Shown here piece after piece: positions 1 through 64,000 of a stretch of DNA of 64,000 bases. The position numbers and the translations under genes were made by a program. Position 1 is the first letter of the stretch, and each line of letters starts with the position of its first letter. Source of the DNA: Tubulanus polymorphus (lineage: Eukaryota; Animalia; Nemertea); the NCBI RefSeq assembly GCF_964204645.1, contig NC_134030.1, positions 17,112,110 through 17,176,109 on the forward strand. The letters are read 5' to 3'. The notes below the pieces were generated by a model that was not told the DNA's origin, ran no database searches, and saw only the letters and a program-made list of their open reading frames with translations.

Positions 1-792
1 GTCATTTAAATAACTTATTCATGTTATTCTGTATGAATTACCCGTGTGTCTTGTATTTTGTACTTTCTTATTTTAAAATTTGTAACTTTATTGAATTTGG
101 GAATTTTATCCCGGAATTTCAATGTTATAAGGATCAATAAAGTATTGAATTTGTGGCGAAAATTGTCTATATTTGGGGTGGGTTTGACCACAAAATGTCG
201 TCTTTGGTGAAATTATATTATGTATTTAGGAATGGCCTTAAGCCGTTCTTTTCTCATTGTTTCTTTTTAGATGTACGTATTCCGGGACGGGGCTGAGTGT
301 TCTGCGGCGATGTTTCGGGATCTTTTCGGCTCAATTTCAATCCGACAGATTTTTGGTAGTTCTGTCAGATTCCAATTTTACGACCTGGGCAGGCCCCCGC
401 GGTGTTGGCCACGACACATCGCGGTGATATTAGCGATTTTTCGGCGCCTGTCCAGGCCATTCTTTTATTCTCCACCTACCTATTAGTGTGTGTTCATCTT
501 TTTATATTTGAGACCCAACTTCTTTGATTTTGGGCCGTTTTGGTTCCGTCGCGTCGCCGGAGAATTCTCCAGCCCTGCTCGTGTTTACGCTCGTTTTTAC
601 GACGCCGTTCGCTGGCGCCGCCTCACTTCCGTGTGAGCGTTTTCTCGGTGGTGCGGTTAACTCCGGTTTATTTTGTAGTAAATATCTCCGTATCTTCACG
701 ATAGGTAAAACACAATATCCGTGTTGACGCGATGAGGAGAGAATCCCACAATGATAATAAAAAGTCCGAAAATGAAACTTCGAGATAGTAGT

Positions 793-838
793 TTATTCAA
801 CGTTTCGACTATATCCTAATAGTCATCTTCAGGAATAA
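793..838 (-). ncRNA. Minimal type I hammerhead ribozyme of the PLE (3' pLTR copy)
   Basis: Reverse complement of 3642-3687; same core and stems. Confidence 0.85.
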
Positions 839-1146
839 TGAGATACTACAGAAATTATGAGATATATATACAATCCAGGGACAAAGAGACTAATTCAAGT
901 AATCAGAGATGATACAAACTAAAGGAAAATTAACGTAGAAACAGTTACACGCTAAAATAGATTAAAGGGAAGCAAACTAAGGGGTGATTATAAACAACAA
1001 TAGTGAGTATAAATATAAATGAAACTTAAAGTCAGTAGTAAAAAGAAAGACAAACTAAGGGGCACTAAATTAAAACAAAGGTGAATACAAGTTAAGTCAG
1101 AGACGAAATTGATGAGAGAACAAATTACAAATAATCAAAGGGGAAA

Positions 1147-2820
1147 TCAAGTGTTGAGTTTAACCAGTTTACAGAGGAATTTTGATATAAGTTTATTATG
1201 GGGTGAAAAACCATTGTTAAGGTTTACAACGTTGTTCGAATTTTCAATAATTAATGCAGATTCCAAAATATGTCTTCTAGTTTTATCGCTGCAAGGGTAA
1301 ACTAATTCAGCATTAGCAAAATCAAAATTGTGTGAAGTCTGAAAAACATGACTAGCAACTCCGCTTTCAGGTTTAAAGTTTTTTACATCTAATTTATGCT
1401 CTTTTATGCGTTGATTAAGATTCCGACCTGTTTCTCCTATATATACTTTGTCGCAAACTTTACAAGGTATTTTATAAATTCCACAGTTTAGGGATTCGGT
1501 TTTCGGTTTGTTGTTAATCAATATGTTACTAAGTTTATTATTGTATTTAAAGATGAGTTGTTTATTTAGTGACCGAAGAGAAACTTTAGAATTCTCGAGG
1601 AAAGGTACATACGGTACAATGATAGGCTGTTTATCGGTAGCCAACGTAGGAGTTCTAAGGTTGTTATTTCTAAAATGCGTAGTACGAGCTTTAAGTAGAG
1701 CTTTTTCCAATAGGAAATCGGGGTAGGCAAGTTTTTTGAGAGATTGGTTAATATGGTGAATTTCATCGGGTAGAAATGAGGGGTCGCAAATTCTCAAAGC
1801 GCGAAGAAATAATCCTTGAGCTAAACCGAGTTTAATATCCGGAGAAGTAAAAGAGAAGTAATGGAGGTAGGATTCAGCGTTGTTAGGTTTCCTATAAACC
1901 GCGAATTTCAAAAAGGATCCACAGTTAAAAATCAAAACATCCAGAAAAGGTATTTTACTATTAGATTCCCATTCATACGTAAAAGCCAGAGACGGGTAAA
2001 GGGAGTTTAAATATATAAGAAAGTTATCAACATAGAAGTCAAAGGGAACCAAAGCCAGAACATCGTCAACATATCTGAGCCAGATTTTAGGGTGAATATC
2101 AGTGTAAAGAGGCAATATTTCAGATTCAACATGTTCTAGGAATAAATTAGCTAGAATAGGACTTAGAGGATTTCCCATAGCGATACCGAATGTCTGTTCG
2201 TAAAAACAATTGTTGAATTCAAAAAAGGAGTCCGTCGTACAAATAGAGATAAGGTCGATGATACAATCCGTAGGAATGCCGAAGTTAATGTTAAGTGATG
2301 GTAATCTGCGTTTTAAGAAATCAAGAGTAGGTCCAAGAGGAACATTGGTAAAAAGGGAAGTAACATCAAATGATATAAATTTGTCGTTGCCAGGGATAAT
2401 ATTCTTAATACGTTCAAGTAAGTGTTGATTATGGCGAAGGTGCGACGGAGAGAACGAACCGAGCACCGGAGATAACTGTTTCGCGAGAAATTTAGATAAC
2501 CGGTATGTAGGAGAATTACAATTGGAGACTATAGGGCGCAGTGGAACATTATCTTTATGAATTTTAGGCAATCCATAGATATATGGTAAAGAGGGAAGAC
2601 GTGAATGGAACTTATTCAGAGTTTCTTTAGCGGAGGGGAAACGTTTAATAATATCCGAAAGACTTCTGTTGAAATTAGCTTGCATACGAGGAAGAGGATT
2701 CGATTTAAGTTTCTTATAAACACCAGGATTATCCAAGAGAGATTGCATTTTAACATTATAATTATCCAGATCTAAAATCACAATCTTGCCACCTTTATCA
2801 GCCTTAGATATTTTAATAGT
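1147..2820 (-). CDS. PLE reverse transcriptase + GIY-YIG endonuclease (N-terminally truncated at the inversion junction)
   Basis: Frame is open from 2820 (TIKISKADKGGKIV, DKG motif); YGLPKIHK, LRPIVS, SFDVTSLFT, GIAMGNPLSP, RYVDD, FLDV; C-terminal GIYKIPCKVCDKVYIGETGR. Confidence 0.95.
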   Translation of the reverse strand, partial: TIKISKADKGGKIVILDLDNYNVKMQSLLDNPGVYKKLKSNPLPRMQANFNRSLSDIIKRFPSAKETLNKFHSRLPSLPYIYGLPKIHKDNVPLRPIVSNCNSPTYRLSKFLAKQLSPVLGSFSPSHLRHNQHLLERIKNIIPGNDKFISFDVTSLFTNVPLGPTLDFLKRRLPSLNINFGIPTDCIIDLISICTTDSFFEFNNCFYEQTFGIAMGNPLSPILANLFLEHVESEILPLYTDIHPKIWLRYVDDVLALVPFDFYVDNFLIYLNSLYPSLAFTYEWESNSKIPFLDVLIFNCGSFLKFAVYRKPNNAESYLHYFSFTSPDIKLGLAQGLFLRALRICDPSFLPDEIHHINQSLKKLAYPDFLLEKALLKARTTHFRNNNLRTPTLATDKQPIIVPYVPFLENSKVSLRSLNKQLIFKYNNKLSNILINNKPKTESLNCGIYKIPCKVCDKVYIGETGRNLNQRIKEHKLDVKNFKPESGVASHVFQTSHNFDFANAELVYPCSDKTRRHILESALIIENSNNVVNLNNGFSPHNKLISKFLCKLVKLNT

Positions 2821-3749
2821 CTTAGAACTCCTACGTTGGCTACCGATAAACAGCCTATCATTGTACCGTATGTACCTTTCCTCGAGAATTCTAAAGTTTC
2901 TCTTCGGTCACTAAATAAACAACTCATCTTTAAATACAATAATAAACTTAGTAACATATTGATTAACAACAAACCGAAAACCGAATCCCTAAACTGTGGA
3001 ATTTATAAAATACCTTGTAAAGTTTGCGACAAAGTATATATAGGAGAAACAGGTCGGAATCTTAATCAACGCATAAAAGAGCATAAATTAGATGTAAAAA
3101 ACTTTAAACCTGAAAGCGGAGTTGCTAGTCATGTTTTTCAGACTTCACACAATTTTGATTTTGCTAATGCTGAATTAGTTTACCCTTGCAGCGATAAAAC
3201 TAGAAGACATATTTTGGAATCTGCATTAATTATTGAAAATTCGAACAACGTTGTAAACCTTAACAATGGTTTTTCACCCCATAATAAACTTATATCAAAA
3301 TTCCTCTGTAAACTGGTTAAACTCAACACTTGATTTCCCCTTTGATTATTTGTAATTTGTTCTCTCATCAATTTCGTCTCTGACTTAACTTGTATTCACC
3401 TTTGTTTTAATTTAGTGCCCCTTAGTTTGTCTTTCTTTTTACTACTGACTTTAAGTTTCATTTATATTTATACTCACTATTGTTGTTTATAATCACCCCT
3501 TAGTTTGCTTCCCTTTAATCTATTTTAGCGTGTAACTGTTTCTACGTTAATTTTCCTTTAGTTTGTATCATCTCTGATTACTTGAATTAGTCTCTTTGTC
3601 CCTGGATTGTATATATATCTCATAATTTCTGTAGTATCTCATTATTCCTGAAGATGACTATTAGGATATAGTCGAAACGTTGAATAAACTACTATCTCGA
3701 AGTTTCATTTTCGGACTTTTTATTATCATTGTGGGATTCTCTCCTCATC
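2821..3749 (+). repeat. Inverted pseudo-LTR copy of 731-1659 (contains duplicate GIY-YIG coding segment 2836-3333)
   Basis: Reverse complement of 731-1659; ORF 2836-3333 translation equals the C-terminus of the minus-strand ORF. Confidence 0.95.
3642..3687 (+). ncRNA. Minimal type I hammerhead ribozyme of the PLE (inverted pLTR copy)
   Basis: Stem I TTATTC/GAATAA; core CTGAAGA; stem II GACTAT-TAGGAT-ATAGTC; GAAA; palindromic vestigial stem III AACGTT with a GUU cleavage triplet. Confidence 0.85.
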
Positions 3750-4481
3750 TCCGTATCTGTCTTATAGTCGTCATTTTTCGCGTTAATCTTAAAATATTAT
3801 AGAACTTAATTCTATTTCGCGCGTATGAAGTCTTTATTTAGGGTTTTATCATTCGTCAAATCATTCGTCAATTATTCAAACTATAAATTTGGCGCAATCG
3901 CGCTCATTGGCAACTTGGCTCTGGCAGAGCCACATTAGAAACTCTTTCTTGCTGCCTCTTCACCGTTTTACGAATCGGACGCTGTAAATCGTACAGATCA
4001 TGTAAGAAGACAATTTTACTTTCTATTTAAGACACGGGCCTCCGGGTCGTCTGACCCCGGGATCGCTGCAGTGGTTTTTGACATCCCGCCCTCAGTGAGT
4101 CCCGGGTGCCGACGCACCCTGGGGCCGTGTAGTCGTCGGCCATGGGCTGCCGATAAACTCGTCACTTACAATCCTGTAAATATTGTAAATTCTCCGTCAA
4201 TTCATCGTCTGTTTAAATTCAATCCTTTGACGATGCCATCTTAACGCTCTCGTCGCTGTAATTAGTAATAGTAATAGTAATAATAATAGTATGGTATATC
4301 TTCTGGGCTATTTCCGTAATCTTACTCCGAGATGTCATTTCTGCTGACCATGAAAATCGCCTGTATTCAGTATCACTCCTTTTTCGAACGAACACGCGGT
4401 CGTTTCATCTCCTTCTTGACGTCGCCTCTGAATTTCGACTCTTCGAGTTCGCGTCAACGACATTTTGAATTTGGCGCGCCG

Positions 4482-4980
4482 TCGTTGATTAACGACAACG
4501 CTCGTCGTTAACTATTTGACGCTCCGTCGTATAATTCTTATCGTTGATTAACGACAACGCTCGTCGTTAACTATTTGACGCTCCGTCGTATAATTCTTGT
4601 CGTTGATTGAAGACAACGCTCGGCGTTAACTATTTGACGCTCCGTCGTGTAATTCTTATCGTTGATTAACGACAACGGTCGTCGTTAACTATTTGACGCT
4701 CCGTCGTATAATTCTTATCGTTGATTGAAGACAACGCTCGGCGTTAACTATTTGACGCTCCGTCGTGTAATTCTTATCGTTGATTAACGACAACGGTCGT
4801 CGTTAAATATTTGACGCTCCGTCGTATAATTCTTATCGTTGATTGAAGACAACGCTCGTCGTTAACTATTTGACGCTCCGTCGTATAATTCTTATCGTTG
4901 ATTAACGACCACGCTCGTCGTTAATTTTTTGACGCTCCGTCGTTAACATCTTAATCGTTGATTAGCTTCAACGCTCGTTT
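4482..4980. repeat. 59-bp tandem repeat in the 5' LTR (~8.5 units)
   Basis: Unit TCGTTGATTAACGACAACGCTCGTCGTTAACTATTTGACGCTCCGTCGTATAATTCTTA. Confidence 0.95.
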
Positions 4981-5887
4981 ACTGAGACCTAAGTTATATT
5001 AGATACACGCCGGAGTCCGCCGCGCCACCGCTTCTATTTGACGTTCGGTCGTCTCTTTTGTATGCTACCGTACATTGACTGTAACAAGGCTTTGCAAGCC
5101 ATGAAGGGCACATTCTTTTTATATATCGAAATGTAAAGAATCAAGGTGTTTTGCGTGTGGACATGATGTCCCCTTGGCATCAAGAACGATGAACTTTGTA
5201 TTATAAGAAAATATATATATTTAATAATTCGTACTACATTCCAATCAAACTTCGAATCTTGCGTTTATTTCATTCGCCGGCACTGGAAGAAAGGACGAAG
5301 ATTTCTGTTGTTTTCCTGCTGCATCGAACCCATTTAGTTCTACGTGAGGATCGTTCCCCTATTGACCGTCGCTACGGACAACACTTATGCATACGACTAG
5401 TTTGACAGATCTGGCATGAGTCGCAATTAGCTCCTGAGATGACGGGGGACAGCTATGTGCGAGAGGGCACTTGGAATGGGGGTAGCCATATCCGCCGAGT
5501 AATCAACACTGCGAGTTTCGTCCGAGGAAAGCCCCTAAAGCGGATTACTCTGAGGAGAGCGGGTTGGGGGGTCTGTATTGGCCACACAGATTAAGGCTAC
5601 GTGGAGTAGGGAGGCGACTGTTTAGAGGAGAGCGTACTGCTTAAGCGCCCTTTTTAGCGACATTTTTCAATAGAGGAACAGATTCTACATATTTTATACC
5701 ATTTGCTTTCCTGGGGAAGACAAGAGTCTCCTTGCCGTATTCACTACCCGAGTGCGGTCGACCCAGGCGGACCCGTGTAGCGAGCGCCCCGGCGAAGCAG
5801 AGTGACTACGACTACGCTACCTATGGACAACAGCAGTCACTACCTGAATTACTATTTTATATGTTTACACTACAACCGCTACAAAAA

Positions 5888-5905
5888 TGGTGGCAGCGGT
5901 GGGAT
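5888..5905 (+). promoter_or_regulatory. Primer-binding site (tRNA-Leu)
   Basis: TGGTGGCAGCGGTGGGAT, 4 nt after the LTR end; complementary to the 3' end of tRNA-Leu. Confidence 0.85.
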
Positions 5906-6114
5906 CTATTTATCAAAATACTTCCCTTATTGAAAGTATTAATTTTCGTTTGACTTGACGAGTGACGGGTTAGGGCTATTTTATTTTTCCGATGCAGCAG
6001 AAATCCTTCTTCCAGTGATCAGCTTATCATATATATTTAAATCGGTATTTCCTTTCAACCTTCTTGCGCGGCGTCATTCTAATCGTTCGTCTTCTAATTC
6101 AGCTATAAGTAAAA

Positions 6115-7232
6115 ATGGAAAATAATGACATGACGAGAGGTCGCTCACGTACCCGAGGCAAGGCAAAGAGCAGATCCCATAGTCAGGGAGATGAACGACA
6201 CGTACGATTTGATCAAGACCTTGACCTTACTAGAGATCGCGAGGTTACTCAATCAGCCTCCGGCGACGGTTCTCACGACGGGTCATTTAGCCGACTTACC
6301 AGTGATGAGACTCGTACGATGACAGAATCGAGGGACGACATCACTGACCTTCCTTTCAATGATGAAATCGACCGACCGAGGCCCTTTGAGCGTGAGACAG
6401 CACCGATCGGCCCAGCAACGACCGGCTATAGCTCGACTGTTCATAATTCATATAATATCAGACCTGAGACGTTTTCCGGAGACGGCTCATGGCCTGATTA
6501 TCTCAAGTTTTCGAGACTGTAGCCCGAATTAATGGCTGGAACGGACGTCTTAAAGCCGATATCCTGTTTGCTCATCTTCGTGGTCCAGCCCGAGAACTAG
6601 TATGTACACTCGTCGACGAGGAGAGGCGAGATTTTCAGCAACTGGTCAGAGTGCTCGACAATCGCTTTGGACATGGTCATCAGGCTGAACTATTTTTGGC
6701 TGAAATAAGAAACAGACGTCGTAAACGAAATGAAGGCCTGAGAGAGCTCTCGCAGGTAATAATCACCTTGGCAACCAAGGCTTTCCCTGATTTAACTCCG
6801 ACTCAACGAGAACGATTAACACGAAACCATTTTATCGATGCTTTGGATGATAGAGATTTGAGAATGCGCCTTCATCAGAGTCATAGTACGTCATTAGATG
6901 AGGTCGTGAAATTAGCGGTAGAACTCGAGGCATTCGAGAACTAAGAAGATGTTCGGGAGAGAAACTCGCATGGCTTCGTGAATCAGGTTAAATCGGAACC
7001 CCGTGGAGAAATTGAAGGGTTAAAAGAACAAGTCTCTCAACTAACCTCAATGGTGAAGCAAGTGTTGACTCAGCAACGCCCCCCTGTGGATGCCGGTAGG
7101 CGTCTCCCTAATCGCATCGTCTGTTACGCCTGCGGAGAGCCCGGCCATATTTCTCGAGAATGTCGCAGATCAAGGCATCGGGGAAACGAGGGAGGGTTGG
7201 CTCCTCGAGAGTCCGGCCAGCCGCGCAAGTAG
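6115..7232 (+). pseudogene. gag: Gypsy gag (frameshift near 6510, stop at 6942-6944)
   Basis: PETFSGDGSW, LDNRFG...RRRKRNEGLRE, FIDAL; CCHC knuckle CYACGEPGHISREC. Confidence 0.85.
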
Positions 7233-7483
7233 ACGAACTCTCGCTTCCTTCATCAAATCATCATACTCAAACTCCTAAAATTAAAGAAATCAGAAAGATT
7301 AATCAAATGAGCAGAAATTCAACGAGCATAATCGTACATGGAAAGATAGGAGAAATCAATGTAAATTACTTGATTGACACGGGAGCTTGCGTCTCCGTTG
7401 TAAATAACAAGATTTATAATCAACTGCGTCCTGCGATGAAAGATAAATTAGAGATGTCAAATATATACATTTCGATCGATTGA
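7230..7483 (+). pseudogene. pol: Retroviral-type aspartic protease, truncated; rest of pol deleted
   Basis: VHGKIGEINVNYLIDTGACVSVV motif directly after gag. Confidence 0.8.
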
Positions 7484-7639
7484 AGCCCTATGTGGCCGTT
7501 GATTCGCCCCTAGGTGCGATGCCCTCTGAGGGCCTTTCTAGTAGAAGATCTGATCGAAGAACCCACTTGCCCGATAGGTTCGGGGATTGGACCGTCTAAT
7601 CTGGTTTTCTTATATAAATCTGCAACTTTATTATTACAG

Positions 7640-8904
7640 GTCGAGCATCAAGACAAAATGTCGCTTTTGTTATAAGCATTTCCGTTCGGAAGCGATCGAA
7701 GCACATGCTAATGGGTGCGAGGGGCGGCCTGTCGCAGGCCGCTGCTACAAATGCCGCGACTGCGGCCGTATATCTCATACTAAACTTTCCGCGCGGCAGC
7801 ACGGCAAATATCATGTCAAAACAACAAATCGCGACCCAGGGTACGAGGTCATCATCGAGGGCGACGAAAATTCACCTCCGCGCAAATCGTGCGCACCGAG
7901 GAGTGGGACCGAGATCCAGCTCTAACTATCTTGGAATCTCCCAGCCGCACTGACGACCGTCGGGCGCGACGCGAGGCCGACCGGGCTCATCGGGCACGCG
8001 TGAAGGCGAACATGATCGCAAGCAACCGCATCGCAGAGGAGGCCCGCCAGCTCGACGCGACCTTTCTGGCGCAACAGACCAATGTAGGTTTAGAAATTCG
8101 TCGCGACCTCGAGGCCAAGAAGGCGATAGCTCGGCTTGACCCCGGTAAACCTACACCGATCGCGACGCCTCAGATTGCGCCGCAACCGATAGTAACGTCT
8201 CCGCCTCAGATCGCGCCGCCACAGATCGCGACGCCTCAGACCGTGTCAACACCGATCGTGATATCTCCTATTGCGCCGTCACCGAAGACGACACACGCGT
8301 CGGATATCGGCCCGGACATGCCGGCTGATTTTGATTTGTTTTGAGCAAGGGGGACGCCCCTCCTTCGCCGCCTGCGACTTCTCCAAATTCGTCGGCCGAC
8401 ATTTCCGTCGTTGCACCAATAGTCGTCGCGGAGACGGAGGCCGAAGCGGGCAGGTTCCAGCTGTTGAATAACCAAATCACGCCGGTGATACCCACCAGGA
8501 ACATCGAAGAGGAGGAGCAGCGGCTGCTCGCCCTGGCTGACGCTGGTGTGCCGGAAGTTATTATAGGAACTAACGAACTGACAAGTGTTGGCACGGGCCA
8601 GCACGTTATACTTGTGCGCGACGAAGAGGTTGGCTCGGCGTCTACCCGTAGCCTGCATGTGACTTTACATTACCACCCCTCCGCAATGGGTACTGCATAT
8701 CAATACTGTGGGACCCCTACCGAAACCTTCACTTGCACCGCGTGTCGGATCCTCGCAGCCCACCACAGGATTGAATGGCCTCCCGCCGAGAAAGAGATCG
8801 CTCCGCGCCGTGTCGCAGTATTTGGCCTGAGACATCAGCATCCGACCCCGCACGGACCCGTCGCCACCTGGGGCCTGGACCGTCGGCCCAGTCCGTGCGA
8901 GTAA
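7640..8904 (+). pseudogene. Gypsy additional ORF (ORF3): N-terminal zinc fingers plus Pro-rich region, frameshifted
   Basis: CRFC..H...C and CRDC...HGKYH motifs; three overlapping GC-rich ORFs (7587, 7889, 8341); splice-acceptor-like TTTTATTATTACAG at ~7639. Confidence 0.5.
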
Positions 8905-9243
8905 TAGGGGTAATGGGCTGTCAAATCAAAGGTCGAACGGTCGAGCTCATAAAAAATGAAAAATATGAAAATAATAACAATTTCTACTTGAATTAGTCGC
9001 GAAACTCATAAAAAATGAAAAATAATTCTCACACACTCGAATTTATTTTTCATTTTTACTCGCTAGAAAAAAGTGTGAGTAAAGTGTGAGTGAAATAAAT
9101 TCGAGCGTGTGAGAATTATTTTTCATTTTTTATGAGTTTCACTCCTAATTCAAGTAGAAATTGTTATTATTTTCATATTTTTCATTTTTTAATGAACTCG
9201 ACCATTCAACCTTTAACCTGAAAGCCCATTACCCCTATTACTC
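8899..9243. repeat. ~345-bp foldback (long imperfect palindrome)
   Basis: GAGTAATAGGGGTAATGGGC...GCCCATTACCCCTATTACTC; arms ~155 bp. Confidence 0.9.
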
Positions 9244-9363
9244 TTAAAATATTCATATACATGAATAAGATATATATGAATAACATATAAATCGGATAGA
9301 TTATTCAATATAAAAGTGTGAGTGAAATAATTCATATTTAAAACATTGAATATTTATATTTGA

Positions 9364-10014
9364 ATGAGTTTTAATAAAAATTTTGTTATAAAAATGAAGA
9401 AAGAAGAAGAAGAACCCAACTTTAAAATCGAAATCAATGAAACCAATAAATCATTTTCACAGTTTTACATTAAAAATTATATTTCAGCAACAAATTTAGT
9501 GTCCGCAAGGTATTATAAAATTGAAAATATTACTGTAATTGATCAAATATTATCAAATGAAACATATTTAATTACTGAACTAGTAGATACTTTTGATAAT
9601 GGTGTTAAAAATCCTAAATTGTTCAATACAGTTTTAAATTTTAAAGGAACTTTAGATGAAAACATAATTAATATTCTTAAAACTCCTTTCAATGAAAGAA
9701 ATGATGATATAATACTTTCAAAAGATTACAATGATTTGATTAACTTAAGAATTGAAAAAAGACAATTATATTATTTCAATTTTGATAATAAACAAATTAT
9801 CTATAATGAAAATTCATCAAATATTGGAATTCAATGTGAATTAGATAATGAAAAATCATGTAAAAATATTGCAGTTCAATGTAATTTAGATGATGAATTT
9901 AGAAAATTCAATCCTAATGAAAAAGTGCATTGTTATTGCGGAGGTAAATATTTAAAATCACATAAATCAAAGCATTATGAAACAATTAAACATAAAAACT
10001 GGCGTAAAGAGTAA
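9364..10014 (+). CDS. AT-rich hypothetical protein with C-terminal CxCG...H...H zinc-finger motif (Polinton/large DNA virus-like)
   Basis: 216-aa open frame in ~80% AT DNA; ends CYCGGKYLKSHKSKHYETIKH. Confidence 0.55.
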   Translation: MSFNKNFVIKMKKEEEEPNFKIEINETNKSFSQFYIKNYISATNLVSARYYKIENITVIDQILSNETYLITELVDTFDNGVKNPKLFNTVLNFKGTLDENIINILKTPFNERNDDIILSKDYNDLINLRIEKRQLYYFNFDNKQIIYNENSSNIGIQCELDNEKSCKNIAVQCNLDDEFRKFNPNEKVHCYCGGKYLKSHKSKHYETIKHKNWRKE

Positions 10015-10067
10015 CAATTCTACATTATAATTATTGAATTGAGTTAAATGATTTAGATATCTAATAA

Positions 10068-10802
10068 ACTGTTAAAATGATAAATTGTTTGACAGTTAAA
10101 ATGATAAATTGTTTGACAGTTAAAATGATGAATTGTTTGACAGTTAAAATGATGAATTGTTTGACAGTTGAAATGATAAATTGTTTGACAGTCGAAATGA
10201 TAAATTGTTTGACAGTTGAAATGATAAATTGTTTGACAGTTGAAATGATAAATTGTTTGACAGTTGAAATGATAAATTGTTTGACGGTTGAAATGATAAA
10301 TTGTTTGACGGTTGAAATGATAAATTGTTTGACAGTTGAAATGATAAATTGTTTGACTGTTGAAATGTTAAATTGTTAGACAGTTGAAATGATAAATTGT
10401 TTGACAGTTGAAATGATAAATTGTTTGACAGTTGAAATGGTAAATTGTTTGACAGTTGAAATGATAAATTGTTTGACGGTTGAAATGATAAATTGTTTGA
10501 CGGTTGAAATGATAAATTGTTTGACGGTTGAAATGATAAATTGTTTGACAGTTGAAATGATAAATTGTTTGACTGTTGAAATGTTAAATTGTTAGACAGT
10601 TGAAATGATAAATTGTTTGACAGTTGAAATGATAAATTGTTTGACAGTTGAAATGGTAAATTGTTTGACAGTTGAAATGATAAATTGTTTGACGGTTGAA
10701 ATGATAAATTGTTTGACAGTTGAAATGATAAATTGTTTGACAGTTGAAATGATAAATTGTTTGACAGTTGAAATGATAAATTGTTTGACAGTTGAAATGA
10801 TT
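10068..10802. repeat. 24-bp minisatellite (~30 units)
   Basis: Unit GTTGAAATGATAAATTGTTTGACA; variant units recur at 216-bp spacing. Confidence 0.97.
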
Positions 10803-10807
10803 TAAGT

Positions 10808-12689
10808 TAGGGTTTTATCATTCGTCACGGTCGAATGATTTCGCGTGCTCTACTTTGTCCGCGGAGCGTATCACTGCTCGTCTCGCTTGACCAATCACCG
10901 CGTGCGTTGACCGCATGAAAACTATAAATTTGGTGCAATCGCGCTCATTGGCAACTTGGCTCTGGCAGAGCCACATTAGAAACTCTCTCTTGCTGCCTCT
11001 TCACCGTTTTACGAATCGGACGCTGTAAATCGTACAGATCATGTAAGAAGACAATTTTACTTTCTATTTAAGACACGGGCCTCCGGGTCGTCTGACCCCG
11101 GGATCGCTGCAGTGGTTTTTGACATCCCGCCCTCAGTGAGTCCCGGGTGCCGACGCACCCTGGGGCCGTGTAGTCGTCGGCCATGGGCTGCCGATAAACT
11201 CGTCACTTACAATCCTGTAAATATTGTAAATTCTCCGTTAATTCATCGTCTGTTTAAATTCAATCCTTTGACGATGCCATCTTAACGCTCTCGTCGCTGT
11301 AATTAGTAATAGTAATAGTAATAATAATAGTATGGTATATCTTCTGTGCTATTTCCGTAATCTTACTCCGAGATGTCATTTCTGCTGGCCATGAAAATCG
11401 CCTGTATTCAGTATCACTCCTTTTTCGAACGAACACGCGGTCGTTTCATCTCCTTCTTGACGTCGCCTCTGAATTTCGACTCTTCGAGTTCGCGTCAACG
11501 ACATTTTGAATTTGGCGCGCCGTCGTTGATTAACGACAACGCTCGTCGTTAACTATTTGACGCTCCGTCGTATAATTCTTATCGTTGATTAACGACAACG
11601 GTCGTCGTTAACTATTTGACGCTCCGTCGTATAATTCTTATCGTTGATTGAAAACAACGCTCGTCGTTAACTATTTGACGCTCCGTCATATAATTCTTAT
11701 CGTTGATAAACGACCACGCTCGTCGTTAACTATTTGACGCTCCGTCGTTAACATCTTAATCGTTGATTAGCTTCAACGCTCGTTTACTGAGACCTAAGTT
11801 ATATTAGATACACGCCGGAGTCCGCCGCGCCACCGCTTCTATTTGACGTTCGGTCGTCTCTTTTGTATGCTACCGTACATTGACTGTACCAAGGCTTTGC
11901 AAGCCATGAAGGGCACATTCTTTTTATGTATCGAAATGTAAAGAATCAAGGTGTTTTGCGTGTGGACATGATGTCCCCTTGGCATCAAGAACGATGAACT
12001 TTGTATTATAAGAAAATATATATATTTAATAATTCGTACTACATTCCAATCAAACTTCGAATCTTGCGTTTATTTCATTCGCCGGCACTGGAAGAAAGGA
12101 CGAAGATTTCTGTTGTTTTCCTGCTGCATCGAACCCATTTAGTTCTACGTGAGGATCGTTCCCCTATTGGCCGTCGCTACGGACAACACTTATGCATACG
12201 ACTAGTTTGACAGATCTGGCATGAGTCGCAATTAGCTCCTGAGATGACGGGGGACAGCTATGTGCGAGAGGGCACTTGGAATGGGGGTAGCCATATCCGC
12301 CGAGTAATCAACACTGCGAGTTTCGTCCGAGGAAAGCCCCTAAAGCAGATTACTCTTGAGGAGAGCGGGTTGGGGGGTCTGTATTGGCCACACAGATTAA
12401 GGCTACGTGGTGTAGGGAGGCGACTGTTTGGAGGAGAGCGTACTGCTTAAGCGCCCTTTTTAGCGACATTTTTCAATAGAGGAACAGATTCTACATATTT
12501 TATACCATTTACTTTCCTGGGGAAGACAAGAGTCTCCTTGCCGTATTCACTACCCGAGTGCGGTCGACCCAGGCGGACTCGTGTTGCGAGCGCCCCGGCA
12601 CAGCAGAGCGACTACGACTACGCTACCTATGGACAACAGCAGTCACTACCTGAATTACTATTTTATATGTTTACACTACAACCGCTACA
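10808..12689 (+). repeat. 3' LTR, 5'-truncated
   Basis: Near-identical to 3838-5883; ~4.5 copies of the 59-bp unit (11523-11785); ends CGCTACA followed by TSD AATT. Confidence 0.9.
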
Positions 12690-13649
12690 AATTGAATTGT
12701 CACCTAATACACATGCCATCAGTGGACGCGGAGCCGTATATGACAGCTATGCTATTATAAATTGCTAATCTCAGGAAACCTGCGTACCCCTAATATCGAA
12801 CATATCTAAAACATTTGAATATTGAAATTATATGTTTACACGTTTTTATATAGACCGCTTGATGCCCTACTCAGGTCGTAGATAGCTTCGTCATGTCAGG
12901 GTCTGACTTTTACATCGGACTTCCAAATCGTGTATACATCCGCCATTTAACCGAATAATCCGATTTACTTATCATTTCTATTTATGCCTGCCGCTCCTGA
13001 TATAATCATACATCCTTTACTATTACAGTAAGTGTTCTCATGATATTCAATGCAATATAACATTTCGACGTTCAAATAGAGGGCATTACATAATCACGGA
13101 GCCATTCTACATCTTTGTCAATAATATGTGGCCAAATAGCTTGTATGTGTACACATAGACCTGTGACGTTTTGCACATCGATTTACGGTTGTCGTTTGTA
13201 AAATGACGCTGAATGGTTAACATTATTTAGGTTTCATAATGGTAACGCAGACCTGCCTACCCAGAATTTTTGCTGCCAGTAGTTTCAGTAGTAGTAGGGC
13301 CAGTAGTTTTTTGTCATTTTTCCTAGATCGTATTCAGACTCTTCTAAGAGTAATTTTGACTTCTGCTTTTCTGTCAAAATCGTAGTTTTCACTTCCTCAG
13401 AGTACTTTTAAAATGTCTACATTGTCACAGAATATAAATGAAGTAAAACAATCTTCTAATAATAATTGTATCTTTTATTCTAATCTAAACTGTTATGAAG
13501 TGATCATATAAATGCAAAAATAAGGAACACATTTTTTCATTAAACTAAACTAACCACATTGAGATTTACACCAGCAGTTATCTCGAATGTAGTTAATTTT
13601 TCAAAGAATGAGAGTATGCATGCTTTAATTCATCAAGATAACTATCTGT

Positions 13650-16600
13650 CAGGGATGATAACAGACCATTATTGAAAAGGCGGAAACGAGCGCCGTAGGC
13701 GCGAAGTAATTACGGGTGGTCTGGGGGCCCTCCCCCAGAAAATTTTTGATTTTCACATCATCTCAGATCGTTTTTCAGCAGTTTTCCGATTGAAATTTCA
13801 CTCAGCAAAGCCAAAAAATCAAACAACATCGTCCATGTTTTACACAACACACTGCTAGTTCCAAGACGGCAGGGACATAATTGATGCAGAGACAACTATA
13901 ATGTAACTAGTAGGTTCGAATCCCACATTGATCAATCTTCTTGAAAGCGACGATCACTTGCCCACGCAATAGATAATTGAATTAGACTTTATTTTCCAGC
14001 ATGCATCATTAAAGCACTAATTTTTAATAAACTGATATCACAACAAGCTAGATTTCCATAAAAAAAACTTAAATAGAACAGTGGGTTATCTTATGAATTT
14101 TCTAACGAAGTAAGGTTTGGAAAAATATTCTATAAAACACATGTACACATCATTACCAATCTAAACATACTACATGTACATAGTCAGTACAGTCAGTCGG
14201 CATCATTTTATTTAACAAAACACATAAATGTTTTTCCAATAGTGGACAAGCCAGAGATTACTTCTTTTTTAATAGTCTTACAAGTTCCATCTGCTTATGT
14301 CTTTTAGCTTGTCGTTGTTTTGCACGCATAGCAGATACATGTGCCTCTCGGGCTTTCTTTGCAGCTGAGATGCACTGTTCGCGGGCTTTGCGTTTTGAAA
14401 CTTTCTTAACCTCTTTAGCCTGAAGTTCCTCCATACGAGCCGCTTTCTTATCTTTTTCACCCTGCAATTCATCCTTGTATCGTTTAGCTGCAGTGTTCAT
14501 ATTTTTAACGAGATTTGGACACACAGGGTCATGAAGAATATCTTCTCTTTTGAAAAAGTCTACAGCTGACGTTTTGCCTAATCCGTATTTCACACTCTGG
14601 ATTGCGCTGAAAGATTTGACATGAAGTCTATTGGTTGTGCTGTTCAGAATTTCGCCCATAATGCTAAACGAGCTCTCGACAACTGGGCAACTGAAACAGC
14701 TAAGTAAAGCAAATACCATGCGACAGAGGTATGGATATTTGCCCAAATCATGTACAGCAGCCCACCAGGAATCGATTCTAACTTGCTTTCCATCTTTATC
14801 AACTGCTGCTGGCAGACTGGAATCCGAGTGGAATTTATGCACTTCTAATTTATAACAGTTGATCTCCGTTTCATTAGCCAGAACATTGACGACTAATTGT
14901 GGGAGTTTTTTCATATATTTCAGTGCCGTTTCATGTCGCTGGCATTTTGGGTCTATTGCCGAGATATACCGGAGAAGTTTATTGTCGATAGGCATTTTTT
15001 TAGCGAGGTACTGGGCGGTATTGAGATAGGCCCTCTCGACACGATCATGAAAGTCTTTGACAAACTGGGATGATTTATTTTCCCCCGCAATTATTTGGGA
15101 TGCAGATTCGCCTATGAACATCTCAGTGGTTGGCAGGAGGTTTTCTGAGATTATCAGAGAAGACAACTTTCGATCCGATTCAGGAATTGCAGATGGTTTA
15201 ACACAAAGGGAAATGAAATCCCTGAATAATTGACATTGCTCATCATTGAGCTTGTGGACACATGGCTCTTCAACAGTTTGGAATAAGAGTACATATCTTT
15301 TTAGAACTGGCAATACCGCCGTGTAAAAATGCACATAAAGCTTAAGCTTTTTACGCTGAATGATGAGTTTATCGATAATTCGTAGCTTTCTTTCTTTTCC
15401 TTCCGCTGTCAGATTTTTCCATTTGGCGGCAGCAGCAACATAGATTTTTTTGATCTCATCTTTCGTGGGTTCAGACAAGTTAAATTTGCGATATATGTCA
15501 ACACATAGAGCCAAATACACGATTTTGTCTTTCTGTATAAATCCATAGTACAGCAGAGTATATCCATCGATTTTGCGAATAAGGTCTGACGCCGCATCAT
15601 GGACCGATAGCCATCGGGTTCCGACGTACCGCTCGGGCATCGAAAACCCAATGCCTAAGAGATCAAGGATAATTTGGAGCCAGTTTTCTACGTCCTTAGA
15701 AAAATGCAAATCACTTGCAATATCGGTTATCAATTTCTCTATGAATCCATCAAATTCTTTTGTGAAATGTTTCGCGGCGTTGTGAGTGTGATGTATCGAA
15801 TCACCGTCGATGTCAAGCAAATGCTGGGCCAAATTATCCTTTATTAACTTCTCCAAGCCAGTTTTACTACCTCTCATGACGTTACAGCTGTCGAGGAGGA
15901 CAGACATTAATCGGTTATAATCTAAATCACGCTGCTGGAAAACCTCAACCAAAGCACTATAAACAGATGCGCTAGTGGTAGAAATAAGATTACATGAGGC
16001 CAAATGTCTGACAACAACTTGTCTCTCCTTCTCACTAAAGTAACTGACAAGGATCGACAGAACTTTTTTTGTGGATTGGCTTGTAGCCTCATCGATGTTT
16101 AGTGAATAGAACGTATTTCTGAGTTCATCCGCTAACTGTTCTTCGGTGGTTTGCGCCAGACCCAGTCGCATCTTATATGAAGCCGCTAAACGACCCATAG
16201 ACAATTTGCTTAATGCTGCCCGATCCATGGCAAGTGCTTTTGCCAACTCAATCAATTTTGGAGACTGAGAAAACGGCAATGAGTTTTCAGCAATATATGA
16301 AAGAACTAAAGCCTCCTGGCTTACGACCCGGTCCGATATTGGGACTTTAGGTTTAGCGGTCGTCGTAACGGCCTGTTGTTCATTATTTGGATTTTGGAAT
16401 ATTGGGCAGATCCCGTAAGATCGACCAACATCGGCTCCCGAACTACCTGAAAGTGAATGCAAATTCTAGTTCTTTATTCGGTTTGATTTTACAATTTAAG
16501 AAAAACTTGAAAATCGTCTAATTTTATTTACAAATATTAACCTGTGTGGCATGTGAACGTAGGCCTACTTACCTGGAAGTACGTAATTAGATCTCCGTTC

Positions 16601-17225
16601 TTTGACGATGTCAACGTGTTTCTGAGTTTTAGCGTGGTTTTCAAGCGCAATTCGACCCTTACTTCCGTATTTTATTTCTGTTTGGCACCAGAGACAATAA
16701 GCTTTCCCCGGTATGTCTATCTTCCTCACGAAGTCAGCGAGAGGAATCCCATCAACCATTTTCTCCAGCCAATCCCACTTCCATAGGTTTTTTTTAAATT
16801 CTTTTTGGTCGATTGTCCTGGGGTCAATCGTCCCAACTCTCTCAACAATTTTCCACATGATTCTATATCGCAATTTCACACTACGCACACGTGTTTAAAA
16901 CACAAGCATGTACTATTAAAAACGACCACCGCTCGGTGAAAAATCAATAATGTAGATACATGTATATACATATATCCAGACACGCGCTCGCCAACCGACA
17001 GAGAAAACTTTGTTAGTATACAAATGCCGCTAAATGATCGCATTTAAAAATAGATCGGGAAACGATTTTATGGTCATGCCAATCTATCCTTACAATGCTG
17101 GAAAACCACAGTCATCGTCCTAACCCCCACCCCATTTTTTCAACGGATATGCATTGATCTGAGAAATGATAAAAATTGATTGAAAAGGCGGAAATCCGCC
17201 GATCGGCGGAAAATTATCATCCCTG
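13650..17225 (-). mobile_element. hAT DNA transposon B (6-bp TSD), apparently intact
   Basis: TIR CAGGGATGATAA / TTATCATCCCTG; TSD ATCTGT at 13644-13649 and 17226-17231; subterminal TTGAAAAGGCGGAAA motif near both ends. Confidence 0.92.
14258..16858 (-). CDS. hAT-B transposase, 2 exons (16858-16573, 16446-14258), ~824 aa
   Basis: GT-AG intron joins in frame (VLPG|SSGAD); BED-like W..CLWC...H...H; NIDEAT, LLDSC, DSIH, TRWLS, VESSFS; no stop codons. Confidence 0.9.
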
Positions 17226-19798
17226 ATCTGTGTAAGCAATTTCACTTGGATTGGATTTCAACACTAACAATGCTTCAAGCGTTTTGTCTTCCAAACAAAA
17301 TCTCTGATCAGTACGATTTTTTCTCACACATGAGAACATCCGTTCACAATGTGCCCTTGAATGAGGTATGCTCAGAATGCTGCACATTACAGAACTCAAA
17401 TTCTTGAATAAGCAACTATCAAACTCTTCAACTGCGCCAATTTGTGACCACACACTATCTAATCTCGGCTTACTAGATACATTTATCGTCGCAATAAGCT
17501 CACCATCATGAACATATTCATTAAATTGTTTAGTGACTTGGTCTTTCAGTCTATCATTACAAACAATTTCATACATTTCAAGGTAAGACAACAGGTCTTC
17601 TGATTTCACCGACTTTCTTTGTTCTGGTAATGTTAACTCAAGGGCTGGATTTTTGGCATACAGTTGAAGCATGCATGTTGCTAGTTCTGAATAAATGCCA
17701 TCTTCATATAATCCAACCTTTTGCCACACTTTCTCAATATTAGAATTGGTCAATTCTTTCGTAATATGGCGGAAATCAGTTACTTGGTACAAACAAAATT
17801 CCTCCAGAATAGTTTCTTTGGCTACACCATGTGGTATGATACACGGAAACCTATCTAAAAAGAATTCGAGATGACTTTGAGGAACACTTTCATTCAACGA
17901 TATGTCAGCAACCTCACAGCAGTGAAGCAACTTATCAGATACAGGGAGTTTATCCAACATATAGTCCAGCAGACTTGTATAGTATTTGACTATGTTGGCG
18001 TAGAAATCCGTGATCCTTGTGTCCTTCAAATAGTTTTTGTCTTTATCTTTGATAAATGACTGTGCTTCATCACCTATCATGATCAAATGATTTGGCTTTC
18101 TGTTGTAATTCAACTTATTCTGAACCTTATCAAAAGTAAATCCTACCAGTGCAGACGGTTTTAAAAATCGTTGTTGGATTTTTCCAATTAAGGCTTTGAT
18201 AGACCTCCTCAAGAGATAAATGTTTGGTTCCTGGGACTGCAAATTTAGTAGTATGTCATCAAAGACATGTACTGCGTAATTAAGAAAAAGGCAATACAAC
18301 TTATTAGTAGGCGACCTGAAGAATTCACAGAGTGATTGGCTCTTTGCATAAGCTTGGTTAGGTCTATTATCAGCAGCGTTTGAAGCTTTTTCTTTGTTGA
18401 AAAACTTTTTCAAAGGTTCCCAATTGTAAATCAACCTTTCAATGCACCTGAAAAGTATATGTAATACATAACGATTATCTTTAAATATTGAATTACAACT
18501 TTTTACCTACAAATAGATGAATCCTGATTTTCCATTTAAACTAACAGTTATATATATATAGTTACATAATCACCTTCCAATGCTTAGCCACCTTGTTTGG
18601 CCATGTTCAAGAACAGGTTTTGGTGCAAGTCCACATTCCGTAGTTAGAGATGCAAGTTCCGACTGCCTTTTATCGCTCATTTTCAAATGATTAAAGACAT
18701 CAACTAATATATCATCAATACCAGGTAGGTGTGCACTAGCAGCTTTCCGTGCTGCAATGTGGACCAAATGCAACACACAGCCTAACAGGTAAATATCAGG
18801 ATTTTTCTTCTTGGCAAAAGCAATCACACCATTCTTATCGCCCACATTCACATTCGTATTGTCTAATCCCAATGCAAGACAGTTTTCCCACTTAATGTTG
18901 TTTCTACTGAGCTCACTGTCTAAAAGTTTAAAAATATTTTCACCCGAAATTAAACCGAAAGTAAGTATATAGTTAGGTTAGTTTAACATCTATTTCAAGA
19001 AGATGAATCAATGTATTTCCCTATTAAAAAAAAATTCAGAAACGAAACTTACCAGTTGATCTGCCATCAATAGTTGGTACAGACAGGAGCTCCGAATCCA
19101 CATTCTTCGTAATACCATTAAACAGCCTAACAACAATGGGATACTGCTTTCCATGGTTGTCATCATTGCTACCATCAGTTGATATTGTAAGTGGTTGTGT
19201 CGTCTGATAATTGACTGCTGAACTACTATTGCTGATTTTTTCATGATGACTGTGTTTTTACTACGTCTACAGCTGTAACCTGAAATGGGTAATCTTATAA
19301 TTGAAATAACAAATAAATTCGAAAGTGGAATACAAATTGAGTGGAAGACCAGTGTAAAATAGAATGTCAACTCCCACACCCTCCTAGTGTGACATAAGGC
19401 CAAAACAAAATATAAGAACCTTCACCAACAAGTAAAAAACATACATATTAATTCAAGAACTTTTTGATGTGTTACTTGGTAATTATAAATCATCATAACC
19501 CTTGTTTCCCTCTCATCAGTATCAAAATTTTGAAGCTGAAGAAATGTGTAAAACTATGATGTATTATACCTAGGTCTCCAAATGTTTACAAAAAAATATC
19601 TTAGTTATCAATAGGACTTTTTATTGCCTGTTGAATCAGAGACTCCGACACTGTAAAAAATATAAGCCTTATTACAATTCAACAGAGACTAGACAACAGA
19701 CATGTCCAATGATTTATGGTAGCATTTGGAGTGAAATTTTGCAACAGGTTCAATTTATGTTCGATAGATGGCGCTAGTAGTAGCTCAACTGTCAAATA

Positions 19799-20321
19799 CA
19801 GTCAACTCCGCATAAGTCGTAGCCCTCGGGACTGACGATTTTGCTACGACTTACGTGATGTACGAGTTATGTGTAAGTCATATTTTTACGAGTTATCTAA
19901 AAGTCGTGGTTTTAAACGAATTCCACGAATAACCCGTGAGAATACGATATATACGATTCTCAAATTCCAGCGTGGTTAGTCCCCGGCCCAGTCGTATCCT
20001 GAGCTGACCGTGCAGGTCCTATATATCGTGCCCTACCACAAGAAAGTTACATTGTAACAGTCTAAACAAAGGCAATATTGTAGCGTATTTTTAATTTATC
20101 TGCTGCTGGCATATCGGGCTACGACTTACGCGCGGTATTTTGAATGAAACCAGAAGATTTGGACTTTAAAATTGATACGACTTACGTGAAAATACGACTT
20201 ATAAAGTACGAGTTATAAGCATAATTCTATAAGGTATAAAGAAGAAAATCGGGACCAAAATGATTATACGAGAGATGTGATGATACGACTAATTCGATGA
20301 CGACTTATGCAGGGTTTACTG
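19799..20321. mobile_element. pogo/Tigger-like MITE in a hAT-A intron
   Basis: TA flanks; 22-bp TIR CAGTCAACTCCGCATAAGTCGT (3 mismatches); internal TACGACTTA repeats. Confidence 0.85.
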
Positions 20322-20785
20322 TATGTTAGCTCACATGGCAGTCACATTCCGATAATAATCCCTAAATTTCAAGACATAAAGATTGCAATCCAAACTTCTA
20401 AAGGCAATCTTCATGTTAAATATCGATTTTGAAAAAGTTTTATCGATGACTTTTATATTTTTTTTGCGCATTTTCCGGATGTTAGAACATGAACAATGAA
20501 AAACGGTTACTCCAAAACTTTTGATGACGAAGTCACTAAAATAAAATGACTCGGCGGTAGTTTATTTGAATCGGTCGGGAGACCGTAACCACACATATAT
20601 TTTGTTTTGGCCTAATATTACGTACAATCCTTTAATTTATTATCATGTTGTTTATCATAGAATAGTAAGTATGCCTACCATACCAAAACATCTTGTTTTT
20701 CTGGCACTTACCTTGTGCAAAGTGTTTGGTTAATCGTGTTGCAGTATTCAACGGCAAGTTCAACTCGGCGATTAGCTCAGATGTT

Positions 20786-20875
20786 AGTAATTGGAAGATG
20801 TGGGTTTCAGATCAGAGTACTAGAGTACTAAACACCACTCATCACCACAAGTAATTTTTTTTCCTAATAAATGGG
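20786..20875 (+). repeat. Polinton left TIR
   Basis: Reverse complement of 39720-39809. Confidence 0.95.
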
Positions 20876-23800
20876 AGAGAGTGAGTACCAGACAGAAAAC
20901 AATAATGTTAATAAAAATCAATATTATTGCCCATATTGTAAAAAATACATCGATAAATCTAATAAATCTAAACATAAAAAATCTTCAAATCATATAAAAA
21001 ATGTAATAAATTTTGAAACTCCAGAAAATTCTAATGAAAGAAAAGAACGATTAGAAAATATGAATGTGGATGAAATAAAATGTGAAGTTTGTAATGAATT
21101 TATAGTAAAAAGGAATTATAATAGACATCTCGAATCACAAAAACATTATAAAAATTTAAATAAAAATGTTTTAGGATCAGAATATTTTGATAATAAACCT
21201 CAACAAGTAAAAAAATCAACTTCAAAAACTAAATCCATTTCAAATAAACCTTACATGGAAAATGTTAGAAATTATATTGATTCACTAGAAATAAAAGATA
21301 CAATTGAAATTTTAGAAACATTACATAGTAAAATTGGTCCTGCAGCTATTATATTTAGATTCTTTAAAGGAACAACAATAGAAGATTATAGTAAATTTAA
21401 TGAAATAATAGAAAAAATACTAGATTTGATAACAGATGTTGAATATCCAAAAATTAGTATCTCTGGGAAAGTAAGTTTTATAAAGTCAGAAGAAAAAATG
21501 AATTATAATATTCAAACACTCTGAAGAAATAATTTCAAAAACACAAACAAAAGAGAAGTTAGAAAAAATATTTAATGAATTTAAACGTCATATTGAAGAA
21601 AGATATTTTGAGGGTTCTGGCTTAACATTGAATGAAATTATATATTTAGATTTAAATGTTTATAATACAAAAAGGAATAAAACATCAAAAAGTAATAAAA
21701 TGTTTAAAAATGATTCAAACTTTACAACAGAAAAGGATATTAAAGCATCATCTTATATTAAATTACCATTTACAACAAAAGCAGTAATAAATATTCAAAA
21801 TGAAGATAATAAATGTTTTCTATGGTCAATTATTAGTTGCTTACATCCAACACAGGAAAATGTTTGTAGAATAACAGATTATCGGAAATATGAAACATTA
21901 TATAAAATTGATCAATATTCAGTAACTATAAAAATGATTCCTAAAATAGAAAAAGTTAATAATTTAAAAATAAATGTATTTGAATTAATGCAATTACCAA
22001 AGACAAAAGGTGAAAATATTAAAGATTATACATTGGAAGCTTTATATTTAACAGAATATTATGATGATGAAAATGCTATAGATTTGTTATATTATAAAAA
22101 AGATGAAAATGAACATTATATGTGGTTAAAACAAATTGATTTATTCTTTAGAACAGAAAGTGATCATCATCGTAAAATTTATCTATGTAGAAAATGTTTA
22201 TCTAAATTTATGACTGAGAATGCGTTACTAAAACATAAAGAATTATGTGATAATAAAGATTTTTGTAAATTAATAATACCAACAGAAAAAGATTATAAAT
22301 TGAAATTTACTAATCATAAATTTAAGAATATTGTTCCATTTGTAATTTATGGGGATTTTGAATCGTTGAATAAAGAATTAACTAATCAAGATAGAAAAGA
22401 AATATATAACAAAAAGCAATTATTAAAATCAATGGATAAAGGAAATGAATTAAATGAAGACCCACCGATTATAAATACAATTAAAAAAGTTCATCAAACA
22501 GCTGCTGCTTATGGAATTTATATAAAATCAAATTATCCTGAATTATATGAAAGTCAATATATTTCTTTTAGAGGTGAAAATGTAGTTAATGATTTTTGTG
22601 ATAAAATGATTGAATTAGAAAGTGATTTTGCAAAATTATTAAACAAAAATAAAAGAATAGTTATGACAAAAGAAGATGAAATTGATTTTAATTATGCAAC
22701 TCATTGTTGTTATTGTGAAAAACGTTTTTATTCATTTGATAAAAAAGTTAGAGATCATGATCATTTAAATTCAAAATATCGTGGGGCTGCTCATGAAGAT
22801 TGCAATTTACAAGCTAAGAAAGTTAATTTCGTACCAATATTATTTCATAATTTATCAGGCTATGATACCCATCTATTTATAAAACAATTATCAGGAAAAT
22901 TGGGTTCAATTAATCAAGAAATAGAAGAATATAATGCTATGAATGGCGTAAATGTAAGAAAATATGATTTTAAACTATTAGCTAAAACATCTGAAAGTTA
23001 TATTTCATTTCAATTTGGTTGCATTAGATTTTTAGATTCTTATAGATTTCTAGCAAGTTCATTAGATAATTTATCAAAAAGTTTAGTTGATAATGATTTT
23101 ATAATAACTCGATATTATTATCCAAATGAACAAGATTTTAAATTATTGAGATAAAAAGGTGCAATTCCTTATTCATTTTATAAAACACACAATGATTTTA
23201 ATGTAACAGAATTATTAAAAGATCAATTTTATGATCGATTAAAAGAGGAGTATGTGAAAGATGAAGTGTTTAATAGAACATTAAATATTTGGAACCATTT
23301 TAAGATGAAAAATCATGGTGAATTAGTTGATTTATATTTAAAATCAGATGTTATGATATTGGCTGACATATTTGAAAAATTTAGAGAAGTTAATTTGAAT
23401 CATTTTAATGTTGATCCTTGTTATTGCTACTCTAGTCCTGGTTTAACCTGGCAATGTGGTTTAAAATATACAAATGTAGAATTAGATTTATTAAAAGAAC
23501 CAGACATGGTTTTATTATTTGAAAAATCAATTAGAGGTGGAATTAGTGGTGTTATGGGAGATAGGAATTTTAAAGCAAATGATGAATATAAATTATTATA
23601 TATTGACGCCAATAATTTATATGGCTGGGCAATGATGCAACCTCAACCATACAAAAATTTTATATTAACAGAAGTTGAAAATGATGATAAAACTGATTGG
23701 GAAAGCGCAATTGTGCGTTTAAAAGATGAAGCACCAATTGGTTATTTCTTTGTAGTTGATTTAGAATATCCTGAAAATATAAAGTTTAAAACAAGAAACT

Positions 23801-25919
23801 TGCCTTTTTGCCCAGAACATTTAACAGTAGATGATAGTTATTTAAGTGAATACCAGAAGAACATAAAACCGAAAGATCATGTTTTTACAGAAAAATTAAT
23901 ACTTACTCAAAATAATAAATACAATTATATTGTTCATTATAGAATGTTGAAATTTTATCTAAAGCAAGGAATGAAATTAAAGAAAGTACATAGATATATT
24001 GAATTTAATCAATCGAAGTGGTTAGAAAAATATATAGATTTTAATACTCAACAGAGAACCTTATCAAAAACAGATTTTGAAAAAGATTTCTTCAAATTAA
24101 TGAATAATAGTTTTTATGGTAAAACATGCGAAAATATTAGAAATAGAAATGATATTGAATTAGTAAATAATTCTGAAAGATTAAGGCATTTACAATCAAG
24201 TCCTAGACATTTAGGAAATAAAAGATTTGAAGATTATTTAACAGCAGTTAAATTAAAAAGAACATCAATGAAATTTAATAAACCTATATTTATTGGTTCG
24301 ACTGTTTTAGAAGTATCAAAATTATTAATGTATGATTTTTATTATAATGTTTTACAACCACTTTTTGGGGAAAAGCATATTGAAATATTATATTTTGATT
24401 CTGTAACAGCTGACACCCCAATATTATTAAAATGTAATGATAAAATATTGATAAGAAGAATTTCAGAAATAATTTCAAAACAAAATGAATGTTATATTTC
24501 ATATGGAGAAAAAGAATTAATACAAATAAATGGTTTAATGGATGTTTGGACAAGAAATGGATGGAAAAAATTAAAGAATATTATTAGGCATAAAACAAAT
24601 AACAAAATCTATAGAGTTAGAACTAAATTAGGATTTGTAGATGTTACAGAAGATCATAGTTTAATTAAACGAAATGGCGATGAAATAAAACCAACTGATA
24701 TAAAAATTGGAGATGAATTATTACATAAAAGATTTTTCCAAAGAATGAATCATGTCATTTAATGAAATTATTGATAATATTTATAATATAGAACCCGAAA
24801 CATTAGAAGAAAAAGAATATTTTATCAAAGGATTTTTCATGGGCGATGGTTCAGCAGGTGTGTATAATTATATTTTGGGGTAATAAATATTGTTGGTATT
24901 TATGCAATCAAGACTTAAAATTATTAGAAAGAATTAAGAAATTCTGTGAAGAAGTTTATTCACATAAAACATTTAGAATCATGGATGTTTTGAAATCATC
25001 AGCAGTTTATAGAATACTTGTAAATAATCCTAAAGATTTTGCTATAAAATATAATAATGAATTCTATATTCATGCAATAGTGAAAAGTAATACTTCAACA
25101 AAAGAAAAGATAGTTCCAGATTATGTATTAAATGCAAAAAATAATTTAAGAAAATGGTTCTTCATTGGGTTCTATGCTGCAGATGGTTCAAAAAGTTTCA
25201 AAAACCGCAAAACAATATCTTTAGCTCAAAAAGGAAAAGTTGCTATATCAGGATTGAATATATTATGCAATTCATTAGGTTTTAATATGAATATTGGATT
25301 GATTAAATCTAAACCAAATTGCTTTAATTTAAGCCATGTAGAAAATGAGTTAACAGAAGAAGTTAAAGATTTATTTGAAATATATAACCCAACAGATTAT
25401 GTTTATGATTTATCAACTGAAGATGGTACATTTAACTGTGGATTTCCATTAATAGCGGTCAATACTGATGCGTACATACTAAAAATCAAGACAAATGACA
25501 TAACAAAAGACTTAAAAACATTAAAACATCATTTTGATTTTAGCAATTATCCCAAAGATCATGAACTATTTAGCAAAGATAATAAAAAGATTCTTGGTAA
25601 ATTTAAAGATGAATTAGGGGGTGATTAAATGATTGAATTTGTTGGGATAAGAAGTAAAATGTATAGTTACAGAACAAAAGATCATGAAGCTAAAAAGTTA
25701 AAAGGAATAACAAAACATGTGGTTGATAAACATATAGAATTTCAAGATTATATAAAGTGTTTATATAACTCAATTGTAATGAAACACAAAATGAATTGTT
25801 TAAGATCAGAAGATCATGAGAAGTACATTAATGAAGTTGAAAAAACTAGTTTAAATCCATTTGATGATAAAATGCATATTTTAGATGATGGTATAAAAAC
25901 ATTACCTTATGGTCATTAA
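20871..25919 (+). pseudogene. polB: Protein-primed family B DNA polymerase (N-terminal Zn fingers, vOTU-like domain, HNH/EndoVII insert, intein); frameshifts and stops
   Basis: NIQNEDNKCFLWSI; YGDFES (ExoI); RDHDH..YRGAAH..CN (HNH); FHNLSGYD; FLDSYRF; YIDANNLYGWAM; KLMNNSFYGK; YFD|intein|TD; GKFKDE, SKMY, KGI. Frameshift ~21520; stops at 23152 and 25626. Confidence 0.95.
24400..25463 (+). other. Intein with LAGLIDADG homing endonuclease in pPolB motif C (two frameshifts)
   Basis: LYFD|SVTADTPILL...block B VTEDHSL...FIKGFFMGDGS...FFIGFYAADGS...block F VYDLSTEDGTF...AVN|TD. Confidence 0.92.
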
Positions 25920-26165
25920 AACATAAAATCAATATCATCATAATCGAAATCACTATTGGCTTCTTAATTTTCATTTAATTGTTTAGGTTCTTCTTAGGTT
26001 TTTCTCATTTAAATAAAGTTCTATCTTGTTCCACATTTCATCTCGCTCTCTTTGTTTCTTTTTGTTTGTTAATTCATCAAATGGAATTATAATATCTATG
26101 TTTAAATAATTTACAATCTTATTTAAAAAGAATTCATAATTAATTGAATCTGTTATTCTATTTTC

Positions 26166-26960
26166 TTAATGATACATTAATATTTGTTTGAATATTTTTT
26201 TTATATTTTCCATATCTTCTTCTGTTAATTTAGGTTTTTCATAATAATCGTTAAATAATAAATATAAATACATTTTCGTTTGTTTTGTGTTAAATGTTGA
26301 CGGAATAATTGTTTTTATAATATCTTTTTTAGTTATTTCACCATTTTCATTTTCTATTATTTTCATTTTTTCAAGCCATTGCATATATTCTGGTGTATGA
26401 TCTTCCATAGAAAATATTTTAAAAATTTCATCTAGATAATTTAATTTTGGATCTATGAGAAAATCTCTAGTTTTTTCTTCACCCAATAAATTCTTTTGCC
26501 ATCCACATTCATTACACATAACACAGTACCTTCTTGTCTTAAGGTCGCATAACTACATTGTGGACATTTTCGTTTATAATTTATTGGTAATAGATCTTCA
26601 TTAAGCTCCTGGTATTTTCTTACGTTTTCTTTATGTTTTATTGTTCTATTATGTAGATTAGAATTACTTGTTGTAATAATCAATTTACAATATTTACAAT
26701 AATATGTTTTTCTTGTTAATTCATTATATTGTTTTTTTAACTTTTCAACTGTTTCTTTATTATCTGGTAACGTTTACTCATATTTTATTTTTTCTAATAA
26801 ATTATTTTTTCTTTCATTAAATTCAGTTTCAAATTTATTAGAAATTTTATCTATATGTACTTTACGAAATTGATGATTCTCCCAATCTTCTATATTTTCA
26901 GCGTTATATTTTATTCGACAAGGCTCACAGAAATGATCTTTTATATTATCCTTATCATAG
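26166..26960 (-). pseudogene. Polinton hypothetical Cys-rich (zinc-finger) protein, frameshifted
   Basis: Overlapping ORF pieces with CPQC and CNEC motifs; further CxxC upstream. Confidence 0.5.
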
Positions 26961-26974
26961 AATAAGAAAGGTCT

Positions 26975-27226
26975 TCACCAAATAACTTCAGGTTCAACTT
27001 CAGCAGAATTACTATTACTTTCATTACTATCAACATTAGCCGTTGCGCCATTAATTCTACACTTCTCTGAATGTTTCTTAACATAATTTCTTGAGAATAA
27101 TTTATTACATTTTGGGCAGTTTATTTTAGGGGGTTTATAATTTTCATCATGTTTTTTCATATGTCGAGCCATATTACTTTTTCTTAGAAGTTCACCACAA
27201 ATTTCGCATGCTATCTTCTCATCCAT
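26975..27226 (-). CDS. Small double zinc-finger protein
   Basis: CEIC...HMKKH and CPKC...HSEKC; TAAATG start. Confidence 0.7.
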   Translation of the reverse strand: MDEKIACEICGELLRKSNMARHMKKHDENYKPPKINCPKCNKLFSRNYVKKHSEKCRINGATANVDSNESNSNSAEVEPEVIW

Positions 27227-27294
27227 TTATTAAGGAAAAATTTTATTAAAATTAATTTTTAGTGATGAGCGGTAATTTTTTTATGTTATAAATA

Positions 27295-28078
27295 ATGGTA
27301 GAATTAAAAGAATACAGAATATTTGTTGATTCTAGAAAACTTACAAATTATAAATCACATAATTTACTAGTTCAATTAGATAGAGAATTTAAGAATTGTG
27401 TTGATTTAAAATTAGTAAATATAAGTTTATGTAACTCTTTTTATAATGTATCAGATAAAACTGATGAACATAGAAGCTTTTTTATTTTTGATAAAATTAA
27501 ACCTGAATGGATTCAACTTATGCTTACACCAGGATTATATAATTTAGAAAGATTAGCGCTAGAAATTAATAGAAAAGCTCGGTTTAGATTAGGTAGTGAT
27601 TCTAAATTTAATATTGAATTCATAAAAAGTGAGAGCTCTAATAAAATTAAAGTAAAGTTTGATGATGAAAATATTGGTACTCATTTACATTCAAACAAAC
27701 ATGCTTACGTGGTAAAAAATCCTTGCTAAACTGTTAGGAATTCCTCCAGATAAACTTATTGTTGAAAACACACGCGGTATATCAAATTGAATACCTTTTA
27801 CGCATTTTTATATTTATTGCAATTTATTTGATCCTACAAAAACATTTGAAGCAACTAAAGATAAAACTTGCAATTCTAGTATACTAAATATTTTACCATT
27901 AAAAGATGTAAAACAATTTGGAACTCAAATAAATTATAATTTAACAGAATGTGATTTTAAACCTTGCATTCCACATTTCAATAATTTCAAATTGGAAATA
28001 AGAAATCATAATGGTTATTTAATTGATTTATATAACTTTCCTGTGATATATGAATTAGTTATAAGATGTAGAGTGTAA
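27295..28078 (+). pseudogene. Minor capsid (penton) protein, frameshift near 27720
   Basis: IFVDS, ISLCNSFYNV, PGLYN; alternative frame LAKLLGI, FYIYCNL, LEIRNHNGYLIDLYNFP, typical of Polinton pentons. Confidence 0.75.
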
Positions 28079-28094
28079 TTTTTTCATTATATAA

Positions 28095-28448
28095 ATGAAT
28101 AAAACTGTTGGACCGAGTATATGTTTTGGGTTTGATTTTAAACGTGAGAAAGAAATGAAATTTAATATTAATGATGTAATTACACAAATCAAAAATATTG
28201 CATTTCCTAATGAAACAACATTTAAGTATGAAAAAACAATAGATAAAGAAACTTTAAATGTAGAAAAGATTACTCATTTAATTAGAGAATCTTTAAGATT
28301 TTATGAATTAGATGAAGATTCTATCATCGATGATATTAAAAAAATAATAATTGAAATATATACAAATGAAACTAGTAATGAAATAAATGTTGAATTAATC
28401 ATAAATAAGTTAACTAAATATTTTGAAGATAGTAATTTTTTTGATTAA
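28095..28448 (+). CDS. Polinton hypothetical protein
   Basis: 117-aa ORF with T-tract/TAAATG start. Confidence 0.6.
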   Translation: MNKTVGPSICFGFDFKREKEMKFNINDVITQIKNIAFPNETTFKYEKTIDKETLNVEKITHLIRESLRFYELDEDSIIDDIKKIIIEIYTNETSNEINVELIINKLTKYFEDSNFFD

Positions 28449-28451
28449 TAA

Positions 28452-28673
28452 ATGAGTGATAATAAGTGGATAATAACTGGATTATATAATGGAGCATTAC
28501 TATCAGTTGGAACTGTTGGTTATTCAATGGTATTAAAAAAAGTATTCAAAATGGGAAGTGTTAATGTTGATAGATTTGATATAAATGATATTTTAAAGTT
28601 AACATTAGCAATTACTTTATCTAATTTAACTATTGATTATTTGGAAAAACAAAAATATATTCCTCCCATATAA
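28452..28673 (+). CDS. Small hydrophobic (membrane) protein
   Basis: 73 aa, two hydrophobic stretches, TAAATG start. Confidence 0.65.
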   Translation: MSDNKWIITGLYNGALLSVGTVGYSMVLKKVFKMGSVNVDRFDINDILKLTLAITLSNLTIDYLEKQKYIPPI

Positions 28674-28698
28674 ATGCATAATTTTTTTTGTTAAATGA

Positions 28699-29121
28699 AT
28701 GGCTTCTGCAATTATAACTATTATAGGATCGGCAATTGTTAACGCTTTAGCATTTACTGGTGGTGGATATTTATTTAAACATATTGATAAAAATAGTTCA
28801 TTAGGAGAACAAAGAAGACATAACTTAGCATTAGAGAAATACAATAAAGCAGCAGAAGAATATAGAGAAAAGAGGCAAAACTATATGGATTATATTAACA
28901 AAGAATTATATGATCAGAAGATTTCACATAGAGATTTTCAATCAGTTGATGATGCAATGAGTTTATATAACGCAGTAACCAATAAAGAAAAATTACTTCT
29001 ATACAAACCTAAATTATCAGATTATTATACCCCAAGTAAAGAACAACAGAAATATGAAATAATATGGATTTTAGGTGGAACTGTTATTGTTATATTTGTA
29101 GCATATAAATTTACTAATTAG
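28699..29121 (+). CDS. Membrane-associated protein (hydrophobic termini, central coiled coil)
   Basis: MASAIITIIGSAIVNALAFTGGGYLF...; C-terminal TM segment. Confidence 0.7.
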   Translation: MASAIITIIGSAIVNALAFTGGGYLFKHIDKNSSLGEQRRHNLALEKYNKAAEEYREKRQNYMDYINKELYDQKISHRDFQSVDDAMSLYNAVTNKEKLLLYKPKLSDYYTPSKEQQKYEIIWILGGTVIVIFVAYKFTN

Positions 29122-29141
29122 TAATTTTTTTTTCTAAATAA

Positions 29142-29576
29142 ATGGAAGATAAAGTTGATAGTATTGATATTATTCCTCATGATATAAATAAAACTAAATT
29201 AAAAATATATTTAGAAAAACAAATATTAGAATTTGAAAGTGACTTAAAAGTTAAAAAGAAAAAATATCTAAAAAGTAAAATTATATATTATTTGATTATA
29301 AGTGGTTCGGTTACGATTAGTTCTGTAATAACATTTTTAGCAATATTCAGCCCATTAACACCTTTAGCTATATCAATTGGTGTGTTAGGATTAAGTTCAA
29401 GTGTTTTAACCGGTATAAGTTCAAAATTAAATATAAAAAGTAATAAAGAAAAAATTAAAACTAATATAAAAGAAATTAATAAATTAAAGAATACACTAGA
29501 TTATATAATAAGTTTAAATGGTCATATAACAGTTGAAGAACAAGATAAATTATTAAAAGAATTAATAAATTATTAA
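29142..29576 (+). CDS. Two-TM membrane protein
   Basis: Central hydrophobic hairpin flanked by Lys-rich helices; TAAATG start. Confidence 0.65.
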   Translation: MEDKVDSIDIIPHDINKTKLKIYLEKQILEFESDLKVKKKKYLKSKIIYYLIISGSVTISSVITFLAIFSPLTPLAISIGVLGLSSSVLTGISSKLNIKSNKEKIKTNIKEINKLKNTLDYIISLNGHITVEEQDKLLKELINY

Positions 29577-29592
29577 TTTTTTAATCATATAA

Positions 29593-30981
29593 ATGGTAGA
29601 TAGTTTTCCAAAAGCTTTCCAATATAATAAATCAATTAAATATAATATTCCAGCAATGGATTTTAATAAAGATATTACATATAGAAATGAAGTTTTAGAT
29701 TCATTAACTAATTTAGAAATTTATGTTACTGAAACTTATAATTTTAATGCAAAGATGGAAAATATATTTCATATATATTTAATTAATTTTAAAAAATTGA
29801 AAGATGAAAAACAATGGTTATTAAAATCTAATATGAAGTATTGGCAGAACCAATTAAATTTTGCTGTTTATTGTGCAACAACAGGATGTGGAATTAGTTG
29901 GATTGATCATTTGAATAATTCTAAATATAAATTAATTCAAAGTTTATTTAGATTTCATACATACTTTCAAATCAGAATAATATTAAATGAATTAGAGTGT
30001 GCTTTACCAGGATCTAGGTATTTCAAAGAATAAGATAATAATATTAATTTATCTAAGTTTTATAAGATTTGCAATGAATTTAATATAGATATAAATAATT
30101 CTGATTTTAGAACAAAAATTGGAACAATAAGATCACTTCCTTGCCCTAAAAAGATTGCAGAATATTGTGCACTTCCCATACCATCTAATAGTTTGTATAA
30201 TATCTATAGTCATAAATTAGGTTATGGTAAAATAGAAACTAAGGATTTAGAAACATTAAATTTTAATAAATTACCGACATTTTATGATAATTTAAAACAA
30301 GAAAACAATAATGGTTGGGTTAATTTCATTTTAGAAAATAATGAAGGTTTTACAAAATCAGGTATACAAAGAATAAATCAATCTATTAGAACTTATTTGA
30401 TATGTATTTTAGGTGCGCAAGTTGAAACAAGATCCCCAATAATTGGAAATTTAAATACATCATTTGATACACAGAAACAATTCAAAGTATTATTTGAAGA
30501 TTCCATACATAATGATAAAAATAGATCGATTCCAGAAAACATTGTAAGATATCAAAATTATTTAGATAAATCACATATTAGATTAAATTATTGTATAGGC
30601 CCTAATCTATTAATTATTTCTAATGATTTAGTATTAAAGATGGGAAACATAATTGGTTATAATAATCTAATTAAAACTGCAACAATAAATAATTCATTTG
30701 GATTGAATGATATAAATAAAAAGATTATCACTGCTCCAAAATTAATGGAAGGTGAAAAAATTAAAAAACATATTCAATCAACAGAAACTAAAACTAAGAA
30801 TATTAAATTGGATAATGATTCCAAAATAAAAGATTACAATACTACAGAAAATATTAAAACTGATAATATTCAACATGATATAATTAAAACTGATAATGAC
30901 AATAAATTACATGAAAATACTAAATTAGCTTTAACTTGTATAGGAATTGTAATCGGAGGAATATTATATTTTAAATTTTAA
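29593..30981 (+). pseudogene. Hypothetical protein with C-terminal TM anchor (one internal stop at 30031-30033)
   Basis: ORFs 29593-30033 and 30193-30981 are in the same frame; YWQNQLNFAVYCATTGCGIS; C-terminal LTCIGIVIGGILYF. Confidence 0.65.
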
Positions 30982-30997
30982 TTTTTTTATTATATAA

Positions 30998-32460
30998 ATG
31001 GATGTAGAAGGTGGAGAAGATATTGGAATGGATAATTTTGATGAACCTGGCATAACTGATGAACAACCACCTGATTTTGATGAAACAAGTTTTAATGATG
31101 GTAATGAGCCAGAATATAATAATAATTTGAATATGCCTGATTATATTAAAAATGCTGAATCACAATTAAATCCTGAAAATTTTGGACCCAGATTTAGTAA
31201 AACAAGATTTAGATTATTTAAACAAAATACCTAAATTAGAAGATTTAATTGAAAAATCTAAACTTAACATAAATGATGAAGACGTTGGACTTTTAGCAGA
31301 TCAATTAAAATTTTTAGATAATGGTAAATGTATTTATCGTTTGAAAGGTGATTATTATATTGATATCACTTATAAAAACAATAAAAATAAGATATTATCA
31401 GAATCAACTTTAGAAAAATTAAAACCAGATAGAATTAAAATAATAAGTAATAGTAATGAAATAACTGATGTTACACAAAAAGAAATAGATGATAATATAG
31501 AAGTATTTAAACAAAGAATTAATGAATTATTTGAAATAATCAAAAAGAAATCAGAAACAGAAACAACTTCTGAACGGAATATAACTTCCAAAAATAGTAA
31601 ACTTAAATCAAATAAAGTTCCAATTGAAAAACTTTTACCGAATGGATTAATTGATGCAACAGATCAAGAATTAGAAGATTTAGATATATTTTCTGATAAA
31701 GCAATTAGAGAAATTATTAGTATAAGACTTGCATCTGTTAAAATTGCGTATGATAAAAGTATAAAAGATTTTAAAATTAGAACTTTAGAAAAAGAATTAA
31801 CTGATAAAAATAAAGAAATAGAAAAAATAAAGTCTGATTTAGATCATCAAGTAATTGATGAAATAGAATATAGGCAAAAAGAATTACGTTTAGAAAAAGA
31901 AAAAGATGATTTAGAATATAACATAGAATTACAAAAAGAAGAAATTAAATTATTATTAAAATCATATGATTATAATATTAATAGATTAAAAGATGTTTTT
32001 AAAAGATATCTAATAAAACCAGATTCTAAAATATCATTGAAAGATAGAATAAAATTATTATTTAAGTTTGAAGGAATAACAATTCTTTCAATTCTAACAG
32101 CTGTAACTATGTTATTTACAACATTTGGTTTAGCAATATCAAATTCTTAAAAACCTACTCCTACTCCCAATAAACCAGATAAACCCCCAGGTAATAATTC
32201 TATACAAGATAAAGTTAAAGATGGTTTAAAGAAATTAGCAAAATATTTATGGGAACTATCTAAAAAATCTGCTGCAGCTTTACCAGGAATTATTGCATCA
32301 ATTGTTGGTTTTATATTGAAATCTGCTGGGAATATTCTTAACTTTGCTGCTGAACATATTATTTTATTTTTAATTACAGTTGTAAGTGCTATTATTTTTG
32401 GGTTAGTAAATATGATATCAAAAAGATATCAAGAAAAAAATAATAAAAAAATAAATAATT
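30998..32460 (+). pseudogene. Large coiled-coil membrane protein, two frameshifts
   Basis: Acidic N-terminus, coiled coil, TM (GITILSILTAV...); continues in another frame DKVKDGLKKLAKYL...ALPGIIASIVGFIL...IILFLITVV. Confidence 0.65.
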
Positions 32461-32473
32461 AATTTTTTTGTTT

Positions 32474-34080
32474 TGTAGCGGAAAATCCCTTGCCGTAGTT
32501 GTTTTTCGGGGTGTTTTCTTCTGCAAAGCTCCTCCGCCGCCCTGCGCGTGGTTGATTTTATAAATTATAGTTTTGTATTTCCGGTGTTGGAAATGGTCGG
32601 TCGGTTTTGGGCGGTAATTAGCGCAACTTTTCTAAATCTCCCCTTTTTGCAATTTTGTCCGATCACTTCCCACACCTTTAAATTATCGTATCGCTTTGAA
32701 ATTTGTACAGAATGTATAAACCTTGGATCAAAATGTTTTCACGTATTTTTCTTATCGTTCCGTCCATTTATAACTTAATTATATTAGGTTTTATATAAAA
32801 ATTACCTCCTCTCGCTCTAATGTCCGCCATTTTGTTGTAATGTGACGTCACGTTGCTCGCATTCCTGACGTCATTGTGGCACTCAGCCAATCAGCGCTGA
32901 GTGCAGCGTGACGTCACCTTGCATTTTTTTTGAATTGAGAAAGCGAGTTCGCTCAAATTATCTGAGGTACGTAGTTCAACCCGGCGCCGAGTCCTCTTGG
33001 CGTCGGGTAGGACCCTCGTTACGAAGTCTATTGCTTAATGATCTTGTGCTCTGGGTCAACTTGGCGACCTATAATCACTTTGATTCCCTTTTGACTTTAA
33101 TAGATCAACCTGGCGATCTATTAAATCTCGTTTTATATAGGTCAACGTGGCAACCTATATATAAATTCTGAGATGCCGTCAGTTCAACGTTATCGGGGTC
33201 AACTCGGCGACCCGGTTCTGTCAATTCTTTTCTTGACACATGATCTTTGAGCTTAATTTATGTATATATCCGTAGACATGATAAGCTCGACCTTTTTAAA
33301 TTCCGGGCAAATGCAATAATTAGATTATTTATTAGATTGTTAAAAATAATGAATCAGAGCAAGTTTTCTACGTTGATTTTTAAAAGTTTATTCTGTTTAA
33401 TTATAGAATATAAAATACATTTCATTTATATGAACGTACGAGTTAAATTTGGAAAATATTATTAATATATATTGAATTTTAAAACTCTCGTTTTCTCTGT
33501 CGCGAGTAGAGGAGGAGGCCTGTGTCCCTTTTATTCCCCTAATTTGTGTGTCACATGAGTCCATAGTAAGCTGGGGCAAGCCAAAGAAGCCGGTTGCGAG
33601 AGCTACGTGCTGGAGGCACTTGGAATGACACTTTACACCAGAGGATACCAGAGGAGAAGTAGGCGCCGGTGCTCGGGTGACCGTGTGATCTCGCGTCTTG
33701 TCAAGGGCCCTGACTTGACTGATCACACGGCGGACACTCGTCCTGACTGGTCTGGTGACCCATTCATCCAGCCATGGGGTTGTGGGGTACGATTCGCACT
33801 CACCTCTGACACTATTTTAGCCCTCGTGGAGCCCCTTTTTCCCTTGAGTCAGCCGCTGTCCATTTATCAACCTTCGGAGGATGACTTTTCCCCTTTGCAG
33901 TCCTACTACCCGGGATTGTTCGACGAAGGCGGACCCTTGTAGCCATGCCCTGACGAAGAAGCCTTGGAACTCGGACACTTTGAGATCGTACCATCCTTTA
34001 TTCCGTAAACGCTACCCTGGCGCCACCTCTCCGTTGAGTCACCCACCTCTCCGAGGGAGGCTCCGGGCGTCGCGGCTACA
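32474..34080 (+). mobile_element. Solo LTR (1.6 kb, Gypsy-like) inserted 9 bp upstream of the capsid ATG
   Basis: TGTAGCGG...CGGCTACA termini; TSD GTTT at 32470-32473 and 34081-34084; GC-rich relative to the Polinton; three TGACGTCA sites and a CCAAT at 32843-32916. Confidence 0.88.
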
Positions 34081-34089
34081 GTTTAATAA

Positions 34090-35337
34090 ATGAGTGGGAG
34101 TTATATAAGTCCTTCTAAGATTTCTAGAATATCTATTGCTATTAAAGCAGAAAGATCACATCGTATAATTACTCATAACCCTTCAAATATTTATCCCGAT
34201 GAAACTTTATATGTTAGAATTCCTAGATTAACACAAAATACTTTTTATGTTCCAAATAGTATTTATTTATCAGCCGATATAAAAGTAACTGGCCATGATA
34301 ACAATTATGTTGTTGATAATGTTGGAAGATATTTGATTAAAAAATTAACTATAAAGATTGGTCCAGAAACAGTTTTCTCATTAGATGATTATAATTTATC
34401 TATGCATTATAAAGATTTATGGTTAACTAAAGAAAATAGAAATAATATGATATTTCAGGGTATTCAATCGGAAAACCATAATAAATTAAGATCAGGAGCT
34501 AATGACGCAATAGTAACTCGTGCCACAGATAATTTGATAAAAAAGATTTATAGAAGCAAATATGAAATTCCATTAGACTTTGAATTGATAAATAATAATG
34601 CACCTTTATATAAATACGCAATTCAAGAAGATATTATATTTGAGATAACATTTGCTCCTGTAAATGAAATTGTATTATCTAGCGTTGTTGAAGATATGAG
34701 TTATAAATTATCGAATATATGTTTAGAATATGATACAGTAACTGATGAAAATATTGCTAGCACAATTCAAACTCAATACAATCAAGGATTTTCATTATTA
34801 TATGATTATATTGATAAATTTAAAACCGTAACTATTAATGCAAATGATGAAATAATTAATGAGAATATTAACTTCCCAAGAAGATCTATTAAAGGTATAT
34901 TAATATTTTTTACCATTGCAACATATTCTAATGATGCAATAAAGGTAGATAATTATTATAATCCTGAAATAACAAAAGTAGAAATAACTATCGAAGGAAT
35001 AGCAAATAAAATATTTTGCCAAGGAATGAGAATGATAGATCAGTGGCCAGAAATTAGAAAACATTTTATGAATGAAAAAGTAAAATCATTTGAAAATTGT
35101 AATATTAATCAAATTGATTATTATACCGGCAATAAATATGCATTATGGTTAGATTTTAGAACAACAGAGGATAATTCATTACATGGTTCTGGAAAAAAAT
35201 TACAAAACACTAAAGATGGAATACAATTATTCATGGCGAAGAAAAGAGGGGACAAAAATTTCAAAATGCACATTTATATTATATCTGACGCGCAATTAAA
35301 TATTGTAAATTCACAATTAGATAGTATTCAATATTAG
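34090..35337 (+). CDS. Major capsid protein (double jelly-roll), intact
   Basis: 415 aa, beta-rich; THNPS...LYVRIP, YEIPL, ICLEYD, SIKGILIFF, LWLDFR; size and position next to INT and ATPase fit a Polinton MCP. Confidence 0.82.
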   Translation: MSGSYISPSKISRISIAIKAERSHRIITHNPSNIYPDETLYVRIPRLTQNTFYVPNSIYLSADIKVTGHDNNYVVDNVGRYLIKKLTIKIGPETVFSLDDYNLSMHYKDLWLTKENRNNMIFQGIQSENHNKLRSGANDAIVTRATDNLIKKIYRSKYEIPLDFELINNNAPLYKYAIQEDIIFEITFAPVNEIVLSSVVEDMSYKLSNICLEYDTVTDENIASTIQTQYNQGFSLLYDYIDKFKTVTINANDEIINENINFPRRSIKGILIFFTIATYSNDAIKVDNYYNPEITKVEITIEGIANKIFCQGMRMIDQWPEIRKHFMNEKVKSFENCNINQIDYYTGNKYALWLDFRTTEDNSLHGSGKKLQNTKDGIQLFMAKKRGDKNFKMHIYIISDAQLNIVNSQLDSIQY

Positions 35338-35367
35338 AAATATAAAGTTAAAATTAAGGATATATAA

Positions 35368-36494
35368 ATGGGTGGTAAAAAAACTCCTAATACTAAAGAA
35401 CAATATTTAAGAAATTTATATTACAACCCTGAGAGTTCAGTTGCTTATTCTTCTACTAAAAATATATGGCGTCAAGTAAAACAAGATAAATTAGATAAGA
35501 TAATCCCACAAAATTTAGTTAAATATAAAGATATAAATGAATTTATGTTAGAATAACCAACATATACAACACATAAAAAAATTGTTAGAAAATATATAAC
35601 TCGTAAAACTATGGTAAGTTATGTAGATCAACAGTGGCAAGGAGATTTAATTGATATGAAAAATTTTAAGAAAGATAATGATGATTATTGGTGGTTATTG
35701 AATATAATTGATATTTTTAGTCGTTATGTATGGAGTTTCCCACTTTATAGAAAAGATGCTGTACAAACATCAAATGTTTTAAGAAAATTTCTTTCGGATG
35801 ATAAACTAAAACCAGAAAAAATACAATTTGATGATGGAAAAGAGTTTGATAATTCACTTGTTCATGAACTCTTAGATAATCATAATATTAAATATTTTTC
35901 AACAAAATCAGATAAAAAAGCAGCAGTTGTTGAACGATTTAATAGAACATTAAGAACAAGAATGTGGAAATATTTTACAGCAAATAATACTTTTAAATGG
36001 ATTGATGTTTTACCAAAATTGATAGAAGGATATAATAATTCTTATCATTCTTCTATGGAATGAAACCTATTGATGCTAGAAAACCTGAAAATGCTGAAAT
36101 TGTTTGGAATAATTTATATGGAGCATTTCTTGTAGATGATTTTGGTGAACCTAAATTTAAAGTTGGTCAAAGTGTTAGAATTTCTAAGTATAAAAAGATA
36201 TTTGATAAAGGATACGATCGAAATTTTACTAGAGAAATATATAAAATAAAAAAAGGAATAACAACAAAACCATATGTCTATAAATTAGAAGATTTAGATG
36301 GTGAAGAAGTTGATGGCTACTTTTATGAAGAAGAATTAAGTTTAACTACTGAAAATCTAGAACAAGAATATAAAATTGAAAAAGTATTAAAAACAAAAAC
36401 TATTAAAAGAAAAAAATATTCTTCAGTAAAATGGGTTGGATGGCCAGATAAATTCAATGAATGGATATTATCAAGTAAAATTAAAAAAATATAA
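35368..36494 (+). pseudogene. Retroviral-like (RVE) integrase with C-terminal chromodomain (stop at 35554, frameshift ~36060)
   Basis: LYYNP; WQGDLIDM; IDIFSRY; QFDDGKEF; VERFNRTL; KFKVGQSVRI; YKIEKVLK...VKWVGWPDKFNEWI. Confidence 0.93.
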
Positions 36495-37103
36495 ATGAAT
36501 AAAGAATTATTTATATTTGAGCCTCATAATATGTTAATATCTGGCGTAACAAATTGTGGAAAAACTTATTTTATATTAAATATATTAGAAACTGTTTATG
36601 AAAACTATTTTGATAATATAGTATTATTTTGCCCAACATATGAATTTAATCAAACTTATGATAGAAATATTACTAGAAATAATAAATTTATTATATTAGA
36701 TCCTAAAACAGTAAAAGAAAATTTAGATAATTGTATTAAAATAGCAATTGATATTTATAAAGGATCAAATAAATTATTCATTATAGATGATTGCGCAAAT
36801 TTACATGATTCAAAAGTTAGAGAAAGTGAGTTATGTTATTTAGCTTTCTCTGGGAGACATTTTGGGATAACAACTTGGGTTTTAAATCAAAAATATAATT
36901 CAATTGTTAAAGACTTTAGAGAAAACATTAGATTTCTAGTTTTATTCTACAATAAAGATAGAAAATCGATGAAAAATGCACTTGAGGAAAATGATATTAT
37001 TCCACATGATTTACATAATGAATATATGGATAAGTTGAAAAATATTAAAAGATCAAAATTATTATTTAGATTACAACACCCATTTAAATATGAATTTATT
37101 TAA
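36495..37103 (+). CDS. A32/FtsK-HerA-like DNA packaging ATPase
   Basis: Walker A GVTNCGKT; Walker B FIIDD; SGRHFGI...NQ...REN. Confidence 0.92.
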   Translation: MNKELFIFEPHNMLISGVTNCGKTYFILNILETVYENYFDNIVLFCPTYEFNQTYDRNITRNNKFIILDPKTVKENLDNCIKIAIDIYKGSNKLFIIDDCANLHDSKVRESELCYLAFSGRHFGITTWVLNQKYNSIVKDFRENIRFLVLFYNKDRKSMKNALEENDIIPHDLHNEYMDKLKNIKRSKLLFRLQHPFKYEFI

Positions 37104-37107
37104 ATTC

Positions 37108-37345
37108 AATTAGTTTGTTAATCTAGTTGAATTCTAGTTATTAGTATTTGTAACAAAAATCAAATAGATTTAACAATATTTTAACTAGCTTGTTAATCTA
37201 GTTTAATTCTCATTACATTCTAGTTAAATTCTAGTTGTTAGTAGTTGAAACAAAAATCAACTAGATTTAACTAGAAATAAACAAAAACAACAATATTTCA
37301 ACTAGCTTGTTAATCTAGTTGAATTCTAGTTAAATTCTAGTTGCA
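37108..37345. repeat. CTAG-rich degenerate repeat block
   Basis: Recurrent AACTAGCTTGTTAATCTAGTT, AATTCTAGTT and ACAAAAATCAA. Confidence 0.8.
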
Positions 37346-37376
37346 ACATCACACAATTAATTTTTTTGTTATATAA

Positions 37377-37982
37377 ATGGGAGGTGAAAAGAAAATAAAA
37401 TCTAAAAATGGTTATGTTCCAATTGAAAAAACTTTAGATGATTTAGGAATAACAGAAAACAAATTAATTCCAGATGATGGTGTTTTAAATAATGTTACAA
37501 CAAATAATAATTATGAATATTATCTTTATTGTAAACATCAATTAGAAATATTAATAGCATCTGGAAAATGTAAAAATTTTGTCGGTAAAAATTTAACTCA
37601 TAATGAATTAGATACAATGAAATCAGATGAAATTATTAGATTATTTAAGATTTATGAAGCCGCGAGAACAGCCAGTATTAATGACGCAATATCAGAAAAT
37701 GTAGTAAAAGGTTATAGTAAATTATGTAATTATATACTACCAATTGAAGATGAAAATAGATTATATTCCGATTCAAAAAATGATTATTTAGTTATGACTG
37801 AATTAAATAAATGGATTGGATATTTATCGTTTCAATTAGGTGGATTTATGACATTATTATCAACTGGGGTTATAACATTTTCAAACATTGAAAGTAAAAA
37901 TATTTCTATAATAAATGAGCGAAGTGAAAGAAGTGAAGGAATTAACTGTGAAGAAAAAACCGAGAACTCAGAAACAAATTGA
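37377..37982 (+). CDS. Polinton hypothetical protein
   Basis: 201-aa ORF; T-tract/TAAATG start; hydrophobic segment near the C-terminus. Confidence 0.65.
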   Translation: MGGEKKIKSKNGYVPIEKTLDDLGITENKLIPDDGVLNNVTTNNNYEYYLYCKHQLEILIASGKCKNFVGKNLTHNELDTMKSDEIIRLFKIYEAARTASINDAISENVVKGYSKLCNYILPIEDENRLYSDSKNDYLVMTELNKWIGYLSFQLGGFMTLLSTGVITFSNIESKNISIINERSERSEGINCEEKTENSETN

Positions 37983-38283
37983 ATGGTCTAGGCAATTAGG
38001 AATTAAATCACAAGAATATAAAAAAGCTGTAAAAGAAAAAATAAGTTATAAAAATGTTAATAAAAATGGTGAAAATATTGTTATTTCTACTCCTTCTGAT
38101 AGTAGAATATTTGATAAATATTTATATTTTACAGTTGGATTTGTAATTGTATTCATTTTGATTGGGTGTAATTGGTATAAGAAATCAAATAAAATTCATG
38201 ATATTAGTAATTCTGAACCAACTGCTATCAAAAATGAAAGTACTTCTGAAATTCCAAAATTGATAATAAAAAAAATTGATTAA
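37915..38283 (+). CDS. Basic single-TM protein
   Basis: KKPRTQKQIEW N-terminus; TM YLYFTVGFVIVFILIG; TAAATG start. Confidence 0.65.
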   Translation: MSEVKEVKELTVKKKPRTQKQIEWSRQLGIKSQEYKKAVKEKISYKNVNKNGENIVISTPSDSRIFDKYLYFTVGFVIVFILIGCNWYKKSNKIHDISNSEPTAIKNESTSEIPKLIIKKID

Positions 38284-38751
38284 TATTTTAGAAAAAAAGC
38301 AAAAAAAACAATTTTTTTTAATTAATTGAATATCTCACTACTTTTGTCTATCTATGCGGAGCAATTAAATTGTCCAGATAAGTCATTTCGGATTCTAGAT
38401 ATTCATTATTTTTATTAATTTATTTTGTTTTTACTTGAATATTGTATTACAGTCGTTTCTTATTATTAGTTTTTTCTTAAATTGAAAGATGGCAGCACTG
38501 GGTGTGATGCTAAAATGAATATTTGAATTTGAATTTGTTAATCAATTAACATAGTAATTGATTACTAATTTGATTAAAAATTATATCATAATTAAGTTAA
38601 AAATCCATAATTCATTTATCAGTTTTCATTCTTATATTCTTTTCATTCGGAATAATTTATAATTTCAAATTTCACATATTTTTTAGCACCAGCAACATTT
38701 ACTTAGGTGTTTTAGCTAAGTATATAAGGCAATTCATTCAACCACTGGAGT

Positions 38752-39040
38752 GCCGCCGGGCTTGGCTTGCAGGGGCATTTCGAAAATGCACCTTTGTCCA
38801 CCCTCCGTGGTTCTCCTTCAGTTTCGACTTTCGATCCTCCTTTCGGGGGTAAGGGGTTGATAGGAAATGCATTAGACGCCTTAAATATAATGTGTTTCCT
38901 GTCAACCATTGAAGGAGAATTGGCGAGGCGTGGGTCACAGGGGTGTAAGTAGAAATGCTTGGGGATAGGTATCTCGTGGCGCCTCTCAATAACGGGATGC
39001 TTATCCCCTAAAAACTCTGCGAGTCAAGTCGGGTGGTTTT
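38752..39040 (+). ncRNA. Putative Polinton-encoded structured ncRNA (~290 nt, Pol III type-3-like layout)
   Basis: GC-rich island; nested long helices whose deviations are almost all G-U on the + strand; TATATAA at 38721; TTTT at 39037-39040. Confidence 0.7.
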
Positions 39041-39397
39041 GCTAAAACTTACCGTAAAAACATTGAAATATTCCTTTTAATCACGAGAGAATGATGACTA
39101 TCCTCCTGTCGTCACGGCCGAGCTAATTTAAATAAACATCGCTTTCAGTAACCAATGAAAACGTGGTAGTTCAATGCCGGCTAACTGGCCTGTGTGTGTT
39201 GTATGTACTGCGTGCTTAATATATAACTGCTAGCTATCCAATATAACAACAACGTTGTGCAACACTTGTTTGATTGATCAATATTCAAATGAAGCACTCT
39301 CTTATAATAACATGTAACAGATGTTTGACTGTATGATTGTAGTTGTTTATAAAACGACTAAGGTCATTTTTAGATATTCATTATTTTTATTTTTTAT

Positions 39398-39724
39398 TTA
39401 ATCAACAATTTCCAAATCATGATGACCGTCTTCATTTTTCCCATGATATATTATTTTAAATCCTACTAAATCCTTCAATTCCTCTGTACTCAATGAAACC
39501 CATTTATCGGGTAAAAACACTTTAAATTCTCGCGATGTACTTACATTGCAGTAGCTTAGATTAGCTGATACTTTCTCTCCATATTTAGTTTTTATCTTTT
39601 CTAATTTCAATATCTTATGTTCAATTTCTTTTGTAACATCAACTAACTTTTTTATTTCAAATTGTTTTTTTGTCGGTTTAATTCTGTTATTTATTGTTGC
39701 TAAGAATGCTTTTCTATCCCCCAT
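39398..39724 (-). CDS. Small Polinton accessory protein (KTKYG...VFLP motif)
   Basis: 108-aa ORF starting inside the right TIR at TAAATG. Confidence 0.7.
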   Translation of the reverse strand: MGDRKAFLATINNRIKPTKKQFEIKKLVDVTKEIEHKILKLEKIKTKYGEKVSANLSYCNVSTSREFKVFLPDKWVSLSTEELKDLVGFKIIYHGKNEDGHHDLEIVD

Positions 39725-39809
39725 TTATTAGGAAAAAAAATTACTTGTGGTGATGAGTGGTGTTTAGTACTCTAGTACTCTGATCTGAAACCCACATCTT
39801 CCAATTACT
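39720..39809 (-). repeat. Polinton right TIR
   Basis: Reverse complement of 20786-20875. Confidence 0.95.
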
Positions 39810-40619
39810 GAGGTTTTTGCTTCAGCTTTAGTAATATTTCGTTTTAAAGCAATTTCAGATGTTTCTTTCGTTTTAGTAAACAATGTTTGGATTGAAGGTG
39901 TTTTTGACAGTGCTTTAGTCAAATCCTTGTGTCCTTGTGTTTCTATGTACCTACGACAATCCGACTGCCCGCCATGAGAGCACGATATATTAATATTGCA
40001 CGTCGAACTGTATGCGAAACATTCTCCCTTTACAGACGGTTTTAAACAAGGCCACTTTTCAGAATAGAAGTCGATGAACCGTTTATTCGATTTCTTTGTA
40101 GCGGGCGATGAATCGACGTCATTATCATTACCCGCGCTGGCACGCTAAGGCATATTTATTCCCGCCAACACTGCGAACAGAACAATGGCTACAGCGCAAA
40201 GGAGTGTGGGTGAACTTAGTCTCGGCAATGTTTGCGTTCGAATCCCACACAAAATTTTTATCGTGTGACATAAAAATTAATTTTTACCAATGGTTTTTTT
40301 GTCTACTATAGCAATTTTTTTTTCTCCCTGATTTATCGGGTTATTTAATCACCCGATGCCTCTACATTTGCATAGCGTACGGCTACGCCGCCAACAAGTA
40401 ACAGCGCGCAGCATTGCAACGCTTTATGTACTAGTATATGCCAGCGCTGTAATCAGTGCCGCGCGTAGGAGTGTACTCGAGACTAATACATAGAAGAGGC
40501 GCGCTAATCGATAAAGTCAAACTACTACATCGCTGTAAAAGCCTTTAATGTATTGGCTGTAAAATACAATGATTTTTTTCGCATCGGAATCGTAATTTTC
40601 TTTTAGAGAGCATCGCTCG

Positions 40620-41315
40620 TGTTATGGCTACCAGAAATCACCGATCATAGTATTTTTAGATGATAGTGATGAAAATCGTATTTTTGGTATCCGCCTCCGT
40701 CCGTCTGTCCGCACGAGCTTGTGAACGCGATTCAAGAAGAACCGTTGATCGCTATGATATTACACAGTATGATTACCCCTAGGGAGAGGATGTGCCCTAT
40801 TGATTTTGAAGTCCAAGGACCAAAGGTCAAGGTCACTATAGGTCACTCATGTAAAACCTTGTGAACGTGTTTCAAGAAGAATCGTCGATCGCAGGACCAT
40901 GATATTACGTAGTATGATTTCCCCTAGGGAGAGGATGTGCCCTATTTATTTTGGGGTCCAAGGTCAAGGTCACTACAGGTCATTCATGTGAAAGCTTATG
41001 AACGTCATTCAAGACGAACCGTTGATAGCTGGACCATGATATGATGTAGTATGATTACCCCTGGGGAGAGGATGTGCATTAGTGATTTTGGAGTTCTAGG
41101 GTCAAAGGTCAAGGTTGGTAGACGTCTTTTGCCTAAAACCCTGTAAACTCAATTCTTAAATAACCATTCGTGGCAGGAAAATGATATTTCATAGTACGGT
41201 TATCCCTGGATACACTCATCATTTTTCTATACCAAAGATCAGTGTGATCAGGGGTCATTAATTCCCTACTGGCTACCGCGGGGGACATAGATACGTAGTA
41301 TCAAATTGCCTTGTT
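40620..41315 (+). mobile_element. Non-autonomous Helentron-associated (HINE/pearl-like) element with ~138-bp tandem core; ends approximate
   Basis: GTCCGTCTGTCC microsatellite; 3-4 units containing GAGGATGTGCCCTAT and GGTCAAGGTCA; 3' small hairpin followed by CTTGTT. Confidence 0.6.
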
Positions 41316-44300
41316 CAAAGTCAGGTCGTAGCATCGTAATGAGGCATGAATTACCGTAGAAACTACGGCGATATCGTAGGGGTAGGCAGGTCTGGTAACG
41401 TTTTATAAGGCATCAAAAAATCAAGTCGATTGCGGTGCTATAATCAGTAGTAGGCTGATTAATATGTTGAGTACAGTGAAATATTGAGGTCATAAATTCG
41501 GTCAGAGGCGCTTTATCATTGAGGACATTTTCATTGAAATCACCAAGGATGATAAAAGGTAATTCTGTTTGTAAAACTGTTGCTAGTCCGCCATTGGCTG
41601 TTATAAGCTGCCGAAATACCCATGTTGTTGTTTTAGGTGCTTTATATAGAAATGTGATGGAATAAAAAATGACATTTATGAATGTATATTGTAACTGAGG
41701 TGTACAGTATACCGAATGTATTGAGTATGTTAAGTTGTGGTCGATATATGTAGTAATACCATGATAAGCACTACAACTATCATTCCAATTAGATAAATGA
41801 TCTTCAATTTCATAATGCTGGTTGGATTGGAGTCTGGAGTCTTGATTCAGTAAAACCAATTATATTAGCAGCTTGGAAATTTGGATCTTTAATTATGTCT
41901 TGAAAATGCAAATGCAGCGATTGTGCATTATGGAAGATTCGTTTTAAACTAGTGGCTGGTAACTTTTATACTGGAGTGTATGATCAAGTAATTAATTTTT
42001 CTTTTCTGAGAATGTCCATCTGTGAAATTGTATCAGAAGACACAGCAATTTTAGAAGCATCAAAATCTTTGAGATGGAGTCCAAATAATCTAGTCACACG
42101 ACTCAGAGCAACAAAATGTAAATAAGTCCACTTCCTTTTTGAATTTAAATCCGATAAGGTACTTCCCTGGGCTTAATGAACTGTTCTGGCAGCTGCTTGT
42201 GTTAGAAGGAATTGTATTCTGAAAACTGATATTCCATCTATAGATTGACTATATGAAAACTGGAAAGAACGCTTAGTATCAAATATTGGTGTCCAAGTAT
42301 TGGCTCTACCAGCGGTCCTAAACAAACTATACTTTGCCTGTTGCAATTTGCCAATGTGAGGATCATTGAAAAGAACCCAAACAATACTCGGACGTTGGGT
42401 ATTCTGTAAACGATACTCGATACGTTTTAGAGTACAGGTGACACAATTAGTGAGCCCATCTTCTACAGCTAGATTCACAGTAATAGCATATAGAAGACAG
42501 CTCATTTAATTTCTGAGTGTAAACCAGCAGTCTTATTGTTGTCATTCTCTGACGGCGATGAAAATTCTTTTAAGATACAAGCTTTAGTATCCGAATAAAT
42601 ATTTCTTTGAACGGCATCAATAGCTTGAATGATCACTTTTTGGCTGGTAACCATTTCGAAAGCTTGAGAATTGTGAGCAGCAACATTTCTATTAAGAGCA
42701 CAAAGGTGGGGTAGTTCTCTATATTTTGGCCATTCAAAGGGTTCTATGACTCGAGTTTTGATAAGATTTATATCAGCTAGTGTTTGTTTACCTTCTCTTA
42801 TTCGATTTAGGAGGAAAGCAAATTCTTGGTCATCTTTTTGGCGCATGATGTCTGTAAGTTCATACATGTAGAAATGTTTCTGCCATAAGTTTGTAGCGAG
42901 AGGTCCATACATATCTTTGAGATCATTAAATACCCAGTCATCGAAAACAGTTTGTAACTGAAATAAATCACCAACAACAATTAAGGAAACACCACCAAAA
43001 TCAGATCTGTTTCCTTTGATTTGTTTTAATCTCCTATTAATATTATTAAACATTTTAATACCAACCATCGGGATTTCATCAATAATTACAACTGATAGAT
43101 CTTTATACTTCACAGCGTAAGTATTGAGAACATCTGGCGATAAATCTTTGATTGTTCCATGACTGGCAGGTATAGCAAATGCTTTATGCAATGTAACACC
43201 TCCTATATTAAATGCAGCATTACCTAGGAGCACATAACAAAAGTCTTATGTTATTGAAGTCCTGACCAGCAGCCGAGCAGAGATATCGTTGAAGGGATTG
43301 GTATAAGGCACACAACAACAGATTTACCAACACCAGCACCACCTGTAAGAAATGAATGAACAGGTTCGTTACTAGTTTTTATGGAATGAAACACATGTGT
43401 AAAAAATTCTCGTTGTTTAATGTTTATAAGTCTTAATTTTTCCAACAAAATCTCCTTAGAATACACAGTTTCTTGTTCAATGACAGTGTTTGCATATCTA
43501 CTAGTGCTAATTGATAAATCACGGACAATATCATGTTCTCTTTGATTGAGAGGACGATCAGGATCAAAATACAAGTATTGTGTTTGAACAGTGGATGTAT
43601 CACATTCAGTTTCAGCATTGTCTTGTTGACAGTTTGGTGTTAATTCATCATAAACCTCATCATACAAATCATTGGAATGCAGCATTACTTCATCCGTCAA
43701 ATAAGAAAACTGAGCATATTGTTTAAATTTATTTGTAACTAAACTTTTAACAAGTTTGAACTGATCCACATACGAAGGACCGCTTTTGATAATATCGATA
43801 TCTTCATTACGCCATGGAATATACATCAATTTTTCTCTGTAATAGTCTTCTTTATTGGTTTTTATATTATAATTAACATATCTTATAACTCTGTAATTGG
43901 GCAGTTTTCTCTGGGTTATAGATATACCATTGGCATATTTAATTTTAAGACGTCCTGACCGACTATCAAGATCAGTTTCAGTGTCACTGAAATCTTTGTC
44001 ATTATCTATACATTCTAGATCCTCATCCTGATATAAATTCAAATCACAGTCATTGAGGTTGTTAAGATTTTTGGGAAACGTGATGTTAAGTTGTGAAGCA
44101 TAATCAGCAAGACACCAGTTTTCAAGAACTTTTCCTCGTTTACGGTGTCTCTCTATGACATTACCAAAGCTGATATCTGATGATGTAGGGTCTAGTTTTT
44201 CAAGATCTTGGATAGATTTTAACAAATATGTTCGTTCAGCAGCTGGATATGTATTAATGAAAACGACAGCGCGGGTAGATTTTGTTAAGGGTAACCCAAG

Positions 44301-45379
44301 GGTTAAATATGCAGCCTCCTGAGCACAAATTTGAACACTATTTAAGAATTTGCTACCAATATGCCTAACTTTATTTCGGATATCCATATTTCCCTCTTTA
44401 GCTTCCTTACAAGCTCTCTCCGTAAGAGGACTCATACCTTTCTGGGATTTATTAATGTATGAGACAATATACATTGCAGTTGCATATGGGTCTAACACAA
44501 ACTGCAAGTCATGATTAGCTTGCGAAGCAGATAGAATTTTTTTTGAAACATGGATTCACTCTTATATCACATGGATCTTTAGAAATACTTTTGCCGTTTT
44601 CAATTTACAAGAAATAACCCTAAGGTAAGTTATCAAGGCCAAGTTTAGATAAAAATTCTGAAAATGAGATGTTCAATCCATCCTTATCTTCATTAAGAAG
44701 GTTGGAAACTTTCTGATGCAGTTCATCAAGTCTAGCCATTTCTTCTGGATCCTCAATATAAAATGGTTCTAGAATTGTAGTATGTGACATAGGAGCCAAT
44801 GGGAAACCAAATCGGCAAACAGGTTCATTGTACTTTTTACATATCTTTGAGTGTTTATGCCTTTGTAGATTCACAAATTATTCATTGGATTCAGAAACAT
44901 TACTACTACATGTGTAACGGATCTCGTACCCGTTATAATGTATATAGTTTACCATTGTGAACCATTGTCCGAGTAAGCTCGTTATTCTTTTGTTCGGGAT
45001 GAATTGCCCTTTATAGCTATCGTCGGAGCGTAAATCATCCTTAAAGGTGGTATAAGAGATTTAGAAGACAGGATCGTTACACTGGTGGCAGCGTTAATGG
45101 GATTGGAGAGCCTTACGGCCGTATTATTGAGTTGAATCGCTACCCTTTGTTTTTCGAGAAGCGTGCGTGTGAGTAGTCTGTCTGACCTACTTCCTTACGA
45201 CTGCGGTATCGCGGATACTCTTCAGTAGTTGAACCGTTTTTATACGCTTGCTTTAATATAGCGGGAATAATTTCAGACACTAACTACAGTTTTGCACATA
45301 GGTTGATAGGTTCATAAAATAACTTTTGGAATTTTATTTTAAAATCAGTTTTTGTTCGGTATATTCAATATATTCACGA

Positions 45380-48300
45380 GGGGAGTTCGTGGGTATCTTC
45401 TCGCCTATCGAATCAGTCGATGTACATAGTGTGCAATACACTTCTGGTTTGTCGGAGACAGAGCTGCCTCAGACCCAGCAGGATCCCGATGATTTAAAGG
45501 CTCTTTACGACGAATTAAACGTCGATAGTCTGGAAATTTCAGAGGGTGATCGGGAGGATTTGAAGAGGGTACTAGCGCAGCATCAGGGTGTATTTTCTCG
45601 GGGGGATTTTGATATTGGGAGGACACCCCTCATTGAGTTTAAAATCGATACTGGGGAGCAGAAGCCGATTAAGCAGCATCAACGACGTCTGCCGCCCCAT
45701 TATGTAATTTGTTGAGGGGTACACCGCAGAACTGTGTGACCAAGGTCTTATAAGGCCATCCCAGTCGCCTTGGGCTAGCCCAATCGTCCTAGCCAAGAAA
45801 AGTGATGGCAGTTTGCGTCTGTGCTGTGACTACCTGCAATTAAATGACGTCACCACTAAAGACAGACATAGAATAGATTCTACCCTCGAGGCACTTTCGG
45901 GATCGTCATGGTTCTCGTCTCTGGATCTAACCAGTGGCTACTGGCAAGTGCCGATCCAAGATGTGACAAACCAAAAACAGCTTTCTGTTCTGAGAACCGT
46001 TTGTGGGAATGGAATGTTATGCCATTCGGTCTCACAAATGCTCCGGCCTGTTTCACACGGCTCATGTCTTTGGCTCTCGACAAGGTGTCATGGAAAACAG
46101 CCTTGATCTACCTCGATGACATCATAGTCCACTCTGCGGATGCGGCGTCCCACATTTCCAAGCTGTCCGAGGTATTCGGTTGTTTCGAAGCAGCAAATAT
46201 GAAATTGAAGCCAAGAAAATGTCACCTCCTCCAAAAGCGGTTAAAATACTTGGGCCATGTTGTGAGCGGGAACGGAATTGAAACTGACCAGGCAAAATTG
46301 ACAAAGTCCTAGGTTGGCCAGCCCCTACCAATGTATCAGAAGTACGAAGTTTCACTGGCCTCGCCACTTACTATTCTAGATTTATCAAGGGATATGCGGA
46401 AACGTGTAAACCCCTCAACCTGCTCACAAAGAAGGGTCAGCCTTTCGAATGGGGTATCAGTCAGCAAAGAGCATTCGAACAAATCAAATCTGCGTTGACA
46501 AGCCCTCCAGTACTGGCTTTCCCTGACTTTTCGGAGGGATCGGGGAAATTCATAGTTGATTGTGATGCTAGTTACTGGGCTATAGGTTCAGTTCTTTCAC
46601 AGTTGCAAGGCGATCACACGGAACGAGTAATAGTGTATGGGGGTCGAGTTTTGAGAGGCGGGGAGGAGAACTATTGCCACGAGGCGAGAAATGCTAGCTC
46701 TAGTCGAATCAATTGATTATTTCCGCCACTACTTATTGGGTGGTAAGTTGCTTGTCCGGACTGACCATGCAGCCCTAAAGTGGCTTCGGTCATCCAATAT
46801 TCAATCAGGCCAAGTCGCCCGCTGGAATGAAAGGCTGGCAGACTACGATTTCAACATTGAGCACAGGCTCGGGCGCAATCACCAAAACGCCGATTCACTC
46901 TCGCGGATTCCCAAGAGGGTCAAGCGTCATGGGGATTGCCCTAGTTGCGGCGTCACCGGAACTCCAACAGTGTCGTTTGTGCAAACGATTGGTAGAAGGG
47001 ATGTCCTAACTCAGGTCGAGATTGGTGATGCTCAGGATATTAGTCCGAAAGGGTTTGCATAAGCCAAACACTGATTCCCTGCGCCAGTATGGTTCGAACG
47101 CACGAATTCTCTTGGGCGAATTTGAACGCTTGGCAATGGTAGAAAACCTGCTTGTTCTGAAACCACTTCCTGGTGCCAGATTAGCCAAAAACTGGGTAGT
47201 TCTGCCAAATGTGCTATTACTTAAGGTCCTATCTAACCTCCATAATGGTATATCCAGTAAGCACTTAGGGACCACCAAGACAGAACGTAAAGTCCGCCAA
47301 CGGTTTTGGTGTTTTGGACTGGCGAAGGCAGTCAATAGCTTTGTCAAGCAGTGCCGTAAATGTCAGCAATGCAAAAACCCTCCTAAATGACCTTAAGCGC
47401 CACTGGTTCCGACGCCAATCGGTAGGAGAGGGCAAAGGCTGCATATCGACATTGTTGGCCCTCTGCAACGAACTAAGCGTGGGAACGTTTATATCATTGT
47501 GGTGCAAGGCGCTTTCATCAAGTGTGTTGAGGCCTGGCCAGCTAGAAACCACAAAGAACCAACAGTTGCCAGGAAGGTCGTGAATGAGTGGATCACACGC
47601 TACGGATGCCCCGAAAGTATTCATTCGGACCATGGATCCAATTTTGAATCTCGACTCTTCAGTGAGATGTTGAGCCTGCTTGAGATTGAAAAGACCAGAA
47701 CGACCGCCTATCACCCCATGGGAAACGGCCAGGTCGAGAATTTTAACAAGTCTATAAAATCAATGTTGACCACGACGGTGAATGACATGGGGAATGACTG
47801 GGACGAGAAACTTCAGTCCTGTTTGATGGCTTTTCGTTCCAGTGAGCAGGAATCGACAGGCGAAACGCCATTTTTCATGACATTCGGCAGTGAGATGACC
47901 TTACCACTGGACCTTTTAGTGAGCCCTCCTGAGGAACCTGTCCATCTGACCAAGTTTAGCCAGGACATGTGTAGAAACCTGACTGAAGCTCATCAGAGAG
48001 TCCATGACCACCTTGGAAAAGCCCAACGACGTCAGACAGCTAATTACGATAGATTTGCTCAGCGTGGGGGGTACAACGTGGGTGACCGAGTATGGAGGTA
48101 TAGCCATGCCCTCAAGACTGATGAGGCAGCCAAGTTCCATAAGCGCTGGATGGGTCCTTACATAATTGTCGAGAAAATCTCTGAGGTAACTTACCGCGTT
48201 CAGTTGGAGGGGGGTTTAGGAACCAAGGTTCGGACAGTGCATTTCAATGATCTGAAGCTCTGTCATGGACCCATAGTTGAGGTTTCCCCAAACAAGTCGC

Positions 48301-48383
48301 GGATGAAAAAACATAGACGCCTTAGACCCCACCAACCGCCAGTCCGTCCGTCAGCTCATCAAGGACGTGATACAGCTGGTTAA
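45380..48383 (+). pseudogene. pol: Gypsy pol (RT-RNase H-integrase), multiple frameshifts
   Basis: SPWASPIVL; LDLTSGYWQ; MPFGLTNAP; YLDD; DCDAS; RTDHAAL; HHCC; HSDHGSNF; TAYHPMGNGQVE; W.GPY. Confidence 0.95.
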
Positions 48384-49143
48384 GCTGTACTCACTGGCTC
48401 AGGAGCCCCTATTTGAATTGGTTGCGGGTGAGTTGGTGCAGTCATGTGTTGAACACCTTTACGACCCTAAAATGGTTGTGGTGGGTGCGGTGATTCAGGG
48501 AATTAAGGCAGCGGTCGCTTCGTCGAAGAGATCGCCCATCCACCTCTCAACTAGCCAGTTTAAGATTCTGAAAAGGACCTTATCCAGGTTTGTTGAGCAG
48601 TACGGTGGAATGGGCAGCGTCCTTGAGCCGAAATTTTCGGTATTGGGCAGTGCAGCGAAGGTCGGAGAGCTGAGGAGTCCGATTTTACTCCTCAGTGACT
48701 CCATGTTCAAAGATTCCCGATCCACAAGCAAACTGTTCATCATTGCTCACCCTGGGGAGCGTCTGGAGCAGCTGGAAGATGGGGTTAAAACAACACGAGT
48801 CACCTGTTGTGCGGTTGTTGTTAACCACGGTATCAATAACATCCGTAACTATGGCCAGACAACAGAGAATATTTATTCGCTGTACGCTGTTCTGGCCAGG
48901 AAATACCCGAACCTTCCACTGTTCCACCTTTGGTTGCCCAAAGCTCCTGTTATGAGAGGAAAGCGAGAGACGGTGGTCCCCATAGACCGAATCAACACGC
49001 ACTGCAAGAAAGCGGGATTTCTGACCATAGACCACCCTGACCTGGAGGATGCGGACTTCAAGGGAATCCACTACCGTCGTTCGGCTATGGAGATTGTCAA
49101 CCGGCATATCGTCACTGTAGTTAAGGGTCACTTGGGGATATGA
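48367..49143 (+). CDS. SGNH/GDSL hydrolase-like ORF3
   Basis: Blocks ILLLSDSM (I), HPG (II), NHGINN (III), DFKGIHY (V); between integrase and PPT. Confidence 0.75.
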   Translation: MIQLVKLYSLAQEPLFELVAGELVQSCVEHLYDPKMVVVGAVIQGIKAAVASSKRSPIHLSTSQFKILKRTLSRFVEQYGGMGSVLEPKFSVLGSAAKVGELRSPILLLSDSMFKDSRSTSKLFIIAHPGERLEQLEDGVKTTRVTCCAVVVNHGINNIRNYGQTTENIYSLYAVLARKYPNLPLFHLWLPKAPVMRGKRETVVPIDRINTHCKKAGFLTIDHPDLEDADFKGIHYRRSAMEIVNRHIVTVVKGHLGI

Positions 49144-50225
49144 TATGGTAGTAGGGTGGGCACCGTGCAGCGGTTAAATCACCATACTCTCCTTTCATTA
49201 CCCATAACTGGTTGCCCAGCTGACATGTTTTACCTCGAATTTTAGTACTGCCGTTGTTTTTGATTTTGATTTTTAGCTTACCTTGTTGCTACGGAATCAG
49301 ACTCATGTTGGAACTGTCTGCAGGAGACTCAACCAACCCGATGAACCTTCTGTGATTTCAGTGCTGTTCACCGACCTAGGCAAGTGTGTTGATTATTGAG
49401 CGAGTACCTTCAAATGGTTTAATCGCCTCAAATCTACCTCCAGTGGAACATAAGCTAGTGTTGGTGTATCAGTTTGGTCGCATTGGATAATTGGATTTAT
49501 TGCGAATTGTAAATACTGAATGTGTGTGTTGGCGTAACCCGTAGTTTATGACATTTTTGTAACGGACACTGAATATCGACATGATATATGAACTGTAAAT
49601 ACTGGACATATGTGCGGTCGTAAGCTACGCTTACGACACTTTTGGGGGGAGTGGTGTAACGGGTCTCGTACCCGTTTTAATGTATATAGTTTACCGTCGG
49701 TAATTAGTGTAATGTATAGTGGAATAAATCACCGCTAGGTGCGGTGTCTTAGAAGTGGAACCATTGTCCGAGTAAGTTCGTTGTTCTTTTCTTCGGGATA
49801 AATTGCCCTTTATAGCCTATTGTCAGAGCGTAAGTCATCCTTAAAGGTGGTATTAGCGATTTAGAAGACAGGATCATTACACATGAGACAAATTGATCTA
49901 GCCATTCAGTAATTTCTTCATTTGAATGTTCTCCAAATTTAGGCGAGTCCTTAATCCATACTACCATGTGATACGAGCTGACCCTCGCTCTTGCATTTCC
50001 ACTTTATAAAACATATCCTGAATCTCTCCAATTGGACTGTGAGGACTTTTGAGGACATTTCCTATAAATGTATGAACTCTTTGGTAAAAAATCTAGCACA
50101 AGTAATAGGGTCAGATTTGATAAGTCGAGAACGTTGTTGCCAGTCCATAGCTTCAATATCATCATCAGATTAGTCAGTTTCATCAATTTAATACTTAAAC
50201 AGTTTAACATTCTACAGGATTCATT

Positions 50226-52785
50226 GTATTACTCTTTTAATAATGATAAAAGTAAATATATAATTGAATATGATTTATACTTTTCCAGTGTTGGAAATAT
50301 AAAATATATTAGCTAAAGAATATGAAAATGTGCCACTTTTATTAGATATAAAAATAAATATGAATATTAATATGAATATTAATATGAATATGAATATAAT
50401 ACCCCCTTGTGTCTTTATGTCTTTAGTACTTTTAGTACATAAAGAATAAATCTTTATTTCATTAGTACTTAGAAAATAAAGAAACATATAAAATAAATCT
50501 TTGAGATGAATAAATATTATTACTGAAACAGTAATATGTAATAAATCTATGATATTTATCATTATTGGAACAGTAATATATAATAAATCTTTGAGATAAA
50601 TAAATATTATATTTATCATAATTGAATCAAATTTATATAATAAATATAAGATATTTATTACTGAATCAAATATATATGATGAATCTATGTGTGTTTGTTG
50701 ATTGTGTCTTTATTGTCTTTAGTAGATTTAGTACTTTTAGTACATAAAGAATAAATATCTATTTTATTAGTACTGATGAAAAATTATCTCCAAAAAGTAC
50801 TAAAACTACTAAAGACAATAAAGACACAGATTTATCATTACTGAAACAGTAATATTTAATAAATCTATGATATTTATTATTTTGAAACAGAAATATATAA
50901 TAAATCTCTGTGATAAATAAATATTATTATTGAAACTGGGTCTTTATCTCCTTAGTAGTTTAGTAGTTCTATTTTATTTTTCAACTACTAAAAAAATAAA
51001 GATTTATTCTTTATGTACTAAAAGTACTAAGCCTACTAAAGACAATAAAGACATAAGGGGGTATTAATCTAAATATTATATATCTTAATTTGAATTATAC
51101 AGTTTATCATTCAATTGATGAATATATGTATGAGTTTTTAAACTCTTTAAATTTCTATATATTTTATTACATATTTCACAACACTTAATATTATTTATTC
51201 GATCTGAAATATAATTTATGTTATCTCTCAATTCAGCGTATCTAATTTTACAGCTATCATAAAATCCTAACAACTGTTTTAATGAGTAAATTGAGAAAGA
51301 AAATAAACCTGAAATCATAATAATTGATTTAATATTCTGTTGATTTTTATATATTAGATGTAATAAGTTTAATATATTTTCATTCATTTATTTATTTAAT
51401 TAATTTACTAATCTGATTCGATAACTTTTTTATGATTATTTTTATTTCCATTTAACTTCTTTAACTTTTTACTCAATTTATTATTTTCATTAATCAAATC
51501 TTTTGAAATATTCTTATAGTAAAAGTAAAATGCAGCTAATATTTACCCTCCTGCTACAAGATAATGTTTCAAATCACTTTTCCCAATTGGGATGAAACCA
51601 TCCATTTATTTAAGAGAAAAATTAAACAGTTTATAAAATATTAAATATTTTACAATCATTTTTTAAATATTAAATATTTATGTGTTTCAAATCAAATAAC
51701 AATTAGACTTACTACTAATTCTTTATGCCGCTGAGAATTATATTTTTGCTTGTGCGTAATCAATTTTATCACCTGATATTCGTTATATTATTTTTTATCA
51801 TTTCTTTATCAAAAAATTTATTTGATATGTAAATATTTTCATCATTATGAATTAAAATTAGATGGCGTAATTGATTTCTAAAATATCTAGGATTAATGAA
51901 ATCAATAGTATATTCAGAATTATCTTTCAATAGTTCTAAACGCTTGCATTGCTTAATTTTCATATTGTTAAGTTTCATTTTTCTTGAATAATCAGATTCT
52001 TTACGTATATCACATACATTTAATGAAATCATTAGAATTTATCTTCAAATATTCAGTATATTTTTTCATCAATTCAAAATCCATTTCATCAATTATTTCA
52101 AAATGATTGTGTGTTATCTTATCTTCTTTACTTGGAAAATAGGTTTTTCTAATTTTGATAAAATAAAGTGTCTATCAGGGCTATGAACTCCTATCTTTAA
52201 CTTTTTGATAATGTTTTGTATCGAAGACAATTCAAAATAAATATTATTTAATACGTCTAATTGTAATGTTTTTATCAATTATTCTCTTAAATCAGTAGTA
52301 GTTTCATAAAAGCCTTGATCTGTTAAAATATAACTGAAATAAAGATCTGTTATACATTTACATTGAGTTGAAAAACCTCTAATTTCAAAAATTGTATTAT
52401 TTTCAATCCCGGATATTTTAGGAGTAAAATCATTTAATTTTACTTCAGGAATTATTTCAAGTTTTTTAAATTCTGTCTCAAATAATTCATTATCAATATC
52501 TAATTGTTGTTTTAATTCATTACAAATTTTATTTCTATTTTCACCGATATTTTCTTGTAATTGTTTAAGTTCTTTCTTTTCTTCAAATCTTTTAAACTCA
52601 CTTTTAGATAATAATTTTAAATCAAAATCTTCTTCAATATCAAGTGCATCTAATTTATAAAAAGGTTTAGATTTTATATTGTACCTCTTTTTTAAAGTTG
52701 TAAAACTAATTCCTGTTTCATGCAATTTAAATCCAAATATAAATTTATTTAATACTGTAAACATTGAATTAGTTGAAGATATAAC
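50226..52785 (-). mobile_element. AT-rich relic of a second Polinton-like/viral element
   Basis: Very AT-rich; minus-strand ORFs 52279-52785, 51769-52032, 51085-51387 (CEIC...HTYIH finger); TAATTTTT-N-TAAATG at ~51603-51625; AGTACT-rich nested inverted repeats 50398-51065. Confidence 0.5.
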
Positions 52786-52896
52786 AGTTGCTCCTTCAGA
52801 GGCCAGAGAGTACATGTTGACATCATCGGCCCCCTTAAGAAATCCAAAAAAGGGAACATGTACATCCCGGTGGCACAAGACGCATTTACTAAATAG

Positions 52897-53967
52897 GTGG
52901 AGGCATGGCCATTAAAGAACGAAAGGGCAGTGACTTTTGCGAGACGTATAGTGGACGAGTGGGTTACGAGGTATGGGTGCCCGGAGAGTATCCACTCTGA
53001 CAAAGGAGCCAATTTTGAAACTAGGATATTTTCCGAAATGTGTCACTTACTCGGTATCGATAAGATGCGTACCACCGCGTACCACCCCATGGGGAATGGA
53101 CAGGTGGAAAACGCCATCAAATCGTTGAAATCCATGCTCACCATGTCAGTCAATGAGAACGGTACCAATTGGGACTCTGAGCTTCCAGCTTGTCTGATGG
53201 CATTCCACTCAAGCGTCCAGGAAAGTACCAAGGAAACCCCCTTTTTCCTCACTTTTGGAGAAATGATGCTGCCCCTGGACATCATGGTCGGGATGCCGGA
53301 GGAACCAAAGACAGTCACGGTTTTCGCAGAAGAAATGGTTCATAGTTTGCAAAGTGCTCATGGGCGGGTCCGGGACCAAATTAAGTTAGCGCAGAGGCGG
53401 CAGAAGCAAGGCTATGACAGGTTCGCGAAACGCGGTGGGTTCCAAGTAGGGGACCAGGTGTGGCTTTACAGCCATTTCCTGAAACCTGCCGAAGCACCGA
53501 AGTTCCACCGGAAGTGGAAGGGTCCATTCCTGGTGACCGAAAGGATATCGGAGGTCACATACCGGGTAGTGCCCGTGGTCGGACGTAGGAAGCCCAAGGT
53601 GGTCCACTTCAACGATATGAAGCCCTATTTCGGGTACACTCCAGAGAGGGACGACGTCAAACGACCAGCCCGGACACGTAGGAAAAAGATGGAGCCAGTA
53701 CAACCAACAGAGGTTGAGGAAAATGACTCGGCCTCTTCGAGCCTTGATGGCGATGTCACCTGGGAACGGGCACCGAATCCCCAAGTGGACAGGAGGGCAC
53801 ATCTTAGGGACAACCAGGAAGTTGTCCGAGACCAGGAGGAGCAAGTAACAATTCCTCCACCTGGAGAACCTCCGCTTGAGGCACCGAATGCAGATGAACC
53901 CCGCCGTAGGTTGCTGCGACCTAGAGTGAACATCCGGCCTCCACAAAGGTATGGTGACTTCACCTAA
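52897..53967 (+). pseudogene. pol: Gypsy integrase core and C-terminus
   Basis: HSDKGANF; TTAYHPMGNGQVE; WKGPF; VHFNDMK. Confidence 0.92.
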
Positions 53968-54206
53968 GTGTGCTGTGTAGAACCCACTTGTGGCTGTCAT
54001 GAGAGGTTCCTACGAATACGACGGATGAAGAGTGTGTGGTTGGAAAGGGGGAGGAAATTGAGGGAGGCAAGAACAACACCATAGTATGGTTAACACTCTG
54101 AACCCCACAGATACCTATTCATGGTTTTCGTTTTCCCTTTCTTCATGGTTTTCGTTTTCCCCTTTCTTCATCTTTCAGACCTCTAACACCGTACCATAGG
54201 GATAGG

Positions 54207-55328
54207 ATGGACATCATACAGCTTGACCGAATGAATGTAGAGACTCGCAAGCTGAAACAACGCCTGGTCAAGGACACTCGGAGTTTCATTCAGTCTTTCA
54301 CCCGAAAAAAAGAGCTACAACCATGCCCAGACACCCGAAAGCTGGTGGACTCCTGCATTAAGCATTTATACGACCCCAGTCGTGTAGTGGTAGGGGCCAT
54401 CATCTGCGGCGTCAAAGCGTACATTGCGTCAAGACATGGCTGTACCCTGTCGAGAGCCAGGTTCCGGTTTTTGTCGAGAGAACTAAAGTCAATGGTTACC
54501 GAATGTGGTGGGTCAGCTCAGGATCTCGACCCGAAGCTGACACGCCTCGAGGAACGGGTAGTTGACTGTACAAGACAGCGACCCATCCTGCTACTCAGCG
54601 ATTCCATGTTCAAGGGCTGGAAGTCACCTGATATTTTCCTGATTGCCCATTGGGGTGAAGGTATCGGCGGTCTGATCCGGACCGTACAGCAGAGTCATGT
54701 TACCTGTTCGGCGGTTGTGTTCAACCACGGTGTTAACGACATCCGAGATTATGGGGAGACCACCGAGAACCTATACCAGTTATATGCCATGCTGGCCAAA
54801 CAATATTCTGGTACTCCTCTTTTTCACTTGGAAATCCCGAGGTTGTCTCCTGGTATACGGAAAATTGGGGAACACATTCGTCGGACGGACCGCATAAATG
54901 TCCACTCGGTTAGAGCATATTTCATCCAGATCGACCACCCTGACCTGGATGACAACGACTTTGTGGGTATACACTACCGCAAGAAGGCGATGGAGATCGT
55001 AGGCGACCATGTAGTCAGGACGGTGAAGGCCCATTTAGATGGGAGGTGGTACCCCACCACACCTAATTGGGGCCAATTTGGAATTTCATTGGGATGCACC
55101 GGACACCTGCCAATGGTACTCTGCTGCGTTCTGCTTGCTTCCCAGTTGCCCTACCTGTTCGGACACCTAATGGTGCCCTGTTGCGTTTTTCCTTTGCAAC
55201 CAGCCTTACCCTGCTCATCTGTGAACATTTTGTCTGCCGAATGTTTTTGCTTTTTATATTTTCAGGTTAGCTCCATACGTTGCCAGACTGGGGCCATCAA
55301 AACCGAAGTTGTTCAAGCGTTGCGATAG
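54207..55328 (+). CDS. SGNH/GDSL hydrolase-like ORF3 (tail after ~55045 probably read-through)
   Basis: ILLLSDSMFK, HWG, NHGVND, DFVGIHY; aligns by eye with 48367-49143 up to KAHLDG. Confidence 0.75.
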   Translation: MDIIQLDRMNVETRKLKQRLVKDTRSFIQSFTRKKELQPCPDTRKLVDSCIKHLYDPSRVVVGAIICGVKAYIASRHGCTLSRARFRFLSRELKSMVTECGGSAQDLDPKLTRLEERVVDCTRQRPILLLSDSMFKGWKSPDIFLIAHWGEGIGGLIRTVQQSHVTCSAVVFNHGVNDIRDYGETTENLYQLYAMLAKQYSGTPLFHLEIPRLSPGIRKIGEHIRRTDRINVHSVRAYFIQIDHPDLDDNDFVGIHYRKKAMEIVGDHVVRTVKAHLDGRWYPTTPNWGQFGISLGCTGHLPMVLCCVLLASQLPYLFGHLMVPCCVFPLQPALPCSSVNILSAECFCFLYFQVSSIRCQTGAIKTEVVQALR

Positions 55329-55959
55329 TTAATAGCTGGAGTAACGTGTAAATAGTGTGTAGTGTTTTGCTGGGATGGCTAACGCGGATTGCAATACCTC
55401 TCGTGGTTGCATCCATGGGAACACCTTTTAATGGTTGCCCAGGCTTTATCCATTTGTTGCGCGTTTGTTACGACCCTAATGGATTTTCGATAAGGATCGA
55501 GTAGGTGGTACGTCGGTGGCCACAATGGAGAAGGCGTCATTTAACCACGGCAATGGAGGAAGGGCATCCATTGCGAACAATTAAGCAGAACATTTACATT
55601 TATGAGACTGTGCCGGTAATCCAAACGTTTAGTTGTACATATTTTCCCAGGAGTCGAGCCACGGCCTCGACTCATTTTAGGGAGGGGGTGGTGTGGCGGA
55701 CTAGGCTTAACCGAGTCCGTATCCCTTGTTTAGTTTAGTCCGTATCCGTTTTTTTTATGTAAACCTGTAAGACAGGTGTCTTACAATCGAGTGGCAGAAT
55801 AAAGAAGCCGGGTTGTATTCTATTGTTCGTGTTTATTGATGGAAATCGGTCCACAAAAGGAGACATCCCATCCACATTCGTGAATCGAAGTGACCGAAGA
55901 GATTCGTTACAATATTTTTAAATTGAAATTATTCATTAGTAGTTTTCTTTCTATTTTAA

Positions 55960-56460
55960 GAAGTGAAGAAGTGTACCAGGTACAACAAGATGAATTTCGC
56001 GACTTTCGTTCATGGCTAAGTCAGATTTTCTTTTCCATTCGAAAAGCTGAAAATTCAGCAATACCAACAGTATTGGCAGACACAAAGTGGATTAATTTTG
56101 GAATCGGGGAAGAGGTTTTGAATGGACAGATCCAGGTAAATCAGTTAACTAACTGAGGTTTTTTTCTAGAAAAAAAAATTCCACATGCTTCTAATCCAAA
56201 GTTGCTGCTTTTATAGACCGTGTATAACAGCACTACAGCGTGGCTTTGATCTTCACACGAAGTAAATAATACACCTATGAAGGTTGATTATCATAAAGAG
56301 GGATTGGATTTGGACGATCTACCCCTTCAAAAAAGCCTTTGTACAATGAATACCCTCTACCTCTTAATAAGGCAAAAGTTGACGATTTGAAAAATATAGC
56401 AGAAAACTGGGTTGAACCTCACGCCAAAGACTTTTACCTAAATTTAACCTCCAAGTAATA
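55960..56460 (+). pseudogene. C-terminal fragment of a Sola-like DNA transposase
   Basis: FRDF..W; LYNEYPLPLNKAKVDDLKNI...EPHAKDFYLNL resembles Sola-type C-termini. Confidence 0.4.
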
Positions 56461-58482
56461 AACAGAAACTTACACTACTCACAAACTCTTTCGTTTTCTC
56501 ACGTGTGCTGCGTTTCTTCATTCCGACTCTTGTTAGGTTCATTTCAGTCATTGTTGAACGAACAATTTTCTGAAAGGGAGCATTATCTTGTTTATTATTC
56601 CACATAATGAATTATGAATCTTGCAAGAAGTGAAATGAAATTAAGATACATTCATTGTGCACTGAAATTTTGAATATTGATACTCACCAATATATTTCGT
56701 CACTGGGCCATTTTTGAGCCTTTTACTAGCTTCTTAGCAGCCAAACACGCGGAACTCACATTTGAGTTTTGTCTCCGTGGGGACAAATCAATTAGAGTAC
56801 TCATTAAATGAGACACCCGCTTGACGGGTACAGGGAGACAGGAATGTTTGAACATTCGTCTCCTCGAAACTGTTTGTTTCTTGGCCGTATTGCAATGATT
56901 GCCCCTCAAAGCTATACCGTAGAAGAGATATGTGAGGAGTACCATTTGAGATCGAGTTTAATTATATGGAAAAAATTAGAAAGTCTGGCTTGTCAGATGA
57001 TTAATGACTGACCAGATGCTTGGTGCAGTGTTTCGTTTGCACTAGGCGCGTAATTGCTTTGAACCTCATGGTCATCATATTCCTACATATATAAGTTATT
57101 TCAAAAGAATTCTTTTCTTGACAGAACTCTGCTGTCATTATTTCAGTCAGCATAATCATTCGAAACGTTCTTGCAGCATCATAACCAAAAATGAATTCAT
57201 CCAGAGTTAACAGCCCATTTCAAACTATTTTTCATAACAAAGAAAGTGGTTGAATGTTTCGGAGTGTTGTGACGCAGATTGTTTGAGGCAACGTGGATAC
57301 GAAGTGGTGAGTGAGAAAAACAATGAACATGAAATTGTTCTCTCCTTGTAGAATGAAGATATTACTTCAAATTTGTGACTTTGTGTCTAAACTTTGGGAT
57401 CATTTTTATGATCTGTTAGGGAAAACTGCTTAACATAAAAACTTGGGCCTTAAGAGTCGGTGATTAACCGGTTGATTAATATCACGGTTATGTTACATAA
57501 ATTGTCACCATGTCATCCACCAGGGCAGTATCTTTGATTAAAGCGTGTTTTTTCTATCATCTTGACTTAACGAATCAAAAGAAAATGAAATATTAAAAAA
57601 ATTGTGCATGTTTTTTTTGTATTGAGAACAGATCAAAGGTCTATTCTCAATGTAATTGGAACATGCAAGATTTCGTTTTCATTTTGTTGTTTTTATTTTG
57701 ATGTCCTTTCATGCTATGTCCACATCTGGGCGGCATTTTTGAAGTAAATTATTAAATCCAAATGCAATGATGAGTTTCTCCTCATGTCTAGTTTATGAAA
57801 TTGGGTCTATATCCAAGCAGTGATAATTCCATACTCTTTTGACCAAAAATCTACCCCTCTATGTCATGAATCATTTAAAGCGTTACATATAATCTTGCGC
57901 TGTACAAAAATAATCAGTTGTTTGAAATTACTAGACTCATCCATAATCAATTGATGGAGTTTTTTTTATAAAGGACAGTTTGTTCAAATTATTAGACAGT
58001 ATAGATTTAACATATGCGTGTTTTATTCTTCGTTGTTGGTCAGAAAATTGATAATCATATAACGAATTTTTTGAATCCTATATTCATAACAGTTGATGTG
58101 TACAATATGCTTAAATGATTAGAAAAAAAACATATTGACCACTAGGCCTTGTCTGAGCTGAACCCGGTTATCCGTATTCTGTTGAGGCCTAACAACATTA
58201 CATCGAACGCTCGATAAGATTCTGCATTTTATCCCGGCACTATCCCTGTGTGATAAGAGATTTTGCACTAGGTTTGGGTTTATCACCATTTTGAATAATG
58301 CTGAGACTTTTAACCGGTCTTTTCAGCAACTGGCCTCGGTCTTTGGGCATATTATCAACTGCAGTGTCATAAATCATGGAACTTATTTTAGTTCACTCAT
58401 ATAAAAAATGTCATAATCATTTTAGGTAAAAGAGATACGAAAAAAATTTGATGAAGAAAAAACGTATGAATTACAAAGTCGT

Positions 58483-59190
58483 ATGATAGCGTTGTACTGC
58501 AACCAAGTTTCGTCCAACGGAAAGAGATCCTTTTACCGTTATCGCCTGCCAAATGAAGAAAGAGATTTAAAACATGCTTGCCGACTGGCAGTATTGAAGG
58601 CACTCGGTATTTCTCGAGCCCGTCTTTTACCAATCATGCAAGGGGGCATTTTGCCTAAAAATGATGGAAGGGGGAGGCATGGCAATCAGTATGTTACTTC
58701 ACCAGAAATTGTCAATATGGTACGTAGTGATTACCAATTATCATTCACATATGAACAATAAGTATTGGCAAACAAAAAATTCATTATCAGACTAACAGAA
58801 TACTTTCCGTTTCAGGTTGAAGATCACATTAAATCATATGAACCGACAGAGTCACTATGGTCGTACTTCAACAAACAAAAAATATCTACCATCCCATCTT
58901 AATGTGGTAGAACTATACAAGGGATTTTTACGACAAACGGCTCTACTAGCTAATCATCATCCCGTAACACTATCCATCTACAGGAAAATTTTCAATAAAA
59001 TGAACCTTTCATTTCAAAGCCCACGGACTGATACCTACCCTACTTGCGACTTACTAAACAACAAGAAAGTAGCTATGGATGATGGCCAAACTAAAATTAA
59101 GTTAGAAGAGCAGCTAGCTGAACACCATGCGAAAGCTGCCCTGGCCATGGAAACGATGAAGGCTGATATGCTAAAATCGAGGCATTTCTT
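58483..59190 (+). pseudogene. N-terminal part of a Sola-like DNA transposase (intron ~58721-58816)
   Basis: LGISRARL, DGRGRHGN, SHYGR...YLP..L, YRKIF..NLSF..PRTDT.PTCD. Confidence 0.6.
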
Positions 59191-59678
59191 TGAACGCGTT
59201 TAGTTGTCAGTGGTGATATTCAGACTCAGATTTCAGACTTCCTGATAGATTGTGTTCACTGTATTTTCTATATTCATTGTAGTTAGTATTACAAGCGTAG
59301 TAATGACAGTTTCTCTTTAATCATAAATAATGAAATAATTAATTGTACATTTCATATTTTTCGTTCGTTTTTTATTTCTGTTCTTGGGTTTGAGAGAATT
59401 CCAATAAACTTTCAAAATCGTATATCAACATGAACACTGTTGTTTTGTCTAAAGAAGATTTGAAACGGATACTTTCTGAATCTTCAATTGACCTCTGATA
59501 AGCGTTTTCGGATCGAGACAAAAAGTCGGGCTGCTCAACCACTGAGGTATCAGTTTGCAGCAGTGACCTGTTACAAAGTGCATGCAGTGCCATGTGTCTA
59601 GTACAGTCATGGTGTTGTGTATATAGAATCAGCCTAGCTGTGAAACCAAATCGTACACTGTAAAACACCGCTACGATT

Positions 59679-60791
59679 ATGAACGCGACCATTGACATTC
59701 AATCACCCAAAGCAGAAGAGATCGAACTGAGAAATTTTTGGGATCTCGAAACTCTCGGCATTAAAGAGTCGGAGACCGACAAAGAAGCCGAAATCTCGTT
59801 CTTGGATTACAAGTTTAATTATATCAACAGCAATGAAAATGGCAGGTACGTAGCAAGCCTACCATGGAGCTACAACCATGCCCCTTTACCAACGAACAAA
59901 GACGTCGCTGCAAGTATGACACGCGCCATGTTTAACCGTCTATCATCAGAAACCCTACACTTCTACGATCGAATTTTCAAAGACCAACTTGTGCGTGGAT
60001 TCATCGAGAAAATAAATGACACTTGTGATAGTGTACCCTATCTTCCCCACCATGGGGTACGGAAAGTCTTTTACTGCCCCGTGACGCATAGTATTCGATT
60101 GCAGCTGCATAGTAGGTGACGCCTGTAGTCTAAAACGATTGTTGATTTGATTTGATTTTTTTTGCATAATTGTTACATAATTTATACGTATAATGTATGA
60201 CAATCATCAGGACCTCGGAAATCATTATGTGATTGCCAAGCCGAGGCCTTGGAGCAGATAACAATACAATTATGAAAAGAAGGAAGATTGAGAATGATGG
60301 AATTATACTATTTGGATAGTAAGAAGGACAGAAAGGACCTTTCTCTCATCAACGACCTTGCCGCTATCCTCATCAGATTCCGTATTCACAAAATTGGCAT
60401 GTTATCAGATATAGAGAAAGCCGGTCTTACAGATTGGACAAAACGAAAGGGGACTACACAAAGTTTTTCTGGATTAATGACCCGGCTATCCCAAACAGTG
60501 ATTTCGAAGTCTATCGGTTCAAAGTTATTCTCTTCGGAGCGTAAGCTCACCGTTCTAAAACCTTTGATGAACTATGACTCGGATACATCTCGTGCTCTGG
60601 AGAGAGACATATACGTCGACAATATCATCATGGATGTTAACTCGGAGACTGAAGTGTTAGACATCTACAATGAAGCTACCCGGATTAATAACGCGGCAGG
60701 ACTAGTCCAGAGATCTTGGTCTTCGAATAGCGAATCAGTGATGCAGTCAGCAACTAAAAACAATACACCCGAAACTGGTCCATCAACCTAA
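59679..60791 (+). pseudogene. pol: BEL/Pao LTR retrotransposon pol fragment (interrupted ~60140-60335)
   Basis: FWDLETLGI, GRYVASLPW, YLPHHGV, ILIRFR, SDIEKA, YVDN. Confidence 0.85.
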
Positions 60792-61117
60792 GTACTAGAA
60801 CGCAGTCTCAAATGTTTTGTGACTTTCTCAAAATGTATCAAAAATTTAAGTAATTTTTAGTTCATAAGTCTTCAAATATTCATTAATGAACAGTTAAAAA
60901 TTGTTGAAACATGTCGACTCAGCCGTAAAATCAACCCATTCACAGTCCCGAATGTGGGATAATGTCGGGCTTTAGAGAACATAATCCCCCGAGGTCTTCA
61001 CATTTACAGATAAGATTATGTAAGCGTGTCGCGCGTTACACCGGATAGGCACACAATAGAAATATGAGCCGCACGTTCATTGATCATCACCAATTAAGAG
61101 GACCGCTATTGTGAAAA

Positions 61118-61365
61118 TTGACTGCGGGAGGAATATTCCTCCCAAAGTCAATCGATGGAAACTTGACCAAGGGGTCTGATATTCAAACAATTGACTTTGG
61201 GAGGAATATTCCTCCCAAGGTCAAACGAAGAGAATTTGACCTTCAGTTCTGATATTCAAAGTATCGACTTCGGGAGGAATATTCCTCCGACTGTCAAACG
61301 AAGGAAAATGGACCTAGGTCTGATATTCGAAATATTGACTTTGGGATGAATATTCGTCCAAACCT
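61118..61365. repeat. ~73-bp tandem repeat (3.5 units) with palindromic core GGAGGAATATTCCTCC
   Basis: Units start at 61118, 61191, 61264 and 61335. Confidence 0.85.
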
Positions 61366-62973
61366 CTAACGCTAAAAACCTGAGCTTTTAGAATGATAGG
61401 TCTACTAGTTAAATTTTTTTCTTGATTGATTCACGCTGGGAGGTCTACATCAAATTATATATTTGATCAAATCAATTATGTTTCAACTGCGAATTCACAT
61501 TTGATATTGATATTAATCATCAATATTACTCATCATTATATAGCGCACTGCTGCAAATTGTAACCAGTGTGCTTTTCATGGGTATAAAATTAACACAAGT
61601 TGAAGAAATCGAATTTGAAATACGTGGATAATAAAAAATAAGTTGAAGAGGCGGAGAGATCTGACGAAAAGAAACAACAAACGATATGGGCGCCAAATTG
61701 ACCCATGCCTAATTGCCCGACCAAATAGTCCGACCAGACCTGAGTCAAATTAAGCCGAGTCAAATTAGCGTGTTAATTTAAACTGGTTCTGGAAGTCAGT
61801 CACTTCGCTTTGCTTAAGTATGGACTCGTTTTAGAGTATCTTCAAGCATTGTTTAGTATCGAATGAATGGGTTTGCATTTGAATGTGAAATAAATTTGAA
61901 CATGAAAATCAGCGCGCTCTTTGGTAAGCCATGAAAACAATTTCGGACCCTGATTCGAGCCAATTTGTTTGCAAATTAGCCATTGTCCTAGTTTTAACTT
62001 CTGATTTGTACCCTGTATAGGCCGGTTTATATTTCTGTTTGTACTCTTTCATAGAAATTCGACAGATATCAAATAGCATCTTTGATTAAAGACACTGTTG
62101 ACCGGTACAAACCAATATATCCATCCATCCGACATACGAGCAATTATTTCATTAATGAGATAATTGCTCGTAGATCCGACAGCTATGTTTTACAACTAGA
62201 AGTGCATAAAATCAGATTCCTAATGATATTACATGTATTACTATTAAGAATAAGCTATTAATTATGATTAAATTCAAAAAGAATTGAGAAAATATCTTGC
62301 TTTGAATGGCTTTTAATTAAATATTGGAAAGGGCGATTTTGAAGGGGGAATTTTATCTGCGGTGTCACTGCTAATCGAGTAATCAAGAAGCACAAACTCC
62401 CTAAGGTGATAAAGTGTTTTAAGCAGATCTTTTCCGATTGTGATCCCAATATATGAATTGCACATGGAACTATTATGTATAAACACCTCTCACAATTTAC
62501 GTAATGACAGAGTGGCGTCCTTTTGCACAAGCTATATTACACCATGATGAAAAGCCTTTTTTATAGTTTAGAGTTGGATTTCTCGATGTATAAATGCAAG
62601 CAGGGTCAGAAGCTTTATGCTCAATAACATTAGGTTCCTATAAATGTTTGCTATGGATTTCAAAATAAAAGAAAAATCTACGTTTAAATGAGATATTAGT
62701 TTCATTACTCGTGATATATTGAGGAATCTCTGCAATAAAATTTGACGATTTCAAAATTATTACAAAATGAGCAAACTTTGTGATATCTGCTAACAGTATA
62801 AATTCAAGCGTATATGCAGATTTGCGTGATATGTAATAAATATCGTAGCAAATAATCAAAGTGAGAAAAGTATCTACTGTAGCTAGAGATGATAATGAGT
62901 CCCATATCCAGAATATCTGAACCAAAATATCTCCCTCAAAAAACCTTCAACCATTCAAAAAAACATAGGAATA

Positions 62974-63735
62974 TGGTTGTAGGTAAAAATCTCCGTGGTA
63001 AAAATCCCCTTGGTAAATATCCCCTGTGTAAAAACCCAAAATATTCAAAGTAGGTAAAAATCCCCACTCGGTGATTTTCAAAGACATTTCAAAGCAAAAT
63101 GTTTCTCCAATTCTATTAATTTGCTATGAGACTGAAATATGTTAGAACTGTGCAACGAAATCTTTCTTTGCGATAAATTCTTAAGTAAAACTCTTAGCAC
63201 AAAATAAATTGTTAGAATTGATAAGAATAATTAATTTTTATTTGTAATATCTAAAGATTCGAACAGGTGTATTTTTGAACTGCGGACTCTTGTTAACTGT
63301 GGTATATTTCAGCTGTTCGATGCCAAAAATTATTAGAAATAATGTTCTTTTGATTTGAAATATTTTAGATTCAAGCTAGTGTAATATATTTGAAATGTGC
63401 GATGAACCCTTTCATCAAGCTGTGCGATCACTTTATTTACCAATTTAGTAGTAATGAACAATGTTAATTTTGTAGTATGTTTTAATTCAAATAGTATATA
63501 CTATAGTTTGTATACTCATGATATCATTATGGTGTTTCATAGTAAAATATGAATACATTGGATATACGTATCAATAATATGAATTAATTGACCTTAAGAT
63601 TGTATCTACAATCCATTCAAAAGGAGGGGGATTTCTACCTACACTAAAGAATCGGGGATTTTTACCGAGAGGATTTTAACCTAGGGGATTGTTACCTAGG
63701 GTATTTTTTACCCAGATGATTTTTGCCGCTAACCA
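62974..63735. mobile_element. Foldback-type MITE with modular subterminal repeats
   Basis: TA|TGGTT...AACCA|TA; GGTAAAAATCCCC repeats on the left, inverted GGGGATTTTTACC repeats on the right. Confidence 0.7.
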
Positions 63736-64000
63736 TAGATGTAGTTTGTAATTTTGAATAATGGTCTTGGCAATGCACTAATTATGAACAATTTACTTTG
63801 TTTTGTTGAATTAACTACTTGTCATCAATTCACTATAGAACTATGGTGGATCCTAACAATGAGTCTGGCCTGCTATTCTAAACTCTTTCCGAAAATTATA
63901 TTGCTAAGATATTCCTAGTCTTCATCATTTAGCATGAACTCTAGATGTTGGCCTGGATATATTTCGGATTCATTAAATGGTATCATGGGCGTGGAATGTT

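Follow-up and report, generated by a model that had tools for sequence, protein, structure and literature searches.

The question raised by this locus is whether a Polinton, one of a group of elements so far characterised by their proteins, also carries a gene for a structured RNA. A preliminary description of the window, which is the whole stretch of 64,000 nucleotides analysed here, had proposed such a gene on the + strand and had suggested a possible analogue of adenoviral VA RNA. The carrier is a Polinton/Maverick (adintovirus-like) element of ~19 kb on the + strand (20786..39809). Its terminal inverted repeats (TIRs) measure 96 nt and are 98% complementary (20786-20881 / 39714-39809), its ends read AGT...ACT, and the target duplication is 6 bp with one mismatch. 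Sequencing reads terminate at 39809, and the flanks are unlike one another. Pfam analysis of the Polinton identified an rve integrase (E value, 2.9e-11) and a Pox_A32 ATPase (E value, 3e-12), the latter 1.6 kb from the RNA, and gave no PolB or capsid match. The polymerase was recognised by eye from its motifs, in four pieces and with a probable intein; the capsid protein is a putative assignment from its size, its position, and 924 homologues. The copy is decayed, with the polymerase and integrase frames in pieces. Judging from the neighbouring repeats, the host is probably an invertebrate animal.

Several other segments of the window deserve mention in their own right. The polymerase at 23305-25628 apparently holds, at its catalytic motif, an intein that includes a LAGLIDADG endonuclease; the Pfam scores (Intein_splicing, E value, 0.0046; LAGLIDADG_3, E value, 0.00092) are both below the curated cut-offs, and the word 'intein' is absent from the adintovirus paper (PMC8502044). 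A probable second insertion inside the Polinton (32475-34080) is solo-LTR-like: it has the termini TGTAGC...GCTACA and is flanked by a duplicated 4-bp GTTT, and the related locus L001, described below, joins both flanks directly. Duplications of 4 bp are also described for animal Helenus TRIMs (PMC10886601). At 32960-33240 (+), about five hairpins with differing stems share the loop motif TCAACNYGGCRA (z -5.0, no Rfam match), and the stretch before them (32840-32925) is promoter-like, with three TGACGTCA and a CCAAT box. This array has the look of a series of sites at which a protein would bind RNA or single-stranded DNA. A Penelope-like element (RT and GIY-YIG) at 731-3749 lies between 936-nt arms whose 100% complementarity indicates a recent insertion, and 50068-52815 is AT-rich; it holds inverted repeats nested in one another, and its short ORFs belong to no known family.

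The proposed RNA gene lies in a non-coding cassette of about 1 kb (38384..39395, assigned to neither strand), 680 bases from the right TIR and between two converging genes, an ORF at 37915-38283 (+) and an ORF at 39398-39724 (-). The cassette is bounded by a ~30-nt gene-end motif in two same-direction copies, at 38398 and 39373. Protein coding was ruled out, as no ATG-started ORF of at least 80 aa was present inside the cassette.

Folding of 38745-39045 as RNA demonstrated a strong difference between the strands. The + strand gave a minimum free energy (MFE) of -158.8 kcal/mol (z -12.4), equalled by 0 of 100 shuffles, vs -93.5 kcal/mol (z -4.3) for the - strand, and the MFE structure contained 21 G-U pairs on the + strand vs one on the - strand. 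Pairs with a probability above 0.9 made up 92 of the 109 in the + strand fold. The predicted structured RNA, a putative Pol III transcript of ~289 nt (38752..39040, + strand), is the lowest-energy 300-nt window of the whole Polinton, and its G + C content of 51% vs 23% for the element body confirms the GC-rich island noted at the outset. The seven helices of the preliminary description were all present, and in that register they hold 19 G-U pairs, close to the 20 or so announced. Two of them needed correction in detail: the helix 38798-38805/38925-38933 does form eight Watson-Crick pairs but requires C38929 to be bulged, and the closing stem contains one G.G mismatch. Given the z-scores, the G-U bias, the pair probabilities, and the unpaired differences between copies presented below, the claim of a Polinton-borne RNA selected on the + strand is well supported, and we consider it very probable that 38752-39040 is a + strand RNA structure under selection of some kind.

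The same region could instead act at the DNA level, as a hairpin that signals replication or packaging in single-stranded form, or be a palindromic insertion that has decayed under strand-biased mutation, and it does fold as DNA (z -7.5 on the + strand and -3.5 on the - strand). However, the structure is branched and no simple palindrome, its 19-21 G-U pairs are accompanied by no A-C pair, and the AGUA/GAA loop described below is an RNA motif. Over 3.8 kb, the substitution classes among copies were balanced (A>G 107, G>A 107, C>T 93, T>C 100), evidence against a strand bias of mutation having produced the surplus of G-U pairs. An origin at the DNA level is, in our judgement, extremely improbable.

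In the predicted fold, the terminal stem of the RNA pairs its 5' strand (38752..38774, +) with 39015-39037 through 22 pairs, six of them G-U, in addition to the mismatch. The long arm (38787..38947, +) leads through helices of 11, 4+4, and 15 pairs to a multi-way junction, in which two small UUUCG-containing hairpins are located (38824-38849). Hairpin A (38855..38907, +) has 20 pairs and a 13-nt loop that includes CGCC (38877-38880), and hairpin B (38961..39008, +) has 17 pairs and a 14-nt loop with a self-complementary hexamer (38978-38983) at its start. The longest uninterrupted helix in the predicted RNA is at most 20 pairs. TTTCG occurs four times in the RNA, with a frequency of 0.0004 in shuffles that is a post hoc value. 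A kiss between the two hairpin loops had been suggested from CGCC and GGCG; both motifs are indeed in the loops, but four pairs between loops of 13-14 nt would be weak alone. Free-strand energies were -14.1 kcal/mol for loop B with loop B and -7.4 kcal/mol for loop A with loop B, and a two-copy fold was 12.1 kcal/mol better than two monomers. Since loop B is self-complementary and loops A and B are complementary to each other, a kiss is possible within or between molecules.

The sole internal loop larger than 2x2 in the predicted RNA places GAAAA (38782..38786, +) opposite AGUA (38948-38951), next to the closing pair C38781-G38952. AGUA/GAA is the sarcin-ricin / loop E motif (PMC1865062), a recurrent 5x4 loop that occurs in a lysine riboswitch and RNase P, too (PMC8450098). 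When the unpaired letters were permuted, AGUA/GAA fell in register in 41 of 200000 trials (p = 2e-4), a post hoc probability to be discounted for a handful of other noticeable motifs. Across the 64-kb window and the related loci (93 kb), a loop-E descriptor placed between two helices matched this RNA alone. As in the known motif, AGUA/GAA stands here in register beside a Watson-Crick closing pair. It differs in that the predicted GAA strand has two extra A, so that the upper part of the motif may differ, and the likeness is one of motif, not of family. The in-register loop, as modelled, is an RNA-specific 3D motif and supports a structure at the RNA level.

The boundaries of the fold were then compared with those of a Pol III gene. 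A TATA box, TATATAA (38721..38727, +), lies at -31 to -25 relative to G38752; the TATA box of buffalo U6 occupies -31 to -24 (PMC3958870). Within this element, an 8-nt window would contain TATATAA by chance at a rate of about 0.9%, or a looser TATA at 3%. A putative PSE position, placed after the same report, is 38686..38706 (+), at -66 to -46. Among 12 of 80 indel positions in the reads, those upstream were 38678, 38681, and 38686, and the next was 39028. The putative Pol III terminator is a T4 flanked by G (39037..39040, +), which would leave a short U overhang on the terminal stem. The RNA body contains six T3 runs and no T4 or longer, which is weak evidence since 19% of shuffles lack T4 as well; on the - strand, T4 and T5 runs would cut a transcript of the region short. 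The fold begins at the start predicted from the TATA at -31 and ends at the T4. With consensus patterns for the two boxes, no A box was found near the 5' end within two mismatches, and the best B box candidate, at 38829, lacks the first G. No snRNA or tRNA genes were found in the 64-kb window. The arrangement of TATA and T4 fits a U6-type (type-3 Pol III) gene, as the preliminary description had it, and the RNA is probably made as a separate Pol III transcript.

Alternatively, the fold could be a cis-acting 3' UTR element of a + strand late mRNA, serving export, localisation, or dimerisation, with no separate gene. CTE, bicoid, and oskar are examples of such elements. The ORF at 37915-38283 is on the same strand with the fold about 470 nt behind it, the first AATAAA past its stop is at 39131, beyond the fold, and the palindromic loop would suit dimerisation. 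On the other hand, the closing stem is framed exactly by the TATA box at -31 and the T4, ATTAAA is already present at 38364 and 38573, and the AATAAA itself is lost in the 109 reads in which the spacer behind the RNA is deleted (39090 to 39185 or 39189) with the RNA retained. We regard this explanation as unlikely.

The spacer also contains a promoter-like cluster at 39105-39230 (CGTCA, CCAAT, and TATATAA at 39220), which is partly deleted in some copies and is followed by neither an ORF nor a fold. The candidate for a further small RNA in tandem, at 39238-39372 behind this TATATAA, was rejected (z -0.46), and 39045-39240 gave z -1.28.

To characterise other copies in the same species, reads and contigs of four sequencing runs were compared over 36400-40200. 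In raw genomic reads (run X5), the RNA had a depth of 487-756, compared with 277-653 for the genes left of it and 35-40 past the TIR. The depth over the RNA was therefore 12-19 times that of the flank and matched the element's genes, indicating that the RNA belongs to a multicopy family and not to one copy alone. As it did not exceed the depth of the element, the RNA is not a widely dispersed repeat at 80% identity or more.

A 364-nt contig of run X1 spanning the RNA (depth 174) showed only four differences from this copy, at 38876, 38883, 38924, and 38929, and the same four positions were those inside the RNA among 40 of 725 differences compared. In the MFE structure, which leaves 68 of its 286 positions without a partner, all four are unpaired (p about 0.003). 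For 38924 the assignment is ambiguous (probability of being unpaired, 0.49), and the three clear differences alone give p about 0.013. At position 38876, in loop A, 455 of 457 reads differ from this copy, and the change, judged by eye, favours loop-loop pairing. No deletion of the RNA only was present among 15 of 67 joints, and one contig of run X2 skips the entire cassette and part of the next gene. Within the terminal stem, two letters are inserted behind 39028 in 122 of 658 reads; another X1 contig has 20 differences and two gaps over 38940-39088. In run X2, the summed contig depth was 2,600-7,000 over the cassette vs 16,500-39,000 over the genes to the left; this five- to tenfold fall points to many more distant subfamilies that are without the RNA or diverged there. 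The unpaired positions of the four differences are a sign of selection on pairing; the insertion and the contig with 20 differences count against it unless compensated.

These data bear on a further explanation, in which the cassette is a captured host small-RNA gene (an uncatalogued, lineage-specific Pol III RNA) or a small parasite with its own promoter, of little benefit to the element. The contrast in G + C content mentioned above, the patchy distribution among relatives described below, the repeated motif that bounds the cassette as after recombination, and an upstream-promoter layout that is that of host U6/7SK genes are all consistent with capture. However, there is no Rfam match at E values up to 10, no tRNA, and no intact A or B box, and the differences between copies avoid the helices. 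A SINE or small LTR element (TRIM) was rejected because it would have intact A/B boxes or convincing TG...CA ends with a target duplication, and none were present. The depth speaks against wide dispersal for copies at least 80% identical, a limit that diverged dispersed copies or a diverged single-copy host gene would escape. The preliminary description had named a dispersed SINE or a known host RNA as what would overturn its proposal, and no such match was obtained with Rfam or from the read depth. Capture is doubtful in our view.

Related Polintons were collected through an ATPase alignment, which yielded 23 metagenome loci, and a capsid alignment, which added three, for a total of 26 loci and 93,245 bases. 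No homologue of the RNA was detected in any of the 26 by blastn, nhmmer, or the loop-E descriptor, most of these loci being partial or short. Prokaryote genome contigs contained none with the ATPase and three distant capsid loci in which the RNA was absent, the viral contigs scanned gave nothing, and phage records contained no match to the RNA. The locus L001 (11.5 kb, about 72-80% nucleotide identity) agrees with the element in gene order, starting at the minor genes and running through the ATPase into the two genes behind it. It contains no 200-nt window above 26% GC, and a deoxynucleoside kinase (PF01712; E value, 1.7e-31) at L001:10340-10981 (-) occupies the slot of the RNA cassette. As this locus is without polymerase and ends, absence of the RNA from that element is likely, not proven. 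No remnant of the kinase gene was found in the 64-kb window. Absence from sister Polintons had also been named as evidence against the proposal; it was observed in the related loci, yet in its own species the RNA is present at family depth. From its absence in the 26 related loci, the RNA looks like an accessory of one lineage and not a core Polinton feature.

Fold candidates in the related loci were also inspected. Those of L014 and L023 lie in low-complexity, compositionally skewed sequence and that of L015 in repeats, all judged by eye. L013:1-300 was rejected as a counterpart, since it has z -8.8 on both strands with no strand bias and an unrelated sequence; in the related Polinton that carries it, this strong nested fold directly follows the integrase gene.

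The predicted topology and the complementary loops recall the phi29 pRNA, which has a three-way junction with two complementary loops (PMC4201828), and a structural RNA of that kind could form dimers or rings through its kissing loops for genome packaging or a replication compartment. The likeness extends to the element, with a putative protein-primed polymerase and a packaging ATPase of the A32 type nearby, and to the self-pairing of loop B, the energy gain of the two-copy fold, and the near-universal change in loop A; the kiss itself is predicted from free-strand energies only. In contrast to pRNA, the RNA described here has a eukaryotic Pol III layout, belongs to another virion lineage, and matches neither Rfam nor phage records. 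The RNA is missing from the DNA compared of relatives whose ATPase is 74-81% identical, and this argues against a pRNA, since a motor part should not be so dispensable. Retention in all close relatives would be expected of a pRNA; none of the 26 loci has it, most being partial, while L001 spans the capsid-to-ATPase module and the downstream slot and has no comparable GC-rich window. We know of no pRNA for double-jelly-roll viruses. A role of this kind seems quite improbable.

We tentatively favour an accessory Pol III RNA of this Polinton family that would decoy host dsRNA-binding defences, and rate this analogy-based reading at somewhat short of an even chance. It draws on the fold favouring the + strand, the AGUA/GAA loop, the unpaired differences, the TATA/T4 boundaries, the family-level depth, the accessory slot, and the precedent of VA-I. 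It is weakened by the absence from all 26 relatives, the A/B boxes that are not intact, the insertion in the terminal stem, the X1 contig with 20 differences, the drop in X2 depth, and the length compared with VA. Under the decoy reading, host Pol III would start at about G38752 from a U6-type promoter and stop in the T4, giving a 5'-triphosphate, U-ended RNA. The 22-pair terminal stem with its short U overhang would then be an export or Dicer substrate. Helices of at most 20 uninterrupted pairs with G-U may be bound by proteins of the Dicer, ADAR, or sensor type yet fail to activate them, and the sarcin-ricin loop and the loop-loop kiss may lock a compact 3D shape. The expected benefit would be reduced silencing or immune activation during replication of the element.

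The same stems might instead mainly serve as a small guide RNA precursor, in which Dicer cuts the terminal stem or the hairpins and the products silence messages of the host or the element. Stems of 22 pairs and hairpins of 17-20 pairs would suit this role, VA terminal stems yield mivaRNAs (PMC2777419), and BLV makes Pol III pre-miRNAs (PMC4378190). However, the longest match elsewhere in the window is at most 11 nt, and the sarcin-ricin and kissing loops would be unnecessary for it. A precursor function has, we judge, a small probability.

In a bolder form of the proposal, Pol III RNAs with a tertiary structure would be part of the coding capacity of Polintons, and the RNA described here would represent a new self-assembling class. 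Dimers, rings, or condensates would form through its sarcin-ricin loop and its palindromic kissing loops, either feeding the packaging ATPase as a eukaryotic pRNA or soaking up host RNA-silencing proteins. We consider this unlikely but worth stating; if true, VA-like RNAs would be a recurring invention across the Polinton-adenovirus lineage.

In a search of the openly accessible literature, no Polinton-encoded RNA gene was found and 'Polinton' and 'VA RNA' never appeared together, and no RNA gene was mentioned in the searched passages of the adintovirus paper (PMC8502044). A decoy RNA against host defences would be the behaviour of a virus rather than of a transposon; if true, it would be relevant to the question of a viral way of life in animal Polintons and to the origin of VA-type RNAs. 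The target of the RNA would indicate which dsRNA sensor restricts DNA elements in the host, and the uncatalogued fold is small enough for direct transcription and probing.

Comparison with known RNAs was performed against Rfam. As the preliminary description had anticipated, no family was recognised: the RNA gave no match at E values up to 5 or 10, except a 24-nt CRISPR-repeat chance match, and the 64-kb window gave nothing at gathering scores. Models of 7SK, SRP, RNase P/MRP, Y, vault, and telomerase RNA, ribozymes, and IRES did not match the RNA, of which 7SK, RNase P/MRP, and SRP RNAs are close to it in size. As predicted here, the RNA is an uncatalogued, new fold. With U6 and 7SK genes it shares the TATA at -31, the predicted G start, and the T-run end; it differs from them in the lack of an Rfam match and in sitting in a mobile element.

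Among viral RNAs, the EBERs of EBV are a second precedent, beside VA, for an RNA that engages dsRNA-binding defence proteins without activating them (PMC4378190). Like EBER1 and EBER2, which come from a nuclear DNA virus, the RNA studied here is predicted to be structured, is likely a Pol III product, and would end in a U-rich stretch, but it is longer, far more helical, dissimilar, and without a second RNA in tandem. EBER promoters, too, have an upstream TATA-like input, and VA RNAs or EBERs measure about 160-170 nt vs about 290 nt here.

Adenoviruses belong to the same broad virus lineage as Polintons, and their VA RNAs are abundant Pol III transcripts that inhibit PKR and Dicer. Like adenovirus VA RNA I/II, the predicted RNA would close in a terminal stem that is followed by an oligo-U, would have helices rich in wobble pairs and a junction domain in which loops contact each other, and occupies the position of an accessory gene. 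In VA-I, wobble-enriched stems lower sensor activation and the loops form a pseudoknot (PMC6599070), and the VA terminal stem squelches Dicer, while VA genes have a promoter made of internal A and B boxes (PMC2777419). The RNA described here differs in having an upstream TATA in place of the intact internal A/B boxes, in its predicted sarcin-ricin loop and pair of long hairpins, whose loops measure 13-14 nt, and in showing no sequence or Rfam similarity to VA. The suggested VA analogy accordingly does not hold as membership, given the promoter, Rfam, and size, and persists in the wobble-rich terminal stem and the oligo-U end; the RNA would work like a VA RNA without belonging to the VA family.
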